Assembly: GCA_012515515.1 (NCBI GenBank)
Contig: JAAYYE010000013.1
Location: 2,293 to 66,292 of the forward strand
Length of the DNA: 64,000 nucleotides
Direction: 5' to 3'
Source of the DNA: Minisyncoccota bacterium
Lineage (GTDB): Bacteria; Patescibacteriota; Microgenomatia; UBA1400; PJMF01
Part shown: piece by piece, positions 1-64,000 of the stretch
Position numbering within the stretch: position 1 is the stretch's first letter
Layout of the letters: every line of letters begins with the position of its first letter
Program-made: the position numbers and the translations under genes
Notes under the pieces: model-generated
Seen by the model: only the letters and a program-made list of their open reading frames with translations
Told to the model about the DNA's origin: nothing
Databases searched by the model: none

Positions 1-3000
1 TAGAATAATTTTCCAACGCTCTGACATTATCTCCCATTGCTACGGAAGCAGTTCCACGAGCTTCGGAATTTATACCTATTACAGCGGATGCGTTTCCATA
101 CCCAGAATTATTTTGTCCTATTGCTATAGAATAATTTCCAAATGTTCTGACATTATTTCCCCCTAGTATAGAGTTATTTCCATATGAGAAGTTGTTTTCT
201 CCCACAAACAAATTTCCTGTAGTTTTAGCATCACCAGTAGCACCATCAGCTATAAATTTAGCACTAGCGGTACTATCACCACCGACATAGAGATTAAGAC
301 TAGTATTGGTGGGGGATAAACCTTGATTCTCTAAGTCCCAGTAATTAGTGCCTAGTGAAGCAGCACTAGTCCAAGAGAGATTACCAGACCCATCATTAAC
401 TAAAGCTGTGCTAGCAGCTCCCTGACTACTGGGCCAGGAATAGGCTACATTATTAATCCTAGTTAAATTACCACTACTATCTACTCTAAATTGAGAACTA
501 TTACCTACTGAGAGTAAAGCTAAAGGATTAGTGGTACCGATACCTACATTAGTATTGTTATTAAATAAGTTACTTGAATAAGTCCAACTACTTCCATTCC
601 AGTAAATAGTTTGACCAGCTAAAGTGCCTGTTGGTAGAGCAGTGCCAGTATCATCAACACCCCAATAACCTCTGCCTGATCCATCACTCTTCCAAACTTG
701 TCCATTAGTTCCAGCAGAGTCAATAAAGTATTGACCATAATCTAGTCCTAACATTCTATAAGTACCAGTGGTGTTGATATCGCCAGCTACATCGAGGAGA
801 TATGTGGGAGCAGTATTGCCGATGCCAAAATTACCCGTATGGGTTAGAGTGGCCAGTTCAGTATAAGCAGCTACGGCTGTCCCATGACCTCCATATAAAA
901 ATCTTAATCTACCAGAGGTATCGCTGCCTGATGTGGGTAATGTTTCCATAGAGAAGGCGACGGTGTTGGTTGCGCTACTGGCTGTATTCCAGGCTGTGCC
1001 TCTCATGGTTAGTCTTGGGGAAGGGCGGACTGGGATAGCAGCGGTGGCTGAACCGGCGGTGGTAATAAGGCCTTCCACAGGAGCAGTGGGGGTGCCGCTT
1101 CTAGTCGAAGTTACCGAACTGGTAAATGAACCGCTGGTACCAGAAATTGATCCACCCACTGATAATGCCGTTGGTATCCTGGCTGTATTAGTCTCGGTAG
1201 TTACAAGACTGATGGTTCTCGCTTCAGAATATCGTCTAGCATAAGCGTTGGGCTCTAACTGAGCTCCCCAGGCGATAACAGTATTCTCGCCTACTTCCAA
1301 AGTAACACTTTTGTGGGTATTAGGGTTAGAAAATTTTTGAGTAACCGCATATCTTTGCCAAGTTTCATTGATCTCTACAGACTTTCTAGTTCCACTCTCT
1401 GTATCACTATCTATTTTTAGACCAACTGTAGCAGTACCGCTGTTTGTTTTTAAATAGATGCTAAACACCCAGTCACCTGTAGCATCCACCCCTGCTGCTG
1501 AGGTGGCAACAGTTTGGACTAGTTTTGACCCAGCACTATCGCCAACAATGGTGTCAGCGGTTGAAGCACTCTCTAGGGGAGCTGAGTGAGTATTGGCAGT
1601 AACAGAGGTAATATTAGTTCTCACCCAATCGCTAGCGCCATTTCTTTGAAATTCTTCGGTATACCTTAGAAAGTTTTGATAATAACCAGTTTTAATCCAA
1701 GGAGATTCAATGGCTCCCATGGTGGTAGTCGATTCAGTAGGGATGGAAACAATCCCCGCATATCTTTTTCCACCAATTTCAATGAGGCCGGCGCCCAAAG
1801 GAGATTCAACAAGGATATCTTCAAAGTGGCCAGTGCCTTGAACTTGCAGTTTATGTGTGGGGCTAGTTGTGCCAATCCCAATATTTGTGCCATCGTTATA
1901 TAGTAGGGAATTAGCTACCCAGGTAGTGCCATCGTGTCTTAAAGTTTGACCACTAATGCCTGTTGGTAGTAAAGCTGGTGACAAATCTGTCCAGACTGGG
2001 GCTGCTCCCGCACCTTGACTTTGTAGATAATAACCACTGCTACCAGCATCACTATTTGCTCTCAAAGCTCCTGTTAGATTAATATCACCAGCGACATCTA
2101 ATTTGTATAAAGGATTAGTTGTGCCAATCCCAATATTACCTGTTCCTGCCTGGATAGTCATTCTACTAACATTGTTAGTTCTTAACCAAAAATCATGATT
2201 GGTCATTGATCCGGCAAAAGCTCCACCAGTCGTGGAAGTGCCCATAATAAATTCAATGTCGTTTGTTACATCTCTACCAAGAAAATAGGCTTTTCCAGCC
2301 CCTTGAACGGCAACAGCGGCATTTTGTGAAGAAGCAATTGCTGCTGAGTTTTCTGGAGTCACCCCGCTTTGAGTAAAAAGAGCTAACCAATTGCTGCCAA
2401 CAGCTGAACCAGCAGTGTGCAGGGTACCGCTAGGGTCAGTTGCTCCTCCGATCCCCACATTACCTGTTCCATCTGGGGACAAAATGATGTCACCATTACC
2501 ACCACCTTGGGTTTGGATCATGATTGAATTAGCTTCAATCGTCAAGTCGCTACCTGAGACGGTTTTAATTTCTGGATCATCGGTGCCAAGGACTAATTGT
2601 CCCTGGTCATTAAGCATTAGCAAAGTGCTGTGAGTGGCAACGAGGCTAGGGCGTATGCCTTGCACAGTTTCAGAATTAATGGCATAAGCAACTGTACGAA
2701 TTGGTTGTCTGGGGCTAAGCACTTCAGCACTAGGGGCCGTACCGACTGATACCTCGAGCCAAACATTGCTATTTTCGGTAAATACACTGTCGTCAATAGT
2801 GCCACCACAATCTAGATCATCACTGCCATCCCCGTTGCCAGCTCCTAAGTTGGTGCTAAAAATTCCATCTTGATCTGGCAGTATGGCACAAGTATTTGAA
2901 GACCAAAGTAAATTGCCACCCGTCACATCATCATAAAGGGCATAGGTCATATCAGTTTCAGCGGCAATGGGAGTGCGGGCGGTGTTGGTCAAGCGTCCCT

Positions 3001-3820
3001 GGAAAGAGAGAATCCGATTTGGATTGGTAGGTAGGCTCGGATAAGCAAGTGACAGGACCGCTTGACCGAATTGTTGATAGGCTAGATAGCCTAGGCCGCC
3101 AATAAAAAATAATAATGCAATAATATTTAAAATAAGGCTTAATTTATTTGGTCGACGACGAGCTGAACTATCGGCTTCTTTAGCTCTGCCGAACCAGTTT
3201 CGCTTTTTCTTTGCTTCTTGACTAAGTTTTGCCGAATCTTCGTCTTTTAGTGCTTGATTTTCTTTGGCTAATAATTGTTGAGCCAGTAATTGCTGGGTTT
3301 TTATTTCTCGATCTTGAGCTTTTCTTAAATCAATGGCTCTTAAGTCAAGACTTGAGGCATTGGCTACCTGTTTTGAACTAAGGGGAATTTCTGACTTGAG
3401 TAAGCCCTCAGCTTTTAGCCAGTTTTTGAATTGACCAATGCCAACAATTTTGCGTTTAATTGAACTATCTTTAAGACCCTTTTCCCTCTGGTATTTAGCA
3501 AAAGCTAGTAGTTTGGGTTTGCTTCCCAAAGCATCCAAATTGCTTTCACCTAGAAAATTTAAAAATTGCTTGATATCACTTTTGTAATTGCGAATGGTAG
3601 CAGCTGAGCAGCCAGTATTTTTGACTGCCAAAAGGTAGTCATTGAGATTTTTTTCGATCTCTTTTGTGCTATTGTTGGCATTTTCTTGCAAATTTTCTGT
3701 TTGTTCGGCTTCTTTAACTGAGTCGTTTTGCAAAAGTTCCAAGAACTTTTTCTCAGCTAAAGCCATTTTTGCTTGTTTTTGCACTTCACGGCTAGTATTT
3801 TGCTTTATTTTGGCAGGCAT
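1..3820 (-). CDS. Giant surface protein, partial (C-terminus beyond window start). N-terminal tyrosine-recombinase core-binding (SAM-like) domain, one TM helix, then long Gly/Thr/Ser/Asn-rich extracellular region with tail-fibre-like repeats and a YadA-head-like repeat at the window edge.
   Basis: Hand translation of the minus strand from ATG at about 3818-3820, with an in-frame stop at 3860-3862 upstream, gives an ORF open to position 1. N-term ...LNDYLLAVKNTGCSAATIRNYKSDIKQFLNFL...IKRKIVGIGQFKNWL resembles the XerC/D core-binding domain. Hydrophobic segment LSLILNIIALLFFIGGLGYLAY. Repeats of the type N(I/V)GIGTT(N/S)P...KL(D/Q)V(A/Q)G. Terminal NSILGGNNV...YSIAIGQNNSG...ASAVIGINS is Hep_Hag-like. 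The ORF track does not list it because it runs off the window. Confidence 0.6.
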   Translation of the reverse strand, partial: MPAKIKQNTSREVQKQAKMALAEKKFLELLQNDSVKEAEQTENLQENANNSTKEIEKNLNDYLLAVKNTGCSAATIRNYKSDIKQFLNFLGESNLDALGSKPKLLAFAKYQREKGLKDSSIKRKIVGIGQFKNWLKAEGLLKSEIPLSSKQVANASSLDLRAIDLRKAQDREIKTQQLLAQQLLAKENQALKDEDSAKLSQEAKKKRNWFGRAKEADSSARRRPNKLSLILNIIALLFFIGGLGYLAYQQFGQAVLSLAYPSLPTNPNRILSFQGRLTNTARTPIAAETDMTYALYDDVTGGNLLWSSNTCAILPDQDGIFSTNLGAGNGDGSDDLDCGGTIDDSVFTENSNVWLEVSVGTAPSAEVLSPRQPIRTVAYAINSETVQGIRPSLVATHSTLLMLNDQGQLVLGTDDPEIKTVSGSDLTIEANSIMIQTQGGGNGDIILSPDGTGNVGIGGATDPSGTLHTAGSAVGSNWLALFTQSGVTPENSAAIASSQNAAVAVQGAGKAYFLGRDVTNDIEFIMGTSTTGGAFAGSMTNHDFWLRTNNVSRMTIQAGTGNIGIGTTNPLYKLDVAGDINLTGALRANSDAGSSGYYLQSQGAGAAPVWTDLSPALLPTGISGQTLRHDGTTWVANSLLYNDGTNIGIGTTSPTHKLQVQGTGHFEDILVESPLGAGLIEIGGKRYAGIVSIPTESTTTMGAIESPWIKTGYYQNFLRYTEEFQRNGASDWVRTNITSVTANTHSAPLESASTADTIVGDSAGSKLVQTVATSAAGVDATGDWVFSIYLKTNSGTATVGLKIDSDTESGTRKSVEINETWQRYAVTQKFSNPNTHKSVTLEVGENTVIAWGAQLEPNAYARRYSEARTISLVTTETNTARIPTALSVGGSISGTSGSFTSSVTSTRSGTPTAPVEGLITTAGSATAAIPVRPSPRLTMRGTAWNTASSATNTVAFSMETLPTSGSDTSGRLRFLYGGHGTAVAAYTELATLTHTGNFGIGNTAPTYLLDVAGDINTTGTYRMLGLDYGQYFIDSAGTNGQVWKSDGSGRGYWGVDDTGTALPTGTLAGQTIYWNGSSWTYSSNLFNNNTNVGIGTTNPLALLSVGNSSQFRVDSSGNLTRINNVAYSWPSSQGAASTALVNDGSGNLSWTSAASLGTNYWDLENQGLSPTNTSLNLYVGGDSTASAKFIADGATGDAKTTGNLFVGENNFSYGNNSILGGNNVRTFGNYSIAIGQNNSGYGNASAVIGINSEARGTASVAMGDNVRALENYS

Positions 3821-4310
3821 TAATTTTTCGAGCTTTTTTACTTGTCTAACCCAGATGAGTTAGACAGTTTTTTAGCTTCGTATTTTTTAATCTTATTTAG
3901 TCTAGATAAGGACTCGAACCGAAACAAGCAGCAATTTTTATTCGGGTTTTCATCGATTGAATAAAATATTCACACCAGGCGGAACTACTATATATAGGGG
4001 GCTGTTATTTCACTAATTTTCATGCTAAACAAAGCATAATAAAAGTAGTCAAAGCCTATCAGCAGTCAAAAAGGCAGTTTTCATTATCCCCAAAACAATT
4101 CACAAAATTGCTAGTTGTGAATTTACTTAGCAATGTAGTATTATGTGAAGTAGTATTTAAAAATATGGGTTTTAAGGGGGTTGTCTCTTGAGTAAAATAA
4201 TTTTTTCTTGTTTATTTTGCTCAAAAAAACCAGTTCGGGTTCAAAAAAATGTGGAAAAGTCAAAATTTGTATTTTAAAGCTCAATTTATATTAATGAATT
4301 TATTACAATA

Positions 4311-5075
4311 ATGAAAGAAAATACTCGAAAAATATTGCTATTCTTGTACCCAACTGAGCGATCCTCACCAGATACTCCAGACGAAAAAATTTTACTAAAC
4401 TTTCAACAGATTAGATTTCTATTACCTGACTTGTCTTTGACTGGCTTGCAATCATTACTCTTTTATTTAGAAAAAAGAGAATTGCTGATAAAACATTTCT
4501 TAAACAACGAAGCCCACTATAGCTTGACTAATTATGGCCAAGAGCAGTTAGAAAGGCAGTTTCCGGCTCTTTCTATTGCGCGACGCAATTGGCAAGGTCG
4601 CTGGACAATGATTTTGTTTTTAGAGGCAATCAAAACTGATCAAAATTTTCGTTACTTGCGAGGGTTTTTGCTAAAAAATGGCTGCTTAGCCCTTAATCGT
4701 GGGGTGTTTCTTTATCCTGGTCAATTGAGTGAGTATATTTTAGTCGAGTTGAACAGTCGTTATCGCCAGGCTGTGTTGGTATACGAGTTGGGTGAGTGTA
4801 TTGTGGGTGACGAGCAAATTACTATAGGACAGAAAATTGCCATAAATGACAGTTTAAAAGTTTACTCTGGTATTAGCAAAGAGCTTAACCAACTGATAGA
4901 CATTATTGGTTCAAGAAAAAAACTAAACAATCAGCAAAAAGTGGACTTTTATTCGATTTATAATCGGTTCATTAGCTTTTTGGCAGAAGATAGTGGTATC
5001 ACTGAACACTATTTCCCTCAAGTAGAAGGAGCATTAATAATCCTCTCAAAGCTACAAAAACTGCTCAAAATATAG
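4311..5075 (+). CDS. Hypothetical protein, possible PaaX-like winged-helix transcription regulator
   Basis: 254-aa ORF divergent from the giant surface gene. N-terminal region LLFLY...LTGLQSLLFYLEKRELL is reminiscent of PaaX-type wHTH. Similarity is weak and judged by eye. Confidence 0.3.
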   Translation: MKENTRKILLFLYPTERSSPDTPDEKILLNFQQIRFLLPDLSLTGLQSLLFYLEKRELLIKHFLNNEAHYSLTNYGQEQLERQFPALSIARRNWQGRWTMILFLEAIKTDQNFRYLRGFLLKNGCLALNRGVFLYPGQLSEYILVELNSRYRQAVLVYELGECIVGDEQITIGQKIAINDSLKVYSGISKELNQLIDIIGSRKKLNNQQKVDFYSIYNRFISFLAEDSGITEHYFPQVEGALIILSKLQKLLKI

Positions 5076-5580
5076 GATTTTGGGTTGTCTTCGTTTTAAT
5101 TCCTAAAGTTTCGCCTGGCTTTTGCCTGGTTAATTTAAAGAAAAATTGCCCTTGTACAGCCATTTATTTGCCAAATTTCGCAAATATTTTGGGTATAAAA
5201 TATTGTCTTTCAGCAATTTGGGTAGTAGTAAGCGAACTAATTACCCAAAGCAGATTGATTGTTTAGGATATATTTATATTACCGAAACTAGGTTTTGCGG
5301 TAATCCTTATACTTGATTATGCGGTAATAATGCTTTAAATATGCTTGAATATCTCTTTGCTTAATTATTATATTCTTTCGTGATAACTTTGCTTAATTCT
5401 TGGTTTTTTGTCCTTAGTTTTGGGTGTTTTTTTTCGATTATTTTAATTATCTGGTTTTTTGGCTTCGGTATATTTTTGCTTCAATTGTTTTTATTATATT
5501 TTCTATTTTTTACTAGTTTTTAAATATCTTATGGGATTTTAGCGTGAACTCTTTCTTAATGTCTTTATTTAAGTTAAAAT

Positions 5581-8436
5581 ATGTTTATGTCAAATGTTTT
5601 TTATGATCATCAAGCGATTGAAGAAAAGTGCTTGAGTTATTGGGACGAATTAGCTTTGTTTCAGGATGTCAATCTAGATTTAACGCCAAGTGACTTAGCT
5701 AAAAAAAGTTTTTTACTGTTTGCCTTCGTTTATCCTAGTGGGTCTGGTTTACATGTTGGCCATATTGAATCTAAAACCGCCCTTGATATTTTGGCTCGTT
5801 TTCAACGGATGAAGGGTCAGCAAGTTTATTTTCCAGTTGGCTGGGATGCTTTTGGTTTACCTGCAGAGAATTATGCGATCAAAACCGGCATTCATCCAAG
5901 TCAGACGACTAAGACAGCCATCGACACTTTTCGCCAGCAAATCAAGCGTTTAGCGATCTCTTATGATTTTGCCAACGAGCTGGCTACTAATGATCCAGAT
6001 TATTATCGCTGGACACAGTGGCTATTTTTGCAGCTACATCAAAAGGGATTAGCTTATCAGAAGCAGGGTCGAGTCAATTGGTGTCCAAGTTGTCAAACAG
6101 TCTTGGCCAATGAGCAAGTAGTTAATGGCTTGTGTGAACGTTGTGGGAGTGAAGTTGTCCAGAAAGATCTCAAACAATGGTATTTTAAGATTAAGGCTTA
6201 TCAAGATGAGCTGATCAGTGGTCTTGATGGTTTAGACTGGCCGACTGCCACCAAACAACAGCAGCTCAATTGGATAGGCCGACACGAGGGCGTTAATATT
6301 ACTTATCCAGTTTATGCTTATCCAGATGATGGGAAGAGTTTGGCTGATGGGGGAAATAGTTTGGCCAATGAGGGAAATGACTCGGCTGAAGAGGGGAGTA
6401 GCCTGGCTGAAGAGCAGCTTAATCAGGGTGAGGACACAGGAGCCAGTCGGGCGGGTGAGATTACCTGTTTTTCCAGCCGGCCAGATACTAATTTTGGCGC
6501 AACTTTTGTGGTCTTGGCGCCCGAGCATGCTTTGGCCAAGCAAATTGCAGAAAAAAATGAGCTAGTGGCGGAATACTTGGCTAAGGCAGAGAAAAAAACG
6601 GAGCTCGAGCGCCAACAAGAAGGCAAGCAGAAAAGTGGTGTTTTTACTGGTTTTTATGCTTTTAATCCTTTAAGCAAACGACGAATGCCAATTTGGGTGG
6701 CTGATTTTGTCTTAGCTAATTATGGCACTGGCGCGGTAGTTGGCGTGCCAGCCCATGACAAACGAGATTTCGAATTTGTAGAATTTGCCAATCGGCAAAA
6801 TCCTCGAGAACCCTTGTCGGTGATTCGTGTAGTGAGTGGCCCAGATGGCAATCAGGACGAGATTACTCAAGTTGAGCAAGTTTACAGTGGGGAAGGCCAA
6901 TTAATGAATTCAGCTTTTCTCAACGATTTAAGCGTGCCAGAAGCGATTGAGACAATGATCGATTATCTCGAGGAAAAAGGCTATGGCCAGCGCACAGTAA
7001 ATTATCAATTACGAGACTGGTTAATTTCTCGACAACGCTATTGGGGAACACCGATTCCCATTGTTTATGATCCAGAGGGCAATGCTCATCTGGTTAAAGA
7101 AGAACATTTGCCTTGGACTTTGCCAGACGATGTTGATTTTAAACCGACTGGTGAATCGCCCCTTAAATCTTCAAAAGAATTTCAAGAACGGGTGGAACGC
7201 CTATATGGCAAAGGCTGGACTCCTGAGTATGACACCATGGACACTTTTGTTGATTCGAGTTGGTATTTTTTGCGCTACTGCGACAGTCACAATCAGCAAG
7301 CTTTTGCTGATCCCCAGCGTTTGGAACAGTGGTTGCCGATTGATCTTTATTTAATTGGTCCAGAGCACATTGTTTTGCACTTACTTTATTCGCGCTTCTT
7401 TACTAAATTCTTGCGAGATGAAGGCCATTTAAAAATTAGCGAGCCTTTTGCCAAAATGCGTCACCAGGGCATGATTTTAGGCCCTGATGGTCAAAAAATG
7501 AGTAAGAGTAAGGGTAATGTGATTAATCCAGACCAAATAGTCGATCAGTATGGGGCTGATACGCTGCGGATTTATGAAATGTTTATAGGGCCACTTGAAG
7601 CTGATAAGCCTTGGGATGATCGAGCAGTTGCTGGAGTGGCTCGTTTTTTGCGTAAGTTATATCGTTTGGCAGTTGAGGAAATAGAGCTAATTGCTGAATT
7701 ATGGCCAGTGCTGGATGAAGAAAATAATGGCAATGGCCAAGCTGGAGGAAATAACCAAGCTGAGCTGAGCAGCCCTGAATTTGTGGGGAGAAAAGCCTTA
7801 GTGCAAAAATTGCAGCAAACGATTAAAAAACTCAGCGAGGATTTGCCTAAGTTGAAATTTAATACAGCCATTGCCTCCTTAATGGAATTCAACAATGTTT
7901 GGGAAAAAGCGAGTTTATCGAGGAATAGGCTTAAGACCTTGTCAGAAGAGAATGCTTCATCGAAAAGCACTTTCCACACCCCCTACCTATTGTTAAGTGC
8001 AGAGGAATTACTAAAATTAATAGCCATATTAGCCCCACTAGCGCCATTTTTAAGTGAGGAGCTATATGGACAAGCCAAGTATGCCTGGCAGAATCTAGCC
8101 GATCAGACTCTTGGAGAAATCAAGTGTGAAACAGGAGAAGCGCGAGCGCGCCGGCAAGCACTGGAAAGCCTGGAGTTTGCTGCCTCAATTCATTTGACGA
8201 CTTGGCCGACTTATGATCCCGCGCTCGCGCAAAGTGAGCAAATCACGCTGGCAGTGCAGGTCAACGGCAAAGTTCGCGCAGAATTAAAGCTTGATTATGA
8301 CTTGATCAACGATCAGGCCACAGTTCTAACTCAAGCCAAGGCTTTGCCGGCTTTAGAAAAATGGTTGCTGGGCCAGCAAATTATCAAAGAAATCTATGTT
8401 CCAGGTAAAATTGTGAATTTGGTGCTGGCTGCTTAA
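5581..8436 (+). CDS. leuS: Leucyl-tRNA synthetase
   Basis: 951 aa. Class I HIGH motif (HVGH) and KMSKS (GQKMSKSKGNV). Overall LeuRS-like sequence, including CP1-editing-region features. Confidence 0.9.
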   Translation: MFMSNVFYDHQAIEEKCLSYWDELALFQDVNLDLTPSDLAKKSFLLFAFVYPSGSGLHVGHIESKTALDILARFQRMKGQQVYFPVGWDAFGLPAENYAIKTGIHPSQTTKTAIDTFRQQIKRLAISYDFANELATNDPDYYRWTQWLFLQLHQKGLAYQKQGRVNWCPSCQTVLANEQVVNGLCERCGSEVVQKDLKQWYFKIKAYQDELISGLDGLDWPTATKQQQLNWIGRHEGVNITYPVYAYPDDGKSLADGGNSLANEGNDSAEEGSSLAEEQLNQGEDTGASRAGEITCFSSRPDTNFGATFVVLAPEHALAKQIAEKNELVAEYLAKAEKKTELERQQEGKQKSGVFTGFYAFNPLSKRRMPIWVADFVLANYGTGAVVGVPAHDKRDFEFVEFANRQNPREPLSVIRVVSGPDGNQDEITQVEQVYSGEGQLMNSAFLNDLSVPEAIETMIDYLEEKGYGQRTVNYQLRDWLISRQRYWGTPIPIVYDPEGNAHLVKEEHLPWTLPDDVDFKPTGESPLKSSKEFQERVERLYGKGWTPEYDTMDTFVDSSWYFLRYCDSHNQQAFADPQRLEQWLPIDLYLIGPEHIVLHLLYSRFFTKFLRDEGHLKISEPFAKMRHQGMILGPDGQKMSKSKGNVINPDQIVDQYGADTLRIYEMFIGPLEADKPWDDRAVAGVARFLRKLYRLAVEEIELIAELWPVLDEENNGNGQAGGNNQAELSSPEFVGRKALVQKLQQTIKKLSEDLPKLKFNTAIASLMEFNNVWEKASLSRNRLKTLSEENASSKSTFHTPYLLLSAEELLKLIAILAPLAPFLSEELYGQAKYAWQNLADQTLGEIKCETGEARARRQALESLEFAASIHLTTWPTYDPALAQSEQITLAVQVNGKVRAELKLDYDLINDQATVLTQAKALPALEKWLLGQQIIKEIYVPGKIVNLVLAA

Positions 8437-8548
8437 TTGCTTGGCTAATTTTTAATTTGTGCTCGCTTTTCGCTTTTCGCTTACTGCTTTTTTGCTTTGC
8501 TCCTTGTCATTTGTTTGTCATTTTCGCCTTGTATCATTATTTTAATCA

Positions 8549-9217
8549 ATGAAGCCAAAACATTTTCCTAAACGTCTTTTTTACTTAATATTTCGTTTTT
8601 TACCTGCTTGCCTGATAATTGCTGCCATGATCATCATTAAGCCGGCTTTAGAGTCTTTGCGCGCTTCGGCAGAGAGTTTGGAGTGTTACTGTCCCAGTTG
8701 TCCAGAAAACTTATTGCCTGAGTCAGGATTACAAGCTTTGGGCCAGATTAAAGCAGAAATTGCGGGAGCGGTCAAAAAACCCGGTGTTTATGAACTAACT
8801 TTAGGGCAAAGGCGCGCCGATTTGCTGTCAGCGGCTGGCGGTCTAGATCCAGAAGCTTCTTTAGTACATATGGTCAAGAGTTTTAATTTGAGCACGGTAG
8901 TTGCCGATGGCGAAAAAATTTATATTCCTTATGCCTGGGAAGAGCAATGGCAGTTGCAAGCGATCAATAATACGGAGGATTCATCTAGTGGGCTTAGTAA
9001 TAGCACAACAAGTCAGGACAATAACGAGTCTGCAAGTGCTTTAATCTCGATTAATTCAGCTAGTACAAAAGAACTGCAAACCTTGCCAGAAATAGGGGAA
9101 AAGCGGGCCCAAGATATTATCGACAACCGACCTTACGCCAGTCTTAATGACTTGCTAAATAAAAAAATAATTAGTCAAAAAATTTACGAGACAATTGAAA
9201 AGTTAATTAGTTTGTAA
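8549..9217 (+). CDS. comEA: Competence protein ComEA-like (TM anchor, SLBB, helix-hairpin-helix DNA-binding)
   Basis: N-terminal TM helix. C-terminal STKELQTLPEIGEKRAQDIIDNRPYASLNDL matches the ComEA HhH motif. Confidence 0.65.
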   Translation: MKPKHFPKRLFYLIFRFLPACLIIAAMIIIKPALESLRASAESLECYCPSCPENLLPESGLQALGQIKAEIAGAVKKPGVYELTLGQRRADLLSAAGGLDPEASLVHMVKSFNLSTVVADGEKIYIPYAWEEQWQLQAINNTEDSSSGLSNSTTSQDNNESASALISINSASTKELQTLPEIGEKRAQDIIDNRPYASLNDLLNKKIISQKIYETIEKLISL

Positions 9218-9365
9218 AATATTATAAGATTCTCGATGCCTAAAAGGCAGCAAAAACGAGTAGTCTTGTTGCTAATAAATCAGCAAAAATACGACATAAA
9301 ACAAGAAAAATCTTTAAATTTTAAAAAGTTTTAAGCAACTAGCACATTTTGCATCAATACTAGGC

Positions 9366-10730
9366 ATGACTTATAAAGAAATACATAAAATAAAAAGAAA
9401 TCTTTTGATATTTTTAATTATATTGATATTAATGCAAAATTTTAAGTTAATATTAAACACCCGAAACAAGCCATTTTTCCCGATAATAATCCAAAAAAAA
9501 AGAGAATATTCGCAAAATAAGTCGAAAAACGAAAATATAGCGAAAAGTGCTATTGATGCAGGCGAGTGTATTGGGGATTTAGCGTCTTTTCTAGGCGTTT
9601 TACCTCGAGCTAGAGAGTATTACAAACATATACAAAACATATCAGCTAGCAAGGTAAATGTTCAAGTGTTAGAGATTGCTGGGAGTGTAAAAAGCTTTAT
9701 GAATGGCTTAAAAGTCTTAGTCTCTCTTCTTATCAATTCGTTAAAGTATCGGTTTTTTATCTTTAAAAATTTTGCTGTAATTATGCGGGAAAAGCTTATC
9801 TGGCTACTTGAGGAGAATTTCTCTTCTCGAGAAGCTACTCTGGGCAAAGCTTTTGTCTTCGCTGACCTGTCTAGTGCTCCCGAGAGCATCTATCATTCTT
9901 TTAAAGTTATAGGGATATTGCACTTAGTTGCCGCTTCTAGTGCTAATATATACCTAATTTTGGATTTTTTCCAGCCCCTATTTTTTCCACTTGAGTATTT
10001 ATTTGGTCAAAAGTGCCTTTGTTTTGCTAAAATAGTTTTGGTCATTGCTTATTTTATCTTGATAAATGGGCATTTTAATCTTATTGACTCCAGTCCTTCA
10101 ATACTAAGAGCTTCGCTTTCCGTTATTTTAATTCTTGCTGCCGCTTCTTTCTTCAATTTAGCTTTTAATCGGCTCAATGTCTTATTGCTGGTTGGCATAT
10201 TATGCCTACTCATCAATCCTTTATATATACAATCCTTAGGCTTTCAATTAAGTTTTTTAGCGAGTTACATCATTCTTTTTTACTGGCCATTTGTGCAGAA
10301 AAAGCTTGGCAAATCAAACATTATTCTAAATAGTTTAATCCAAATTCTGATGTGGCCGCTCTTACTTTTTTATTTTGCTGATATTAATTTAATTGCTATA
10401 CCAGCTAATATTATAGTTACACCTCTGGTAGAGTTTTTAACGGTCTTATATTTTTTATTTATTTTTCTTAAAAACCTTCGTTTGGCTTTTTTGCCTGATT
10501 TTATTGGTAGTTTGATATACAAAGCGTGTAATATATTTTTTCAATTATTAGCTAATCTAGAGAAATTGCCGGCTAAGGCCATTCAAATTAATGACAATAA
10601 ATACTGGATAATTAGCTCTTTATTCCTTATTCACTTAGTCTTAATGTACTTGATCTTACGTGATAAAAAATTAACCAATCAAAAAAACAAATATAGGATA
10701 TTCGCTAAATGGAGCAATTGGCAGGCCTAA
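9366..10730 (+). CDS. comEC: ComEC/Rec2 membrane channel portion (DUF4131 + Competence domain), encoded separately from the MBL domain
   Basis: Polytopic membrane protein. GILHLVAASSANIYLILDF resembles the ComEC Competence-domain signature (GLxHLLAxSGLH). Stop overlaps the start of the next ORF. Confidence 0.6.
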   Translation: MTYKEIHKIKRNLLIFLIILILMQNFKLILNTRNKPFFPIIIQKKREYSQNKSKNENIAKSAIDAGECIGDLASFLGVLPRAREYYKHIQNISASKVNVQVLEIAGSVKSFMNGLKVLVSLLINSLKYRFFIFKNFAVIMREKLIWLLEENFSSREATLGKAFVFADLSSAPESIYHSFKVIGILHLVAASSANIYLILDFFQPLFFPLEYLFGQKCLCFAKIVLVIAYFILINGHFNLIDSSPSILRASLSVILILAAASFFNLAFNRLNVLLLVGILCLLINPLYIQSLGFQLSFLASYIILFYWPFVQKKLGKSNIILNSLIQILMWPLLLFYFADINLIAIPANIIVTPLVEFLTVLYFLFIFLKNLRLAFLPDFIGSLIYKACNIFFQLLANLEKLPAKAIQINDNKYWIISSLFLIHLVLMYLILRDKKLTNQKNKYRIFAKWSNWQA

Positions 10731-10731
10731 T

Positions 10732-11709
10732 ATGAAAAAATCATTAGTTTTTCTTCTTTTTATCTATTTTGCCTGGCAATTTCTTGTAAAAATGCCTGAT
10801 AAATCAGCCTATTTAATTGTATGTGATGTTGGACAGGGTGATGCGATTTTAATTCAGCAGGGTTTTTTTCAAGTCCTAATTGATACTGGCCCAGACGAGT
10901 CGGTGACCAGCTGTTTAGAGAAACATCTGCCTTTTACTGATAAAAAGATTGATATATTAGTTTTAACCCATTATGATAGCGATCATATTGGCGGTTTTGC
11001 AGCTATTGCGAAGCAGTACCAATTTGCCAACATTTTTGCTCCCCTAAGTGATTATAAAGAAAGTGAGGTTTTTCTCGAGTTAAATGAGCTATTTTCGCAG
11101 ATGATAATGAATGGAACTAGGGTGAAACAGCCGATTTTGGGGCAACAAATAGCTTATCGGGATTCTAGCCTGGAAGATTCAGCTCCCAGCATCTTGTTGA
11201 CTTTTCTAACTCCCGCTTTTCTCGAGTATGACTTTTTAGAAAATATCAATTTTTTCCAGGAGGAATCCAGGCTACCCGAAACCCTCTTATCGGCCGATAA
11301 TCCGAAAAACTTGGCCAATTCTTCAAGTACAGAAAGCACAAATGACCGATCTATCGCACTATTAATGGAATATGGGCAGTTGCGGGTTTTCTTGCCTGGT
11401 GACCTTGAGGAGGGCGGAGAACTTAGCATTCTGCACTCGGCTCTGATAGATCGAGTAGACATCCTAAAAGTAGCGCATCATGGGTCAAAAACATCGAGTA
11501 GTGAGCTGTTTTTGTCTCAAGTACTACCCGAAATGGCTATAATTTCTGTGGGTAAAAAAAATAAGTTTAATCATCCCTCACCAGAGGTTTTAGCCAATTT
11601 TCAAGCTATTTCTAGCCAAATTGTGCGTACCGACCAAAATGGGGAGGTCAAAATCAAATTATTTAAGGATCATTTCTGTTTTTTAAACAAAAAGAACAAC
11701 TTTCTGTAA
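10732..11709 (+). CDS. comEC: ComEC C-terminal metallo-beta-lactamase domain protein (separate ORF)
   Basis: MBL motif LVLTHYDSDHIGG (HxHxDH), and later KVAHHGSK. Immediately follows the ComEC membrane ORF (TAATATG junction at 10728-10734). Confidence 0.6.
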   Translation: MKKSLVFLLFIYFAWQFLVKMPDKSAYLIVCDVGQGDAILIQQGFFQVLIDTGPDESVTSCLEKHLPFTDKKIDILVLTHYDSDHIGGFAAIAKQYQFANIFAPLSDYKESEVFLELNELFSQMIMNGTRVKQPILGQQIAYRDSSLEDSAPSILLTFLTPAFLEYDFLENINFFQEESRLPETLLSADNPKNLANSSSTESTNDRSIALLMEYGQLRVFLPGDLEEGGELSILHSALIDRVDILKVAHHGSKTSSSELFLSQVLPEMAIISVGKKNKFNHPSPEVLANFQAISSQIVRTDQNGEVKIKLFKDHFCFLNKKNNFL

Positions 11710-12347
11710 GCGGCTCTTTGAGCAAGTTACAAAATTAACTGTTGTTAACAACTTAGCAATGTGGGCAGAATTGCCAAATTATTACTCACAAAATACTATG
11801 CAACAATTTCCAAAAAAATGCAAGTTTTGTGTTCAATTTAAGAAATTTTATTAAAAAAGCCAAGCAAAAATGTGCTCAATTTTGCTGAGTTTATATAGCT
11901 AATTAAGCAAAAACTGAAGCCAATTAAGCAAAAAAACATAGGCCTTTAATTTTTATTTTTCAAAAAAAAGAATAAAAAATCATTGAAATTTGTAAAAAAA
12001 TGCTGTTTATTTAAACTCTTAAATTTGGTCAAAAGTGCTGTTTTGCAAAAAAAAGAGGGAAAATTAAAGAAATTTTACTCTGGAGATCGCAAAAAGCAGC
12101 TCAAGCCAGGTACTTGAGGAAAAATTTCTTGCCAAAAAAGCGCTAGCTATGACCGAAAAACGTCCGAATTAGTAAAAGCTAGTGTTTTGCTAAAATGACA
12201 AAATTGAGTAAATATTTTTTGTCATAAAACAAGGACTAATTTCTTGCATTAAAAAAAGGCTAAGAGTAAAAAATATACTCAAAACCATTCGCCTTTTATT
12301 AGCCAAATTATAAATTCGCTAATTTTCATTAATGCTACAATAGGCTT

Positions 12348-13739
12348 ATGTTTAAGCATCAATTGACTTACATTCCTTTAAAAAAATTTAAGCAACAGTT
12401 GCCATTACTAACGATTGACTTACCTGCTGCTGAGTCAGTGACGGTGATGTTTTTAGCTAATACCGGTTCGCGTTACGAGCCCATTGGCAAAGAGGGGATT
12501 GCTCACTTTTTTGAACACATGGTTTTTAAAGGCTCTGCCAATTATCCAAATGCCAAGATTTTAGCTAGAACCTTGGACAGTGTTGGCGCTGAGTTTAATG
12601 CTTTTACCAGTAAGGAATACACTGGCTATTATGTCAAAGCTGCAGCTAATAATTTTGCTTTAGCTCTAGATGTCTTGTCGGATATGCTTTTTGCTCCTTT
12701 GCTTAAACAAAGCGATATTGATCGGGAGAAAGGAGTGATCATTGAAGAATTAAACATGTACGTGGATACGCCCCAGGCTCATATCGCTAATGTTTTTGAA
12801 GAATTGTTGTTTGCCCAGGAATCACTGGCGCATAACATTGTTGGCAATAAGGCCAGTATTCGCTCGCTCACCAGTGCCGATTTTCAAAATTTTCTCAATA
12901 ATTTTTATGGTCCAGAAAATTTGCTCTTAGTGCTGGCTGGCGGTTTAGATAAAATTGCGCCAAAGCAAAAACTTTTAGCAGACAAAGTTGCTGCTACTTT
13001 TAACAAATTAAATAATAAGCGCGGGCAAAATCAAAAGTTGGCGGTGCCGAAAGTTGAACGCAAGGTGGAGGCTGAACAAAGCAAGGGCGCTCAGCCCACC
13101 ATGGTCAACGAAATCGCCTTTTCTAAGCGTCGATTCAAATTGGTCAAACGGGCTAGTGAACAAGCCCATTTTGTGATGGCTTGGCCAGCGCTAGATCTTC
13201 ATCATCCTGATCGTTATGTTTTGTCAGTTTTAGCTGTGATTTTAGGCGGCAACATGAGTTCTCGCTTATTTACTGAAGTTCGCGAAAAACGTGGCTTATG
13301 CTACTACGTGAGGAGTGATTTTGAATATTATCATGATTGTGGTTATCTAGGAGCGAGTGCCGGTGTCGATCCCAATCGCTTACGAGAGGCTATTCAGGCC
13401 AGTAAAGATGTTTTTTATAATTTAGCCAATAAACGGGGCCAAGTGGGAGAGACTGGCTTAATTAGCGCTGCAGAATTGCTACGTGCTCAAAATTACCTTA
13501 AAGGCAGAACCTTGCTCAATTTAGAGGAAAGCAATAATGTCGCCCAATTTTACGGCTTTAAACAGCTCTTAAATGACAAAATTCTGTCACCCAAGGAAGT
13601 TATAGCGAAAATCGAAGCGGTGACCGTCAAAGATCTTCAGCGATTGGCTAAACTTATTTTTCAAAAGGAACAGTTGCGCTTCGCGATTATTGGCAATTTT
13701 GCCAATGCTAAAGAAATTCAACAGTGGGTTTTTGCATAA
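12348..13739 (+). CDS. M16 (pitrilysin) family zinc peptidase
   Basis: Inverted zinc motif HFFEHMVFKGS (HxxEH) near the N-terminus. Size and layout typical of M16B. Confidence 0.7.
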   Translation: MFKHQLTYIPLKKFKQQLPLLTIDLPAAESVTVMFLANTGSRYEPIGKEGIAHFFEHMVFKGSANYPNAKILARTLDSVGAEFNAFTSKEYTGYYVKAAANNFALALDVLSDMLFAPLLKQSDIDREKGVIIEELNMYVDTPQAHIANVFEELLFAQESLAHNIVGNKASIRSLTSADFQNFLNNFYGPENLLLVLAGGLDKIAPKQKLLADKVAATFNKLNNKRGQNQKLAVPKVERKVEAEQSKGAQPTMVNEIAFSKRRFKLVKRASEQAHFVMAWPALDLHHPDRYVLSVLAVILGGNMSSRLFTEVREKRGLCYYVRSDFEYYHDCGYLGASAGVDPNRLREAIQASKDVFYNLANKRGQVGETGLISAAELLRAQNYLKGRTLLNLEESNNVAQFYGFKQLLNDKILSPKEVIAKIEAVTVKDLQRLAKLIFQKEQLRFAIIGNFANAKEIQQWVFA

Positions 13740-14175
13740 TTAGTTTAATTGTTTTGCTGAATTTTTCTTTAAATATTTATTGAATTTGTTAGTTTGTTTA
13801 GTTTGTTAGTAAATTTTTCGCTGAATTTTTTATTAATTTCATTAAATTTTTTCCCAATTAATGCGCTAATTGTTGTGCGAGCTCTTAATTTAATTAACTT
13901 ATTTTTGATTAGTATATTTACTTTTTGATATATTAATTAATATTTGGATTGATTAAAGTCGAGCAGGCAATTTAATCATCTTTTTTCGTATGCATTAATT
14001 AACCTTTTGATATTTTGTTTAATAAATTGATATATATAAATTGAAGGAATTTTTCTTTATTTAGCCACTTTTAGGCGCTCTTTAGCTAATAAAAAACTGC
14101 ACTTGGCTTTTAGGTAATTTTTTAAGATAATCGGCAGTAGACTAATTATTTTTAATTAAAAAAAGGAATTGCCTT

Positions 14176-14664
14176 ATGAAAACGAGTCGCACTGCAGTTT
14201 TAGTAAAACCCGATGGTTTACAAAGAGGTTTGATCGGGGAGATCATCAGTCGTTTTGAGCGCAAGGGCTTAAAATTAGTTGGCTTAAAAATGTTAAGAAT
14301 GGACGATCAGCAACTTGATCAATGGTATAGCGAACATAGAGAAAAAGCTTTTTTTCGCGACCTCAAGACTTTCATGGGCTCAATGCCGATAGTGGCCATG
14401 GTTTGGGAGGGAATTGATGCTGTGCCAGTAGTTAGATTATTGGTTGGTACCACTTTGGGTAGGCAAGCTGAAGGCGGCTCAATTCGAGGTGATTTTGGCA
14501 TGAGTCAGCAAATGAACTTAATTCATGCTTCTTCAAGTAATGAAGATGCCCAGCGCGAAATCGAAATAGTTTTTGGCAAAGACGAGCTCTTTCATTATCA
14601 CGGAGTTACCGAGGCCGTGATTTACGCTGAAGGAGAAGTTGAGCCTAGTGAAGATGATAGCTAA
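14176..14664 (+). CDS. ndk: Nucleoside diphosphate kinase
   Basis: NDK fold signature including the NLIHASSS region (active-site His) and the KPDG(L)QRGLIGEII N-terminus. Short acidic C-terminal tail. Confidence 0.85.
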   Translation: MKTSRTAVLVKPDGLQRGLIGEIISRFERKGLKLVGLKMLRMDDQQLDQWYSEHREKAFFRDLKTFMGSMPIVAMVWEGIDAVPVVRLLVGTTLGRQAEGGSIRGDFGMSQQMNLIHASSSNEDAQREIEIVFGKDELFHYHGVTEAVIYAEGEVEPSEDDS

Positions 14665-14698
14665 ATTAGGTCTTTACTAGCTTAGATCATAATCTTGA

Positions 14699-15367
14699 CT
14701 AATTTTTTTTATTAATCACTTTACTACCAACAAGGATTAGGGTAGAGGCCAAGAGCATTTCGGCAGTTTCCTCAATTGTCACCAGGCAAAAATAGCTGTT
14801 TTCGTTTAATGATCCTGTTGAGCTAAAAACTTCAGTTAATAAGACAGTGAATAAACTGAAACCACTGAGAGCTAAAATCCAAAAATTGTCTTTCATTTGG
14901 GATTGAAAATATCTTAACCAATAGCCATACCAAAGGCCAAAAATGAGGATGAAAGGCAAGTAATATAGAATCCACAAGGAAGATCGATAGCCCATTTTCA
15001 TTGAAGCCTCAACTATCCTGCTGGGATGAAAAAGATCAAAATATTCAAAAACTCGATAAATATTTTCGTGAATTTGGAGTAATTCATCCAAGCCTAGGTA
15101 AATGAGAAAAATCGACAAAGACAACAAGAAACTTTTCAAATTACCCTTTAGTAACTTCGAGAAATAAAACATAAAGAACAACAGACCAAACGTTATTAGT
15201 TTGAAAGATTGATAATAGGTTGGCAGGTTTTGCTCAAAATCTAAATGAAAAAAATGATTATATTTACCAAAGAAGAGGTGTATTAGCAGCACCAGCGAGT
15301 CAAGAAAGATTAAGTACAAAAATATTTTTTTGTTTTGCTTGAACAGCTTCTTAAGAAATACTTTCAT
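14699..15367 (-). CDS. Hypothetical polytopic membrane protein
   Basis: 222-aa ORF with several hydrophobic, aromatic-rich segments. No recognisable motif. Confidence 0.4.
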   Translation of the reverse strand: MKVFLKKLFKQNKKIFLYLIFLDSLVLLIHLFFGKYNHFFHLDFEQNLPTYYQSFKLITFGLLFFMFYFSKLLKGNLKSFLLSLSIFLIYLGLDELLQIHENIYRVFEYFDLFHPSRIVEASMKMGYRSSLWILYYLPFILIFGLWYGYWLRYFQSQMKDNFWILALSGFSLFTVLLTEVFSSTGSLNENSYFCLVTIEETAEMLLASTLILVGSKVINKKN

Positions 15368-15538
15368 CAGTTTATTTTAAATGAAAAATGCTTGATGAGC
15401 CAGGTGGTAATAATTGCTGCCTCTTTTTATAAATTGTAAGTGTTAATTGTATAAATAATGATTTGTTAATTGTTTAATATTATGATACTATATATTTAGC
15501 CTGGATAACATATACAATTGTTAATTAATTAAAATATT

Positions 15539-16708
15539 ATGAGCAATTATACATATAAAAATATACTTCTTGTGAACCCAGATTTCGATTCTAAATTAAC
15601 AAGTTTAATTATTGATTTAGATTATTTAAGAAAAAGAGAGATGCAGGGCACAACCCCAGCACCAATTTTTTTTCAATTGAAGAGTCTTTTTCACACCTTA
15701 GAAAGTATTGGCTCGGCTCGCATAGAAGGAAATCATACGACCATAGCAGAATTTATTGAGAATAAAATTCAAAAGAATAAAAAACTCTCTGATGAGAAAA
15801 TAAAAGAAATTGAAAACGTTGAAAAAGCATTAAACTTTATTGATAAAACAGTGCGAAAAAATTTTCGTATAGATGGTGAAGTAATAAGGCACTTACATTC
15901 AATTGTTGTGGATGGACTGTCATCAACTGGTGAGGGTGATAAAAATGCTGGAGAATACAGAGAAAATGATGTAAGAATTGCTGGATCTTTACATATTCCG
16001 CCACCCAAATCTGAAGTGAGATATTATATGAAGGAACTCACAGCGTTTATTAATAAAGAAGATGAGGCCAGATATGATTTACTCAAAATTGCTTTAACGC
16101 ATCATAGATTTGTTTGGATACATCCTTTTGGAAATGGAAACGGAAGAACTGTTAGGCTGCTAACTTATGCACAGCTGGTAAAAGCAGGATTTAATGTAGA
16201 AAGAGCTGGAAGAATTATTAATCCAACAGCTATTTTTTGTGGCGATAGAAATAAATACTATGATTATTTAGCTGCGGCTGATTTTGGAACTAGGGAGGGT
16301 TTATTACAGTGGTGCGAGTACGTGCTTACTGGTCTTAAGGAAGAAATAGAAAAAGTTGACAAACTAACAAATTATTCTTATTTATCAGAGAACATATTAT
16401 TGCCAGCAATAAATTTTTCTTTAGATAGAAAAGTTTTAAATGAAACTGAAGCAAGTATCTTAAGGATAGCTTTAAAAGTGAATGGAGGTAGAGGATTTCA
16501 GGCAAAAGATGTTGGGGGTGTTTTTCGAGGAAAACATATGTCTCATGTGTCTAGATATATTGGACGAATGAAGAATAGCCATTTAATTTCTCCAACAACT
16601 AAGAATGCAAGAAAATATTTGATTGATTTTCAAAATAATTATTTAATTAGAGGGGTTATTAAGATGTTAGATAATAACAACTTTTTACCACTTAAAAATG
16701 AAGTTTAG
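15539..16708 (+). CDS. Fic/Doc family protein (class II, N-terminal inhibitory motif), variant active-site motif
   Basis: Fic core HPFGNGNGRTVR (canonical HPFx[D/E]GNGRxxR, here N at the D/E position). Upstream inhibitory-helix motif SARIEGN ([S/T]xxxE[G/N]). Confidence 0.8.
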   Translation: MSNYTYKNILLVNPDFDSKLTSLIIDLDYLRKREMQGTTPAPIFFQLKSLFHTLESIGSARIEGNHTTIAEFIENKIQKNKKLSDEKIKEIENVEKALNFIDKTVRKNFRIDGEVIRHLHSIVVDGLSSTGEGDKNAGEYRENDVRIAGSLHIPPPKSEVRYYMKELTAFINKEDEARYDLLKIALTHHRFVWIHPFGNGNGRTVRLLTYAQLVKAGFNVERAGRIINPTAIFCGDRNKYYDYLAAADFGTREGLLQWCEYVLTGLKEEIEKVDKLTNYSYLSENILLPAINFSLDRKVLNETEASILRIALKVNGGRGFQAKDVGGVFRGKHMSHVSRYIGRMKNSHLISPTTKNARKYLIDFQNNYLIRGVIKMLDNNNFLPLKNEV

Positions 16709-16731
16709 TTTTTTAATGATGTTTTATACTG

Positions 16732-16803
16732 TGCCTCCACCAAGAGTCGAACTTGGATTTAAGGTTTAGGAAACCTTCGTTCTATCCGTTGAACTATAGA
16801 GGC
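16732..16803 (-). tRNA. tRNA-Arg (anticodon CCT)
   Basis: Reverse complement GCCTCTATAGTTCAACGGATAGAACGAAGGTTTCCTAAACCTTAAATCCAAGTTCGACTCTTGGTGGAGGCA folds as a cloverleaf. Anticodon loop TTCCTAA. No encoded CCA. Confidence 0.8.
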
Positions 16804-16813
16804 TATATTTTTG

Positions 16814-16887
16814 TCGGAGATGGCGGACTCGAACCGCCGACCTCGGCGTCCCGAACGCCGCACTCTAGCCATCTGAGCTAATCTCCG
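16814..16887 (-). tRNA. tRNA-Pro (anticodon CGG)
   Basis: Reverse complement CGGAGATTAGCTCAGATGGCTAGAGTGCGGCGTTCGGGACGCCGAGGTCGGCGGTTCGAGTCCGCCATCTCCGA. Anticodon loop TTCGGGA with G37. No encoded CCA. Confidence 0.8.
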
Positions 16888-16975
16888 GTTCTAAATTAAT
16901 TCTCCCTTATTAAACGCTGATCAAACACTTATTAAACAAATTTTGCTTTTAATTGCTGTTAATTTTTTACTAACC

Positions 16976-18478
16976 TTATTTTAGATTAATCGCGTATAGA
17001 TTAAATGGTGAGTCTGGGCTAAAGCTAGTAAAGATAATAATCTGACTGCCGTCTGGCCAGGGATAGACAAATTCGTCAATAAATGGACCCGAATAAATAA
17101 CCGTATTATTTTGCCCATCATATTCCATAATTTGTACTTTGCCATCTGCGACATAGAGTAAATGTTTGGAATCAGGAAACCACTGCAAACTGTTTAGACT
17201 AACTCCAGAATAATAATTAGCAAAATTAGCTGTTGTGGTAATCTTATCGATCGCCAAATCAGCTTGTAAACGCAAGAAAGATTCTGGAGAAGCTTCTAGT
17301 TGGCGCATTTTCTCACTGAACAAGTCGTCGCTAAGCAATTGTTTATTGAGGAAAGTCGATGTTGTTTCTTGAGCCTGTGTGCTAATTGCCTGTTGCTGAT
17401 TTTCCGACTCATCACCAACAACTCCTAACTTTTGTAAAGGAAAATTAGGGCGAACTTCTTCGTTTAAGACCAAAAAGTTTTTATCTTCTTCTCGATCATA
17501 AACATAAATATTGCCCGCAGTTAGATTTCTTTTTTCCTCTTGATTGCTGGTGGTTGGCAATGGAGGCACTAATCCTTCAGGTAAAGTAAGGTCAGCAGTG
17601 GCAGTATAAAGTAATCTCTTTTTATCTGGAGAGATATAAACATTTTTTGCAGATTCAGTTGCCACTTGGATGATTTCTTCAGGAAATTTTTCTAAGAACA
17701 AGCGTTCTTTTTGATAAATTTCTTCTTCCCAAGCTGATAAAGTTTTACTTCTTGAAAAAGAAATATCGCTTTGTTCTAGCAAAGAAGTTTTTCTACTAAG
17801 GGAAATTAAAAATTCTTTTCCGCCAAATTCTTCATCGACCAAAATCATTGCCTCTTGACTATCAGGAGACCAAATAATATGTGCTTTGTCTAGTTCTAAA
17901 GCAGGAATATCATCAGTAATTTGTCGAGGTCCACTTTGTAATGATAAAAAATTGCTAGTTAACTCTAATAAATAGAAGCCATTATTGGCTACCGAGCCAG
18001 CTTGGTTAACAAAAAATAAAATTTTTTGCCCATCGGGAGAAGGGTAGAGATTACTCACACCAGTAAAAGTAAGAGGTGAGAGGCTGGGAGCTGTAGGAAA
18101 CAAAGTAGCATTAGTTTGACTAACCAACTCTTTTTGCACCAGTAATTTTTTTTGCCAGGGTGAATAACCTTCTTTAACAATTTTTACCCAATATTCTCCT
18201 GGATCAATGTAGATAGTATCATCAGTGGCAGTGACCAGGCGATCGTTAATAAAAACTTGAGCGCCAGTGGGAAAAGAATTAGCATTTAACAAACCGGTGT
18301 TAGCCACCATGCCTTCTTTAGTAAATCGCCAACTACCACGAGCATAGCGAATGGCCAGAACACTACCCGCCACAATTATCAGCAAAGAAAAGAGGGCATA
18401 TCCCAATCTGCTGGCAAAAATTTTTTTAACCGAAGTAAGCGTTTTTTTGAAAAAGTTTTGTTTGTTATTCTTTGTCAT
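16976..18478 (-). CDS. Membrane-anchored PEGA-domain protein with PD40/WD40-like beta-propeller repeats
   Basis: N-terminal TM helix. PEGA-like AQVFINDRLVTATDDTIYIDPGEYWVKIVKEGYSPW. Repeated (W/F)SPD...(L/I)LY motifs typical of TolB-like PD40 blades. Confidence 0.5.
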   Translation of the reverse strand: MTKNNKQNFFKKTLTSVKKIFASRLGYALFSLLIIVAGSVLAIRYARGSWRFTKEGMVANTGLLNANSFPTGAQVFINDRLVTATDDTIYIDPGEYWVKIVKEGYSPWQKKLLVQKELVSQTNATLFPTAPSLSPLTFTGVSNLYPSPDGQKILFFVNQAGSVANNGFYLLELTSNFLSLQSGPRQITDDIPALELDKAHIIWSPDSQEAMILVDEEFGGKEFLISLSRKTSLLEQSDISFSRSKTLSAWEEEIYQKERLFLEKFPEEIIQVATESAKNVYISPDKKRLLYTATADLTLPEGLVPPLPTTSNQEEKRNLTAGNIYVYDREEDKNFLVLNEEVRPNFPLQKLGVVGDESENQQQAISTQAQETTSTFLNKQLLSDDLFSEKMRQLEASPESFLRLQADLAIDKITTTANFANYYSGVSLNSLQWFPDSKHLLYVADGKVQIMEYDGQNNTVIYSGPFIDEFVYPWPDGSQIIIFTSFSPDSPFNLYAINLK

Positions 18479-18551
18479 TAGATAATCAATTCTTTAATTA
18501 ATACTTTTGTGCCTTGTTCTTGTGTGGGTCTTTGACTATTATATCAATTAG

Positions 18552-19682
18552 ATGACTAAAAGTCTTGATTTTTTGCAAAAGAGTGAACGGCCCTCATTTT
18601 GGCAACGTTTTGATTGGCGCCAGGCTTTGGCTATTGATTTGGGCAGTAATGAAATTCGCATTTTTCGAGTAAATTTACACAAAAAAGAGCAAATGGAAAT
18701 TCTTAATATTGACCAAGCTTGTGTGGCTGTCAAAAGAACCAGTCGCTTACAACAACCCAAAGTCTTGGCCATTGGTCGAGATGCTTTAGAGATGCGTGAA
18801 AGATTTGGCGAAGAAGTCGACGTGATCTTTCCCATAGTGGCTGGGAGGATTGTTGACGAAAAATTAGCAAAAATCTTAGTCAAAGAATTGCTCAAAAGAG
18901 CACTTAGAGTTGATCGAATTTTACCCTTTGTCATCAGCCCAGTGATCGTACTCACGGTGAAAGCTGGCAGCAGTGAGTTTTCGCGACGCAACTTATGTCG
19001 CTTATTTTATGACTTAGGCGTCAGTGAGTTGCACTTATTGGTGGAACCATTGGCGGCTGCCATTGGTGCCGGCCTACCAATCGCCGACACAAACGGAGCG
19101 CTCCTGGTGCAAATGGGGGCAGCAGGCGTAGAGGCAGCCGCCTTATCTTTAGGTTCGCTGGTTAGTTTTCAAAGCAATTTGTGGACGGGAACAGTGGCTG
19201 GTTGGGAGCTAGATGAATTATTGCGCGCCTATTTGGTTAAAAAACATCATTTATTAATCACTTTAGAAGCGAGTGAGCAACTGAAAAAACAAATTGATCT
19301 AGACTTGATTCAAGAAGACCAGCTGGCTACTCAAAAATCATTCAAGCTGATTGGTAAAGACTTGCTGAGTAAAAAAGCCAAAACAATTAATGTCAGCAAT
19401 CAAGAATTGGTCAAGGCGCTTGAGCCGATCATCAAAGACTACTTGTTGTTAATTGAACAACTTTTGCAAGAAATGCCCAACGCCTTATTAAGCGACATAC
19501 TGGATAGGGGTATCCTGTTATCTGGTAATTTAGCCAAGTTAAAGGGTTTAGACCGCTTTTTAGCTCGATCGTTAAAAATGCCGGTGGCAGTAGTTGAAGA
19601 TCCTGATTTAGCGGCTGCGACTGGCGCGCTGACAGTTTTAGAAAATATAGAATTATTTAAAGCTAGTTTAGCTTATCTTTAA
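18552..19682 (+). CDS. mreB: Rod-shape determining actin homologue MreB-like
   Basis: AIDLGSNEIRIF phosphate-1 motif. EPLAAAIGAGLPI matches the MreB EEPMAAAIGAGLP motif. C-terminal LLSGNLAKLKGLDRFL...VAVVEDPDLAAATGA parallels the MreB end. Confidence 0.65.
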   Translation: MTKSLDFLQKSERPSFWQRFDWRQALAIDLGSNEIRIFRVNLHKKEQMEILNIDQACVAVKRTSRLQQPKVLAIGRDALEMRERFGEEVDVIFPIVAGRIVDEKLAKILVKELLKRALRVDRILPFVISPVIVLTVKAGSSEFSRRNLCRLFYDLGVSELHLLVEPLAAAIGAGLPIADTNGALLVQMGAAGVEAAALSLGSLVSFQSNLWTGTVAGWELDELLRAYLVKKHHLLITLEASEQLKKQIDLDLIQEDQLATQKSFKLIGKDLLSKKAKTINVSNQELVKALEPIIKDYLLLIEQLLQEMPNALLSDILDRGILLSGNLAKLKGLDRFLARSLKMPVAVVEDPDLAAATGALTVLENIELFKASLAYL

Positions 19683-19736
19683 TTTTGTCTACTATTTGCC
19701 TGTTAAAGTAAATTTACTCTAAGTCGTTTGACATTT

Positions 19737-21152
19737 TTACTGATTTTTTACTGCTAACCAGTATGCGCTTTGTCGGCAGAGCACTTTTTTAGCAATAGTC
19801 TTGTCTGCCAATAAAAATTCAATGGCATTCTCTAAATAAATCTCGTTTTGTGAGCCTTTAACCAGGATTAAATCGCCAGCTTGTAAGTTTTTTAAGAGTG
19901 CTTCACCGGCTAAACGACTGTCCTTAAATGTTTCCAGTTTTTGGACTGTGCTTGCTCCTGCTTTAATTTTTTCTTGCAAGATTGGCTGAACATAGCGTTT
20001 CATTAATGGGCCAACCAGATAGATTTCGCTAAAATCTTCGGCAATTTTAGCTGCCACTTGCTGATGAAGAGAGGCAGTTTCTTCACCTAGTTCACGCATA
20101 TCTCCCAAGATTGCTAGTAGACGCTTAACTCGCTGATCTTTATTAGCCAAATGTTTAGCTAAATCAAGCATTTCCAGCATTCCCGAGGCATTATAAGAGC
20201 TGTCCAAAATGTAACTATTTTTTTGCGCTTTCAGCAAGGAACTGCGTCCGGGCTCAACAATAAAATACTTTTCTAGATTATTCTTAATCTCATTTTTTGA
20301 TAAACCCAATCTAAGACCTAGGAGAATAGCACTGGCTAGAACAGGCGCATAGTGTTGACCCAGCACCACATTATTGAGTTTAATGCTTAAAATTTTATTG
20401 TCTGCTTTATTGAGTTTAATGCGTTTATTAATTTCAAAACTAAATTGACTGGCATCTAAATCAACTTGCCAGTCATGGAGGCGCAGATCAACGTCTTGAG
20501 TGTGATTGGAATTATCTTGACTAAATGTATTAATTTCGGCCACACTCTGTTGGCTAAATTGCCAGAGCAATTGATCATCTCGATTAATGATGAGCAAAGC
20601 ATTTTTAGCTAATGACAGAGCTAATTTACTTTTTTCTTGGGCAATCAAGCTGAGAAGAGCTTGTTCACGTTTTTTAGGATCGCTTTCTTTAATTAGTGGA
20701 TCAAAATTTTGACTGTGAACAAGTTTAGCATTGAGCAAAATCGCAATTTGTGGTTGGATAATACTGAGCAAATAGTCCATATTTTTTGGCGAATGAGGAC
20801 TATCAATGCCCATTTCCACCACATAAACATCAAAATGTTGCCAATTAGTTAACAGCTGCCAGGGAGCCAGGAGCATGAGCCTTAGCCAATCGTTGAGACT
20901 GTAATTTTTGACTTGCAAGCCGAGGATATCGAGAGGAATACCAGTTTCAGAATTGGCTTTTTTGTTAATTTTAATTTTTAAGCGGCCTTTATTGTTGCCA
21001 AGAGCTGCCAAAATTGCCAACTGACAGCTAGTTTTGCCAGCACTGCCAGTAATGCCGACGATTTTTGCTTGACGATTTTTTTGTAATTGTAATCGCGCAA
21101 AAAAACGCAAATAGGCAAGGGCAAAAGGGCTTAGCTTTTGTTTAATGTTCAT
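19737..21152 (-). CDS. murF: Mur ligase, MurF-like (UDP-MurNAc-pentapeptide synthetase), short N-terminal domain
   Basis: P-loop GITGSAGKTS. C-terminal ILDSSYNASGMLEMLDLAKHL...AILGDMRELGEE matches the MurF C-terminal domain. 4-nt overlap with upstream murD. Confidence 0.6.
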   Translation of the reverse strand: MNIKQKLSPFALAYLRFFARLQLQKNRQAKIVGITGSAGKTSCQLAILAALGNNKGRLKIKINKKANSETGIPLDILGLQVKNYSLNDWLRLMLLAPWQLLTNWQHFDVYVVEMGIDSPHSPKNMDYLLSIIQPQIAILLNAKLVHSQNFDPLIKESDPKKREQALLSLIAQEKSKLALSLAKNALLIINRDDQLLWQFSQQSVAEINTFSQDNSNHTQDVDLRLHDWQVDLDASQFSFEINKRIKLNKADNKILSIKLNNVVLGQHYAPVLASAILLGLRLGLSKNEIKNNLEKYFIVEPGRSSLLKAQKNSYILDSSYNASGMLEMLDLAKHLANKDQRVKRLLAILGDMRELGEETASLHQQVAAKIAEDFSEIYLVGPLMKRYVQPILQEKIKAGASTVQKLETFKDSRLAGEALLKNLQAGDLILVKGSQNEIYLENAIEFLLADKTIAKKVLCRQSAYWLAVKNQ

Positions 21153-22645
21153 GATTGTTTAAGTTCTGTGTTATTGCTTTGTTTTTTTGCTAAATTATTG
21201 ACAGCTAATTGAAATTGCTGGCCACGATCCAGGTAATCCTTAAATAAGCCAAAGCTAGCACAAGCTGGACTAAGTAGGACCACATCATCAGCTTGGGCCC
21301 AAAGCTGGGCTTGTTCAACGGCTTCCGTCATCGATTGACAAATTCGGTATTTAGGAAAAGTTGCTGCATCTAATTGGCGCTCTTGCCACATTGCTTTTAA
21401 CTCTTCTAAAATTTTTTCACCCAAGGGAGGGAAGAGGAGGAGGGCTTTGACTTTTTGTTCAATAATGCTTATAAAATATTCTTTTAGATCGAGTTTTTTA
21501 TCAGAACCGCCAGCCAGCAAAATGACTTTTCCCTGAGGAAAACTTCTAATGGCAGCACTGCTCGCAGTCGGATTAGTAGCTATCGAGTCGTCATAATACC
21601 TCACCTTGTCCAATTCGGCGACCAATTCAAGGCGATGAGCTAGCCCACGAAAATTGCTAATACTTTGACGCAAGCTACTCTCACTCACTTGAAAAATTTG
21701 CGCTACAGCGATGGCACTCAGCACATTGTAGAGATTGTGTCTGCCTAGCAATTTGATCTCAGCAACTGGCATTAAATTCTGCAAGGCACTCGGATTATCT
21801 AACTTTCGCCAATAAATTTCTTCATCTTTAATAAACACTTGGTAATCTTGATCATCACTTTTATCTATCAGCGAATGTTTCAGTTGATGATTCGGCCTAA
21901 CTGCACTTAAGGCTGCCAATTTACTGGCTCCAGCCAGTTGTGGATTGTAAATTAGCCAATCGTTAGGACTTTGATAACGAGTAATAGCTGTTTTTGAAGC
22001 AGCATACTGGTCAAAATTGACAAAATAATCTAGATGTTCTGGAGTCACATCAAGCAAGACTGCAACTTGAGGGCTAGCCTTGAGTTCAGCCAATTGATGA
22101 GAAGATAATTCAGCCACCACCAAAGTTTCTTGATCAATTACCGACAGATAATTAAGAGCTGGACGGCCAATATTACCCAGTAGGACACTTTTGTAATCGG
22201 CTTGACTAAGAATATCAAAAATTAATTGACTGGTCGTGCTTTTTCCCTTACTACCAGTGATGCCAATAACCGTTCCTTGGCAACGATCAAAAAATAATTG
22301 CATGTTTGAAGTAATTTGCAAACTAGGATTCAGCTCCAGGGCTTGTTGAATAGCGGGTAAGGTAATGGGAATTCCGGCAGTTTTAATTAAAAAATCGTAA
22401 GTAGCTAGCTTTTCCAGATAATGATTGCCAGTTTGCCAGATTAATTTTCGATCTGTTTGGCTAATTTCTTTCCATTCGGGGAAATTAATGAATAAAACAG
22501 CGCTTGGTGATTGATCTGCCAGAGTGAGTTCTTGATCGGGAAATTGCTCACGCAAAAAACGATAACTAGACAAGCCTTCTCTGCCAAGACCTAAAATAAT
22601 AATGCGCCCGTTAGCCAAGTCCGACATACAAATATATTTTAACAT
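21149..22645 (-). CDS. murD: UDP-N-acetylmuramoylalanine--D-glutamate ligase
   Basis: N-terminal ILGLGREGLS (MurD GLGxSG Rossmann motif). Mur ligase P-loop GITGSKGKSTT. Size of 498 aa fits. Confidence 0.65.
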   Translation of the reverse strand: MLKYICMSDLANGRIIILGLGREGLSSYRFLREQFPDQELTLADQSPSAVLFINFPEWKEISQTDRKLIWQTGNHYLEKLATYDFLIKTAGIPITLPAIQQALELNPSLQITSNMQLFFDRCQGTVIGITGSKGKSTTSQLIFDILSQADYKSVLLGNIGRPALNYLSVIDQETLVVAELSSHQLAELKASPQVAVLLDVTPEHLDYFVNFDQYAASKTAITRYQSPNDWLIYNPQLAGASKLAALSAVRPNHQLKHSLIDKSDDQDYQVFIKDEEIYWRKLDNPSALQNLMPVAEIKLLGRHNLYNVLSAIAVAQIFQVSESSLRQSISNFRGLAHRLELVAELDKVRYYDDSIATNPTASSAAIRSFPQGKVILLAGGSDKKLDLKEYFISIIEQKVKALLLFPPLGEKILEELKAMWQERQLDAATFPKYRICQSMTEAVEQAQLWAQADDVVLLSPACASFGLFKDYLDRGQQFQLAVNNLAKKQSNNTELKQS

Positions 22646-22696
22646 TTTACTCTAGCTTTGGGGGATGATAAAAATTCTTTGTGTTATGATTAAAAA

Positions 22697-23563
22697 ATGG
22701 ACGCACAATTTTTTCAATTAGCAATTTATTCTGATAGCTGGCAAGATTTTTGGCATTTGCTCAAAAATCACCTAGAAACAGCTAAACCCAAAGATTTAAA
22801 GATAATTTTTACTCCCAATCCAGAAATATTAGTGCAAGTCGAGCAAAATCCAGCTCTGCGCAAAGTACTGAAAGGTGCCGATATTTTATTACCAGATGGA
22901 ATTGGTTTAATTATGGCCAATCGCTGGATTCGCTGTCGTCAAAGCCTGTTATTTCCTTTTCGCCAAGCAGTGAAGCCAAAAAAAATTGAAGAAAAAATTA
23001 CTGGCGTTGATGTGGCAGATCAATTACTCGTAGAAGCAGCCAAAAAAAATTATGTCACCTTAATTATCGGTGGGCGTAATTATGCTGAGTTTTGGGGGAA
23101 AGCTGGCGGTGAGTATCAGGGAGAAATTTATGAAGATGAAGAAAGCCTGATTCAATTGAAGAAAAACTTGTATTGGACTGAAGCCTATCAAGACAAAAAT
23201 GAGCCTTTGCCAATTGAAGATCAAGCTTTGGAGAAAATTTTAAAGAAATTGAAGCCACAAATAGTGTTTGTTGCTTTTGGTTCTTTGGAACAGGAGCAGT
23301 GGTTGTTGGAATGGCGCGCGCGCCTCGAGCAAGCGGGCGTCTTGGTAGCCATTGGGGTGGGGGGTTCTTTTGATTTGCTGTTTGGCCAGATCGCGCGCGC
23401 GCCTCATGTAATTCGCGCCCTAGCCTTGGAATGGTTGTGGCGTTTGGTCCAGCAACCATGGCGCTGGCGACGTCAATTACGTTTATTCAGATTTCTTTGT
23501 TTAGTGAGACAGGAGGCTAAGCGTTGGCAAAAAATGGCTAAAACCCAACTGAGTCGAGCCTAA
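22697..23563 (+). CDS. WecB/TagA/CpsF family glycosyltransferase
   Basis: IIFTPNPEILV and LLPDGIGL motifs, and C-terminal region typical of Glyco_tran_WecB. Contains two alternating (GC)n palindromes. Confidence 0.65.
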   Translation: MDAQFFQLAIYSDSWQDFWHLLKNHLETAKPKDLKIIFTPNPEILVQVEQNPALRKVLKGADILLPDGIGLIMANRWIRCRQSLLFPFRQAVKPKKIEEKITGVDVADQLLVEAAKKNYVTLIIGGRNYAEFWGKAGGEYQGEIYEDEESLIQLKKNLYWTEAYQDKNEPLPIEDQALEKILKKLKPQIVFVAFGSLEQEQWLLEWRARLEQAGVLVAIGVGGSFDLLFGQIARAPHVIRALALEWLWRLVQQPWRWRRQLRLFRFLCLVRQEAKRWQKMAKTQLSRA

Positions 23564-23612
23564 AGTTGATTTTTTACTATCAGTCTCTTATCAATCCCTT
23601 ATTAATCTCTGA

Positions 23613-23894
23613 TTAATCTTTTAATTCGTCTGGATTAACGCCTAAAAGCCACAAAACGGCCTCTTTCTTATAACGTCGATCTCCGCGTGAATTAATTCTG
23701 ATGGCAGGGAGTTTACCTCGTTTGCCCCAGCGCTTAATTGTTAGGGGAGAGACTCTTAATAAATCAGCCACTTCTCTAACTGTTAGTAGATCTGGTAAGT
23801 TTTTAATATCAAGTTTGGCAGCGTCAGTAGCTCGACCAGTTTTCTTTTCTTCACCATCAGTTTGCATTGGATTAAAGTCTGGACTATCGCTCAT
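23613..23894 (-). CDS. Excisionase-family (HTH_17/MerR-like) helix-turn-helix DNA-binding protein
   Basis: LLTVREVADLLRVSPLTIKRWGKRGKLPAIRI is a classic excisionase/MerR-type HTH. 93 aa with a roughly 35-aa acidic N-terminal extension. Confidence 0.55.
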   Translation of the reverse strand: MSDSPDFNPMQTDGEEKKTGRATDAAKLDIKNLPDLLTVREVADLLRVSPLTIKRWGKRGKLPAIRINSRGDRRYKKEAVLWLLGVNPDELKD

Positions 23895-24095
23895 TTTTCC
23901 TTTCTGTGACCTAAATTATTAGGCCTATAAGTCTTGTTAAATTTAGTAATTGTTCGATCTATTATGACCTATACCTAACAATAGCAGAATAAAACAAAAC
24001 AAGTCAATAAGCAATTTTTATTTATAGATCATAATTGGGCAAACTAGCTACATTTTTTTGTTATTGACGAACTAGGAGAATTCTTCACAAATATA

Positions 24096-24206
24096 ATATC
24101 CTATAATTTTTCAAAATTGAGAAAAAATATCCTATATAATTTTGAACCATAGCAAATTAGCCTTCTAATATAATTTTTAGCCATAGTAAATTAGCCCTCT
24201 AAAACC
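24096..24206. repeat. Two pairs of imperfect direct repeats (about 24 nt and 25-34 nt) in the AT-rich region upstream of the HTH gene
   Basis: ATATCCTATAATTTTTCAAAATTG and ATATCCTATATAATTTTGAACC. CATAGCAAATTAGCCTTCTAA and CATAGTAAATTAGCCCTCTAA. Confidence 0.5.
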
Positions 24207-24214
24207 ATTAAGAA

Positions 24215-24242
24215 ATTACAAAAACCCCGCTATGAAGCGGGG
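24215..24242 (-). terminator. Rho-independent terminator downstream of rplL
   Basis: Hairpin CCCCGCT-ATGA-AGCGGGG followed, on the minus strand, by a T-run (plus-strand A-run at 24220-24224). Lies 40 nt past the rplL stop. Confidence 0.6.
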
Positions 24243-24282
24243 TAAAACAGATTATAAACTTATTTAAACTCAATAAATTTGC

Positions 24283-24684
24283 TTATTTAAGTTCAACGAC
24301 ACAGCCTGCTTCTTCTAAAGCTTTTTTGGCTGCTTCGGCATCTTCTTTTTTAGCGCCTTCTAGAACTGTTTTGGGTGCTGATTCCACGAAGGTTTTAGCA
24401 TCTCCAAGACCAAGTTCTGGTTTGAGAGTGCGCACTGCTTTAATAGCGGCAATTTTATTGTTGCCTGCTTCTTTGAGGATGACGTCAAATTCATCTTTTT
24501 CCTCAGCAGCGGGGGCTGCAGCTGCACTAGCACCAGCGGCCATCATGACTGGAGCAGCAGCGCTGACACCAAATTCTTCTTCAAGTGCGCTGACCAACTC
24601 AGACACTTCCATTAGGGAAAGCTCTTTGACTGCGTCAACGATTTTTTGCACCTTGGCGCTTAGTTTTTTAGCTTCTTCTGCCAT
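24283..24684 (-). CDS. rplL: 50S ribosomal protein L7/L12
   Basis: [31 protein letters not shown]..., Ala-rich hinge, and C-terminal [52 protein letters not shown]. Confidence 0.9.
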
Positions 24685-24766
24685 TGTGATCCTTTCTGTT
24701 AATTAGTGATTTAACTAATTTTTAACTAATTATTAATATTTTTTAATTTTTAATTTTTTTAAACTT

Positions 24767-25273
24767 TTAATTTTTTTTGTCGGCAATTGCTTTAAGTACA
24801 TAAACCAAATCTTTGCTTTTAGCACTGAGAGTATTAACCAAGCCTTGACCAGGTCCTTTAAGTCGCTGAATTAACATGACCACCAATTCATTTTTACTTG
24901 GCAATTTACTTAAGGTTTCAATTTCAGCAATTGATAAGACTTTTTCATCCATGTAGCCTTGCTTAATACTTAATTTTTCAGATTTTTTGTGAAAATCAAA
25001 AAGAGCTTTTAATCCAGCAACAGCATCGTTGTAAGAAAAAACCAGAGCATTCATGCCAGATAGCGATTCAGTTAATTTACCTTTGCCAAGCGCAATATCA
25101 ATTAAAGTATTTTTGCTGACAAACATTTCACCGCCTGCTTCTCTCAAGGCATCGCGCAGGGCAGTTAAATCGTTAACACTGGTTCCAGAATAATCAACAA
25201 TGACTAAAGATTTAGCACGGTCAATTTTTTCTTGGATAATTTTGATTTCTTCAATATTGCTTTTACTTGGCAT
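24767..25273 (-). CDS. rplJ: 50S ribosomal protein L10
   Basis: L10-like from MPSKSNIEEIKIIQEKIDRAKSLVIVDYSGTSVNDLTALR. The ORF-track start at 25327 adds 18 AT-rich codons that are probably leader. I place the start at the MPSK methionine. Confidence 0.8.
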   Translation of the reverse strand: MPSKSNIEEIKIIQEKIDRAKSLVIVDYSGTSVNDLTALRDALREAGGEMFVSKNTLIDIALGKGKLTESLSGMNALVFSYNDAVAGLKALFDFHKKSEKLSIKQGYMDEKVLSIAEIETLSKLPSKNELVVMLIQRLKGPGQGLVNTLSAKSKDLVYVLKAIADKKN

Positions 25274-25299
25274 AGATCCTTTATTTAAATGTTTTTTAA

Positions 25300-25520
25300 A
25301 AAATATAAAAATATTGACTAAGTACAAAAATTAACTTTACTACTTGTTAGCCAAAAACTAGAGAAAGGGGAAACGCTTTGTTTACTTCCTCGGTGTGATG
25401 ATTAAGCTTTGCAGCCCACACTGTCTTTGGACAACAGCAGAATTATAGCAGACAACAGTCGACTGACAAGGCGCAAAAAAGACCAAGGCCTACATTTACA
25501 AGCAGGACTTAATAAGCCAT
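25300..25520 (-). promoter_or_regulatory. Putative rplJ (L10) leader / promoter region
   Basis: GC-richer segment upstream of rplJ with potential stems (e.g. GGGGAAACGCTTTGTTTACTTCCTC...). The position corresponds to the L10(L12)4 autoregulatory leader of other bacteria. Not verified structurally. Confidence 0.3.
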
Positions 25521-25525
25521 AATAA

Positions 25526-27733
25526 GTGTTAATGAAAAAACAGCAGCGATTCTCTCAACTTTTTTTAGTGATCGTCTTTTTCCTTTCTTTCTTAATTTTA
25601 AATCTAATTTCTAGTCGGGCAGTGTTTGCTAGAAGTTACACTATTGACCAAAGCGCTATCGACTTCTTTTTGCAGGAAGATGGTTCAGCCAAAGTGATTG
25701 AGCGCCGAGCTTTTAATTTTCAGGGAGATTATCGTTTTGTTTATCAAAAGATTAATTTGCAAAATAGTCAAAGTGTTACTGATACTGGGCGAAGTGAGCC
25801 TTACTTGCTGAACAATTTTGAGCTCTGTGAAGTAAAACAGATTAGTGGCGTGGATTCTTATGATTGCTATCGGGTTTTAGAAAGCAATGAAGTCAATTTG
25901 AGTGAAGCTCGCAACAATCCAGATAATACTTTTTACATTGAACAGCGGGGTAGTGAATATTATTTACAATGGCACTATCAAGCCAATGATGAAACTAAGC
26001 TTTTTGAATTACGCTATCAAATCGATAATTTATTAAGCAAACAAGACAATGTGGCAGAATTATATTGGCAGTTCGTGGGCGATTCTTGGGAGGTGCCTCA
26101 TGGGCCCGTGAAGATTAACGTTTGGTTGCCAAAAAATTTCTTGACCTCTCAACTCAACGCAGTTCAGGCTTGGGGGCATGGTCCATTAAGTGGCAGAGTC
26201 AGTATTGATAGTTTAGCCAGTGATAATGGTTTATACGGTGTTCATTTTGAGGCAGAGCAAGTCAAGCTTGGCCAATTTTTGGAAGGCAGAATTATTTTGC
26301 CCCTGTCTAGCTTGAGTGCTGTTGAGCAGTTACCTGTTGGCAAACTTAGTCAACAAAAAATTCTAGCCCAAGAACAAAAATTTATTGAGCAAACAATTAA
26401 GGAAGTAAGGAAAGTAGAAAGAATTGCCCAGTTAATATTTTTGGTCTCTGTGGGGCTAAGTATCTTGGGAATTTTCTACTTTGTGCAAAATTTAATTCAA
26501 TATTTAAAAGTGGCTAAAGAAGAACGCTTACAAGTCTTGCCGGGTATCTGGGAACCGCCTAGCGATTTAGAACCGGCTTTAGTTCAGCAGCTTATGACTA
26601 AGACGAAAAAGCTCACTCCCGCGGTTTTTACTGCCACAGTGTTGTCTCTAGTGCATAAAAAAGTTTGTCGAATCGTGCGCAGTGAGAAAAAAGAAGGTTT
26701 AATTGCTAAAGATTACAGTTATTTCTTAGAATTAAGTAACCAAGCGGGGCAGGTGCCTTTATCGCCAGTAGAGCAAGAGGTGTTTAATTTTTTGTTTATC
26801 ACCGTTTCCAATTATTATGCCAAATATTATCACCGGGCAAGTGGCGAGTGGGTCACTGAACAACAGTTTAATCAACTTTGGCGCCAGGCAAATCCACAGG
26901 GTGATCGGGAAGCTCTGGCTTTAGCTAAAGCAAAGACTCGAAAAAATTTAAATCTTAAAGATATAGCCAGATACACTAAAAGCTATGCTAGCAGCAGTTA
27001 TCTTTTTTTTGAAAAGTTAGAAACGATTGCTTTTAAAGATAATCTGGCCAAAGGTTATTTTGATCGAGATGTCCATCAATTTGCGACTAGTTTGAGTAGC
27101 TTAAAGTTATTTATTAGTCCTATGATTAGCTTTATTTTGGCGATGGTCTTGATAAGTTTTTTGGTAAATACCGATTTATCTATCATAGAGGCTTGGATCA
27201 GTGTCACTTGGATATTCCTCACGGGCAATTTAATACTTGGCTTTAATGCTGGGATAGTGATGTCGATTTTGCAAGCTAGTAGTGAAAAAAGGAGTGAAAA
27301 AGGTCACATTGAAGCAGAACAATGGTTGTCTTTTAAAAAACATTTAAAAGATTACAAAAAAACCAAAAACTACGCTATTGACTCAATTATTCTTTGGGAA
27401 AAATACCTCGTTTATGGCACTTTATTTGGGGTATCGATGAAAGCTTTGTCTCAATTACCTGTTCAATTTAAAGATTGGTCAGAGGCTGATCAAAGAACTT
27501 TAGTTAATTATTGGGGAATGTCGAACTTTAATTTGAGTCAATCAGCTGTAGCTGATATGAAGAGTTTTGATTTGGGTAGTGTTACTCACTCACTCAGTTC
27601 TTTGGGTAGTGCTTTTAAGACTATTAGCAGTAGCGCCTCACATAGTTATGGGGCAAGCGGCAGCAGTTCAAGTGGAGGATTTTCTAGTGGAGGTGGCGGC
27701 GGCGGTGGCGGCGGTGGCGGCGGAGCTGGATAA
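25526..27733 (+). CDS. DUF2207-family membrane protein with C-terminal poly-Gly tail
   Basis: Signal/TM at N-terminus, TM helices mid-protein and near the C-terminus. Ends SSGGFSSGGGGGGGGGGGGAG, characteristic of DUF2207 proteins. Confidence 0.6.
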   Translation: MLMKKQQRFSQLFLVIVFFLSFLILNLISSRAVFARSYTIDQSAIDFFLQEDGSAKVIERRAFNFQGDYRFVYQKINLQNSQSVTDTGRSEPYLLNNFELCEVKQISGVDSYDCYRVLESNEVNLSEARNNPDNTFYIEQRGSEYYLQWHYQANDETKLFELRYQIDNLLSKQDNVAELYWQFVGDSWEVPHGPVKINVWLPKNFLTSQLNAVQAWGHGPLSGRVSIDSLASDNGLYGVHFEAEQVKLGQFLEGRIILPLSSLSAVEQLPVGKLSQQKILAQEQKFIEQTIKEVRKVERIAQLIFLVSVGLSILGIFYFVQNLIQYLKVAKEERLQVLPGIWEPPSDLEPALVQQLMTKTKKLTPAVFTATVLSLVHKKVCRIVRSEKKEGLIAKDYSYFLELSNQAGQVPLSPVEQEVFNFLFITVSNYYAKYYHRASGEWVTEQQFNQLWRQANPQGDREALALAKAKTRKNLNLKDIARYTKSYASSSYLFFEKLETIAFKDNLAKGYFDRDVHQFATSLSSLKLFISPMISFILAMVLISFLVNTDLSIIEAWISVTWIFLTGNLILGFNAGIVMSILQASSEKRSEKGHIEAEQWLSFKKHLKDYKKTKNYAIDSIILWEKYLVYGTLFGVSMKALSQLPVQFKDWSEADQRTLVNYWGMSNFNLSQSAVADMKSFDLGSVTHSLSSLGSAFKTISSSASHSYGASGSSSSGGFSSGGGGGGGGGGGGAG

Positions 27734-27908
27734 GTTTCGCATTAATAATCAGCATGAGTATTTGGCATTTGATTGGTATTCGGCAATAGTGAAGCCAAAA
27801 TTCTTATGCTATAATGATTATTCATGTTAAAAATTATCTTAACTACCAGCACTACTACTAGCCCCTAGCGGGTTGTTGTGTGTTGGATTTAGATAATTGC
27901 CAAAAACA

Positions 27909-27937
27909 CCAACCCGCGATCAAGGCGGGTTTTTTAA
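27909..27937 (+). terminator. Rho-independent terminator after the DUF2207 gene
   Basis: ACCCGC-GATCAAG-GCGGGT hairpin followed by TTTTTT. Confidence 0.6.
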
Positions 27938-27991
27938 TAGCAATTATCTGAAAAATTCATTAAAATTAAAATAATAAACAGACAAGGAATT

Positions 27992-30007
27992 ATGAATCAA
28001 GAAGAAAAATTATTCGCTCTCCGCCACAGCGCAGAACATGTGCTAACGATGGCCATGGAGCGATTGTATTCGCCCAATAAAAAAAATCAGGGCAAAATTA
28101 AAACAGCTAGCGGTGAATATAAGTTAACTCAGCCAGCAATAATCAAGGCAATGGGTCCAGCGATTGCTGATGGTTTTTATTTTGACTTTGATATCTCTCA
28201 AGAAGCAGAAAAACTAGGCTTTCGCCTCATTGAAGCTGACTTGCTTAAAATTGAAAAAGAAATGGCAAAACTCATCGAACAAAATTTGCTCATGCACAAA
28301 ATGGAAATCCCAATCGATTTAGCTAGAGCCATTTTTCATGACAATCCCTACAAGCAAGAATTGCTAGATGGTTTAGCTGAATTAGATGCTCATGACCCCA
28401 AAGTTGATCCAGTTTCCCTGCGTTTAGATCAAGAACACGAATTGGTGGCGGCAGGCATAGTCGGCATTTATTTAACCGGTAATAAAGATCAAGTCCAAGC
28501 TGACCAACAATTGCTTCAAGGTTTAATTTCTAACAAATTAAGCACGGCGCAAAGTCGGGTTGATTTACAATGTTTTGTTGACTTATGTAAAGGTCCTCAT
28601 ATAGCAAACATTGGCGAAATTAAAGCCTTTAAATTATTAAGTATTGCTGGTGCTTATTGGCGAGGGAGTGAAGCTAATAAAATGCTCACGCGTATTTATG
28701 GCACAGCCTTTGCTGATCAAGCTGATTTAGATCAATTTCTGCACAATCGCCAACTAGCCTTAGAGCGTAATCATCGCAAAATTGGTAAAGAAATGGAGTT
28801 GTTTGCGGTCATTAAAGAGATCGGGCAAGGGTTGCCAGTGTGGTTGCCCAATGGCTTTGCTATGCGTCGCGCGCTTGAAGATTACATGGTGACATTTGAG
28901 CGTAGTTTTGCTTATAGTCACGTTATCACCCCCAATATTCATCGTAAAGAATTGTTTGAAAAATCAGGACATTTAGGATTTTATGATCAAAATATGTATC
29001 CACCATTACGCTATCAAGAAGAGGGGGATGCTTCGGTGCTTGAAGAAACATATTATTTAAAACCAATGAACTGTCCAGCGGCCATGATGATTTATAAACT
29101 GAAGCCTCATAGCTATCGGGAGTTGCCAATTAAAATGGGCGAGTTTGGCACCGTTTATCGCCGGGAAAAATCTGGAGAATTGCATGGTTTGCAAAGGGTG
29201 CGTGGTTTTACGCAAAACGATGCTCACATCTTTTGTACAGCCGATCAGCTAAAAGAGCAATTTTTAGAAGTGATGCAAATGCTCAAAATCTTTTATCGAG
29301 CAGTGGGTTTTGATAAATATAAATTTCGTTTATCAATTTCTGATCCCAATGATAAAAAATTTCAAGTTTGTGGTTCACCAGCTGAATGGCAAAAGGCAGA
29401 AAATACTTTACGCGAAATTCTTGACGAGGCTGGAGTAGAGTATGAAGAAATCAAAGGTGATGCGGCTTTTTACGGACCCAAGCTAGATGTGCAAGCAATC
29501 AATGTTTTTGGTAAAGAGGATAGTATTTCAACTATTCAAGTTGATTTTAATTTACCAGAGCGTTTCGCTTTAACTTACATTGATGAGCAGGGCGAAGAAC
29601 AAAGACCTTTAATGATCCACCGAGCTTTAATTGGTTCTTATGAACGTTTTTTTGCTTTTCTAATTGAACATCATGGTGGAGATTTTCCTCTCTGGTTTGC
29701 CCCAATTCAAGCAAAATTATTACCGATTGCTGATCGTCATCTAGCTTATGCCCAAACAGTAATGAAAAAATTACTAATTGCTGGGGTGCGGGTGGCTCTT
29801 GATGATCGTTCAGAACGCCTGCAAGCGAAAATTCGCCAAGCTGAAACAGAAAGAGTGCCTTTAATGTTAATTATTGGTGATCAAGAAGTTGCTAAAGAAG
29901 AATTAAGTTTACGAACTAGAGGAAAAGCTGAGGGCTTACTAAAAGAAGGTTCAACAACATTAGAACAAATAATTAGCGTTGCCAAAGTTTTGCCTGAGTT
30001 TGAATAG
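27992..30007 (+). CDS. thrS: Threonyl-tRNA synthetase (lacks the N1/TGS domain)
   Basis: N2 editing-domain motif RHSAEHVL at the start, class II catalytic core, and C-terminal anticodon-binding domain (HRALIGSYERFFAFLIEHHGG, IQAKLLPIADRH). Confidence 0.9.
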   Translation: MNQEEKLFALRHSAEHVLTMAMERLYSPNKKNQGKIKTASGEYKLTQPAIIKAMGPAIADGFYFDFDISQEAEKLGFRLIEADLLKIEKEMAKLIEQNLLMHKMEIPIDLARAIFHDNPYKQELLDGLAELDAHDPKVDPVSLRLDQEHELVAAGIVGIYLTGNKDQVQADQQLLQGLISNKLSTAQSRVDLQCFVDLCKGPHIANIGEIKAFKLLSIAGAYWRGSEANKMLTRIYGTAFADQADLDQFLHNRQLALERNHRKIGKEMELFAVIKEIGQGLPVWLPNGFAMRRALEDYMVTFERSFAYSHVITPNIHRKELFEKSGHLGFYDQNMYPPLRYQEEGDASVLEETYYLKPMNCPAAMMIYKLKPHSYRELPIKMGEFGTVYRREKSGELHGLQRVRGFTQNDAHIFCTADQLKEQFLEVMQMLKIFYRAVGFDKYKFRLSISDPNDKKFQVCGSPAEWQKAENTLREILDEAGVEYEEIKGDAAFYGPKLDVQAINVFGKEDSISTIQVDFNLPERFALTYIDEQGEEQRPLMIHRALIGSYERFFAFLIEHHGGDFPLWFAPIQAKLLPIADRHLAYAQTVMKKLLIAGVRVALDDRSERLQAKIRQAETERVPLMLIIGDQEVAKEELSLRTRGKAEGLLKEGSTTLEQIISVAKVLPEFE

Positions 30008-30008
30008 C

Positions 30009-30869
30009 TTATTTCTCTTCGACTATTTGCCAGTTGAGACGAATAGCAGGGCCCATGCTTGGCGCAATCGCGACTTTGAGCACTCTATTCTTTAATGCTT
30101 TAAGAACGGCCAAAATGTTTTCTTCTAGCATTTTGTCGTCCATGCTCACTTTGCCAATTACCAGGTGCATGAGTGGAGCTTTTTTCTCTGTTTTGAGCGT
30201 AAAGGCTCCAGCTTCTAGCTCTTTCTTTTTTAGTTCTGGTTTTGGGGTGAGGGTGCCATTTTTAGGATTCGGCATCAAACCTTTCGGTCCCAAAATTTTG
30301 GCTAATTTGGCTAATTTTGGCATTAATTCTGGTGAGGCTAATAGCACATCAAAATTAATTTTACCTTGTTCGACCTCGGCTAATAATGCTTCGTCGGCGA
30401 TGGCCACTTTGACGCTTTTTCCCGTGTTGTGAGGTAGGGTTAGGTCGACACTGGTGCCGATTTCTTTCACTACAATATGGGCTTCGACAGAAGCATCAAA
30501 TTTGCTATAAGAAAATTTTTTGACTAAAGCAATGGCTGAAGCAGGGTCATGAGTTTTAGTTTTATCTAATTGAGCTCTGACGGCTTGATATTTTTTGCCC
30601 CTGACTTTTTTTGATTTTTTTTGCAGAACTGGCTTTTTTTCTTCACTGGCTTGTTCTTTAGCATCGCCTGCTGGCTTTTTATCTTCACTCACGGGCTTTT
30701 TATCTTCCTTCGCGTCCTTCACTGGCTCTTTAGCTTCAGCTGCTGGCTTTTTAGCTTCACTCGCTGGCTTTTTAGCTGCTTGATCTTTCTTCTTTTCAGC
30801 TTTTTTTTCTTTGACAATTTTGACAGTAGTCTCAGTTTGAGTCATGTCAACATTTTTTTTGCTTCCCAT
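30009..30869 (-). CDS. rplA: 50S ribosomal protein L1 with about 85-aa Lys/Ala/Glu/Pro-rich N-terminal extension
   Basis: L1 core KKYQAVRAQLDKTKTHDPASAIALVKK...GPKGLMPNPKNGT. Extension MGSKKNVDMTQTE...KKPAAEAKEPVKDAKEDKKPVSEDKKP. Stop adjacent (1 nt) to the thrS stop. Confidence 0.85.
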   Translation of the reverse strand: MGSKKNVDMTQTETTVKIVKEKKAEKKKDQAAKKPASEAKKPAAEAKEPVKDAKEDKKPVSEDKKPAGDAKEQASEEKKPVLQKKSKKVRGKKYQAVRAQLDKTKTHDPASAIALVKKFSYSKFDASVEAHIVVKEIGTSVDLTLPHNTGKSVKVAIADEALLAEVEQGKINFDVLLASPELMPKLAKLAKILGPKGLMPNPKNGTLTPKPELKKKELEAGAFTLKTEKKAPLMHLVIGKVSMDDKMLEENILAVLKALKNRVLKVAIAPSMGPAIRLNWQIVEEK

Positions 30870-30951
30870 ATTTCCTTTCTGTTAACGTGGTGCAAACGAC
30901 TGGGGAAAAGCTTGAGTCTGCCACGTTAATATTATTATTTGATAATTTTAA
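30870..30951 (-). promoter_or_regulatory. Possible L1-binding leader between rplK and rplA
   Basis: Minus-strand palindromic ends CGTGGCAGACTCAAGC...CACCACG could form a hairpin. Position analogous to L1 autoregulatory sites. Speculative. Confidence 0.2.
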
Positions 30952-31377
30952 TTAATCAGTAATTTCGACACCCATGCTTTGAGCAGCGCCAATCACGGAG
31001 CGGCTGGCTGCCTCAACATCTTTAGTATTGAGATCTGCCATTTTTTCTTCGGCAATTTCTCGAACTTGGGCTTTGCTTAATTTACCTTTGTTTTCTCGAC
31101 CAGGTAGAGCACTGCCTTTTTTTAATTTAATTTTTTGTTTAATTAAATCGGCCACTGGAGGTAATTTTAGAACAAAAGTAAAAGAACGATCTTCATAAAC
31201 TGTGATTTCTGCTGGGATAATTTGCCCACGCTTGTCGGCAGTTTTATCATTATATTGCTTGATGAAATCCATCATGTTAATCCCTGCTTGACCTAAAATT
31301 GGGCCCACTGGAGGAGCAGGAGTAGCACTACCGGCTGGTAAATTTAACTTTAAGATTTGTTTGACCTTTTTTGCCAT
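30952..31377 (-). CDS. rplK: 50S ribosomal protein L11
   Basis: [43 protein letters not shown]... is a canonical L11. Confidence 0.9.
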
Positions 31378-31392
31378 GATTAATTCTTTCTA

Positions 31393-32118
31393 CTACACTT
31401 TTTTGACTTGTAAGAAATCTAATTCTACTGGAGTTTCTCGACCAAAAATATTGATTAAGACTGTGACTTTGCCTCTTTCTTCATCGATTTTATCAACACT
31501 GCCCAAGAAATCATTAAATGGACCATCAGTAATTCTCACTGCTTCACCATCAACAAAATCAGCCTTATATTGAGTATCACTTTGTTCGGCATATTTCATG
31601 ATTGCTTCGACTTCGCTCTTAGGGAGTGGGGTAGGACGACTGCTCATGCCCACAAAACCAGTCACACCTTCGGTGGTGCGAATAGCTAACCAGGCATTGT
31701 CGGTAATTTCCATTTCTACCAAAATATAACCTGGAAAAATCTTTTCACTAACCGTACGACGCTGACCGCGTCTGATTTGAATTTTGTCTTGAGTAGGAAT
31801 AAAAACCCGCAAAATCTTGTCTAACAGATGTAATGTTTCAGTTCGTTGACGAAGTGCTTCTGCCACTTTGCGCTCATGGCCAGAATAAACGTGCACGACA
31901 AACCAACGAGCCTTTTTATTAACATCTTCGCTAATAACAATTAGATTTTCGTTAAGGCTTTTTTCACTTTTTTCTGCTTTTAGCTCTTTAGCCTCAGTTT
32001 CTTGAGTTTTTTCAGCCTCAGTTTTTTGAGTTTCTTCAAGCTCAGTTTCTTGAGTTGGTTCCACTGCAAGAACTTGATCTTTTTTTGATTGAGTCTTTTT
32101 ATCTTTACGATTTGCCAT
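31393..32118 (-). CDS. nusG: Transcription antiterminator NusG with about 65-aa acidic Thr/Glu-rich N-terminal extension
   Basis: NGN domain KKARWFVVHVYSGHERKV. KOW GEAVRITDGPFNDFLGSVDKID. Extension contains TQETELEETQKTEAEKTQETEA repeats. Confidence 0.85.
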   Translation of the reverse strand: MANRKDKKTQSKKDQVLAVEPTQETELEETQKTEAEKTQETEAKELKAEKSEKSLNENLIVISEDVNKKARWFVVHVYSGHERKVAEALRQRTETLHLLDKILRVFIPTQDKIQIRRGQRRTVSEKIFPGYILVEMEITDNAWLAIRTTEGVTGFVGMSSRPTPLPKSEVEAIMKYAEQSDTQYKADFVDGEAVRITDGPFNDFLGSVDKIDEERGKVTVLINIFGRETPVELDFLQVKKV

Positions 32119-32159
32119 AAATACCTTTAGAGTTTTTTGCGAAAAGTTATTATACCAGA

Positions 32160-32360
32160 TTAAATGAAAAGTGCTATAAGTTTTTGCAAAATAATATCAA
32201 GAGCACCAATATATAAAGCAAGCAAGAGGCTGACTATCACCACCAAAATGGTGAGGTTTTTCGTCGTCTGTTTACTGGGCCAAGTAGTTTTACTAAGTTC
32301 AGTTTTTACCTCAGATAAATATTTCTTAATTGCTTGCAACATAGACTGGCATTTTATCAC
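32160..32360 (-). CDS. secE: Preprotein translocase subunit SecE
   Basis: Short single-TM protein ...KTTWPSKQTTKNLTILVVIVSLLLALYIGALD, in the conserved position upstream of nusG. Confidence 0.7.
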   Translation of the reverse strand: MIKCQSMLQAIKKYLSEVKTELSKTTWPSKQTTKNLTILVVIVSLLLALYIGALDIILQKLIALFI

Positions 32361-34546
32361 AGACCAAGCTTTTTATTTTCTGGAATTGCTTGTTCTTCTT
32401 TTTCTAATTCTTCCTCTTCAATTTTTCGATCTTCAGCTTCTATATATCCAGCGCCTAGCTCTTCAATTTTTCGATCTTCAGCTTCTATATATCCAGCACC
32501 TAGATCTTCAGTTTCTATATACCCAGCGCCCAGATCTTCGGTTTCTAGGTCACTTGCTTTTCTTACTTCTTGGTCTTCTGTTTTTTCTACCTCAACTGGA
32601 TCGTTTGACTGAGCTTTTTTATCTTTAACTTGTTTTTGCTTTTGTTTCGGGTTATGGCTTAAACCGAGAGTGATAAAAACGATGGCAATAATAATCAGCA
32701 GGCCAGCTAAAGCTAAATATTGCCAATTAAAACGACTAGAAAATTGAGCAAAAGCAGCAGAAAAACCACCCGACGCTTGGTTTTGCTCTGTTTCTTCTTC
32801 AGCAATTGTTGGGCTTGGGTCGGGGCTCTGTACTTCTTCAACATTTTCACTTTCTGAATTTTCTGAGCCAGTTTCAGTTTCTGTTTCATCAACAATAACT
32901 GCAACAGTGGGTGAAACACTTGGACTTACTTCAATGCTTGGCTGAGGTTCTGTAGGGACTACGGTTGCTTGTGCAGTCGGCTGAGGGCTTGGTTTAATAT
33001 CAGTGCTGTCACAAGTGGCACTTTCTGGATTACTGGCTAAACGACAACGACCCTGATAGCAACGGTAGTCGGCCATACAATCACGATTGGTGTTGCAACC
33101 GTGGTTACAGGCATAAGTGGTGATGTCATAAGCTTCGCTAGGTAAAAATGGGCCTTTGATAATATAAGAGGCATCGCTGACTTGCGTGCTCACGCCTGCC
33201 ACTCTGCCCAAACTTAAAGTATCACTAACTAAGTCGGCATTAAAACACCATGGGCTATCTGGATTGCTTTCTAAACGGCATTGGCTGTTGATGCAGGCGA
33301 GACCAGGCGCACAACTGGAACCCTGCTGAGTCTGAACACAAGTATCTTGACAGTTAAGATTTTGACTAGCATTAGCTACGCAATAATTAAGATAGAGTTT
33401 AGGCCCTAACACAAATTGCTCCGCTTGGTCGTTATATAGGCGAAAATAATAGTTTTGATCGGCTTCAAAGCTAAGGATTTGTCCTTTTATGTCCTGGGAA
33501 AAACCAGTTAGTCTCGTTAGATCGATAATAGTATAAGGACCAACTTTTTGCGCCTTTTTAATTGATTTTTGGTAATAATCAGTAAACTGATGATCAAGAC
33601 TCACGTCTAGCCAAGCAAAACCATCATATTTTTCTGTATTCCAGACTAAATAAAATTTTTCTCCAGAATTAGGACCAGCTAAACAAGGGGCGAAATAGTG
33701 GAGGAAAAAATCACTTGCTGCTGCTAAAGAGATGTTGTTAGCTTCAACTTTATTGGTTAGACATTGTTGGCTCAGAGGTTCAAGAGTTTCCTGCTGGTGC
33801 CAGTGACAATTGAGTGGGGCTACTTGGTAATTGCGAGTTTGCCAAAAGTTTTGACAGTCACTCCAATCATCATAAACATAGCGACATTGGGCAAAATCAA
33901 TGCCGTTATCACTAATATAGTAATTAAACTGATTGACACCCGGGTGTTGCAGAATATTTTGCGCAGTGTCGTGGGCAATAGCCTGACTAGTAGTTGTGAG
34001 TTCTAAGTTCACCGCTCCTTCTTTTAGGGGAGTAAACTCAATACTAGCAATCGAAGTTGATAAATTATGACTGGTAAAGGGCTTGTCTGTTTCTTGGCTA
34101 ATCAATAACAAGGTGAGCAGATAGCAATCAGCTTGATCTTCACATTCTGTTTGTTGCAGACTGCTTTGAACCAGTTTTAAGCCCTGATCTTGAGGGGGAA
34201 TAATTTTTACATCATCTACTTGCCACAACCCAGGATCAGTTTTTAGCAGCAAATTAAGTTCCAAAGCGTCAACAAAGTGATTAAAAGTATTGACTTGGAG
34301 TTCAAGCCGACTTGTTTCTCCAACTTGAAAAAAGCTTTGGCTAAAAGGATAGGTATTAAAATCAACTCTTTTTTTAATTTCTTGAGCTTGTTTACGGGTA
34401 TCTAGGCTTTCATCAACAGACTGCAAGAAAATTAAGCCAAAAAGAGTGGCACTGAGAATAAAAATGAGCAGTAATACGCCAAAAACAAAAAAGGCATAAG
34501 ACCAAAAGGGTTTTTTTCTTGATTTTTGTAAAAAATTGCTTTCCAT
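32357..34546 (-). CDS. Cys-rich surface protein with N- and C-terminal TM helices, Pro/Thr linker and repetitive acidic cytoplasmic tail, translationally coupled to secE
   Basis: N-terminal TM FWSYAFFVFGVLLLIFILSATLFGLIF. Cys-rich modules CAPGLACINSQCRLESNPDSPWC and CNHGCNTNRDCMADYRCYQGRCRLASNPESATC. PT-rich linker. Second TM WQYLALAGLLIIIAIVFITLGL. Tail repeats (ELGAGYIEAEDRKIE)n. Stop overlaps the secE start (ATGA). Confidence 0.5.
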   Translation of the reverse strand: MESNFLQKSRKKPFWSYAFFVFGVLLLIFILSATLFGLIFLQSVDESLDTRKQAQEIKKRVDFNTYPFSQSFFQVGETSRLELQVNTFNHFVDALELNLLLKTDPGLWQVDDVKIIPPQDQGLKLVQSSLQQTECEDQADCYLLTLLLISQETDKPFTSHNLSTSIASIEFTPLKEGAVNLELTTTSQAIAHDTAQNILQHPGVNQFNYYISDNGIDFAQCRYVYDDWSDCQNFWQTRNYQVAPLNCHWHQQETLEPLSQQCLTNKVEANNISLAAASDFFLHYFAPCLAGPNSGEKFYLVWNTEKYDGFAWLDVSLDHQFTDYYQKSIKKAQKVGPYTIIDLTRLTGFSQDIKGQILSFEADQNYYFRLYNDQAEQFVLGPKLYLNYCVANASQNLNCQDTCVQTQQGSSCAPGLACINSQCRLESNPDSPWCFNADLVSDTLSLGRVAGVSTQVSDASYIIKGPFLPSEAYDITTYACNHGCNTNRDCMADYRCYQGRCRLASNPESATCDSTDIKPSPQPTAQATVVPTEPQPSIEVSPSVSPTVAVIVDETETETGSENSESENVEEVQSPDPSPTIAEEETEQNQASGGFSAAFAQFSSRFNWQYLALAGLLIIIAIVFITLGLSHNPKQKQKQVKDKKAQSNDPVEVEKTEDQEVRKASDLETEDLGAGYIETEDLGAGYIEAEDRKIEELGAGYIEAEDRKIEEEELEKEEQAIPENKKLGL
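32415..32534. repeat. Coding tandem repeat (45-nt unit x2 plus a partial 30-nt copy) inside the C-terminal tail of the Cys-rich protein gene
   Basis: CTTCAATTTTTCGATCTTCAGCTTCTATATATCCAGC(G/A)CCTAG(C/A)T repeated. Encodes (E)DRKIEELGAGYIEA units. Confidence 0.7.
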
Positions 34547-34587
34547 ATTGCTCTTTGATTGTTCTTTATTGCTCTTTATTTTTTTGC

Positions 34588-34983
34588 TTAATTTGATTCT
34601 TGTGACTCAATAATATGTGTCAAAATTGCGTAATCTTTAGCGTCAACGCGACCATCTTGGTTTAAATCAGCCTTTAAACTTTCGCTATCGATGGCTAAAA
34701 AAGCCTCTTCCATGGTCTGAACATCTGCTTGATTAATTTCTTGGTCTTGATTTAAATCAGCTCTGCTCAGCAAATCATCATTAATCTCTAGGTCAACAGC
34801 GCTATTTATCTCTGAATTTTTAATTTCTTGCCATTTTTGCCAACGCAACTGCTGTTGTTTAGTAACAAAGTGTTTGCAAGTTAGCCCAGCAAAAAAGATG
34901 ACTAAAAACAGCAGGAAAACAATTTCAGGCCAATCCATTTTTTTGATATATTTTGGATAAGATCTAGTATTTTTAGCCATCAA
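34588..34983 (-). CDS. Membrane-anchored protein with two dockerin-type (EF-hand-like) Ca-binding repeats
   Basis: TM helix IVFLLFLVIFFAGL. Repeats DLNQDQEINQADVQTMEEAFL and DLNQDGRVDAKDYAILTHII match the dockerin type I consensus DxNxDGxVNxxD. Confidence 0.5.
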   Translation of the reverse strand: MMAKNTRSYPKYIKKMDWPEIVFLLFLVIFFAGLTCKHFVTKQQQLRWQKWQEIKNSEINSAVDLEINDDLLSRADLNQDQEINQADVQTMEEAFLAIDSESLKADLNQDGRVDAKDYAILTHIIESQESN

Positions 34984-35063
34984 TCTAGCATACTAAATTT
35001 ACAGGGTAGAGGTCAAGTGCCAAGGGGATTTTTATTGGTGAATATGTTATACTCTTTGACATT

Positions 35064-35972
35064 ATGAGCGAAAAAAAAGTCCGAAAAGCTATTATTGCAG
35101 ATGCTGGCTTTGCCAGTCGTTATCTGCCAATTACTAAAACTATTCCTAAAGCAATGTTACCTTTGGGCAATCGACCAATTATGCAACTGGTCATTGAAGA
35201 ATGTATCGAAGCGGGGATTGAAGAAATTATTGTGGTAGCCACCCCAGAAGGTAAACCAATTTACGAAGATTATTTCAACAACAATGTTAATCGCATTCGT
35301 AAACAGCTCGATGTTCAGGGTAAAGCTGATCGTTATGTTCCAGTTCAAGAAGTCTTGAACTTTCCCAAAATGCTGGTGATCACTCAAGATCCAAGCTTGC
35401 CCTATGGCAATGGCTCACCCTTTGCTAGTGCTAAAAATTTTGTCGAAAATGAGGAGGCTTTTTTAGCTTTTTATAGTGATGATGTTGTTTTTGGTAAGCC
35501 TGGTGATGCCAAAACTTTGCTGGAGGCCTATCAACAAAATCCAGACGCCGATGCCATCATCATGGTTAAAGAAATTCTTGGTGATGAAATAGCTAAATAT
35601 GCGGCCGTATCATTAAAAAATGGTCAATATCAAGAAGGAAAGCCCAATATTTTAGCTAATATTGTCGAAAAACCAGATCCAGCTAAAGCGCCTACCCATC
35701 TCGCTTCTTATGGTCGCTATTTGTTTACGCAAAAAATCTTTGATTTTCTAGCAGCACAAAATACGGGGAAAGATGATGAGCTATGGACATCTGACGCAAT
35801 TGGTCGGTTAAATCAAACAGGAGCCAAAGTCCTAGTGCAGAAATCTAAAGGGGAGTGGATGACCACTGGTGATCCAGAAAATTATTTTAAAGCACATCTT
35901 AAATTTGTAGTCGAACAAGAGAAATATGGGAGCAAAATTAAGACTTGGTTAAAAGAATTCGAGGGCAAGTAG
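35064..35972 (+). CDS. galU: UTP--glucose-1-phosphate uridylyltransferase
   Basis: KAIIADAGFASRYLPITKTIPKAMLPLGNRPIMQLVIEE matches the GalU N-terminal nucleotide-binding signature. Confidence 0.75.
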   Translation: MSEKKVRKAIIADAGFASRYLPITKTIPKAMLPLGNRPIMQLVIEECIEAGIEEIIVVATPEGKPIYEDYFNNNVNRIRKQLDVQGKADRYVPVQEVLNFPKMLVITQDPSLPYGNGSPFASAKNFVENEEAFLAFYSDDVVFGKPGDAKTLLEAYQQNPDADAIIMVKEILGDEIAKYAAVSLKNGQYQEGKPNILANIVEKPDPAKAPTHLASYGRYLFTQKIFDFLAAQNTGKDDELWTSDAIGRLNQTGAKVLVQKSKGEWMTTGDPENYFKAHLKFVVEQEKYGSKIKTWLKEFEGK

Positions 35973-36464
35973 ATTAGGCAAGCAGATTAAAATTAGATTA
36001 AAATCGCGTTTTCTAGATCAAAATAAACAGCAAACGCTCAATTTTGTTAAAAAAAGCTTATTAAAAAAAGCTCTCTCGAGCCAATAAAAATTTGCTTAAA
36101 AAAAAGGCTTTTTGAGCCAATACTCCATTTTAGCAAATTTTTGCTCTTTGCAACAGCTGTTCTTTTCTTCTTAAACTTTTTACAATCAATTTAGATCTTG
36201 AATTGTTCTTTAAAATCCACCTTCTTCTGCAGGGAGCTATAGCATTTTTTCCTCAACAGCTTTTCTATGGGCTGATGGGTTGTAAAGTTTTTCCGTGGAA
36301 AAATTTTCGCCTTGCCCACCTGGTTATCCAGGGGAAAGACGCTGGCTTCTTGCACAAGTGGGTGGATTTTGTGTTTTTCTGAGTAGGGCTATATTTTTTG
36401 AGTTTTTTCAATATAATAATGAGGCATTGTTTGGCTAAGTGTAGATTTGTTAGTTTAACCACTA

Positions 36465-36540
36465 GCCTTTGTAGCTCAGTCGGTAGAGCGCAGTCTTGGT
36501 AAGACTGAGGTCTCGGGTTCGATCCCCGACAAAGGCTCCA
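36465..36540 (+). tRNA. tRNA-Thr (anticodon GGT), CCA encoded
   Basis: GCCTTTGTAGCTCAGTCGGTAGAGCGCAGTCTTGGTAAGACTGAGGTCTCGGGTTCGATCCCCGACAAAGGCTCCA. Anticodon loop TTGGTAA. Confidence 0.85.
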
Positions 36541-36610
36541 AACTACAGGCCACTAAATTATTAAAAGAATAATTTAAATAACAATTTAACAAGAGAACTT
36601 AATAAAACGC

Positions 36611-36692
36611 GCCAGGATACTCAAGCGGTCAACGAGGGCAGTCTGTAAAACTGCTGGCTTAGCCTACGTAGGTTCGAGTCCTACTCCTGGCA
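36611..36692 (+). tRNA. tRNA-Tyr (anticodon GTA), long variable arm
   Basis: GCCAGGATACTCAAGCGGTCAACGAGGGCAGTCTGTAAAACTGCTGGCTTAGCCTACGTAGGTTCGAGTCCTACTCCTGGCA. Anticodon loop CTGTAAA. Followed by CCG, not CCA. Confidence 0.8.
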
Positions 36693-36696
36693 CCGC

Positions 36697-36770
36697 GCCC
36701 CCCTAGCTCAACTGGTTAGAGCACCTGTTTTGTAAACAGGAGGTTCAGGGTTCGAGTCCCTGGGGTGGCT
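36697..36770 (+). tRNA. tRNA-Thr (anticodon TGT)
   Basis: GCCCCCCTAGCTCAACTGGTTAGAGCACCTGTTTTGTAAACAGGAGGTTCAGGGTTCGAGTCCCTGGGGTGGCT. Anticodon loop TTTGTAA. One C-U mismatch at pair 4-69 of the acceptor stem. No CCA. Confidence 0.7.
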
Positions 36771-36779
36771 CACTAGCAT

Positions 36780-37544
36780 ATGCTGACATTTTCACTAAAA
36801 AATCTTAATATTTTTATTAGTCAACGTGCCGATGGTGATTTTCGCCAAACTCAAACTGTTGAGCAATTTCTAGCAAGCCGGCAGTTGGTAGCTGCTGAAG
36901 ATCAATTTGTTCATTTGCAATTAGATAATAAAGATCAAGTGCTTGTTTTAGATGCCAAGCAAGTAAAAAGTAAGCAGACGAGTCTTTTACTCACAGGTGA
37001 TGCTATTTTAAGTCATTGGCAAAGAGGGGATAGGCAAGCAAATAAAACCCTAATTAGCATGGTCTTAGGTGACTGTTTTCCCTTAATATTTTTTGATCAA
37101 AAAAGCAAAAATATGGCGATGATTCACGCTGGTTGGGAACCATTATATTTAAATATCTTAGACCAAGTTTGGCAGCAAATGTTGGGCTTGTGGCAAACAA
37201 AAGCAGAGCATCTTCTAGTTTTCTTAGGTCCAGGAATTAGAGCTAAATCATATTTGGTCGAAAAAGAACCACGCCAAAGTCAGGATCCTTCTTGGAAAAA
37301 ATATATTAAAAAACAGCCAGATACGGGATTGTGGCAAATTGATTTACCAGCTTTTATCAAAAATCAATTGTTTGAAACATATAAACTGCCTAAACAGCAA
37401 TTAATTGATTGTCAATTAGATACCTACGCCTTGCCAAAAGAGTTCTTTTCATATCGCCGTAGCCAAGAGTTGCTTGCTGTGGGCAATAAAAAAGCTGCTC
37501 AATCGGCCAATGGTCGCTTTTTTGTCAGCTGTCGGTTGCTGTAG
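36780..37544 (+). CDS. pgeF: PgeF/YfiH (DUF152, laccase-domain) purine nucleoside phosphorylase / peptidoglycan editing factor
   Basis: MIHAGWEPLYLNILDQV matches the conserved HAGWRG core. Length of 254 aa is typical. Confidence 0.65.
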   Translation: MLTFSLKNLNIFISQRADGDFRQTQTVEQFLASRQLVAAEDQFVHLQLDNKDQVLVLDAKQVKSKQTSLLLTGDAILSHWQRGDRQANKTLISMVLGDCFPLIFFDQKSKNMAMIHAGWEPLYLNILDQVWQQMLGLWQTKAEHLLVFLGPGIRAKSYLVEKEPRQSQDPSWKKYIKKQPDTGLWQIDLPAFIKNQLFETYKLPKQQLIDCQLDTYALPKEFFSYRRSQELLAVGNKKAAQSANGRFFVSCRLL

Positions 37545-37693
37545 TGAAACACTTGGCCTAATAAAAATAGCTACTTTAGTGTGGCGAAAACATCAGTCGC
37601 TTTTCACTTCTACAGCTTTTGTGCTAAAATACTGCCTTGTTATCGCACACTTAAATACTTAAAAAACTTAAAAACTTAAACTAAAAAGGAAAC

Positions 37694-37897
37694 ATGGCAA
37701 AAGCAAAAAAAGGCCCTCGACAGCCAATAGGTCTACAATGCAGCGTTTGTAAGGCATTTGGTTACGTGAGCACCTACAATAAAAACAACGAATTACTAAA
37801 AAAACAGACCAGTGGTGAAAGTATTTTTCCCATCAATAAATATTGTAAAGTTTGTCGTAAAAGAACTCCTCATCGTTTGATGAAAAAACTCAAGTAA
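37694..37897 (+). CDS. rpmG: 50S ribosomal protein L33 (zinc-ribbon form, with a short insertion)
   Basis: CSVCK...STYNKNN...KYCKVCRKRTPHRL parallels L33 (C)TEC...TTKNKRN...KKYCPRCRKHTLHRE. Confidence 0.55.
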   Translation: MAKAKKGPRQPIGLQCSVCKAFGYVSTYNKNNELLKKQTSGESIFPINKYCKVCRKRTPHRLMKKLK

Positions 37898-37921
37898 GCT
37901 GATTTGAGCAGCTAGTTTTTT
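37897..37921 (+). terminator. Weak rho-independent terminator after rpmG
   Basis: AGCTG-ATTTGAG-CAGCT followed by AGTTTTTT. 5-bp stem only. Confidence 0.35.
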
Positions 37922-37984
37922 CAATAAAATAAAGGGCTAATTTTTGTAAAATAAGCGATTTTTTTAATGTTTGCTTAAATTTTC

Positions 37985-38587
37985 TCAATCATTATTAAAA
38001 ACTTTGAGCAAATTACTGTTTTCTCCATCTTCAAGTAGAAAATGTTTGAACAAGCCGAATTTTTTTAAATGGTTAGGATTGTATTTGTCGAAGTGAATGG
38101 AGAAGATGTCGCGACCTGCAACTTGATCATAGGCAAGATGAATGTGGCCGATGCGTAATGACTTAAGGTGATTACCGCTCGTAGCAATAAAGCGCGCTAA
38201 AATTTGTCGAGGTTGCCAATTTTGTAGTAATTTTTTCTTCTCTTGGTAAACTTGCGCAAAAGGTCCAGCGCTTAACCAATCTTCAATTTCAACATTAAAT
38301 ACCCCCCTAGGGTATTTTTGACGGAGATAAATTGATAATAATAAAGAATTTTTAGTCTTAAAATTGGCTAATTCCCAAAATTTCTGAAAGAAAACCTCTT
38401 TTTTTAATCTATCCAATTCTTTTTCAAGAGCTTGTTTCAGAAATTGATAGGCACCCGCTACATCACGAAAGGGTAGGTCGAGTGGCATAACTGTTTGCAC
38501 CTTCTGTTCAGGGAATTGGCGACAAATTATTAGTTGGTAGCTTTGTTCTTCTTGATCAAAAAAACAATAATAACGATTTAGAGTCAT
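37985..38587 (-). CDS. Hypothetical protein, co-operonic with the upstream glycosyltransferase-like gene
   Basis: 200-aa ORF with 4-nt overlap with the 38584..40041 ORF. Only a C-terminal GHIHLAYD hint of a phosphoesterase-like motif, which is not sufficient for a call. Confidence 0.35.
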   Translation of the reverse strand: MTLNRYYCFFDQEEQSYQLIICRQFPEQKVQTVMPLDLPFRDVAGAYQFLKQALEKELDRLKKEVFFQKFWELANFKTKNSLLLSIYLRQKYPRGVFNVEIEDWLSAGPFAQVYQEKKKLLQNWQPRQILARFIATSGNHLKSLRIGHIHLAYDQVAGRDIFSIHFDKYNPNHLKKFGLFKHFLLEDGENSNLLKVFNND

Positions 38588-40041
38588 ACTTGTTTACTAG
38601 TTTTGAGGATATTAATCGCGCCTTGATAATAGGAGAGAGGCAACTGTTGCGTATTAAGCATCGCTTGCGCAATCCAAGACATTTGATTGGCCTCATCATC
38701 TGTTAATTGAGGCAGTGGCCTAACACTACTGGTTGGTACGCGGTTGTGAATACTGTGTGAACTCTGTTTTTGACTGAGAGCAATCAATTGCTCAACAATA
38801 TGATCAGTATCAGCTTTTTGACAAATACCAAATTTTTCAAAAACTCGGCGAACATTGTGTTCCCATTCTCCCCATTCTTTCATGCTTAGCAAGGCCGCTC
38901 CAGATAAAGCCGCATCATAAGCCATGTCTCCAGAAGGCTTACTGATAAATAAATCTGCCCAAGAAAAGCCATAACGAATTAGTAATTCATTAGCATCGAT
39001 AATTTGTGGATGATAAATAATGTGAAATTTAACATTATTTTTGAATTGACGCTGCGCCATATTTAGCTCACCAGCTTGGCTAAAATCAGCAGGGTCGTAA
39101 GGACTAATTAAGTGATGCTTAATTTGATGTTTTTTAGCTAGATTAATGGCCATGCGCTGGTGATCAAAGTGAGTACCAGCATAATAAATTATTTCCAATT
39201 TTGGACAATTTGCCTCTGGATTTTTGAGTGCAGGTAAGAGTTGATCAAGAATTTTGTGAATTTCTTGCTTATTGGTGCCCAAACCGCCAGTAGTAATGAG
39301 AATTCTTAAAGCTCGGTCATTGTTCCAAGGCTTTTTCTTTTTGGCGGCGGCGAGGGTGCGAGGATCAACCGGGGGGCCGGTCACCACCACTTTATTTTCG
39401 ATTTGATCGGCAGGGATTTTAATATTTTCCGCCGCCGCCACCCTAAAAAATTCCTCTTTTGTTTCTTGGTCAAAAACCATAAAGCGCATATTACTTTTGG
39501 CCGCGTTTATTACATAATCGCTGCGCACGTGCGGATCGGTAATCATTTGCCAGACTGTTTTGCCATTTTCAGCCAAAATGTTGCCAGTGGCAATATGAAA
39601 AGACAAGATAGGTCGCTCAATATTTTGACTTAAAAACTTGGTGGCTGGCGTGATATTTTCTAAAATGGGTAGTTTGGAGCGAGCAAAACGATCCACTAAG
39701 TCTTTGAGAACTTTTAATAGTGGCTGACGGGCAATAGTCTTGCCAACGTTGTCGGTTAATTTAATAGATTTCCAATCTGCTTGTTTAACGTGATTGGTGG
39801 GATCGACTAGCCAGGCTTTTGTGGCATCGATTTTATTGCCCCAAGCGGACACTGCAACAGCCAGAGCCATCGAGTAGTGCGCTCGAGAAAAAACAATATC
39901 TTGGATTTGGTCGTCTTCTTTTTCGCCATGAAAACCCTTGAGGTCTTCTTTAAAAGTAGCCGAAACGGTAATGATTGGCGTGGCAGTGTTTTCTAATAAT
40001 TTTTTATCCTGATAGAGTAGGGTAAAAGCGTCTTTTTGCAT
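38584..40041 (-). CDS. GT-B fold glycosyltransferase-like protein (MurG/UgtP-like C-terminal half)
   Basis: RILITTGGLGTNKQ resembles the MurG/GT28 (V/I)LV(M/V)GGSQGA motif. Downstream ...ADLFISKPSGDMAYDAALSGAALLSM parallels the MurG C-domain. Confidence 0.4.
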   Translation of the reverse strand: MQKDAFTLLYQDKKLLENTATPIITVSATFKEDLKGFHGEKEDDQIQDIVFSRAHYSMALAVAVSAWGNKIDATKAWLVDPTNHVKQADWKSIKLTDNVGKTIARQPLLKVLKDLVDRFARSKLPILENITPATKFLSQNIERPILSFHIATGNILAENGKTVWQMITDPHVRSDYVINAAKSNMRFMVFDQETKEEFFRVAAAENIKIPADQIENKVVVTGPPVDPRTLAAAKKKKPWNNDRALRILITTGGLGTNKQEIHKILDQLLPALKNPEANCPKLEIIYYAGTHFDHQRMAINLAKKHQIKHHLISPYDPADFSQAGELNMAQRQFKNNVKFHIIYHPQIIDANELLIRYGFSWADLFISKPSGDMAYDAALSGAALLSMKEWGEWEHNVRRVFEKFGICQKADTDHIVEQLIALSQKQSSHSIHNRVPTSSVRPLPQLTDDEANQMSWIAQAMLNTQQLPLSYYQGAINILKTSKQV

Positions 40042-40190
40042 GCATTAAGCCTAACAGCTTTTTATTAAGTGCGCTAGAGTAAGTTTGAAACGGCAGTGTT
40101 TTTGCAAATAATTATTATCCTTGCCAGTTTTGGGTTTTTTCCGCTTTTTATGTTAAAATACTCTAGCAAAAAAAATAACAAGTATTAAAG

Positions 40191-41132
40191 GTGTTTGATA
40201 GCATGAAGAATTGTGAAAATTCTAAGCGCCCCAGTGCTCAAGAAAACAAATCAAGAAAAAAAAAGAAGAGTGCTAGTAGTGGTAGTTCAATGCCACATTG
40301 GTGTATGGAAGCAGCTAGCGCAATAGAAACAAAAAAGCCTCGCACTCAATTGGATAGTCAGCGCCGATCAGCTCAAGAAAAGGTAGTCAAAGGACTTGCC
40401 GAAACTGCACAGACAAAACAAGCTGGTCTAGAATTTTTAGAAGTTCATAATTTACCTAGATATGCAAAAGTAAGTGTGGATTTGGAAAGATTTGTGGAGA
40501 AGCCAGAGCATGTATTTGCTCAGCTACCATCGCCAACTGGTCTTTATTACACCTCTGTCGTTAATCTGGAAACAGGTGCTAGAACTTTTGGTTTAGAGCA
40601 CACTCAAGAAATGGTGAAGGAGTTTATTGCCGAGAAATTAATTAATAAAGAAATTACGCTCAATTCGAAATTGGTATTGTCTGAATATTGGCACAATTAC
40701 TATGGAGGAAATTTAATTATTAGTCGAGATGGCAGAGTATTTGTTGAATTAGTCAAAGGAAAACACGAACAATTAGTGAAGGGAAAAGGTAAGATTTTAA
40801 TGACTGCTGAAACTAATATGCTGATGGGCTTGTTAAAATTTGATGCCACGACAGAGCTGGCTGATCAGGAAGAAACAAAATTGCGTCAGAGCATTCTTGA
40901 TGCCTTAAGTCTAATACCCAAACACTCAGTTGCTCTAACTGAGGGTGTAGTAAAAAGTCGATTTCAAGAACCAGTTGTCAATGATCAAGGAGAGCAGTGT
41001 ACGATGTTGCCTTATGACGGGTACTATGAATTTATTTTGACGAAGGCAAATCCCGATATCGACAACTGGTCTGTTATTTTTTTGGATGCTAGAGTTGGCC
41101 GAGATGCCGACAAGTATCAACTGGCAGAATAG
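40191..41132 (+). CDS. Hypothetical protein with basic low-complexity N-terminus
   Basis: 313-aa ORF. N-terminal KKKKSASSGSS. No recognisable domain. Confidence 0.4.
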   Translation: MFDSMKNCENSKRPSAQENKSRKKKKSASSGSSMPHWCMEAASAIETKKPRTQLDSQRRSAQEKVVKGLAETAQTKQAGLEFLEVHNLPRYAKVSVDLERFVEKPEHVFAQLPSPTGLYYTSVVNLETGARTFGLEHTQEMVKEFIAEKLINKEITLNSKLVLSEYWHNYYGGNLIISRDGRVFVELVKGKHEQLVKGKGKILMTAETNMLMGLLKFDATTELADQEETKLRQSILDALSLIPKHSVALTEGVVKSRFQEPVVNDQGEQCTMLPYDGYYEFILTKANPDIDNWSVIFLDARVGRDADKYQLAE

Positions 41133-41217
41133 ATAGTAGAGTAGAGACTGAAAATATTTCACTAAAGCGAGCGATTAGCTGTTATAATGGTTGCTGTTAA
41201 CATAGCTGTGCCAATAA

Positions 41218-41288
41218 GGGGCGGTAGTTCAATGGTAGAATCAAGGTCTCCAAAACCTTTGATGAGGGTTCGATTCCTTCCCGCCCTG
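41218..41288 (+). tRNA. tRNA-Trp (anticodon CCA)
   Basis: GGGGCGGTAGTTCAATGGTAGAATCAAGGTCTCCAAAACCTTTGATGAGGGTTCGATTCCTTCCCGCCCTG. Anticodon loop CTCCAAA. G1-U72 wobble. Followed by CA. Confidence 0.8.
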
Positions 41289-41328
41289 CAGTCAGTTCCA
41301 AAATCCCGAACAAAACTAATCACTATTT

Positions 41329-41994
41329 TTACTTACTATAAAGGGCAAGTACACAGGGTTTTCTTCCATTGACGTGATGAACAGACTCTGGATTGAGTTC
41401 AAAGCCAAGATCAATCTTTATTTGATGAGAGTAGGCTTGTTTCATAGCTTCTAATTCATTGCCATCACATTTCTTTAAATCTTTTAAAAATTTTTGATAT
41501 GTGTCAGACCCAGATTCAAAGTCTGCCAATATATGTGTGAAATTTTTTTGCCCATTGAGGCACTGAAAAGACCAGGGGATAAATTTTTGGGCTCGAAAAG
41601 CTGGATGGTGTACTCCGTTAATTTTGGTAGTAATATTAAAACTAAGTACACGACTTGAGTGTTTTATTTTTTGTGTAAAAGATGCATTTTTGAGATTAAA
41701 TACATGTTTTAAATACCCCGGGTTATGTTCTACAGCTTCCATTGTGTATTTACCGTCTTTTGAGACTAATCGCAAAACTTGTTTGTAAACACCTGGTTCT
41801 GGGCGTCTAGATAATTGTAGTTCGAAGTACTTGCTTTGATTTTCTTGATCAACCACCTCCACTTTAAAATTAGCTGACATATTCATTGGCATCTCTTTGA
41901 CTAATTGTGGGTCTAAATTACAGGCATCGCCCTGAACAATTTTACCGTGGATGGGCAGATAAAGGCCATTTTGCCTTTCTCGATCTTTGAACAT
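41329..41994 (-). CDS. Hypothetical protein
   Basis: 221-aa ORF with coding-like composition. No recognisable motif. Confidence 0.4.
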   Translation of the reverse strand: MFKDRERQNGLYLPIHGKIVQGDACNLDPQLVKEMPMNMSANFKVEVVDQENQSKYFELQLSRRPEPGVYKQVLRLVSKDGKYTMEAVEHNPGYLKHVFNLKNASFTQKIKHSSRVLSFNITTKINGVHHPAFRAQKFIPWSFQCLNGQKNFTHILADFESGSDTYQKFLKDLKKCDGNELEAMKQAYSHQIKIDLGFELNPESVHHVNGRKPCVLALYSK

Positions 41995-42014
41995 GAGCGT
42001 ATTTTAGCAGAAAT

Positions 42015-44012
42015 TTAATCGCCAGGATGATATCCTGGCTCAATGTTTTGTTGGGCAGTTTCGGCTCTCAAATTTTGACCAAATTTTGTTGTTGCGGGTT
42101 TTAAATCAATTAAGCCCACCAGTTCGTGAGTAAGATTGCCTGACCACAAAGCTCCTAGATCTGTTCGACCCTTTTTTTTGTACAAAGCAGCTAAAGCTTT
42201 AATGTTTTCTAAAATGCGTCGGCCAATTAGCTTGTAAGCTTCAAGTGGGCTGTTGGCACTTATCAATGATTGAATATAATTTTGAAACTCCTGTTCATTG
42301 TATTGTGGCGAGCCAATTAGTTCGTGAAATTTTAATAAGGAAATAAACCAATCTTGTTTATATGCTCCCCACTGGTCTTCAAAACTTATGTTTCGTAACA
42401 GCTCGGTGGCTTGTCTTTCCAGCCACGAGATGGCCATGATGTGATTTGGCTCAATGCCGATCACTTTTTCCTCCATCATTGTGCTTAATTCTTGGTTTAG
42501 ATAGTTGATTGCGTTTGCCAAGACCTCTTTATTGCTCAAAACTCCATTTATTTTAGCTTGTTCTAGTGTTTGCAATTGTTGGTTTAATTCTTTGTCAGAG
42601 GTTGTGGGTGGGAAGTCTGATACCGGTTTGGTGTTTTCTGCCAATCTTCTCAGGACATCAATAGGTTTTACTTTTTTTCTACTTGCGTTTCTTTCTTCAA
42701 TTTCCATTTCATATTTTTCTTTGTTAAACAACAGCTGGATTCGTTCTGCTGAATTAAAATAATCAGCTTTGGGAATTACTTGTTCTAATTGAGATTTATC
42801 ATTAGTATCGTAATAATGAAGCATTGAGGTAATCAGCTCATTCACGTAAGGGCGTTGGTCGTGGATGCAGTCTCGTAAGATACCAAATGGTTTTGCCATT
42901 ATTAGGCCGTCTAATCGATTTTGCTCCAATTTAGCCAAACTTGTGGCTGGGACCTCCCTAGCTGCAAGTAATAATTCATTGAGATTTTCAGAAGATACTT
43001 GACTGGCATAAGCGTGACAAAGATAATCGCCAACCCCAAAATCTCCACGCCTCATTCCCCAAATATTGCCACTTTTTAAAAGAATTTCGACCTGAGGATC
43101 ATTATTTTGCATTGCGGGAAGCAAGCGATCTATTAATCCTCGTAATTTTTCTGCCGTTAAATCATGATTTCTGGTATAACTTGATATTGCCTCAGCAAAC
43201 TTTGCTCCAATATCTCTATCAAAATAATTAGCAACTTCTTTGTAAATCTGTAGCATTAATTTGATTTGATCTGGATTATTAGAGTATAGACCGGATTGAG
43301 TGGCGCCACTCATAAAATTTTTGTCCAACTCATCTTTTGGTCGTTGAGCTGTAACTAGATAATGATGTTCATAAAGCTCAGAAAAGGCATTAAAAAAATT
43401 GATAAATTCTTCAGGTTTTTTTGCAGTTGGGCGTGAGTATCTATTAGACCCAGATATTTCAATTAAAACTTTTTGAAAATCTTGCACCCTTTCTTGAGCC
43501 GTTGGCTCATCTATTTCGCTCATAAATTTTGATTTCCATTGGCTCGCTAAGGATTGGTTAAATTTTGCTTGATCTGCAGTAGCACAAACCCCCGTCCACT
43601 GCCTCATGTTTGCAGGGGTTAATTCGCTTTGAGAAGGAAGAATGCTGATGCTTAAGTCGCGAAGCGCTGTAATATATTCAGCAAAATCTTGATCAGAAAT
43701 TTCTTTTTGAGTAATGTTGAAAATTAAATTTTGTTTATCACGTTTAGTTTTAGACAGCCTTAAACTTGCTTCTTCTTTTTCTTTTTCATCAAGTTGATCG
43801 ACTGGCTTTTGCTGATTGTGTGCAATTTCTTCGTATTGTTGCTCTAAAGTTTTGTCAGGAAAAATAGCATCCACCTGTGGTTGAACGATTGCTGTCCGCA
43901 ATTGAGTCTCTTCTAGAATTTTAAGATCTTCAGCGGTCCATTGAAATAATGTTTCTTTATCGTTATTATTATTAGTTGGTTGGGGTTTAGCTGTTTCTGC
44001 TGGTTGTTGCAT
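42015..44012 (-). CDS. Hypothetical large protein (665 aa)
   Basis: Long ORF 20 nt upstream of the 41329..41994 ORF, in the same orientation. No motif recognised. Confidence 0.45.
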   Translation of the reverse strand: MQQPAETAKPQPTNNNNDKETLFQWTAEDLKILEETQLRTAIVQPQVDAIFPDKTLEQQYEEIAHNQQKPVDQLDEKEKEEASLRLSKTKRDKQNLIFNITQKEISDQDFAEYITALRDLSISILPSQSELTPANMRQWTGVCATADQAKFNQSLASQWKSKFMSEIDEPTAQERVQDFQKVLIEISGSNRYSRPTAKKPEEFINFFNAFSELYEHHYLVTAQRPKDELDKNFMSGATQSGLYSNNPDQIKLMLQIYKEVANYFDRDIGAKFAEAISSYTRNHDLTAEKLRGLIDRLLPAMQNNDPQVEILLKSGNIWGMRRGDFGVGDYLCHAYASQVSSENLNELLLAAREVPATSLAKLEQNRLDGLIMAKPFGILRDCIHDQRPYVNELITSMLHYYDTNDKSQLEQVIPKADYFNSAERIQLLFNKEKYEMEIEERNASRKKVKPIDVLRRLAENTKPVSDFPPTTSDKELNQQLQTLEQAKINGVLSNKEVLANAINYLNQELSTMMEEKVIGIEPNHIMAISWLERQATELLRNISFEDQWGAYKQDWFISLLKFHELIGSPQYNEQEFQNYIQSLISANSPLEAYKLIGRRILENIKALAALYKKKGRTDLGALWSGNLTHELVGLIDLKPATTKFGQNLRAETAQQNIEPGYHPGD

Positions 44013-44175
44013 ATTTTTGTCTCTAAATTAGTGTAATAAATATTAAGATAAATGTAAAATAATGTATAAATAATAAATCTACTTGTTGTCCTAGACAATC
44101 AATATAAGTTCCAACATCTTTCACCAATCCCCACCATTTACTTAAAATCTGTAAAAACAGTGTAAAATTATCCTC

Positions 44176-44397
44176 ATGAGGATTACCGTCAATGTTCACC
44201 CCAACTCTAAGAGACCAAGAATAGAAAAAGATCTGTTGGGAATATTACGTGTTTATGTTATTCAACCACCTTTGCAAGGAAGAGCTAACAAAGCTGCTAT
44301 CGAGGCATTGGCTAAGCATTTTAAGACCAAAAAAAGCAGTATTTATCTAATATCTGGTATGAAATCAAAGATTAAAGTTTTTGAGGTGGGGGATTAA
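44176..44397 (+). CDS. DUF167 (YggU-like) small protein
   Basis: ...NVHPNSKRPRIEKDLLGILRVYVIQPPLQGRANKAAIEALAKHF... resembles the YggU/DUF167 family. 1-nt overlap (TAATG) with the next gene. Confidence 0.55.
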   Translation: MRITVNVHPNSKRPRIEKDLLGILRVYVIQPPLQGRANKAAIEALAKHFKTKKSSIYLISGMKSKIKVFEVGD

Positions 44398-45995
44398 TGG
44401 ATAAAAAATATAACTATTCAGCAATTTTTTGGGTATTAATTTTTGTATTAGCTTTGTCTCTTCGCTATTGGTATAGCAGCACCGAGCTGTGTTTTTATAC
44501 TGATCAGTCTAGAGATGCCATTGTTGTTAAGCAGATTATTCAGGGGGAGTGGAAACTATTTGGCCCCGTTGTTAATGGGCGCGGTGCAGTTTTTCATGGA
44601 GTACTATATTATTATCTAATAGCTCCGCTTTATGCTCTTGGAGGCGGAAACCCCCTTTTTGTAAGTATTGCACTTTCTTTGATCAGCACAATTGCTTTAA
44701 TTCCAACTTATTTTTTAGCAAAGGAAATTTTAAAAAGCAAAACACTGGCTTTTATCGTTATTGCTTTAATAAGTGTTTCCTTCACTAGTATTGAAACTAG
44801 TGCTTCGTTTTGGAACTTACAATTATCAATAATTTTCTTACCGATCTATTGTTTGTTCTTGCTGAAAATGTATAAAGAAATGAATGTTAAACACAGTCTT
44901 CTTGCTGGTTTAATGCTCGGCTTACTTATCCAATCAGGTTTTTCAAACATTCAATGGTTGTTGCCATACGCTGTAGTGATTGTTCTGTTGTTTTTTAAAC
45001 AAAAAGCGAAAGGCAAATATATCAAAAATTTGTTAATCAGCTTGCTTGGTCTGGGAATTACTACATCTTCGATGATTCTTGTTGAAATTTTAGCCTGGAA
45101 AAGAGGCTTATTTGCTTTGGAAGACTCTCTGCATTGGCTTACTGGAGCTGGTTTTTCACTGCAAAATTTTCAAGCAACTTTAATTTGGTGTTTTAATAGC
45201 ATAAATAATTTTCTCATACCGCAATTTCCTTTTATTACATTAGCAATAATCTTAATAGCAATTCTAGTAATTTTTATTTCAAGAAAAGATAGATCTTGGT
45301 TTTGTTTGGGACTTTTGTTGCTGACGCCAATTGCCGGCCAATTGGCCAGTAACGGTGCTGCATCATATATTTTAACTGGTTATGAAAGTATTTTTTATAT
45401 TTTTATAGTCTTAATTTTTTATAAAGTAATTAGATTCTTAGAAAAAAATACTTCTTTCAAGAATCAAACTGTGCTGTTATGTCTAATATTTACGATTTTT
45501 ATGATCAGCAACATCGCTATGTTACAAAAAGATAAAATTAGTAATAACACTCTTACCTGCATGTTGGAAAGCACTAGCCTAGAGGAACTCCAAGCAATTG
45601 ATTATACTTACCAGCAGGCTAATGGCGAAGCATTTTCGATTGATGTTGTGGCAGAGCCATATGGAATTAATACAAAATATGGCTATTTATATTCTTGGTA
45701 TGGGAAGAATAAATACGGTTATACACCTATGTTCAGTGGTGGATCACAAGATGGTTATATTGGGGAGGGCTTACTAGAAGAAGTGGACAGACACTCTCAG
45801 ATACATTTTATAATATACGAGCCAGGCACGTACAATTATTGGTTCCGAATAAGAACAGCTGATGAGCCAGCTACTAGAGAATCTTTAGAATTGTTTTATT
45901 ATCGCCAACCACCCATAGAATACCTGCAAGAAAACAAAGAATTTGGGGATCTTATTAAAGTTGATTATTATTTACTTCCTAAAGATGCTGATTAA
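44397..45995 (+). CDS. Polytopic membrane protein, possible GT-C (ArnT/PMT-like) glycosyltransferase
   Basis: About 11 hydrophobic segments in the first 400 aa followed by a soluble C-terminal domain. Architecture typical of GT-C. No decisive motif. Confidence 0.4.
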   Translation: MDKKYNYSAIFWVLIFVLALSLRYWYSSTELCFYTDQSRDAIVVKQIIQGEWKLFGPVVNGRGAVFHGVLYYYLIAPLYALGGGNPLFVSIALSLISTIALIPTYFLAKEILKSKTLAFIVIALISVSFTSIETSASFWNLQLSIIFLPIYCLFLLKMYKEMNVKHSLLAGLMLGLLIQSGFSNIQWLLPYAVVIVLLFFKQKAKGKYIKNLLISLLGLGITTSSMILVEILAWKRGLFALEDSLHWLTGAGFSLQNFQATLIWCFNSINNFLIPQFPFITLAIILIAILVIFISRKDRSWFCLGLLLLTPIAGQLASNGAASYILTGYESIFYIFIVLIFYKVIRFLEKNTSFKNQTVLLCLIFTIFMISNIAMLQKDKISNNTLTCMLESTSLEELQAIDYTYQQANGEAFSIDVVAEPYGINTKYGYLYSWYGKNKYGYTPMFSGGSQDGYIGEGLLEEVDRHSQIHFIIYEPGTYNYWFRIRTADEPATRESLELFYYRQPPIEYLQENKEFGDLIKVDYYLLPKDAD

Positions 45996-46073
45996 GTAAT
46001 TAGAATCTTTATTAACTCGCTGACCTTCAACTTCTCTTTTTACAAAGCTGATAACTTTTGATATAGTAGCCAC

Positions 46074-46343
46074 ATGAAAATTGAGACAGCTAAAAACATT
46101 TTAACTAAGTACGGTTGCCAAGTTCCCAAGGATTGCCAAGAAGCTAAAGCAATTTTGGATAAATATAGCAATGGAGAAATTGATTTTTGTGGCGATGGAA
46201 TTAACCAGCAAGCTGTTAGAGAAATTTATAATGCACTTAGCATAATTTTATGTTCTGAAATGGGTAAAGAAAATCGACCCGATCCAAAGCGAAAGGATCG
46301 CAAGGCTGCTGAGGAAAGAAAAAAACGCTTAAATATTCGCTAA
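46074..46343 (+). CDS. Hypothetical small protein with basic C-terminal tail
   Basis: 89-aa ORF. C-terminal RPDPKRKDRKAAEERKKRLNIR. Convergent with the giant gene. Confidence 0.3.
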   Translation: MKIETAKNILTKYGCQVPKDCQEAKAILDKYSNGEIDFCGDGINQQAVREIYNALSIILCSEMGKENRPDPKRKDRKAAEERKKRLNIR

Positions 46344-46357
46344 GTAAATTATTCTAA

Positions 46358-46407
46358 TGGTTTTATTGTTTCTCCCAAACAATTGGTTTTATTGTTGTTC
46401 CCAAACA
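46358..46407. repeat. Tandem pair of 25-nt hairpin-forming repeats between convergent genes (probable bidirectional terminator). Second copy overlaps the giant gene stop.
   Basis: GGTTTTATTGTTTCTCCCAAACAAT and GGTTTTATTGTTGTTCCCAAACAAT. Each contains ATTGTTT...AAACAAT inverted arms. Confidence 0.45.
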
Positions 46408-49400
46408 ATATTCATATCTTTGAGTTTGTAATTGGGACTATAAGAAAATATTTTTTCTTCTTCAAAACTAAAGGCTTTATTTATTTGCCGTACCCTTTCG
46501 TCCATAGCTTTTTCAAATTTTCCTCCGGTACGATTGGTTCTAATTGCTCCATTTTTTGATAATAAAATTTTATTAAAACCATTGTTTTTAGCAAAAGTTT
46601 CCAAAACTTTCATCAAGCCATTAAACATCGATGCTTCATCTGTAGAGTAGAGGAAAGTGCTAGAAGGATTTAGGGAAGCGCTGAGCACTTTTTCTCCTTT
46701 TTCCTCAAAATGATGTAGCAATACTAATCCAAGACAGCGATTAGTATCGGGATCTTGTAAAACGAGCTGAAAATAGTTCTCACTATCCCACATGTTTGGT
46801 TTTTGTTGTTCTGGACTTTGATTGGCAAGGGGGTTGTCTTGGCTTACACAAACTCCGCCCACCATTCTGGCATTAGCACTTTCCTTAGTTTTGGAAAAGA
46901 AGCCATTGATTACTTGTCTTTGTTTACCAGATTCGCTTTCAAATTTTGCCAACTCAGTTTCTAGCAGATTTTGTTCATCGGCAAATAAATTGACAAATCT
47001 TAAAGCAGTCAGGGCTTGAAATTGTTCTTCGTCATATTCGCCAGTATCGATTTTGGCTAAAGAAAGGGCTAAATCTTCCAAACTAGTATCGCCTAAACGA
47101 AATTCTTGCAAATTTAGGGAGTTTCCAGTTAGAGTTTCAACGGCCTCCATAGTTTTAGTTCTTTGAGCTTTGACCTGCCCATAAAATGCCCTAGTGCTGC
47201 TTTTTTCTGAAGTGCTATCAACACTTAAACCTTGAGTTAAATTTTCATAATAAAGAATTAATTTTTTGATAGTTTCCGGTGGATATTTTTTACCCATTCT
47301 TTTTTCGATAGTGCGACTGATTTGTGCAATAAAGCTGTCACTCATTCCCAAACGGTCAAGTCTAAACCTATTACTTTGATCACTCAGTTTTGCTTGAGCC
47401 TGTTCTTGAACAATTTTTGCAAAATATTCTTGCATTCTCTCTTTTAGCACTTGGTTTTCCCATCCAGCTTTGACTAAACGCCGATTGACCTCCTTAATCC
47501 GATCAGTAAAAAAACTGTGTAATTCACACATTAGGGCATATTCTTGATTGGAAGCTTGACTAACTCGATCAGTAGTGCCTTGGATGTAATCTCTAACATC
47601 TTCAAACAAAGCAAATTCATAACGCAAAATTAAGTCTTTTAACTCCTGATGGGGGACGGTTTTATCGGTATAAACAGAATCAGCTAAAAGAATAAACATT
47701 TTTTCGTCTAAAGTGTTTAATTGTTTAAGATCAAGATTTTTTAAACCACCCGCAGCCAATTTGTTTTCTAACAATGCATCAACTTTTTCTTCCAACTCTG
47801 TTTGAATTTTTTCTAAATCAAAGCTACTGGCTTTCATTTCCTCTGCCAAAGTTAAAATAGGTTTTTTCAGAGACTCAATAGCTGGCTCATTGATTACTTC
47901 ACCTTCTTTGACTTTAATTTTTGCCGCTGCCAACAAATCAATTTCATATTTTTGATCATAAGTAAACTGAGTTAAATCGGCAGTTCTGTCAACACAAGCT
48001 TTAGTTTTTGCCAAACCTCCCCAGTTTCCAGCATTATTAGGATAAACCGCTTTGAGCAGGTCATTGTAAAAGAGTTTTTGTCTATCTTGTTCAGGAATCG
48101 GTTCCGAGCTGATCATTTGGCTGCCTAGTTGTTGTAATTCTGCAACATAAGCCTCTTCTAAATTTCTCGCTTCAGCTTTTAAATAACCTTCAGCAATTGT
48201 TGGACTTAAAACTCTAAATTTTTGTGTAAAATTTAAAATTTTATTTCTATTTTCACTAGTAATGATACCTGCTTTTATACAAATCACATATTCGTCCAGA
48301 ATAGTTAAAGTTTTTTTACCATGAATCCCAATAAACCTGCTTAAAAATTTTAAATCTTCAGCATTGTTGGCAATATCTTTACCGTGATTAAAGATAAATA
48401 GTCTGAGACTTGCTTGGTCTTTATTAAAAAGATGGGGTAGAATTTTTATATAATCATAAGAAAGTTCGGGTTGAATTTGTCCTTGGCCAACTGCTTGTAA
48501 AACTTCCATGGAAATTTCCTGATCAGAATTGTTTTCAAGACATGTCTGATAAAATTTTGTTAAAAATTGTAGGCCCTCGTCGCTGACAAAATCAAATTTT
48601 GGACTACTTATGAGTATCAAGTGATCTTTATTTAGTAATTTAGGAGCATGTTCATAAAAATTTAAGGCGTTATTTTTAGAAAGTTTGCCATCCACCACAC
48701 TAGATAAAATTTTAACTAATGCTTCAGCATTGCTTGCTTGTGTACTGTCGCCATACTTGTCATCAAACTTTTGATAAAAATCCATACCTGATTTATTAAA
48801 AAAATATGGCAGTTTGTGTTGGAAAAATTGAAACTTCCGCCAATTCTTATTATTATTTAAACAAGGATATGAGTCATAAGCGTCAGCAAGAAAGTTTAAG
48901 TCTTCGATAGAGACCGAGTGCTTTCCACCACAGCTACCCACAATACCTATGAAGTCATAAGAAGTTAAAAACGAGAGTTTTTTTGGATTATCCTGATTTT
49001 TTTCCCACAACTCTGTTAAATATAGGAAAGTTCTAAGATTAGTTAATAAATCTAAATATTTATCACTTTGAGGATCGGCATTATTCAAGTTCTTTAAAAT
49101 ATTTCTAAATATATCTTCCCAATTTAGTAAATTCATTCTAATCTCATGGGCTTCTATTATTGATTCTAGATTGTCGTCATCAACTTGACTAAGTGTCAAC
49201 ACAAGATTGGATGCTCGTTGATAAGCCAAAACATCTTCTTGGCTAAGAATACCCTTAGTAAACGTTTCAGCAACTAGCGTATCATTGGTTAAAGAGTTTC
49301 GAGCCATTGTTCTTAAGCGATCGTCCTCAGATTTATCATCATAAATTCGTTTAGCTAATTGCGAGCTTGTTTCTTTAATATTTGGGTAGTTTTCGTATTC

Positions 49401-50927
49401 AGCAAAATCCCAATTAAGTAATAATTCTCGAATCTGACTTAATTCAGGATAGCTTTGGACTGCTTGCTCTAATAGTTCTGGCCAATCTGTTCTTTGAGCC
49501 AGTCGCTTGAGAGCAGCGTTGGCATGAATAAGTCGGTATCCCACCTGATCATTATCAGTAGCAGCGATGATAACTAAATTTTTAATAGTATTGGGAGTTG
49601 GATAATGAACCAACTTATCAATATAACCACCTTCAGTATCGCTTAATGATTGATCCATTAAAATTGTATAGATTTGATCATCAAAACTTTTAATTAAAGA
49701 AGCATATGTTGCCTGTGCTGTCTTTGATTTCTTAACAGCATTAAAATAACCCAAGTCCACTTGGTCTATAAACTCATCTACTTGCCAATTACCGTACCTG
49801 TTATAACCAGGTTGTAAATGTTTGCTTAAGTAGGGGATAAGCTTGTTTCTAATTTGATCGGGTAAATTTTCTAAGAAAGCTTGCTGAACTTCGCCTTCTT
49901 GGTCGTAAGCTAAGTCCATGAGTAAAGCCTGAATTATTTTTAGGTCTTCTTTTTGATATATGGATTGCAGCTGAGAGTCTACTGCATAAAAAGCAGAAGT
50001 GTTTTTTTCCATTTCCGCTCGCGCTTCTTGCTGTTTATCATCATTGCCGGCATTTCTAGCATCAATATATTTAGTCAAATTTTTCATGAACTTATCCACA
50101 TCTTGTTTGCTAAAATTTTCTCCCACCTGTGCTTCTAATTTAGTCAGGATTTCTGTATCAATGTATTCTTGAGTGATTTCTTGTCTAATCCAAGCTGAAT
50201 TTTCCACATTTTGTATAGGTTTTCTCCAGGCTTCCACCACTTGTTGAATATCTTCCTCTAAATAAAATGTGGCTTGAGTGGCTGAATATTGATCAAGCTT
50301 TATATTTGCATCTTCAATCGACTCGAGTTGTGATTCAAGCTTCTGCAATTCTTCGTTTAATTGTTCTTTCTCTGTTTGATAATTTTTTTCAACCAATTGT
50401 TGGCTAGATTCTTGGCTAGTGCTGAATATGCTTCTAATTTGTTTGGCAATTTTTTTATACCAGCTTGCCGAAGACGACTCTTCACTATCTCTGATTAGTT
50501 CTTGCTCTTGCTGGCGCTTTAATTCTGCTAGTGCCAAATCAAGCTCTGAAACTTGTTTTTCAAGTTGCAAAATGCTTTCTTTCAGAGAATTTTCTTCAAT
50601 AGTTAGTCGAGATTGGGCCTGATTAAGCGCTGGCCAATCAAGGTTTTCTGCTTTGACATTCTGCTGGAGTTGTTCGTCTGTGGGCACAGCTGCCAGAGCT
50701 ACTTCTAGGGAAAGCTCGCTGTGATCTTGATCTAGCTTAGGAATTAAATTCTGTTTAAAAGCTTCTAACTTTTTTTTGATGTTGGCAGTAATTAATTGAG
50801 CTTGAACAACTTCAGGATCCATTTTGGCTTCAGCTGGTCGCTGAACTTCATCTGTTAAAGGATTATTAACATTGGCTTGCTGATTGGCATTATTAAGTGA
50901 ATCCTTCATTAAGTTTAATCCTATCAA
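46389..50927 (-). CDS. Giant (1512 aa) cytoplasmic coiled-coil-rich protein with a distinct C-terminal globular Cys/His-containing domain
   Basis: No signal peptide or TM. N-terminal 350 aa heptad-like (LQLEKQVSELDLALAELKRQQEQE...). C-terminal about 170 aa ...MVGGVCVSQDNP...NRCLGLVLLHHFEEKGEK...IRTNRTGGKFEKAM... Asn/Lys-rich composition. Confidence 0.55.
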   Translation of the reverse strand: MIGLNLMKDSLNNANQQANVNNPLTDEVQRPAEAKMDPEVVQAQLITANIKKKLEAFKQNLIPKLDQDHSELSLEVALAAVPTDEQLQQNVKAENLDWPALNQAQSRLTIEENSLKESILQLEKQVSELDLALAELKRQQEQELIRDSEESSSASWYKKIAKQIRSIFSTSQESSQQLVEKNYQTEKEQLNEELQKLESQLESIEDANIKLDQYSATQATFYLEEDIQQVVEAWRKPIQNVENSAWIRQEITQEYIDTEILTKLEAQVGENFSKQDVDKFMKNLTKYIDARNAGNDDKQQEARAEMEKNTSAFYAVDSQLQSIYQKEDLKIIQALLMDLAYDQEGEVQQAFLENLPDQIRNKLIPYLSKHLQPGYNRYGNWQVDEFIDQVDLGYFNAVKKSKTAQATYASLIKSFDDQIYTILMDQSLSDTEGGYIDKLVHYPTPNTIKNLVIIAATDNDQVGYRLIHANAALKRLAQRTDWPELLEQAVQSYPELSQIRELLLNWDFAEYENYPNIKETSSQLAKRIYDDKSEDDRLRTMARNSLTNDTLVAETFTKGILSQEDVLAYQRASNLVLTLSQVDDDNLESIIEAHEIRMNLLNWEDIFRNILKNLNNADPQSDKYLDLLTNLRTFLYLTELWEKNQDNPKKLSFLTSYDFIGIVGSCGGKHSVSIEDLNFLADAYDSYPCLNNNKNWRKFQFFQHKLPYFFNKSGMDFYQKFDDKYGDSTQASNAEALVKILSSVVDGKLSKNNALNFYEHAPKLLNKDHLILISSPKFDFVSDEGLQFLTKFYQTCLENNSDQEISMEVLQAVGQGQIQPELSYDYIKILPHLFNKDQASLRLFIFNHGKDIANNAEDLKFLSRFIGIHGKKTLTILDEYVICIKAGIITSENRNKILNFTQKFRVLSPTIAEGYLKAEARNLEEAYVAELQQLGSQMISSEPIPEQDRQKLFYNDLLKAVYPNNAGNWGGLAKTKACVDRTADLTQFTYDQKYEIDLLAAAKIKVKEGEVINEPAIESLKKPILTLAEEMKASSFDLEKIQTELEEKVDALLENKLAAGGLKNLDLKQLNTLDEKMFILLADSVYTDKTVPHQELKDLILRYEFALFEDVRDYIQGTTDRVSQASNQEYALMCELHSFFTDRIKEVNRRLVKAGWENQVLKERMQEYFAKIVQEQAQAKLSDQSNRFRLDRLGMSDSFIAQISRTIEKRMGKKYPPETIKKLILYYENLTQGLSVDSTSEKSSTRAFYGQVKAQRTKTMEAVETLTGNSLNLQEFRLGDTSLEDLALSLAKIDTGEYDEEQFQALTALRFVNLFADEQNLLETELAKFESESGKQRQVINGFFSKTKESANARMVGGVCVSQDNPLANQSPEQQKPNMWDSENYFQLVLQDPDTNRCLGLVLLHHFEEKGEKVLSASLNPSSTFLYSTDEASMFNGLMKVLETFAKNNGFNKILLSKNGAIRTNRTGGKFEKAMDERVRQINKAFSFEEEKIFSYSPNYKLKDMNIVWEQQ

Positions 50928-51085
50928 ATATGAGGGCTGGGCTACAAGGGGGAGCTGGTGGGGGGGATTTTAGCTTTTGTACAAAATTGTTCAAAGAGGA
51001 GTTGGGAGAATTTTGTAGTAGTCAAATTAATGAATCAAAGATTTAATACAAGCCTAAAAAATATATTACTGTATAATCAGAAGTA

Positions 51086-51433
51086 ATGTCGAAAATTAAA
51101 GAACTTACTCAAAGATTAATTGATTTTCGTGAAGTTCGCAATTGGAAACAATTCCATAGCCCAAAGAATTTAGCAGAATCAATTTCTATAGAAGCAAATG
51201 AGCTGCTAGAACACTTTCAGTGGTTGGATTTAGAAGAAAGTAAAAGATATAGTGTGGAACACAAGCAAGAACTAGCAGAAGAAATTGCTGATGTTCTGAA
51301 TTATCTAGTTTTATTAGCTCATGACCTAGACATTGATTTGATTGAAGCTGCAATTAAAAAAATAGAGATAAATAATAAGAAATATCCAATAAAAAAGTCA
51401 AAAGGTATAAGCACAAAATATAATAGATTATAG
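51086..51433 (+). CDS. MazG-like / DCTPP1-like all-alpha NTP pyrophosphohydrolase
   Basis: FREVRNWKQFHSPKNLAESISIEANELLEHFQW ... EEIADVLNYLVLLAHDLDIDL ... NNKKYP aligns motif-by-motif with the DCTPP1/MazG-like family (RDWEQFHQPRNL...GELAELFQW...ELSDVLIYLV...RYP). Confidence 0.75.
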   Translation: MSKIKELTQRLIDFREVRNWKQFHSPKNLAESISIEANELLEHFQWLDLEESKRYSVEHKQELAEEIADVLNYLVLLAHDLDIDLIEAAIKKIEINNKKYPIKKSKGISTKYNRL

Positions 51434-51442
51434 AATTACAAA

Positions 51443-53305
51443 ATGGTTGTTTATAAAAATACAGCTACTGGATTTTGCTACGACGTTGAGACCAATAAGA
51501 TAGCTGACAGCATAGAATTAGCTTTCAAAAATAGTCTTGGTCGAAAAGTAAATCCCAGTGAAAAAAGTGCTTGGATAAACTCCATGTCATTTATGGAAAG
51601 AATAGTTCGTAATTCTGGAGTGGCTCAAGACTGTGGGGTTTTAATAGAATATAATATTCCAGCTACTTCTAAAAGAATAGATTTCATAATTGCTGGTTGC
51701 GACAGTGAAAACAAAAAAAAATTTGTTATTGTTGAACTTAAACAATGGCAGCTAGCGCATAACACTTTTAAAGATGGGCTTGTAACTAGTTTTTTTAGAG
51801 GTGGCGAAAGAGAAACTCCACATCCGTCTTATCAAGCATACTCTTACAAAAGTTTCTTAAAAGACTATAACGAGAATATTTATAACGGTAAAATTAATCC
51901 CTATTCATGTGCATATTTACACAATTATAAGGAAAAACACCCAGAGCCTCTAAAAGCTGATATATATAAAGAATATGTAGCTGATTCTCCAATTTACTTT
52001 CAAGATGACTTTGAAAAGTTAGCAAATTTTATAAAAATGCATGTTGGTAATGGCGGTGGGGAAGAAATTCTTTATGACATAGAGTCGGGGAGAATCAGGC
52101 CTAGTAAAAGATTAATTGACTGCGTAAACGCAATGTTTAAAGGCAATCAAGAATTTATTCTGTTGGACGAACAAAAGGTTGCCTATGAAACAGCTCTTCA
52201 TAATGCTATCAATAGTAAAGAAAAAACTGTGATTATTGTTAAAGGTGGCCCCGGCACTGGCAAATCAGTTGTTTCAATGAATTTATTTGGAGGATTACTC
52301 ACTAAACAGTTAAATACAGTTTTTGTAGCACCCAATGCCGCTTTTAGAAGTGTAATGAAACATAAATTAGCTGGAGAGGAAAGGAGAGAGAGATTAAATC
52401 ATTTGTTTAAAGGTTCGGCAGCTTTCTACGGATTACAAGATAACGTTTATGACGCAATTGTTGTTGATGAAGCGCATCGTTTAAAAAATTATAAAGCTTA
52501 CCAATATTTTGGACAAAATCAAATTGAAGATATTGTGAAGGCTGGTAAAACTAGTATTTTTTTTGTTGACGAAAATCAAATTATTCGTCCAGAAGACATA
52601 GGTTCGATTGAAGAAATTAAAAAAATAGCCAATCAACAACATGCAACAATTAATGAAATAGAACTACAGGCTCAATTTAGATGTTCTGGTTCAGACGGAT
52701 ATATAAATTGGTTAGATAATACTTTAAGAATCAAAGAAACAGCAAATTTTGATGGCTGGGAAGACAAAAACTTTGAATTTATTATTTTTGATGATCCGAA
52801 TGATTTAAGGCAAGCTATTAAGAATAAACAAAATCAGGGGTTTGATGCTCAATTGTTAGCAGGATACGCTTGGAAATGGACGAGTGCAAAAGAAGGCAAC
52901 TCTAATTCTCAGAGTGAAGATGTCCAGATACCAGAATACAACTTTAGTATGCCTTGGAATTCACGAAAAGCTGGGTCAAATTGGGCAATTGATGAAAGTA
53001 GCCATGAACAAATTGGTTGTGTGCATACAAGTCAAGGTTTAGAATTTGATTATGTGGGTGTAATCGTTGGCAATGATCTGCGCTTTGATAAAGAAAAATT
53101 TGAGTATTTTGTTCCCTGGAACTCTTATAAAGATATGGCTGGAAAAAAGGGTTTAAAAAATGAACCTGAAAAGCTATGCTTATTGGTAAAAAATATTTAT
53201 AAAATTTTAATGACCAGAGGTATTTATGGTTGCTATGTTTTTTTTCAAGACAAAAATTTGAAAGAGTTTATTGAAAGTAGATTGAAAAACGATTCATACA
53301 AGTAA
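51443..53305 (+). CDS. DUF2075-type protein: N-terminal PD-(D/E)xK nuclease-like domain fused to a Schlafen-like/SF1-like P-loop ATPase
   Basis: Putative nuclease core KRIDFIIAG...FVIVELKQW (D...ExK). Walker A VKGGPGTGKSVV. Walker B DAIVVDEAHRL. C-terminal CVHTSQGLEFDYVGVIVG typical of the DUF2075 / UvrD-like C-terminal region. 9 nt downstream of the MazG-like gene. Confidence 0.7.
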   Translation: MVVYKNTATGFCYDVETNKIADSIELAFKNSLGRKVNPSEKSAWINSMSFMERIVRNSGVAQDCGVLIEYNIPATSKRIDFIIAGCDSENKKKFVIVELKQWQLAHNTFKDGLVTSFFRGGERETPHPSYQAYSYKSFLKDYNENIYNGKINPYSCAYLHNYKEKHPEPLKADIYKEYVADSPIYFQDDFEKLANFIKMHVGNGGGEEILYDIESGRIRPSKRLIDCVNAMFKGNQEFILLDEQKVAYETALHNAINSKEKTVIIVKGGPGTGKSVVSMNLFGGLLTKQLNTVFVAPNAAFRSVMKHKLAGEERRERLNHLFKGSAAFYGLQDNVYDAIVVDEAHRLKNYKAYQYFGQNQIEDIVKAGKTSIFFVDENQIIRPEDIGSIEEIKKIANQQHATINEIELQAQFRCSGSDGYINWLDNTLRIKETANFDGWEDKNFEFIIFDDPNDLRQAIKNKQNQGFDAQLLAGYAWKWTSAKEGNSNSQSEDVQIPEYNFSMPWNSRKAGSNWAIDESSHEQIGCVHTSQGLEFDYVGVIVGNDLRFDKEKFEYFVPWNSYKDMAGKKGLKNEPEKLCLLVKNIYKILMTRGIYGCYVFFQDKNLKEFIESRLKNDSYK

Positions 53306-53309
53306 TTTC

Positions 53310-53495
53310 TTATTCTTTTAGTAATTTAGATTCATTGGTGAATCTGTTAATTGATATTTTTTTGAGAATTTTTTTACCCCGCTTGGTGTCAAAATGAATG
53401 ATTTTTAATTTTTGTTTTTTATTAATAAAGCGAAATTGACGTAATTTTAAATCTACAGTATATTTTTCAAAAGTTGGAAGCTTTGTTATTGCCAT
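53310..53495 (-). CDS. Hypothetical small basic (Lys-rich) protein
   Basis: 61-aa ORF MAITKLPTFEKYTVDLKLRQFRFINKKQKLKIIHFDTKRGKK... Start codon abuts a perfect palindrome. Confidence 0.3.
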   Translation of the reverse strand: MAITKLPTFEKYTVDLKLRQFRFINKKQKLKIIHFDTKRGKKILKKISINRFTNESKLLKE

Positions 53496-53525
53496 TGTAA
53501 CTATTTTTTAAAAAAATAGTTACAA
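53495..53525. promoter_or_regulatory. Perfect 31-bp palindrome (15-nt arms), putative operator
   Basis: TTGTAACTATTTTTT-A-AAAAAATAGTTACAA, followed by an extra GTTACAA half-site copy at about 53530-53536. Confidence 0.4.
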
Positions 53526-53588
53526 TTGTTGTTACAAATTAAAAAAATCACTTGCTGCATTTAATGTAAACTTATTCTAATTAATTTC

Positions 53589-53747
53589 TCACCCTCTCTC
53601 CCAATCCAATTCATCAATTAAGCCCTCGGCATTGTCTAGGTCACCTAGGTCAATTAATTCCTCGATTTCAGCACTTTCGTCATCTGTTAGCAGCTCTTCT
53701 ATATCCCCAAGCCTTGATGTCAGCTCATCTTGTCTTTCTACATCCAT
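53589..53747 (-). CDS. Possible small highly acidic protein (52 aa), not in the ORF track
   Basis: Hand translation gives MDVERQDELTSRLGDIEELLTDDESAEIEELIDLGDLDNAEGLIDELDWERG*. Divergent from the DUF2779 gene. Could be non-coding. Confidence 0.25.
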   Translation of the reverse strand: MDVERQDELTSRLGDIEELLTDDESAEIEELIDLGDLDNAEGLIDELDWERG

Positions 53748-53769
53748 TCTTTAATTATATAATCAAGTT

Positions 53770-55341
53770 ATGACCATTTCCAAATCCGATTACATGCTTT
53801 TTCTTCGCCATCCGGCTTGGTTGTGGCTTAAAAAACACCAGCCCCAGCGTTTGCCCGAAGCCGATGCCAATCTCCAGGATATTTTTGCCAGTGGCCATCA
53901 ATTTGAGGCTTATGCGGAACAGCTTTTTCTTGGTGCCGTTAAATTGGGCTTTGCTGGCTATGATCAATATTTGAGCCTGCCAGAGAAAACTCAAGCCTTA
54001 ATTGACCAGCACACTCCCTGTATTTTGCAGGGGAGGCTAGAAGTTGATGGTCTGACTTGTATTTTTGATGTGTTGGAGCGGGTGGATGAGCAGACTTTTA
54101 ATTTAATTGAAATCAAATCTAGTACTAAGGCAAAAAACGTTCATCTTTACGATTTAGCTTTTCAAAGCTTGATTTTAGAGCGTTTGGGCTGGCAGGTGGG
54201 GGAGATTAGTGTGTTGCACGCTAATAAAGATTATCTGCGCCAAGGGGCAATTGATCCCGAGCAGTTGTGTAGTCGTAGTGAGGTCACTCAAGAGGTAAAA
54301 GCCCTTTTACCACAGACTAAAGACTTAGTTGAGCTAGCCAAAACTGTGCTCAAGCAGCCAGAGCCACCGTCTTTTTCACCCAGTTTAGTTAATATGGCTG
54401 GGGTAAAAGAGACCAACTGGCTCAAAGAGTGGTTGGCTATTTATTTACAAGAACTCCATCCAGATTTAAACAAATACAATATTTATCAGTTAGCTGGAGC
54501 AAAAGCCGAGCAATTGGGCAAACTCGAAAAGCAGGGCATTCAGCTCTTAGCCGATATTCCTGACGAATTAACCCTCGGCACTAAACAAAAGTTGCAAATC
54601 CAGACCACTCGGACTGCTCAGCCCTTGATTAATCAGTTGGCAGTTAAGGATTTTTTAGCCAGTTTGCACTATCCTTTATATTTTTTAGATTATGAAACGA
54701 TGACCTCAGTCATTCCTTTTTTTGACGGGATGAGGCCTTATCAGGATTATCCTTTTCAGTATTCGCTACATTTATTAAGGGAACCTGCTAGCAAATTAGA
54801 GCATTTTGCCTATTTGCATCAAGACAAGAGCAATCCTTTGCCAGGATTAATTGCTCAATTAAAGCAGGATTTGGCTGAGCAGGGTAGTATTCTGACCTGG
54901 AACATGAGCTATGAAAAGGGTTGTCACCAGCGCTTGGCCGATTTTTGTCCAGAGAAAGCGGAGTTTTTTGAGCAAGTTAATGAGCGCATTGTGGATTTGA
55001 TGACCGTCTTTAAAAACTTAGATTTTGTCGATCGAGATTTTATGGGCAGTGCTAGTTTGAAAAATGTTTTGCCCGTTTTAGTTCCCGAATTAAGTTACGC
55101 TGATTTAAATGTTAGCGATGGCATGTTCGCTAGACGGCTGTGGACAGACACTATTTTGCTAGGTAAAAATAAGCGGGAGAAAGAGGCAATTTTGCAAGAT
55201 TTGCTGGATTATTGTACTCTAGATACCTACGGCATGGTTCGGATTTTAGAGCTGTTGGAGAGGGTGGTGGAGGTGGAAAAGGCGGAGGGGGTGGAAAAGA
55301 TGAAAAAGGTGGAGAGCGCCACTCACACGCCCGACATGTGA
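53770..55341 (+). CDS. DUF2779-like protein: N-terminal RecB/Cas4-like PD-(D/E)xK nuclease plus C-terminal DnaQ-like (DEDD) 3'-5' exonuclease domain
   Basis: N-terminus MTISKSDYMLFL (DUF2779 ISKS signature). Nuclease motifs FDVLERVD...LIEIKSS and QSLILERLGW (QxxxY-like). C-terminal YFLDYETMT (Exo I DxE), WNMSYEKG (Exo II-like) and LLDYCTLDTYGMVRIL (Exo III Y...D). Confidence 0.6.
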   Translation: MTISKSDYMLFLRHPAWLWLKKHQPQRLPEADANLQDIFASGHQFEAYAEQLFLGAVKLGFAGYDQYLSLPEKTQALIDQHTPCILQGRLEVDGLTCIFDVLERVDEQTFNLIEIKSSTKAKNVHLYDLAFQSLILERLGWQVGEISVLHANKDYLRQGAIDPEQLCSRSEVTQEVKALLPQTKDLVELAKTVLKQPEPPSFSPSLVNMAGVKETNWLKEWLAIYLQELHPDLNKYNIYQLAGAKAEQLGKLEKQGIQLLADIPDELTLGTKQKLQIQTTRTAQPLINQLAVKDFLASLHYPLYFLDYETMTSVIPFFDGMRPYQDYPFQYSLHLLREPASKLEHFAYLHQDKSNPLPGLIAQLKQDLAEQGSILTWNMSYEKGCHQRLADFCPEKAEFFEQVNERIVDLMTVFKNLDFVDRDFMGSASLKNVLPVLVPELSYADLNVSDGMFARRLWTDTILLGKNKREKEAILQDLLDYCTLDTYGMVRILELLERVVEVEKAEGVEKMKKVESATHTPDM

Positions 55342-55505
55342 CTATGAGCGCAGTAAAAGAGTTTTTGCCAATCTAAGCGAGCTAGCGAATAGCAGCCAAA
55401 GATAAAATTATCTTAGATATAAAGAATGATTATTTTAGCTTATTACAGTATAAAATATAGTCATTATAGTATAAAATGTAGAGGCTATAAAAATAAAAGG
55501 ATTTT

Positions 55506-56723
55506 ATGGTCATTTCCAAAAAAACCAATTTTTTTATTTCCTTTGTTATTGTTTTTTCAGTATTATTGATTGGTTTTGGCTACAAATATAATGAGTGGTA
55601 TGTATTAAATTACTTAAATAATTTGCAAAGAGAGGCCGACCTTGCTGAATTGAAATTAATAGAAAAAAGCAACATACTAGCGCAGGACGATGAAGCGGTT
55701 AATGTTTTTATCGATTCTTTAACAGAAGAGCCTGATGTTATTGAAAGTAATTACAAAAAATTTAATTCTTATTTTTATTTAAACAAAATTACACATGAAG
55801 AGTACTATAAGCTTTTGCTTGATAACTATCATAAATATCAAAAAATAAATAAAAGAGCCACATTCTTACTTGGTTCAAAAAAAGAATTTGTCAATGAATT
55901 TCTTGATCTTACGAGCAATTATTATGAAAATGAGATAGAAAATAATGAAAATATAACAATATCGATAGCTTTTACGGAGAATCTTTATAAATTGTTAAAG
56001 GATCGATTAATTATTGAATATTATTTTTCTATATCTGATGATTTAGACGATCTAGCTAGCAACTTTGGACAAATTTCTAGTGCAGAAAAATACACGCATA
56101 CTGATTTTAAATTTGATCAAGAAGATGCAATTAGTTCTTATTATACTTCTGGATCAGAGTTACTAGACATTAATAAAAACTATATTTCTAGTTTATATTT
56201 GATTGCTAAAGACGTGGCAGCTGGTAATTATGAATCTGCAAGGTATAAACATGCTAGCCTGACGAATCAGGCAGCTGATTCTAACATTGATACTGACGAT
56301 GCATTTAGTGAAAACGAAGAGAGCAAAAGGAGATTGAGCCAAGAAATTGCGGCAATTAATATTAAAAAAATATTATTATTAGACGATTTGAATAAAAATC
56401 CCATTGATAATTATCCTTTTGTTGAATCATTAAAACCTTGGGAGGTTGATGCCCTTATTTGTAATTTATCTTGGTATAAAACCTCAATCTATGAAGATGT
56501 ATTTGATGAGATACCGATTGTTGATAATTTAGAAAACTTAATTGCTGAATTAAATAAAGTTCCACCAAGCACTGAACAACTAAGCGCAATTGTCAATTAT
56601 GAAACAAATAAAATTGAGTATGACACAGAAAATGGCAAATTAAGATTTATTTGTAAAGCAAATACCACAGGAGAAGAACTTGTTTTTATAACAGATTTAC
56701 CTCCTGCAGAAGAAAATGAGTAA
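55506..56723 (+). CDS. Hypothetical N-terminally anchored protein, very Asn/Lys/Ile/Tyr-rich
   Basis: 405-aa ORF. TM FFISFVIVFSVLLIGF. 8-nt overlap with the next ORF. Confidence 0.45.
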   Translation: MVISKKTNFFISFVIVFSVLLIGFGYKYNEWYVLNYLNNLQREADLAELKLIEKSNILAQDDEAVNVFIDSLTEEPDVIESNYKKFNSYFYLNKITHEEYYKLLLDNYHKYQKINKRATFLLGSKKEFVNEFLDLTSNYYENEIENNENITISIAFTENLYKLLKDRLIIEYYFSISDDLDDLASNFGQISSAEKYTHTDFKFDQEDAISSYYTSGSELLDINKNYISSLYLIAKDVAAGNYESARYKHASLTNQAADSNIDTDDAFSENEESKRRLSQEIAAINIKKILLLDDLNKNPIDNYPFVESLKPWEVDALICNLSWYKTSIYEDVFDEIPIVDNLENLIAELNKVPPSTEQLSAIVNYETNKIEYDTENGKLRFICKANTTGEELVFITDLPPAEENE

Positions 56724-58611
56724 ACTAGCTCACTTAGTTTTTAAAATTAAACCCTTTCTTTTAATTATTTTTATTTTATTGTTGTTGTTAATTTTGTCTT
56801 ATGTTTATAAAGATTTATTTTATGTTGTCTTAGCAGCTTTGATTATTATTTTTCTCCTTCTTAAAAAAGTTTTATCTCAGGCGAAATTTTTAAAATCAAA
56901 AAAAAAGATAAAAGAAAAAAAACCAAAGGCGAAATCTACAGACATCAATTTTGAGAAGACTTTTAAATTAAGTAAGCGATTAATTAAAAAACCAAAAAAA
57001 ATTGTATTTTTTTTGGTCGGCTTGTTGGTTTGTTTACTTGTTTATTTACTTATTTTTGTATTTAAAGTAGGCGATATAGGCGATTTTAGTTTTTTTTCAG
57101 ACACCCTTAACAATGTTATTTCAATTTTCCAAAACCTTTATCTCATTGCTTCTTTCGGTCTAATATTTTTAGTTTTTTTAATTTATTTTATTAAACAAAA
57201 ATCAAGTGTTATCAGCAAGTTTATTCATTTTATTATTTATTTATTTATTGCCGTCTTTATCGCTTTTTTCCTAGTTTTTACCCTAACATTCTTTTATAAA
57301 AATTATTTATTATGGAGAATGCCTTCTTCAAACTCGATCATAATTGATTCCGATTTGATTAATGAAGAACTACGAAAAATGGACAAACCACCCACAGTCT
57401 TAGTTTCTTTTGAGGATCTTGGTTCAGAAATTCATCATGCCTATTTAGCGAGTCAAGTTGCTTTTGGCAATAGTTATTTTAAAAATCTTGTGTCTATAAG
57501 TCCAACTTTCATCGAGACAGACACTACTTTTGCAGAAGCGAAAGCAGTTTTAATAGAAAATCAATTGATATTTCCAAAAATAGATAAAGACACAATTGAA
57601 AAACTAAGTCCTAATTTGGGGAAGCTTTATGTGCAATCTTATTTGGAAGATAAATATGTAAAAGAATTACCAACAGTTACTGTTCTAGGCAGACAAGATT
57701 ATCTTTCATATCGAGCAGACATGATAAATGACCAAGTTCTTGAGTTAGAAGAGATAAGCGCCAAACTACAATCAGAATTAAATGGTGTTTACGGAATGAT
57801 CAATGAAGCCGAGAGGGCAATTTCACAAAACGAATACTATATTCAAGAGGCTACTTTAAGAAGAACGAGCGATTACGATTATTGTATGACTGCTGGATAT
57901 TATTCATATTATTTGGAAGTTTTTTATCGAACATACAGCGACTCAACATGTGAAAGTGAATGGAATCAATGGTCGGCTATTATCCAAGAATATTATGATA
58001 ATATTGATAGCTTAAACCAAACAATAGCTTGGGCTAGACAAGAAGCAGCCTTTTACAAAGAAACTTTGCAAGAGTTCGATGCCTATATTTCATTAATAGA
58101 GTCCCAAAAAGAAGCAACAGTTTATGAATTAGGCCTATTTGAACCTGGTGAAAATATAAAAATCGCATTAGATAACACTGGCGCCAATTCTTTAGCTGAT
58201 TATTTATCGACTTTGGTGCACGAATATTTTCACTATACAAGCTATGTTTCAGATGAAAAAGTTTTGCCACTTTTTTTTGAGGAGGGCTTAACCGAATATT
58301 TTGCTAGAAAATCAATTGAACAAGAATTAAAAATTAGCACGGAGTTGGGCTATCCAGTAATAGTAACAATAATTAACAAAATGGTTGATGATATTGGCTT
58401 AGATAAGCTACAAAATATCTATTTAACTAAGAGTAAAGATGTGCTTATTGCAGAACTCAATCAGGCTTATGGAGATACTTTTTATGAAGATACTGAGTAC
58501 TTTTTTATGCTAATGCTTTATTTGGGGATAGAAGATCAATTGGGAATAGCTAATAATATCCTTTTTAGAATTGGAGGGGACCAATTAAATCTAGAAGACT
58601 ATAAAATTTAA
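56716..58611 (+). CDS. Polytopic membrane protein with C-terminal gluzincin-like HExxH...E metallopeptidase motif
   Basis: At least five hydrophobic segments in the first 200 aa. LVHEYFHYTSYVSDEKVLPLFFEEGLTEYFA (HExxH + EG(L)TxYF, reminiscent of the M1-type (W/F)xxEGxAxY third-ligand motif). Confidence 0.5.
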   Translation: MSKLAHLVFKIKPFLLIIFILLLLLILSYVYKDLFYVVLAALIIIFLLLKKVLSQAKFLKSKKKIKEKKPKAKSTDINFEKTFKLSKRLIKKPKKIVFFLVGLLVCLLVYLLIFVFKVGDIGDFSFFSDTLNNVISIFQNLYLIASFGLIFLVFLIYFIKQKSSVISKFIHFIIYLFIAVFIAFFLVFTLTFFYKNYLLWRMPSSNSIIIDSDLINEELRKMDKPPTVLVSFEDLGSEIHHAYLASQVAFGNSYFKNLVSISPTFIETDTTFAEAKAVLIENQLIFPKIDKDTIEKLSPNLGKLYVQSYLEDKYVKELPTVTVLGRQDYLSYRADMINDQVLELEEISAKLQSELNGVYGMINEAERAISQNEYYIQEATLRRTSDYDYCMTAGYYSYYLEVFYRTYSDSTCESEWNQWSAIIQEYYDNIDSLNQTIAWARQEAAFYKETLQEFDAYISLIESQKEATVYELGLFEPGENIKIALDNTGANSLADYLSTLVHEYFHYTSYVSDEKVLPLFFEEGLTEYFARKSIEQELKISTELGYPVIVTIINKMVDDIGLDKLQNIYLTKSKDVLIAELNQAYGDTFYEDTEYFFMLMLYLGIEDQLGIANNILFRIGGDQLNLEDYKI

Positions 58612-58719
58612 AGTAAAAATCAACATTTTAAAATATTTTCTTTATAAGCTCCTAGCACACCAACATAAAGTTATCATAAAGTTTTTCTAAAAACTTGCAA
58701 TTATGCTACACTAAACCTA

Positions 58720-59658
58720 GTGCCAAAGCCTACACCTGCTCTAGTTATTCATGCTCTTGTGCTGTCTTTAAGTATTTTAGCTTTTTATGTTTTTTGCTTT
58801 GCCATTACCGATCGTCAACTGATTTTTCTTTACGGTCACCTAGGATATGGGCCTTTGGCAGACTTTAATTTGTCTCGACATTGGATGACTGCTTTGGTAG
58901 TGGGGGGTTTGCTTTTAATTTCTTACTTGCCCCTTAATGTAATTCTTCAGCAACTATATAAAAAATATCAATTCCCAGATTGGGCGAACTTAAGTTGCTA
59001 TGTTTGTTTATTTTTATCCCCACCCTTATATTTCTTGCTTAATTTTATTGTGCAGCCGGTTTTGCCTTTTTTACTTAATTTAACTATTTTTTTAATTTTA
59101 TTTTTAAGCCTGCGGCTGGTTTTATATTTAACTCATCTCGCTCTCAAAAATTTCAAAGACTTTTTTTGGCTGACGATTGATGCTTGTTCGCTCTTGCCAG
59201 TGCTTTTTATTTTGCCGATCTTGACGCAATTTGGTCTGAGGCGTTCTTTTCCGCTTTTTGGCTTATTTCTTTTATCACCGCTAGTGATGATGTTGCTGGC
59301 TGGCTTAGCTTTTGCTCTGACAACTTGGTTAAGCAAGCGCTTTAAACGCACTCAGCCCAGCTCTCTACAATTGTTCTTGTCGGCTTTGAGCAGTGCTTAT
59401 CTATTATTGCCTTTTTTGCACTATTTTTCCTCAAATCCTGGCGGCACTTTATATATTAGCAATAGCGATAACTTTTTTGCGAATAATCCGCTTATTCAAA
59501 TTGCCAGTTATCTATTAGTGCTGGTCTTGCTCAAAGTTTTTAATAAGTGGCGGGGACAAGAGCGAAGTGATGATTTTAAAGCGACGCTTAAACTGTTTTT
59601 AGTTTTAGTTGGCTTGGTTTTGTATATTTTTGCCTTACGCCAGCTTTTAAGCACTTAA
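58720..59658 (+). CDS. Hypothetical polytopic membrane protein
   Basis: 312 aa with about 9 hydrophobic helices. No motif recognised. Confidence 0.45.
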   Translation: MPKPTPALVIHALVLSLSILAFYVFCFAITDRQLIFLYGHLGYGPLADFNLSRHWMTALVVGGLLLISYLPLNVILQQLYKKYQFPDWANLSCYVCLFLSPPLYFLLNFIVQPVLPFLLNLTIFLILFLSLRLVLYLTHLALKNFKDFFWLTIDACSLLPVLFILPILTQFGLRRSFPLFGLFLLSPLVMMLLAGLAFALTTWLSKRFKRTQPSSLQLFLSALSSAYLLLPFLHYFSSNPGGTLYISNSDNFFANNPLIQIASYLLVLVLLKVFNKWRGQERSDDFKATLKLFLVLVGLVLYIFALRQLLST

Positions 59659-59732
59659 TATTTTTCTTGAAACTTGGACTTGAAACTTGAAAAGCTGATT
59701 TTTTCAGCCTATCATAAATGCATAGTAATTAA

Positions 59733-60710
59733 TTGAAAGTAATTATGCCCAAATCTTCCTCTAAACGCCCTTCTAAACAAACTTCTCAACGCCCTTCTAA
59801 ACAGCCCTCTCAACAGCCAACACTGCGCTTTTCTTATATTTTCTTTTTTATTATTTCTTTAGCCATTTTGGCTTTAGCGCTCACTTACAAACATATTACT
59901 CGACAAACACCAATCAATGGCATTCTCCTGCTCATTGAAACAACTGGTGATATTACTGGTTATTATAAGTGGGAAGAAACTTTGGACGCTAAAAATTATA
60001 GGGCAATTGTTCAGCCTGATCGAGCGGTGCTGGAGGCTTATCCAGACTATTTCCGTAGTTTAGCGGCTAAAGGTTATGAAGTAGCGACTGTTTATGCTGA
60101 GGCCCCTTTTTGGCACATGCCTTATGCGGAACAGTACGCAATTATGAAAGAATATAAGGAAACGGCCGAGGCTATTTTGCAGCAGCCGATCAAAATTTTT
60201 GCCTCTAAATATTTTGCTTATGATGAAAATACCCTCAAGGCAGCCGATGCTTTAGGCATTCCCTATGTGCTGGGACGGGGAAGCGGTATTGAAGCCCTCA
60301 TCTATACCCCCCAGGAGTATCAAGCGCGGATTTTGTCGGTGTCAAATTTAGTTTTTGGCGAGATGGGTTCGGGTTCGCTTTGTGATGTGAGTTTGTATCA
60401 ACGCGGTTCGCTGACTGAAGACTTTGCTCAACTCTTACAAGAAAGTTGTGATCAACGGCCGCAGGATATGGTTTTAGTATCTCACGTTTATATTGGCGGC
60501 ACTCGGCTTGACTGGTGGAATGTTTATGAGCAGGCACTTAATTCCAGGCAAGTTGATTGGCAAAGCTTTGACCAGTGGGCGAGCACCGCCCAGACCATTA
60601 GTTTGCCTTACGCAGAAATTCCCTTTAATGACGAAGTGAAATATGTCGATCCAAAGCCAGCTATGCCTTTGGAAGAGATGGAACTCTTGCCAGAATTAAA
60701 GAAAAATTAA
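59733..60710 (+). CDS. Hypothetical membrane-anchored protein with Ser/Pro/Gln-rich N-terminus
   Basis: N-terminal KRPSKQTSQRPSKQPSQQP then TM YIFFFIISLAILALALTY. Soluble domain unassigned. Confidence 0.45.
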   Translation: MKVIMPKSSSKRPSKQTSQRPSKQPSQQPTLRFSYIFFFIISLAILALALTYKHITRQTPINGILLLIETTGDITGYYKWEETLDAKNYRAIVQPDRAVLEAYPDYFRSLAAKGYEVATVYAEAPFWHMPYAEQYAIMKEYKETAEAILQQPIKIFASKYFAYDENTLKAADALGIPYVLGRGSGIEALIYTPQEYQARILSVSNLVFGEMGSGSLCDVSLYQRGSLTEDFAQLLQESCDQRPQDMVLVSHVYIGGTRLDWWNVYEQALNSRQVDWQSFDQWASTAQTISLPYAEIPFNDEVKYVDPKPAMPLEEMELLPELKKN

Positions 60711-60778
60711 GCATTCTGCTCACTAAATACTAAAACCAACATGGTCAGAGCAGAGATCTTAGCGAAAATTGAGTCAGT

Positions 60779-62230
60779 TTAATCAGCTTTTGCTTTATTT
60801 AGATCCAAAGCATTTTCGTTAAGCGAGACCTTTAAAAACTCTTCTTCTTTATTAGGGAAAAGATTAAGCATTGCTTGATAGCTCCATTGCTCGTATTTGT
60901 TAAAATACATTTCTTCAGCTAATTGATGATCAATCTGAAAATTTCGTATAAAAGTTAACCAATTAACGCTCGGATCTAGAGAAGCTGTTAGTAGCTCTAT
61001 GCCAAAAGCACTTGCTCCTCTTTCTTTAAAAGTGGCTAGAGCCGTAAAGTAATTAGTGGCTGCTTCATCTAATCCTACTAAAAATTTATTTGCGCCACTT
61101 AATATGTGTAGACACTCATGATAAGCAGCTGTCCACAGTATGTGTTCAAGCATTTCTTTTTGCTTAATTATTGTTGGTTTTTCTGATTTAAAATTTGGGG
61201 ATATTGGTTTATATATTCCAAATCTATATGGAATATATTCGGCCAACACATCGATCATTTGTTCTTGATTCTTTGGTAAGGTAAAATCTTCTCTTTGTAT
61301 TAAGTCATATAGTTGTAAAAAATATGGATTAGCCGCTGTTTGCAGCAAAAGTTCTTGGTTGAAGACAATTACACCTTTAAAATAAGTGCCTGCTAGACAA
61401 GATTTACTAGTGGGTGTATCAGAAAAATTATTTGAAAAATTTCGATAATCTTTGTTGTTGAGAAAAATTACTCGACTATTTTGTAAAGCTTTAAAGAGTT
61501 CTTGGAATTGTGGATTTGCTTTATGATAAAAATCTTTAGCGACGCTAATATAGGCATCTCTAAATATTTTCTGCCTATTTATTCCCTCAATTTCAGGAGC
61601 TTGTTCCATGTTGCTGATTATGTCATAAGCTAAGTTCATCGCTTTTGGCTCAATATCAAAATTTAATCGATCATCATTTTCTTGATTTTGGATTGTTTCT
61701 TCTGCTCTTTTTCTTAATTCTCGAAAATGCGCTAAAGACATGGTTTTTTCAACTTCAATCAAATCTGAGTATTCAACGCTGTTTTCAGTAAATTGAAAAA
61801 TTTTATTCAAGATTTCTTGCTGTTTTTCAGGGTCAATGATGTTGATTTTGAGCCTATTATCTGCAGTAATCACGATTTGAGTCGGTTTTTTACCAGTTTC
61901 TTCAACAGTGATTAAAATCTCATCATTAATTTTTTCGACATTAAAATTTCCAATCTGTTTGGGTAGATTACTATTGCTTGTTTCTGCCTCTGTTCTTTGA
62001 ACTAATTTATGATTAAAACCATTTTTCCAAAACTGTAGGCTTGACTCAAACTCGTCTTTAAGTAAAGAAATTTGTTCTGGCTTAAGCAAGTTTTGAGTTT
62101 CAATTGGCAGCTGTTCAGTTTCATCAAGGGGAGGATAGATAGTCGCTGGATCAAGCGTTTTACGTTCTTGATCTGGATTGCTTGCCTTGCTAATAACTGC
62201 TTGGTTCTTGTTTTCTTGTTTTATTTGCAT
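60779..62230 (-). CDS. Soluble protein with gluzincin-like HExxH...E motif, probable paralogue of the 56716..58611 C-terminal domain
   Basis: AAYHECLHILSGANKFLVGLDEAATNYFTA has the same HExxH + (G)L(D/E)E..T.YF arrangement as HEYFH...FFEEGLTEYFA. Confidence 0.5.
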   Translation of the reverse strand: MQIKQENKNQAVISKASNPDQERKTLDPATIYPPLDETEQLPIETQNLLKPEQISLLKDEFESSLQFWKNGFNHKLVQRTEAETSNSNLPKQIGNFNVEKINDEILITVEETGKKPTQIVITADNRLKINIIDPEKQQEILNKIFQFTENSVEYSDLIEVEKTMSLAHFRELRKRAEETIQNQENDDRLNFDIEPKAMNLAYDIISNMEQAPEIEGINRQKIFRDAYISVAKDFYHKANPQFQELFKALQNSRVIFLNNKDYRNFSNNFSDTPTSKSCLAGTYFKGVIVFNQELLLQTAANPYFLQLYDLIQREDFTLPKNQEQMIDVLAEYIPYRFGIYKPISPNFKSEKPTIIKQKEMLEHILWTAAYHECLHILSGANKFLVGLDEAATNYFTALATFKERGASAFGIELLTASLDPSVNWLTFIRNFQIDHQLAEEMYFNKYEQWSYQAMLNLFPNKEEEFLKVSLNENALDLNKAKAD

Positions 62231-62325
62231 TTCTATAATTGATTTATTTGATTGGGGGAGATGTGGCTAAGGTAATTATGTAAATCAACATTATATAAAT
62301 TAACTCTGCCTATTTTAGATGTTCT

Positions 62326-62940
62326 TTAGATTAACCAACTACTAAGCAAGTTAATAATTGGGCTAAGTAGTTGCACCACTGCCGACTGACCATTAAAAAT
62401 AGGCAAAATGAGAAATAATAAAATAAACTGACCATAGCGTTCCATGATCGCTTCATACTCTAAACTACTTTCTCTAGGTAGAATAGCTCTCATAATTTTT
62501 CCACCATCAAGTGGATAAACTGGCAATAGATTAAACAAAGCGAGGGAGAGATTGATCTGAATTAAAACTCTAGCAAAAAGACTGAAAAAATCGCTAGCAA
62601 ACATTCGAGAAAGAACAGATAATATAACTGCAATTAACAAGTTGGTTAGTGGCCCAGCCAGCGCAATAATAGCAGTGTCACGAACTGGTGATTTAAGGTT
62701 GTAGGGATCGTAGGGGGCCGCCTTGCCCCAGCCGAAGCCAGTGAGGATGATTAAGATGGTGCCTAATGGATCTAGATGTGCGCGTGGATCAAGAGTGAGG
62801 CGGCCCTTCAATCTGGGAGTAGGATCGCCAAGCCCGTCAGTCACGTAACAATGAGCAGCCTCATGCAGACTAATCGACAACAATAAGCCGATTAAGATTA
62901 AAAAAAAGGCTAGTGGACTGCTAAATAATAATCCAAGCAT
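62326..62940 (-). CDS. M50 family site-2 protease (SpoIVFB/RseP-like, no PDZ)
   Basis: TM-embedded HEAAHCYV (HExxH) and NLLPVYPLDGGKI (LDG motif). Four hydrophobic helices. Confidence 0.75.
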   Translation of the reverse strand: MLGLLFSSPLAFFLILIGLLLSISLHEAAHCYVTDGLGDPTPRLKGRLTLDPRAHLDPLGTILIILTGFGWGKAAPYDPYNLKSPVRDTAIIALAGPLTNLLIAVILSVLSRMFASDFFSLFARVLIQINLSLALFNLLPVYPLDGGKIMRAILPRESSLEYEAIMERYGQFILLFLILPIFNGQSAVVQLLSPIINLLSSWLI

Positions 62941-62969
62941 TGTTTCATTCTACTATATGTAACAACTAC

Positions 62970-63103
62970 ATGTACGACAAGCGTGAGCAGCAATTATATG
63001 TGACAAATAAATGTGTGACAAGGGTGAGCAGTAATTATATGACGAGCCTGTGAAACTATCTATGACAAACCTGTGCAACTATTTATGACAAGCCTGAGTG
63101 CAA
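62970..63103. repeat. Imperfect tandem direct repeats upstream of rpmB (28-nt unit x2, then 23-nt unit x3)
   Basis: ATGTACGACAAGCGTGAGCAGCAATTAT and ATGTGTGACAAGGGTGAGCAGTAATTAT. ATGACGAGCCTGTGAAACTATCT, ATGACAAACCTGTGCAACTATTT and ATGACAAGCCTGAGTGCAA. Confidence 0.6.
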
Positions 63104-63135
63104 AGACTTGAGCTGATTGCAGAAAAGATCGCTAC

Positions 63136-63387
63136 ATGTTAAAATTCTCTCCTATGAAAAAAGCCACAGTTAGCAAGCTTATCAAAAAGCTCCCTCGAGC
63201 GTCTCATGTTGGACACAATGTCTCTCATGCTAAAAATCGCACCAAGCGTAAATTTAAATATAATTTACATGCGACCACAGTTGTTTTAGACGGTGTGAAG
63301 AAAAAAATCAAAGTGCCAACTAGTCAATTGCGCCAGTTAAAAAAAGCTGGTTTGACGACTCATTATCAAAAGCCCGAGAGTAATTGA
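63136..63387 (+). CDS. rpmB: 50S ribosomal protein L28
   Basis: ...SHAKNRTKRKFKYNLH... matches the L28 signature (SHAxNxTKRRFxPNLH). Confidence 0.7.
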   Translation: MLKFSPMKKATVSKLIKKLPRASHVGHNVSHAKNRTKRKFKYNLHATTVVLDGVKKKIKVPTSQLRQLKKAGLTTHYQKPESN

Positions 63388-63451
63388 GAGCAATTGAGAA
63401 TAATTGAGAGCAGTTAAGAGCAACTAAGCTTAGCGAAAAATTCTTGACCAT

Positions 63452-64000
63452 TTACCTGAGTAAATTTTGCATTTGTTTGAATTGACAAGCTTCTTTACCT
63501 GCCAATTGTACTTTTCCCAAAAGCAAACGCTGACCACTTGCCGTTTTTTCAATTTGGCAAGTTAATATTTTTAGTCGCAGATCGCCTTTGTGTGTGGGAA
63601 TAATAGTCCATAAACCAGGCCAAGGTTGAAAAGCCCGACAGGCATTGTTGATTAAGTGCATTTGTTCGAGTTTTGTTAATGGAAAATTACCCAAGATGCC
63701 CTGCGCAGCCAATAATTGACAGAGTAAAGCTTCTTTTTGACCACTCAGCGAGGAAGGGTTTTTAGCTAAATTATTGAGTTGGTTTTCTGGAGTTGGGCTC
63801 ATCAGTTTTTTTAATTGCACCCATGAAACATAGGCATCTGCTTTGCTTAAACGTTGGGCAAAGGGAGTGGGTGATTGTTTGGGCTGTGGAGTACTGGTTA
63901 ATTCGCCGGCAATAAATTGTTTGATGTTCTTGGCTAGGGATTTTGCCATTAGGGCAAAAGCCTGTGCATAATAATCACTGAGAGTCCAGTTATCTTCGAT
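63452..64000 (-). CDS. fmt: Methionyl-tRNA formyltransferase, C-terminal domain (partial, N-terminal catalytic domain beyond window end)
   Basis: ...PFAQRLSKADAYVSW...NNACRAFQPWPGLWT... parallels Fmt ...YAEKLSKEEARIDW...IRAFNPWPMSW... The reading frame continues open to position 64000. Confidence 0.6.
   Translation of the reverse strand: MEDNWTLSDYYAQAFALMAKSLAKNIKQFIAGELTSTPQPKQSPTPFAQRLSKADAYVSWVQLKKLMSPTPENQLNNLAKNPSSLSGQKEALLCQLLAAQGILGNFPLTKLEQMHLINNACRAFQPWPGLWTIIPTHKGDLRLKILTCQIEKTASGQRLLLGKVQLAGKEACQFKQMQNLLR

Follow-up and report, generated by a model that had tools for sequence, protein, structure and literature searches.

A MazG-like pyrophosphohydrolase gene recurrently paired with a DUF2075 nuclease-helicase gene: a candidate two-gene relative of Nhi-type anti-phage nucleases

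Nhi of S. epidermidis (SERP2475; Bari et al.) and Nhi-like (Millman et al. 2022) are validated single-protein anti-phage defense systems, and Nhi is proposed to act by breaking down the replication intermediates of phage DNA. Both consist of an N-terminal PD-(D/E)xK-type nuclease followed by a DUF2075 (PF09848) SF1B-like helicase, and the same domain order was found in a protein encoded in the window, a stretch of 64,000 nucleotides from a Minisyncoccota bacterium (GenBank assembly GCA_012515515.1, contig JAAYYE010000013.1). However, Nhi and Nhi-like are described as single proteins, whereas members of the window family are accompanied by a MazG-like gene in about three quarters of loci. PF09848 is also among the Abi Pfam families that serve as defense markers (PMC10121019). 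In searches against PADLOC-DB (2023 release), the Nhi model matched only the helicase part of the window protein (E = 1.2e-14, profile positions 178–402 of 470) and left the nuclease domain unmatched, and the same helicase-only match was seen in three other family members. By this comparison the window nuclease-helicases form a predicted family separate from the Nhi family model; the separation refers to the PADLOC model, and Nhi-like of Millman et al. was compared by the description of its architecture only. The best PADLOC matches were PDC-S41 (E = 7.5e-22 over aa 3–317, with the N-terminal domain and P-loop in common) and AbiO (E = 4.6e-15 over the ATPase). For each family member that was tested, PDC-S41 scored 57–75 bits over only part of a model of 657 positions, and this partial, low-score coverage suggested a sister family rather than the same one. 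Besides, PDC-S41 is a candidate system of one gene, unvalidated and lacking a MazG component. The MazG-like protein itself matched no PADLOC model at E ≤ 0.01, known depletion systems included. An earlier note on this DNA, made from the letters alone, could name no system for the pairing; this holds for the pair, although its second gene, taken by itself, shows the architecture of Nhi and Nhi-like. Our literature search found neither a description of a MazG-like and DUF2075 pairing nor a phage-protection experiment on this nuclease-helicase family.

The two co-oriented reading frames and the 9-nt gap between them are present exactly as the earlier note claimed (Table 1), and all motifs that it quoted could be located in the translations: RNWKQFHSPKNL (aa 18–29), ELLEHFQW (aa 39–46), EEIADVLNYL (aa 65–74) and KKYP (aa 98–101) in the MazG-like protein, and RIDFIIAG (aa 78–85), VIVELKQW (aa 95–102), GGPGTGKS, DEAH and TSQGLEFD (aa 529–536) in the nuclease-helicase. 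No terminator-like sites were detected by a scan of positions 50800–53900, which agrees with an operon of both genes. The perfect TATAAT hexamer in front of the MazG-like gene may tentatively be regarded as a possible -10 element, in which case the transcript would be leaderless or nearly so; it was absent from the list of a consensus promoter scan, whose counts were not above those for shuffled sequence. The pair had been placed in an AT-rich accessory stretch. We found that AT-richness was mild (GC 0.31–0.34 around the pair vs ~0.37 for the window), but in a relative whose DUF2075 protein is 96% identical the flanking genes differ, which supports a variable region.

Table 1. Positions of the gene pair and its features in the window
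Feature	Positions	Strand	Length or note
TATAAT hexamer, perfect, 8 nt 5' of MazG-like start codon	51072..51077	+	read from sequence
MazG-like (DCTPP1-type) all-alpha nucleoside-triphosphate pyrophosphohydrolase	51086..51433	+	115 aa
Intergenic spacer, 9 nt	51434..51442	+	read from sequence
PD-(D/E)xK nuclease + DUF2075/Schlafen-group-3 SF1B helicase	51443..53305	+	620 aa
PD-(D/E)xK nuclease domain	51443..52147	+	aa 1 to ~235
Candidate catalytic residue D80	51680..51682		
Candidate catalytic residue E98	51734..51736		
Candidate catalytic residue K100	51740..51742		
DUF2075/Schlafen-group-3 SF1B-type helicase-ATPase domain	52160..53305	+	aa ~240-620; PF09848
Walker A GGPGTGKS	52244..52267		aa 268-275
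Walker B DEAH	52466..52477		aa 342-345

The second protein gave a full-length match to PF09848 (E = 2.5e-92, 310 bits vs a gathering cut-off of 24, aa 261–603, profile positions 1–354 of 354), as had been expected. Residues K274, E343, H345, R346, Q411, R413, Q531 and R592 were invariant in 81 of 81 divergent relatives, and D342 was kept in 80 of them. Structure prediction for the whole protein (pLDDT 88, pTM 0.87) yielded Foldseek matches to RecD2, RecD, Dna2, Dda, Upf1 and SLFN11 (E = 1e-9 to 7e-7), and the helicase part is modeled as an SF1-type fold of two RecA domains. By sequence, the DUF2075 protein alone matched no solved structure in the PDB, and the family profile matched there only generic P-loop proteins, SRP and Ighmbp2. 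The candidate catalytic residues of the N-terminal domain are E69, D80, E98 and K100, the last three being invariant in all 81 relatives, together with the motifs H127-PSYQA and C156-AYLHN. The predicted fold resembles restriction nucleases, and the PD-(D/E)xK nuclease core recognized in the earlier note is upheld as that of a predicted restriction-endonuclease-like nuclease. A modified-base reader (SRA, PUA/EVE, DUF3427, McrB-N etc.) was absent from the 620-aa protein in Pfam, NCBIfam and PADLOC searches, and because no reader domain is recognizable, a dependence of the DUF2075 protein itself on DNA modification is unsupported. Longer relatives carry an additional LexA/UmuD-like S24 domain (22 of 80 relatives, and 17 of the best 120 database matches; Pfam scores 26–40 bits vs a cut-off of 23.3), and 17 of 17 such long forms conserve an A/C-G site as well as a Ser and a Lys that align with the catalytic residues of LexA. 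The window protein is a short form in which Pfam detected no S24 domain.

The first protein belongs to the MazG-like family PF12643, a further assignment that stood when the profile was run (E = 4.2e-16, 59.4 bits vs a gathering cut-off of 27, profile positions 2–85 of 85). Its sequence matches in the PDB were the archaeal pyrophosphatase 4qgp (E = 4e-21), mouse RS21-C6 (E = 3e-18) and human DCTPP1 (E = 5e-15), which share with it a small all-alpha MazG-like fold. The metal-binding motif, E36-x-x-E39 ... E66-x-x-D69, was invariant in 43 MazG homologues and was kept in the window copy and in all 60 alignable partner genes of relatives (one further copy was truncated and lies outside the 60). 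In HMMER alignments it corresponds to the EXXE...EXXD metal site of RS21-C6, and the positions W20, H24 and W46 of the window enzyme also line up with RS21-C6. RS21-C6 and DCTPP1, its closest characterized relatives, prefer dCTP and 5-substituted dCTP and sanitize 5-methyl-dCTP pools rather than depleting dNTPs in bulk (PMC10742078), and by homology the window enzyme probably has a preference for 5-substituted dCTP. In contrast to these eukaryotic housekeeping pool sanitizers, which have no nuclease partner, the window gene is located in an apparently mobile cassette.

The pairing recurs across genomes, as the earlier note had proposed to check: a same-strand MazG-like gene was present at 61 of 80 genome loci of nuclease-helicase relatives, in CPR, Bacillota, Bacteroidota, Pseudomonadota, Chloroflexota, Elusimicrobia, Mycoplasmatota and Methanobacteriaceae. 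It was upstream in 55 loci, with a spacer of at most 20 nt in 38 of these, and in 18 of the 55 the two genes overlapped, mostly by 4 nt. For example, on a haloarchaeal plasmid an annotated "nucleotide pyrophosphohydrolase" lies 5 nt upstream of a "DUF2075 domain-containing protein". At the remaining 19 loci no MazG-like gene was detected (the upstream flank could not be checked in 2 of them). When loci were compared pairwise, the identities of the MazG-like proteins correlated with those of their nuclease-helicase partners (Mantel r = 0.53, a value that none of 2000 permutations reached). The reverse test started from close MazG relatives: of 53 metagenome loci that could be assessed, at least 30 had a DUF2075 gene alongside. 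For about 40% of such relatives the neighbors were different, including a clade next to an RlmJ-like methyltransferase and one copy next to a UPRTase. These may be housekeeping contexts, but such contexts are not the main ones for this MazG type. Conserved pairing supports the view that the two genes form a functional unit, and we infer the functional link itself. None of the three refuting observations named in the earlier note was made, as the genes recur side by side, the MazG-like gene is not chiefly a member of a housekeeping operon, and the nuclease residues are kept. The nuclease-helicase family is large, with at least 8000 candidate homologues in Bacteria and Archaea at E ≤ 1e-10, and its distribution is patchy; together with identities of 41–59% between unrelated phyla, this patchy spread indicates horizontal transfer. 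Plasmids also carry the family. In viruses the family is rare: it was matched in 4 records among 50,697 from phages and at 8 loci in IMG/VR, and a phage-borne origin was rejected on these few occurrences.

Only the two paired genes are conserved, and their flanks vary among loci. The defense setting suspected in the earlier note is borne out by these flanks, in which type IV restriction enzymes were the most recurrent identified class (~19% of neighborhoods, as a raw frequency). SauUSI-like enzymes flanked 9 loci (PADLOC mREase_IV, E = 1.8e-118) and McrB/McrC-like pairs flanked 6, and McrBC and Mrr were also observed, as were C5 methyltransferases, Fic, AbiU2 HEPN and HD/HD_assoc_2 proteins and restriction-modification genes. 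Type IV enzymes combine a reader with a nuclease, and adjacency at these loci is the cassette's only link to them. In 5 loci (L024, L025, L045, L064 and L077) a NUDIX gene lies beside the SauUSI-like enzyme and the cassette. The best or second-best NCBIfam match of these NUDIX proteins was NF007834, a pyrimidine (d)NTP diphosphatase family which we take to be of the NudG/Orf135 type, with scores of 83–124 bits, under its equivalog cut-off of 156. The SauUSI-type enzyme with a NudG-like NUDIX (PADLOC mREase_IV, PDC-S07) is likewise a nuclease-helicase paired with a small (d)NTP pyrophosphatase, which suggests a logic parallel to that of the cassette, although the folds (PLD nuclease, SF2 helicase, NUDIX) are unrelated. 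Also, SauUSI-type enzymes contain DUF3427, a domain treated in the literature as modification-sensing, whereas the DUF2075 protein has no recognized reader.

Most likely, the pair is a two-gene version, so far undescribed, of an anti-phage nuclease of a known kind. Specifically, we favor a horizontally mobile cassette against phages or other mobile DNA, in which a nuclease-helicase effector is joined by a MazG accessory that clears modified dCTP; we put the probability of this reading at roughly 45%. We infer the substrates of both enzymes and the anti-phage role. The ATP-driven SF1B-type motor of the 620-aa effector would load on foreign or aberrant DNA, and its PD-(D/E)xK domain would cut the DNA so engaged, as in Nhi and Nhi-like. 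The 115-aa enzyme would be a frequent yet dispensable accessory, hydrolyzing non-canonical, probably 5-substituted, dCTP to the monophosphate, by homology to DCTPP1 and RS21-C6. Clearance of modified dCTP coupled to the nuclease is suggested because the MazG relatives are 5-methyl-dCTP sanitizers and because a NudG-like NUDIX adjoins SauUSI-like enzymes; we also counted in its support the pairing of this MazG subfamily with McrA-like HNH nucleases. Such clearance could serve two ends that are not mutually exclusive: the host chromosome would be kept free of modified cytosine, which is relevant beside modification-dependent nucleases, and phages whose DNA is made with modified dCTP would be starved. 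In the long forms with an S24 domain, which make up roughly one in four family members and do not include the window protein, effector activation would be tied to RecA-ssDNA filaments.

If the cassette is a defense system, it would add a two-gene relative to Nhi and give a MazG-type enzyme its first functional role on the host side of phage defense; in a 2026 survey MazG domains were predicted as defensive and none was validated (PMC13092281). The NUDIX-SauUSI parallel suggests that, as a more general rule, nuclease-based immunity may be assisted by dNTP-pool hygiene, and the LexA-like fusions offer a tractable route to how SF1B nuclease-helicases are switched on, for comparison with human SLFN11. 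The occurrence of the cassette in a ~0.8-Mb CPR contig indicates that such modules are retained even in highly reduced genomes. A bolder form of the proposal, which we consider rather unlikely as a whole, is a widespread undescribed immunity in which nuclease-helicases work with modified-dCTP-policing pyrophosphatases of two unrelated folds (DCTPP1-like MazG and NudG-like NUDIX), starving phages with modified cytosine and averting self-restriction, and in which the long forms are licensed by RecA via LexA-like self-cleavage as a counterpart of SLFN11 under replication stress.

Bulk nucleotide depletion, the logic proposed in the earlier note, was not specifically supported and is an unlikely account of the pair. 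Under it the DUF2075 protein would sense phage DNA and switch on the MazG-like enzyme, dCTP or all dNTPs would be drained, and phage replication would stall. Nucleotide-depletion defenses such as dCTP deaminase and dGTPase exist, and the tight coupling of the genes and the intact MazG catalytic residues are in line with such a role, as is the prediction, though not validation, of defensive MazG domains (PMC13092281). However, those systems use a deaminase or an HD-type effector, whereas the window enzyme is a pyrophosphohydrolase of another fold. Its 115 aa make up a catalytic domain alone, regulatory modules being absent, and it had no PADLOC match to any depletion enzyme. Its characterized relatives sanitize 5-methyl-dCTP pools, and 19 of 80 DUF2075 loci had no detected MazG-like gene. 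No fusion of MazG to DUF2075 or to a nuclease was found: the MazG matches listed were 105–147 aa long, the best 150 of 6240 MazG cluster representatives were all at most 331 aa (some being tandem duplications), and PF12643 was absent from the best 120 DUF2075 homologues. The same MazG subfamily is, besides, alternatively paired with McrA-like HNH nucleases, whose weak matches, in PDB and PADLOC as well, covered the HNH motif only; in Pfam, nothing significant was obtained for the N-terminal domain of the HNH partner or for other MazG partners.

A role in DNA-damage or replication-stress maintenance appears distinctly unlikely. Here the MazG-like enzyme would sanitize damaged or aberrant dNTPs and, under SOS control, the nuclease-helicase would process damaged DNA or forks that have stalled, as a bacterial analogue of SLFN11. 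The S24 domains of 22 of 80 relatives, in which the cleavage site is intact and Ser and Lys are aligned, are consistent with this, as are the house-cleaning function of DCTPP1-type enzymes, the Schlafen group 3 helicase domain and the presence of SLFN11 among the fold matches. Against it stand the patchy, horizontally transferred distribution, the variable and defense-rich flanks, which differ even between close relatives, and the occurrence on plasmids. Also, both genes were missing from the complete E. coli genome collection in a DNA-level search with a gammaproteobacterial copy.

It is less probable still that the cassette is an abortive-infection RNase, in which the N-terminal domain would cleave tRNA or other RNA like a Schlafen core, the helicase would sense ssDNA and translation shut-off would stop the phage. 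PF09848 is the Schlafen helicase family, anti-phage effectors have been reported among prokaryotic Schlafen nucleases, and tRNA cleavage is the means by which human Schlafens restrict viruses (PMC12330615). Human SLFN11, described as a tRNA-cleaving ribonuclease with a different N-domain motif (Ex4ExK; PMC12330615), has no MazG partner and is only remotely similar to the window protein in sequence. Against the RNase reading, the window domain carries a classical D...ExK motif with a weak NERD match, its best fold matches in structure comparison, at equal or higher Z, were DNA restriction endonucleases and DNA nucleases, and Nhi, the closest architecture, is proposed to act on phage DNA; a dNTP-directed partner likewise suits DNA better than RNA. 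Coincidental adjacency or mere operon packing, for which the compactness of CPR genomes and the DUF2075 relatives without a MazG-like gene might speak, is scarcely credible and already contradicted by the synteny data, namely the one-strand pair at 61 of 80 loci in unrelated phyla and Archaea with many stop/start overlaps, the correlated identities and the recovery of the pair in the reverse test.

Two further candidates were rejected. A MazG clade specific to DUF2075 partners was not supported, as the clustering of nearest-neighbor labels lacked significance (866 of 5000 permutations). MazG copies linked to HNH genes interleave with DUF2075-linked copies, and RlmJ-linked copies showed a similarity of 0.61 to each other vs 0.47 to DUF2075-linked ones. 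A DUF2779 (Cas4-like) gene downstream of the pair was considered as a third cassette component, but at the other 80 loci no such gene was found close to the pair; in a close relative it is kept at 90% identity.

Both genes of the pair were recovered with the boundaries claimed in the earlier note and with every motif it had quoted present in the translations. Its two family assignments were also upheld, both matches lying above the Pfam gathering thresholds: PF12643 (MazG-like) for the 115-aa protein (E=4.2e-16), and PF09848, currently named Schlafen group 3 helicase and formerly DUF2075, for residues 261-603 of the 620-aa protein (E=2.5e-92). A spacer of 9 nt separates the ORFs in the window sequence, and a perfect TATAAT with TG directly before it occurs at window 51072..51077, 8 nt ahead of the MazG-like ATG. 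The description of the stretch as AT-rich held only mildly, since GC content at the cassette was 0.31-0.34, lower than the window-wide value of ~0.37 by a small difference. No obvious Shine-Dalgarno sequence was seen in the window ahead of either gene, and the MazG-like transcript may be leaderless. A Candidatus Pacebacteria (CPR) genome assembled from a metagenome encodes a DUF2075 protein identical to that of the window.

Coordinates of the gene pair, its window neighbours and features of related loci (L, loci of relatives; P, homologous proteins)
Feature	Location	Strand	Remarks
MazG-like gene	window 51086..51433	+	ORF, 115 aa; PF12643
DUF2075 gene	window 51443..53305	+	ORF, 620 aa; PF09848
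Giant ORF	window 42015..44012	-	665 aa
Giant ORF	window 46389..50927	-	1512 aa
Small ORF	window 53310..53495	-	61 aa; directly after cassette
Small ORF	window 53589..53747	-	52 aa, very acidic; after 61-aa ORF
DUF2779 protein	window 53770..55341	+	Pfam E=1.9e-36
Long-form DUF2075 examples	L019:5998-8376, L043:5995-8418		proteins P0021, P0053, P0120
McrA-like HNH nuclease partner	L092:395-1369, L138:1790-2806; also L102, L139, L159		325-339 aa
RlmJ-like methyltransferase partner	L126:4311-5204, L142:2193-3143; also L106, L127, L149, L163		
NUDIX + SauUSI-like pair	L045:2490-5664, L064:217-3529, L024:2464-5976, L025:1159-4695, L077:8372-11762		

A scan with 20 aligned homologues of the DUF2075 protein, taking one genome per species, yielded 80 loci with 41-59% identity from many phyla, 2 of them from Archaea. 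A search of the six-frame ORFs of these loci with an HMM built from MazG homologues found a MazG-like ORF in 61 of 80, on the same strand every time, upstream of the DUF2075 gene in 55 and directly downstream in 6. Among the 55 upstream copies, the gap was ≤20 nt in 38, 18 overlapped the DUF2075 gene (mostly by 4 nt), and 8 were located >100 nt off with other ORFs intervening. The remaining 19 loci had no detected MazG-like ORF, and 2 of these end at the upstream contig edge. On a haloarchaeal plasmid, for example, an annotated "nucleotide pyrophosphohydrolase" lies 5 nt upstream of a "DUF2075 domain-containing protein". We also examined 80 metagenome loci containing the closest MazG relatives: a DUF2075 gene was present in 30 (directly adjacent and on the same strand in 27), 23 had space on either side and no DUF2075 gene, and 27 were too short for judging. 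Whichever gene served as the starting point, the association was strong, yet it is not obligatory. Neither observation that the earlier note had named as contrary to a module, homologues scattered apart or a MazG-like gene belonging to a conserved housekeeping operon elsewhere, was borne out by synteny.

Our favoured explanation, to which we assign an overall confidence of about 0.45, is a mobile two-gene defence-type cassette in which the nuclease-helicase would act as effector and the MazG-like enzyme, a frequent accessory, would clear non-canonical dCTP. A defence function as such is probable, and the modified-dCTP mechanism specifically is tentative; we infer both the substrates and the anti-phage role from family membership. 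In a PDB sequence comparison the closest solved relative of the MazG-like protein was the archaeal pyrophosphatase 4QGP (E=4e-21), with mouse RS21-C6 (E=3e-18) and human DCTPP1 (E=5e-15) also matching. Its EXXE...EXXD metal-binding residues (E36, E39, E66 and D69) were invariant in 43 homologues and kept in every alignable partner gene. Besides, a NUDIX gene adjoins a SauUSI-like enzyme and the cassette in 5 loci, in the order NUDIX-SauUSI-MazG-DUF2075 or MazG-SauUSI-NUDIX-DUF2075, in places as a four-gene co-directional block. Among NCBIfam models, the one for pyrimidine (d)NTP diphosphatase (NF007834), which we take to be of the NudG/Orf135 type, ranked first or second for this gene, its scores of 83-124 bits staying under the equivalog cut-off (156). 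The gene also matched the PADLOC candidate PDC-S07 (E=4e-47). Relatives of both pyrophosphatase types are thus neighbours of nuclease-helicases within shared islands. For this reason we propose clearance of modified dCTP over the bulk dNTP depletion put forward in the earlier note, a rival reading that the conserved pyrophosphatase residues would also fit.

The MazG subfamily was found with other partners as well. In 5 metagenome loci it adjoins a McrA-like HNH nuclease in place of DUF2075; the N-terminal 240 aa of this nuclease have no domain assignment, and the HNH-linked MazG copies interleave in sequence with the DUF2075-linked ones. In 6 loci it adjoins an RlmJ-like methyltransferase, a context that may be housekeeping; these copies had a mean identity of 0.61 among themselves versus 0.47 to DUF2075-linked copies.

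A function of the cassette in SOS or repair is the alternative that bears on the long forms of the DUF2075 protein (~790-820 aa), found in 22 of 80 relatives and 17 of the top 120 database matches, with an S24 domain at the C-terminus that scored 26-40 bits (Pfam cut-off 23.3). In all 17 long forms aligned to E. coli LexA, an A/C-G dipeptide occupies the cleavage position and an "SM" serine and a "K(R/K)" lysine align to the catalytic residues, which suggests that long forms may undergo RecA-stimulated self-cleavage. A MazG partner accompanies 21 of the 22 long forms; the window protein is a short form without the S24 domain.

The full-length AlphaFold model of the 620-aa protein (pLDDT 88, pTM 0.87) resembles, in its C-terminal two-thirds, the SF1B helicases RecD2, RecD, Dna2, Dda, Upf1 and SLFN11. 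The N-terminal 240 aa, modelled separately, gave a pLDDT of 88.7. The nuclease core proposed in the earlier note stood, since the classical D...ExK motif (E69, D80, E98 and K100) was invariant in 100 close and 81 divergent homologues. Similarly, the Walker A lysine K274, the Walker B glutamate E343 and other helicase-motif residues were invariant in 81 of 81, and the Walker B aspartate D342 was kept in 80. A Schlafen-like RNase acting through abortive infection, a rival to which the Schlafen group 3 assignment is relevant, fits this invariant nuclease motif less readily. Coincidental adjacency would suit the unpaired loci and is hard to reconcile with the way the two proteins diverge together from locus to locus: their pairwise identities are correlated (Mantel r=0.53; 0 of 2000 permutations as high), which indicates that the genes were co-inherited.

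The 620-aa protein has the same architecture as Nhi and Nhi-like, known single-protein anti-phage defences, but is by sequence a new family of that kind; its best PADLOC models (2023 release) were PDC-S41, AbiO and Nhi, at only 52-75 bits with partial coverage. The MazG-like protein matched no PADLOC model of this release and had no meaningful match in NCBIfam, and no pairing of DUF2075 with MazG or another pyrophosphatase was described in the searched open-access papers and preprints. The earlier note likewise could not put a name to this pairing. MazG domains have been predicted in defence and are unvalidated there (DefensePredictor, 2026; PMC13092281).

All-against-all clustering of neighbourhood ORFs left these two genes as the only conserved ones; the remaining large clusters all fall inside DUF2075 gene coordinates and were read as shadow ORFs. 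The flanks were variable and contained many defence-type genes: 9 loci had SauUSI-like type IV enzymes of PLD-helicase-DUF3427 composition (PADLOC mREase_IV, E=1.8e-118), 6 had McrB-like genes paired with DUF2357/PDDEXK_7, 4 had C5 methyltransferases, and McrBC, Mrr, Fic, AbiU2 HEPN, HD/HD_assoc_2 and HTH regulator genes also occurred. DUF3427 enzymes adjoining DUF2075 NTPases were noted previously (PMC6765204), and PF09848 serves as an Abi/defence marker (PMC10121019). The DUF2075 family occurred on 109 plasmid records but was scarce among viruses, with 4 matching entries out of 50,697 phage records and 8 loci in IMG/VR. Individual arrangements included a microbial-type PARG gene with its stop codon overlapping the start of the DUF2075 relative (L016:4985-6001), an AbiU2 HEPN protein placed between MazG and DUF2075 (L070:5355-5933) and an HD/HD_assoc_2 protein tightly joined upstream of the DUF2075 relative (L081:341-1531). 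The Hymenobacter plasmid NZ_CP114769.1 (L086) has tandem DUF2075 genes (8001-9857 and 10098-11987) adjoining a restriction endonuclease gene paired with a methyltransferase gene; transposase fragments occur close by, and a MazG-like gene is absent.

In the close Pacebacteria relative (L167), the DUF2075, MazG-like and DUF2779 proteins were 96%, 90% and 90% identical to those of the window. The upstream 1512-aa ORF, which had no match in Pfam, PADLOC or NCBIfam, gives way there to a different ORF of 1474 aa, encoded on the other strand and resembling it only weakly at the C-terminus (E=7e-4). ORFs equal in length and strand to the two small ORFs were called at matching positions in relatives; just downstream of the L167 cassette, they are set apart by an added gene for a C5 cytosine methyltransferase (matched in Pfam at E=4e-88) and an unassigned ORF of 270 aa (L167:9358-11131), which may be a restriction-modification insertion. 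The changed upstream gene and the downstream insertion mark the cassette region as variable. The DUF2779 protein gave weak Cas4 (PADLOC E=2e-4) and weak NCBIfam UU173-family matches, and outside the Pacebacteria relative its gene showed no association with the cassette in other lineages. Further downstream (window 55506..58611, + strand), a pair of ORFs (405 and 631 aa) that overlap each other, neither with a Pfam match, lie where the window is richest in AT (GC 0.28-0.32). The 631-aa ORF had a weak LmuB match (E=8e-4), and hydrophobic stretches in its N-terminal third are suggestive of candidate transmembrane segments.

Follow-up and report, generated by a model that had tools for sequence, protein, structure and literature searches.

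The two-nuclease architecture of DUF2779 proteins has been predicted previously (Majorek 2014; mSphere 2026), and these predictions are the closest point of reference for the gene described here. DUF2779 was placed among the RNase H-like families as F.17, in the same exonuclease clade as TM0106/COG2251, which is F.13 (Majorek 2014). In the minimal cell JCVI-syn3.0 the homologue MMSYN1_0389 is quasi-essential, and HHpred matched its exonuclease half best to MrfB, a repair exonuclease (5e-7) (mSphere 2026). A transposon mutant of the Mycoplasma bovis homologue was found among growth-impaired mutants in cell culture, in a screen that also returned recD and holA as well as nanoRNase and c-di-AMP phosphodiesterase mutants. 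The papers found describe no DUF2779 member with a demonstrated activity or defence phenotype.

Our analysis covered a window of 64,000 nucleotides from contig JAAYYE010000013.1 of a Minisyncoccota bacterium, and all coordinates are positions in that window. The open reading frame list places a DUF2779-family gene that encodes 523 aa at 53770..55341 (stop codon included) on the + strand, exactly as an earlier note on this DNA had described it; all features of the gene given below lie on the same strand. The profile match that establishes family membership is strong (Pfam PF11074, 125.6 bits against a cut-off of 23.3, E=1.9e-36) and runs over residues 304-429, corresponding to profile positions 1-126 of 126. 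The earlier note was correct in naming DUF2779 and mistaken in giving its accession as PF10926, the correct one being PF11074. Homologues are colinear with the window protein in one stretch over residues 1-500, more than 2,000 of them are full length, and they fall into 6,966 clusters at 50% identity. Identity to the window protein is 52-57% in many Patescibacteria lineages. A conservation alignment of 71 relatives with identities of 30-53% has only 12 invariant columns, nine of which hold D100, K116, Q132, D307, E309, E382, D409, Y481 and D485, and E114 is kept in 70 of the 71. The motifs quoted in the earlier note are all present (ISKSDY at 3-8, LDYET at 306-310, WNMSYEKG at 377-384 and LDTYG at 484-488) and, judged from this alignment, exceed chance resemblance in that they fall on family-invariant columns. 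The window protein is, by the same comparison, a standard full-length member of DUF2779 in which the predicted catalytic residues of both halves are intact. The proposal of two nuclease domains in one protein is upheld, with both activities predicted, by the PF11074 match, the invariant catalytic columns, Foldseek matches to Cas4 and RNase T and the agreement of the two published analyses.

The same alignment identifies the ATG at 53770 as the true start, and M1 is preferred over M9 because the N-terminal SKSDY motif is kept in homologues; one database entry (P0001) is 515 residues long, implying a start at M9. The sequence upstream of 53770 has no Shine-Dalgarno sequence before this ATG, and a TATAAT hexamer lies 7 nt upstream of it, at 53757..53762 on the + strand. 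A promoter scan listed no + strand site at these positions. The 48 nt 5' of the ATG can still be aligned with those of a 70%-identical relative (locus L002). The hexamer may, as a weak suggestion from the sequence, be the gene's own promoter and give rise to a leaderless or near-leaderless mRNA. The gene is probably transcribed on its own, and it lies in a part of the chromosome that varies from one close relative to the next. Its G+C content is 42.5%, compared with 32.4% for the MazG and DUF2075 genes upstream.

Approximately residues 1-200 (53770..54369) form a predicted Cas4/RecB-like PD-(D/E)xK nuclease domain, an assignment that draws on a PADLOC Cas4 match, Foldseek and the invariant columns. 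Its key residues are H43/E46 (53896-53907), D100 (54067-54069), E114-I-K116 (54109-54117) and Q132 (54163-54165). The RecB/Cas4-like D...EIK motif that had been read from the sequence is present as D100 followed by E114-I-K116, and the proposed QxxxY-like motif stands in part, as Q132 is invariant and Leu or Val stands four positions later, where Tyr would be expected. In an AlphaFold2 model of the full protein (pLDDT 92), D100 occupies a two-residue gap between predicted strands 95-98 and 101-104, strand 109-116 carries E114 and K116 at its end, and helix 123-138 contains Q132. The PADLOC Cas4 model matches residues 89-182 (E=2.4e-4), Pfam Cas_Cas4 (PF01930) stays below threshold (13.6 against 22.7 bits, E=0.073) and is recorded for about one sixth of the 120 close homologues listed, and Foldseek matches the N-terminal half of the model to Cas4 (8d3l_I, E=7e-4; 4r5q; 4ic1), Exo5 (7lw7) and AdnAB. 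No CRISPR-like array occurs in the 64-kb window and no Cas families occur among the neighbours; with neither an array nor a cas gene present, a CRISPR association was rejected. Beyond the weak Cas4 match, the window protein matches no defence model in PADLOC-DB v2.0.0, and because its PADLOC matches are limited to weak Cas4, we do not count DUF2779 among the known defence systems.

The absence of a cysteine cluster, also pointed out in the earlier note, distinguishes the window protein within its own family. Its six cysteines (84, 97, 167, 385, 393 and 482) include none at the family's Cas4-type 1+3 positions, a set (Cys14 plus at least three cysteines in region 198-232) that about two thirds of the relatives carry (47 of 71). 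The clade to which the window protein belongs has H14 (53809-53811), standing in for the family's N-terminal cluster cysteine, plus 0-2 cysteines in region 198-232, and the family's cysteine columns 203, 205, 208, 222 and 229 are occupied in the window protein by S, S, N, L and L. On the alignment, this Patescibacteria clade has lost the predicted four-cysteine (Fe-S) site of Cas4 type that most of the family keeps. Three of the cluster cysteines of other members are located in the helical middle region (approximately residues 201-296, 54370..54657), which is modelled with a pLDDT >90 and joins both nuclease halves; in the window protein it contains a segment with W217/W221 (54418-54432), both of which are invariant in the clade.

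The C-terminal half carries a predicted RNase H-like DEDDy 3'-5' exonuclease domain at approximately residues 297-501 (54658..55272), assigned from Pfam, Foldseek and the invariant columns. Exo I is D307-Y-E309 (54688-54696) on strand 303-311 (beta1), Exo II is N378-M-S-Y-E382 (54901-54915) at the start of helix 379-392 (helix B), and Exo III is Y481-C-T-L-D485 (55210-55224) in the last helix of the model, such that the three motifs follow in canonical order on the secondary-structure elements expected for them. For Exo III, the earlier note's LDTYG takes in the Asp alone of the actual catalytic pair, which is Y481-x3-D485 (DYCTLD). The Exo II acid of the window protein is Glu (E382), not Asp, and D409 (54994-54996) is an extra invariant residue of this half, beyond the predicted active-site set. 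Foldseek aligned the full model with RNase T (3v9u, E=3.6e-3, probability 0.98). The Pfam RNase_H_2 match (PF13482) is weak and below threshold (E=0.016), and a domain-only model built from a shallow alignment of 14 sequences (pLDDT 73) gave weak matches to RNase HI, RNase T and integrases (E ~0.03-0.1), which made the DEDD assignment no sharper. When the alignment of the C-terminal domain was compared by hhalign with E. coli Klenow exonuclease, RNase T and DnaQ, and with RNase HI as a control, no alignment was significant, the sole stretch lining up being Exo I (FDTET against LDYET, E=0.25). Sequence and profile searches of the PDB likewise gave nothing significant, with a weak match in the Exo II region of the putative Pol I 9qhs (E=1.4). 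The matches of the model to Cas4 and RNase T are modest, as is the structural support for the DEDD subclass.

Beyond the family fold, residues 502-523 make up a genome-specific C-terminal tail (VEKAEGVEKMKKVESATHTPDM plus stop, 55273..55341). By blastn, homology of the window with its relatives at loci L001 and L002 stops at 55272/55270, and the junction reads TGA in L001 against GGTGGA in the window, the stop codon of the relatives being situated here. The tail lies within an imperfect 18-nt G-rich tandem repeat (repeat family D7), and its residues 504-523 are predicted to be disordered (pLDDT <50). The same position begins a 3.4-kb segment of low G+C (29.5%; 55273..58649, + strand), delimited by blastn and G+C, whose two open reading frames of 405 and 631 aa have no Pfam, PHROG or PADLOC matches. 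This segment is absent from L001 and L002, where a gene of 312 aa directly follows DUF2779. In the lineage of the window, down to 70% identity, the DUF2779 gene stays beside this gene, which encodes a membrane protein, with changing genes upstream, and therefore could simply border a hotspot. A PHROGs search with the window protein gave no match and the phage genomes searched contained no homologues of it; a phage origin of the gene was dropped on the latter ground.

Across the family, genes for DUF2779 proteins have a recurrent placement. Their upstream neighbours are on the same strand in 64 of 72 cases with a median gap of 15 nt, and by our own tally of Pfam counts about half of these neighbours are restriction-modification, helicase or defence proteins: ResIII/HsdR in 10 cases, UvrD in 6-7 and HerA in 5, with MmeI/Eco57I, GmrSD, DUF4365 and reverse transcriptase among the further types. 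Distal control genes, taken at each locus as the longest open reading frame at least 5.5 kb from the DUF2779 gene, are still restriction-modification genes in about 25% of cases, which provides no clean genome-wide background for enrichment and shows that the islands are long. Particular arrangements recur or are especially compact, including a SIR2-HerA-DUF2779 trio at 4-5 loci, GajA-GajB-DUF2779 at one locus (L093; GajA recognised by Pfam AAA_15 and an OLD-like TOPRIM domain) and HsdM-S-R-DUF2779 with a 1-nt overlap at another (L096), and neighbouring genes match the PADLOC models REase_I, HerA and GajB. On plasmids of other phyla DUF2779 follows a Qat system, tandem AAA+ ATPases with an adjoining WYL protein, a GHKL ATPase with a DEAD helicase, or NERD/AAA genes. 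The family is thus usually co-directional with, and just downstream of, defence or NTPase genes such as HsdR, Gabija, SIR2-HerA, UvrD and AAA+ with WYL.

Several observations bear on mobility. Two DUF2779 copies at 66-95% identity are present in six genomes, serine recombinases and T4SS pilin genes are found near DUF2779 loci, and 32 plasmids carry a copy; the plasmid and large-genome hosts include Burkholderiales, Sphingomonadales and cyanobacteria. Close homologues in Omnitrophota, in Dormibacterota and on a 4.9-Mb Hyphomicrobiaceae contig suggest horizontal spread. At five Saccharibacteria loci DUF2779 occupies a stable context with typA/bipA and a RecD-like helicase.

In the window, the upstream genes are a MazG-like gene (51086-51433, + strand, Pfam MazG-like 4.2e-16) and a gene for a DUF2075/SLFN-type helicase (51443-53305, + strand, Pfam SLFN-g3_helicase 2.5e-92); the pair spans 51086..53305, and the helicase has PADLOC matches to PDC-S41, AbiO and Nhi. 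The DUF2779 gene follows the DUF2075 gene after two tiny open reading frames, as described in the earlier note, and the spacer between the two genes measures 464 nt; the tiny frames lie on the - strand, encode 61 aa (53310-53495) and 52 aa, 40% of them Asp or Glu (53589-53747), have no family matches, and recur among related loci in L001 only. Read further, this adjacency would make DUF2779 the third component of a single MazG, DUF2075 helicase and DUF2779 nuclease system. Such a model draws some support from the genes being neighbours in both the window and L001, from the frequent helicase and ATPase neighbours of the family, and from the SF1-type helicase identity and PADLOC matches of DUF2075. 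We consider this model very improbable. A tblastn search with the window's MazG and DUF2075 proteins found them at one of 80 related loci, the 90%-identical L001, and they are missing from the other 79, such that there is no conserved synteny. The 464-nt spacer with its two opposite-strand open reading frames also argues against a joint system, as do a 2-kb insertion with a C5 DNA methyltransferase that splits this spacer in L001, the retention of DUF2779 in L002 with the type I restriction-modification genes HsdS and HsdR upstream instead, and the difference in G+C content. The wider suggestion of a nuclease-rich island survives loosely, in that the family sits in defence-gene arrays beside helicases and ATPases, and the specific MazG-DUF2075 tie is not supported. 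The DUF2075 helicase upstream fits the family's general pattern of helicase and ATPase neighbours.

The reading that we prefer, with moderate confidence, is that the DUF2779 protein is a motor-less exonuclease of two polarities, resident in defence islands, that breaks down DNA ends when the cell is in conflict with phages or mobile elements, with housekeeping repair or salvage as a live alternative. Its N-terminal half (E46, D100, E114, K116 and Q132) would act as a Cas4/RecB-type PD-(D/E)xK nuclease, characterised relatives of which attack single strands and DNA ends in the 5'-3' direction, and its C-terminal half (D307, E309, E382, Y481 and D485) as a DEDDy 3'-5' exonuclease. The protein would work alongside or downstream of neighbouring NTPase or helicase systems that unwind, nick or cut DNA. 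The family and domain part of this reading rests on the PF11074 match, the invariant columns, the AlphaFold2 model, Foldseek and the published predictions. Its defence side draws on the recurrent defence and NTPase neighbours, the genomes with two copies, the nearby recombinases and the plasmid copies. A defence phenotype, the enzymatic activities, their polarity, the DNA substrate and the cooperation with neighbouring systems are inferred. A broader claim, that DUF2779 is a widespread and so far unlisted defence-island effector plugging into type I restriction-modification, Gabija, SIR2-HerA and AAA+/WYL systems, is offered tentatively, as one that we think somewhat unlikely; the protein would finish off DNA already unwound, nicked or cut by those systems, as a small-genome counterpart of RecBCD after restriction in E. 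coli, and the Patescibacteria clade that includes the window gene would represent an Fe-S-independent version.

The quasi-essentiality of MMSYN1_0389 and the M. bovis growth defect point away from defence and suggest a housekeeping role in Mollicutes. On a general form of this explanation, the protein would be a DNA-end processing or repair nuclease of small genomes lacking RecBCD/AddAB-type enzymes, where it would resect or trim ends in preparation for recombination and repair, perhaps together with a helicase from another gene; that defence genes lie close by would then be coincidence or the outcome of shared substrates. The MrfB match, the company of recD and holA in the M. bovis screen, the stable RecD-like helicase and bipA context in Saccharibacteria, the unchanged place that the gene holds beside its 312-aa neighbour in L001, L002 and the window alike, and the very high conservation over Patescibacteria lineages are all consistent with it. 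We nevertheless judge it unlikely, given the two diverged copies in six genomes, the plasmid-borne copies in many phyla, the tight operon-style coupling, in many settings unrelated to one another, to genes for HsdR, GajB, HerA and AAA+ proteins, and the homologues in Omnitrophota, Dormibacterota and Hyphomicrobiaceae with the horizontal spread that they suggest. The earlier note would have given up its reading for a conserved core gene of established repair function, and the window gene is not of that kind. Improbable in our view is a nuclease of nucleotide salvage or RNA turnover, which would degrade imported or damaged DNA or RNA where de novo synthesis is missing, as in Patescibacteria and Mollicutes. 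Some DEDDy enzymes are RNases, and the DEDDy half may, like RNase D and Rrp6, have RNA as its substrate. Mutants in nanoRNase and c-di-AMP phosphodiesterase came out of the same M. bovis screen as the DUF2779 mutant, reduced genomes are rich in the family, and CPR are described as unable to synthesise nucleotides. The presence of the family in the large free-living genomes and plasmids listed above counts against salvage, as do the resemblance of the N-terminal half to DNA-specific enzymes and a neighbourhood dominated by DNA-targeting systems.

The window gene is an ordinary one, and with its two-nuclease architecture published before, the finding itself adds little. What is added here is the context that makes the family testable, namely about 7,000 clusters at 50% identity, two intact predicted active sites and a placement, in several phyla, directly behind complete defence or NTPase modules. 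If this placement reflects function, DUF2779 would be a common nuclease, either accessory or acting alone, that current defence catalogues lack, and would bear on how restricted DNA is disposed of in reduced genomes. The clade-specific loss of the Cas4-type cysteines, in turn, offers a natural comparison for the role of the Fe-S cluster in this nuclease fold.

Among known proteins, the closest in layout are those of the MMSYN1_0389 (JCVI-syn3.0), Mbov_0804 and UU173 family, which like the window protein combine predicted Cas4-like and DEDD(y) halves. The Mollicutes proteins are longer, and of the 650 positions of their NCBIfam model only 340-443 align to the window protein, which scores 35.6 bits against a cut-off of 225. 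DUF2779 proteins, including that of the window, have about 500 residues, no motor domain, and the D/E/K and D-E-E/D-Y-D residues of the two predicted sites; the window protein differs from other members by the absence of the four cluster cysteines, by H14 and the Trp-containing segment, and by its 22-residue tail. With Cas4 (SSO0001, 4IC1; type I-C, 8D3L), Exo5 and AddB/AdnAB the N-terminal half shares D...ExK and the downstream Gln, and most DUF2779 relatives also have the 1+3 cysteines typical of Cas4, AddB and Exo5, whereas the window protein, unlike Cas4, is without Fe-S cysteines, cas genes or a CRISPR array and is fused to a second nuclease. The same two folds are combined in TM0106/COG2251, the RecB-like putative nuclease (Cas4-like plus PF13482 RNase_H_2), a gene for which lies 2 kb from the DUF2779 gene on a Sphingobium plasmid; in COG2251, however, the exonuclease half belongs to a different Pfam family, and COG2251 often comes with its own ATPase modules where DUF2779 has none. 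With RNase T, the proofreading domains of Pol I and Pol B, RNase D and MrfB the C-terminal half shares Exo I DxE, Exo II Nx2Y-acid and Exo III Yx3D, but it has Glu as the Exo II acid and the extra D409, and its similarity to these DEDD exonucleases is too low for direct detection. In RecBCD, AddAB, AdnAB and MrfA-MrfB, RecB-family nucleases at DNA ends are fed by a motor, and the typical position of DUF2779 genes beside helicase or ATPase genes may by analogy recall such helicase-nuclease machines. DUF2779 is not a member of this group, as its polypeptide has no helicase domain of its own and the family of the partner NTPase varies from locus to locus.

The gene at 53770..55341 (plus strand; 523 aa in the ORF list) encodes a member of a known family that is computationally described and experimentally uncharacterised. 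Pfam DUF2779 matches residues 304-429 with 125.6 bits (gathering score 23.3; E=1.9e-36), so the earlier note had named the right family, but under a wrong accession (PF10926 in place of PF11074). RNase_H_2 (E=0.016, residues 360-496) and Cas_Cas4 (E=0.073, residues 98-182) matched weakly in Pfam, as did the Cas4 models of PADLOC (best E=2.4e-4), which holds no dedicated model for this protein, and in NCBIfam the UU173 family was matched only in part and below threshold. A word-indexed search yielded more than 2,000 full-length homologues, those among the matches listed being about 500 aa long and 52-92% identical, and an exhaustive search collected 6,966 clusters (50% identity) at E<=1e-3 and 1,903 at E<=1e-30. 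The 515-aa database entry of the same protein (P0001) begins at Met9, at 53794 instead of 53770; because the N-terminal SKSDY motif is conserved across the family, we take the ATG at 53770 as the true start. A TATAAT hexamer 7 nt 5' of this ATG and the absence of a Shine-Dalgarno sequence hint that the gene is transcribed separately, possibly as a leaderless mRNA.

Both predicted active sites are strongly conserved. All motifs quoted in the earlier note are present (ISKSDY 3-8, D100...E114-I-K116, Q132, LDYET 306-310, WNMSYEKG 377-384, LDTYG 484-488), and an alignment of 71 representatives, each 30-53% identical to the window protein, contains 12 invariant columns, among them D100, K116, Q132, D307, E309, E382, Y481, D485 and D409, the last an extra acid outside the assigned motifs; E114 is kept in 70 of the 71. 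In an AlphaFold2 model with 42 homologues as input (mean pLDDT 92, pTM 0.86), D100 falls between two predicted strands, 95-98 and 101-104, in the gap of two residues that parts them; strand 109-116 carries E114 and K116 at its end, and Q132 sits in the next helix, a predicted layout that is the PD-(D/E)xK arrangement. In the modelled C-terminal domain D307 and E309 lie on the first strand, N378..E382 open the helix after the fourth strand and Y481..D485 fall within the last helix, predicted positions that correspond to Exo I, Exo II and Exo III of a DnaQ-like exonuclease, of DEDDy type given the tyrosine in Exo III. The Exo II acid is Glu, whereas it is usually Asp in DnaQ-like exonucleases. 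Foldseek searches of the PDB with the full model matched the N-terminal half to Cas4, first to 8d3l_I (E=7e-4) and next to 4r5q and 4ic1, as well as to human Exo5 and AdnAB nuclease domains; for the C-terminal half the matches were RNase T (3v9u, with E=3.6e-3 and a probability of 0.98) and MAEL domains. When the exonuclease domain was modelled by itself, quality fell (pLDDT 73), and the matches, to RNase HI, RNase T and integrases, had E values of only ~0.03-0.1; the C-domain profile did not match the E. coli Klenow exonuclease, RNase T or DnaQ sequences, and sequence searches of the PDB with the protein returned no match. Structural support for the two predicted nuclease folds is real but modest, and the invariant catalytic columns, the model and the Foldseek matches together uphold the proposal of two nuclease active sites in one 523-aa protein.

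This core interpretation is correct but a rediscovery, because it has already been published. Majorek et al. 2014 assigned DUF2779 (family F.17) to the 3'-5' exonuclease clade of the RNase H-like superfamily and reported its co-occurrence with DUF83, a PD-(D/E)XK domain. For the homologue MMSYN1_0389 of the minimal cell JCVI-syn3.0, HHpred matched Cas4-Cas1 (7MID, 2e-6) and the repair exonuclease MrfB (5e-7), with catalytic residues conserved and a Tyr at the DEDDh histidine position (mSphere 2026). A cell-culture screen of M. bovis transposon mutants recovered one in the homologue among those with impaired growth. In the literature we found no report of an enzymatic activity or defined biological role for the family.

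The window is chromosomal, with genes for leucyl- and threonyl-tRNA synthetases and for six tRNAs, and its nearest relatives are Patescibacteria (CPR) metagenome-assembled genomes. As noted earlier, the gene lies downstream of a DUF2075/SLFN-type helicase gene (Pfam; 51443..53305, plus strand), itself preceded by a MazG-like gene (51086..51433, plus strand), across a 464-nt spacer with two small ORFs of 61 and 52 aa on the opposite strand. The proposed link to this pair did not hold: across 80 loci (up to 10 kb each side, contigs at one genome per species), tblastn with the window's neighbours found MazG, DUF2075 and both small ORFs in L001 only, the locus of a 90%-identical relative, and the downstream 312-aa membrane protein gene in L001 and in L002, the locus of a 70%-identical relative. 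DNA comparison with these two loci revealed a mosaic. In L002, type I R-M genes (HsdS, HsdR) occupy the upstream place of MazG-DUF2075, and in L001 a 2-kb insertion (7869-9796) enters the spacer at window ~53567-53580, carrying a C5 DNA methyltransferase (319 aa) and a convergent, unannotated 270-aa ORF with no Pfam match, which may form a type II R-M pair. G+C content is 42.5% in the DUF2779 gene versus 32.4% in MazG-DUF2075. We conclude that the DUF2779 gene is its own unit within a variable patch and no component of a MazG-DUF2075 system.

Several other features mark this patch. The 52-aa minus-strand ORF (53589-53747) has Asp or Glu at 21 of its 52 residues, 92% amino acid identity in L001 and no family match; it could encode a small acidic protein (antitoxin or DNA mimic) or else be non-coding. 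A perfect palindrome, GTAACTATTTTTT/AAAAAAATAGTTAC, lies in the spacer at 53499-53526, just upstream of the start of the 61-aa ORF. Between window 44392-50975 and L001 517-5260, a 1512-aa ORF (46389-50927, minus strand; no match in Pfam, PADLOC or PHROG) and the preceding 532-aa ORF have no L001 counterpart, so the variable patch spans ~44 kb to 59 kb; in the same place L001 has an ORF of 1474 aa in the opposite orientation, which falls in a separate blastp cluster and so seems unrelated.

On the 3' side, a window-only segment of 3.4 kb (55273-58649; 29.5% G+C), delimited by DNA comparison with L001 and L002, starts exactly at the end of the DUF2779 gene and separates it from the 312-aa gene (corresponding sites L001 11501-11623, L002 11499-11552). 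It holds two ORFs of 405 and 631 aa, of predicted membrane-type sequence and without family matches. At the junction the relatives have a TGA stop codon, which the window replaces by reading through into an imperfect 18-nt (6-codon) G-rich tandem repeat, TGGAGAGGGTGGTGGAGG / TGGAAAAGGCGGAGGGGG / TGGAAAAGATGAAAAAGG (55256-55327), giving the protein a VE-rich tail of 22 residues with pLDDT <50. Inside this segment a 21-nt direct repeat, ATTACAGTATAAAATATAGTC, is present twice shortly before the 405-aa ORF (55442-55489), and its copies overlap several promoter-like hexamers.

Across the family there is no single conserved neighbour, the commonest neighbour cluster occurring in 12 of 80 loci; neighbours differ from locus to locus, yet their kind is consistent. 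The upstream gene is co-directional in 64 of 72 loci (median gap 15 nt; 44 gaps <=50 nt), and about half of the upstream neighbours, by our tally of family counts, are restriction, helicase or defence proteins: ResIII/HsdR (10), UvrD-type (6-7) and HerA/DUF87 (5), besides MmeI/Eco57I/N6 methylase-restriction fusions, GmrSD, DUF4365, AAA_13 and reverse transcriptases. Co-directional SIR2-like - HerA (DUF87) - DUF2779 strings recur in L009 (6930-11509), L038 (7104-11476), L047 (6872-11500) and L070 (6971-11488), preceded by type I R-M genes or by PLD-SNF2 together with Eco57I-like methylase genes; L043 has a truncated version. Independent metagenome contigs carry GajA - GajB - DUF2779 (L093) and, with a 1-nt overlap, HsdM - HsdS - HsdR - DUF2779 (L096), the latter close to Shedu and a recombinase. 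Among the genes downstream are those for a trypsin-like protease (8 loci), Mrr, GmrSD, NERD, SMODS and HEPN proteins; the surroundings often include serine recombinases and T4SS pilin genes, and six genomes have two DUF2779 copies, 66-95% identical. In seven loci (L004, L008, L009, L010, L011, L012 and L032) a trypsin-like protease of 363 aa that looks secreted lies ~30-1750 nt downstream, and in all of these except L009 the next gene encodes a protein of 361 aa that has several CxxC pairs but no match in Pfam. Many records (L005/L032 JACKFW010000001.1, several TPA_asm) are labelled Pseudomonadales or Gammaproteobacteria and evidently are Patescibacteria, with CPR-like gene content; the taxonomic labels of those MAGs are unreliable.

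Outside Patescibacteria, homologues at 25-31% identity occur on 32 plasmids from many phyla, in contexts of the same kind; the phage genomes searched contained none. DUF2779 lies beside a Qat system, then SF1 helicase and dGTPase, in Aliarcobacter; with a GHKL ATPase, DEAD helicase and PLD protein in Planktothrix; with a ClpB-like AAA+ protein in Helicobacter; and with NERD, AAA and metallophosphoesterase genes in Selenomonas. Plasmids of Diaphorobacter and Rhodoferax (Burkholderiales) carry a compact co-directional trio of tandem AAA+ ATPase, DUF2779 and WYL-domain protein, and Sphingobium has a variant whose ATPase gene points the opposite way and whose WYL gene lies upstream (sets at L089 4736-9470, L090 4851-9465 and L091 4495-8476); this set looks like a discrete regulated module. 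Our single control, the longest ORF >=5.5 kb away at each locus, gave no clean background: besides housekeeping genes, about a quarter were R-M genes, indicating that the islands are long.

The protein has two intact nuclease sites and no motor domain. Characterised Cas4/RecB-type relatives attack DNA ends and single strands with 5'-3' polarity, and DEDDy enzymes act 3'-5'. The most likely reading is that the DUF2779 protein would start at a DNA end and degrade both strands. Since its gene so frequently comes right after those of helicase, translocase or endonuclease systems, its substrate would be DNA that these have opened or cut, and it may serve as their accessory or reside in the same islands independently of them. 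With its DUF2075 helicase the window conforms to this general pattern of an NTPase next door, but that helicase is no conserved partner. A three-gene MazG-DUF2075-DUF2779 system, a reading drawn from the earlier note, is very improbable, as the synteny data speak against it. Housekeeping end-processing or repair would be in keeping with the quasi-essentiality of the homologue in JCVI-syn3.0 and with five Saccharibacteria loci in which bipA and a RecD-like helicase are stable neighbours of DUF2779; we regard such a role as unlikely, though conceivable, and a role in nucleotide salvage or RNA turnover as improbable. In the window's lineage DUF2779 stays beside the 312-aa gene while upstream genes swap, so the gene could border a hotspot and not be part of it.

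The defence/NTPase neighbourhood pattern across phyla and the clade-wide loss of Cas4-type cysteines go modestly beyond the literature found, and together they make a concrete, testable case for DUF2779 as a family of defence-island exonucleases. The missing Cys cluster had been recognised correctly: the window protein has six cysteines, two of which, C97 and C482, are the only ones invariant across its clade, and carries H14 and S203, S205, N208, L222 and L229 at the family Cys columns. Cys at column 14 with at least 3 Cys in columns 198-232 occurs in 47 of 71 relatives, the same 1+3 arrangement as in Cas4, AddB and Exo5, whereas in the 17 sequences nearest the window protein position 14 is His and columns 198-232 hold 0-2 Cys; the absence is thus a clade-specific loss within a family that mostly retains the site. 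A short segment carries W217 and W221, both invariant in the clade, which may fill the vacated cluster site. The loss in the window's clade is paralleled by the partial loss in the Mycoplasma homologue MMSYN1_0389, where two of the four Cas4 cysteines are present (mSphere 2026).
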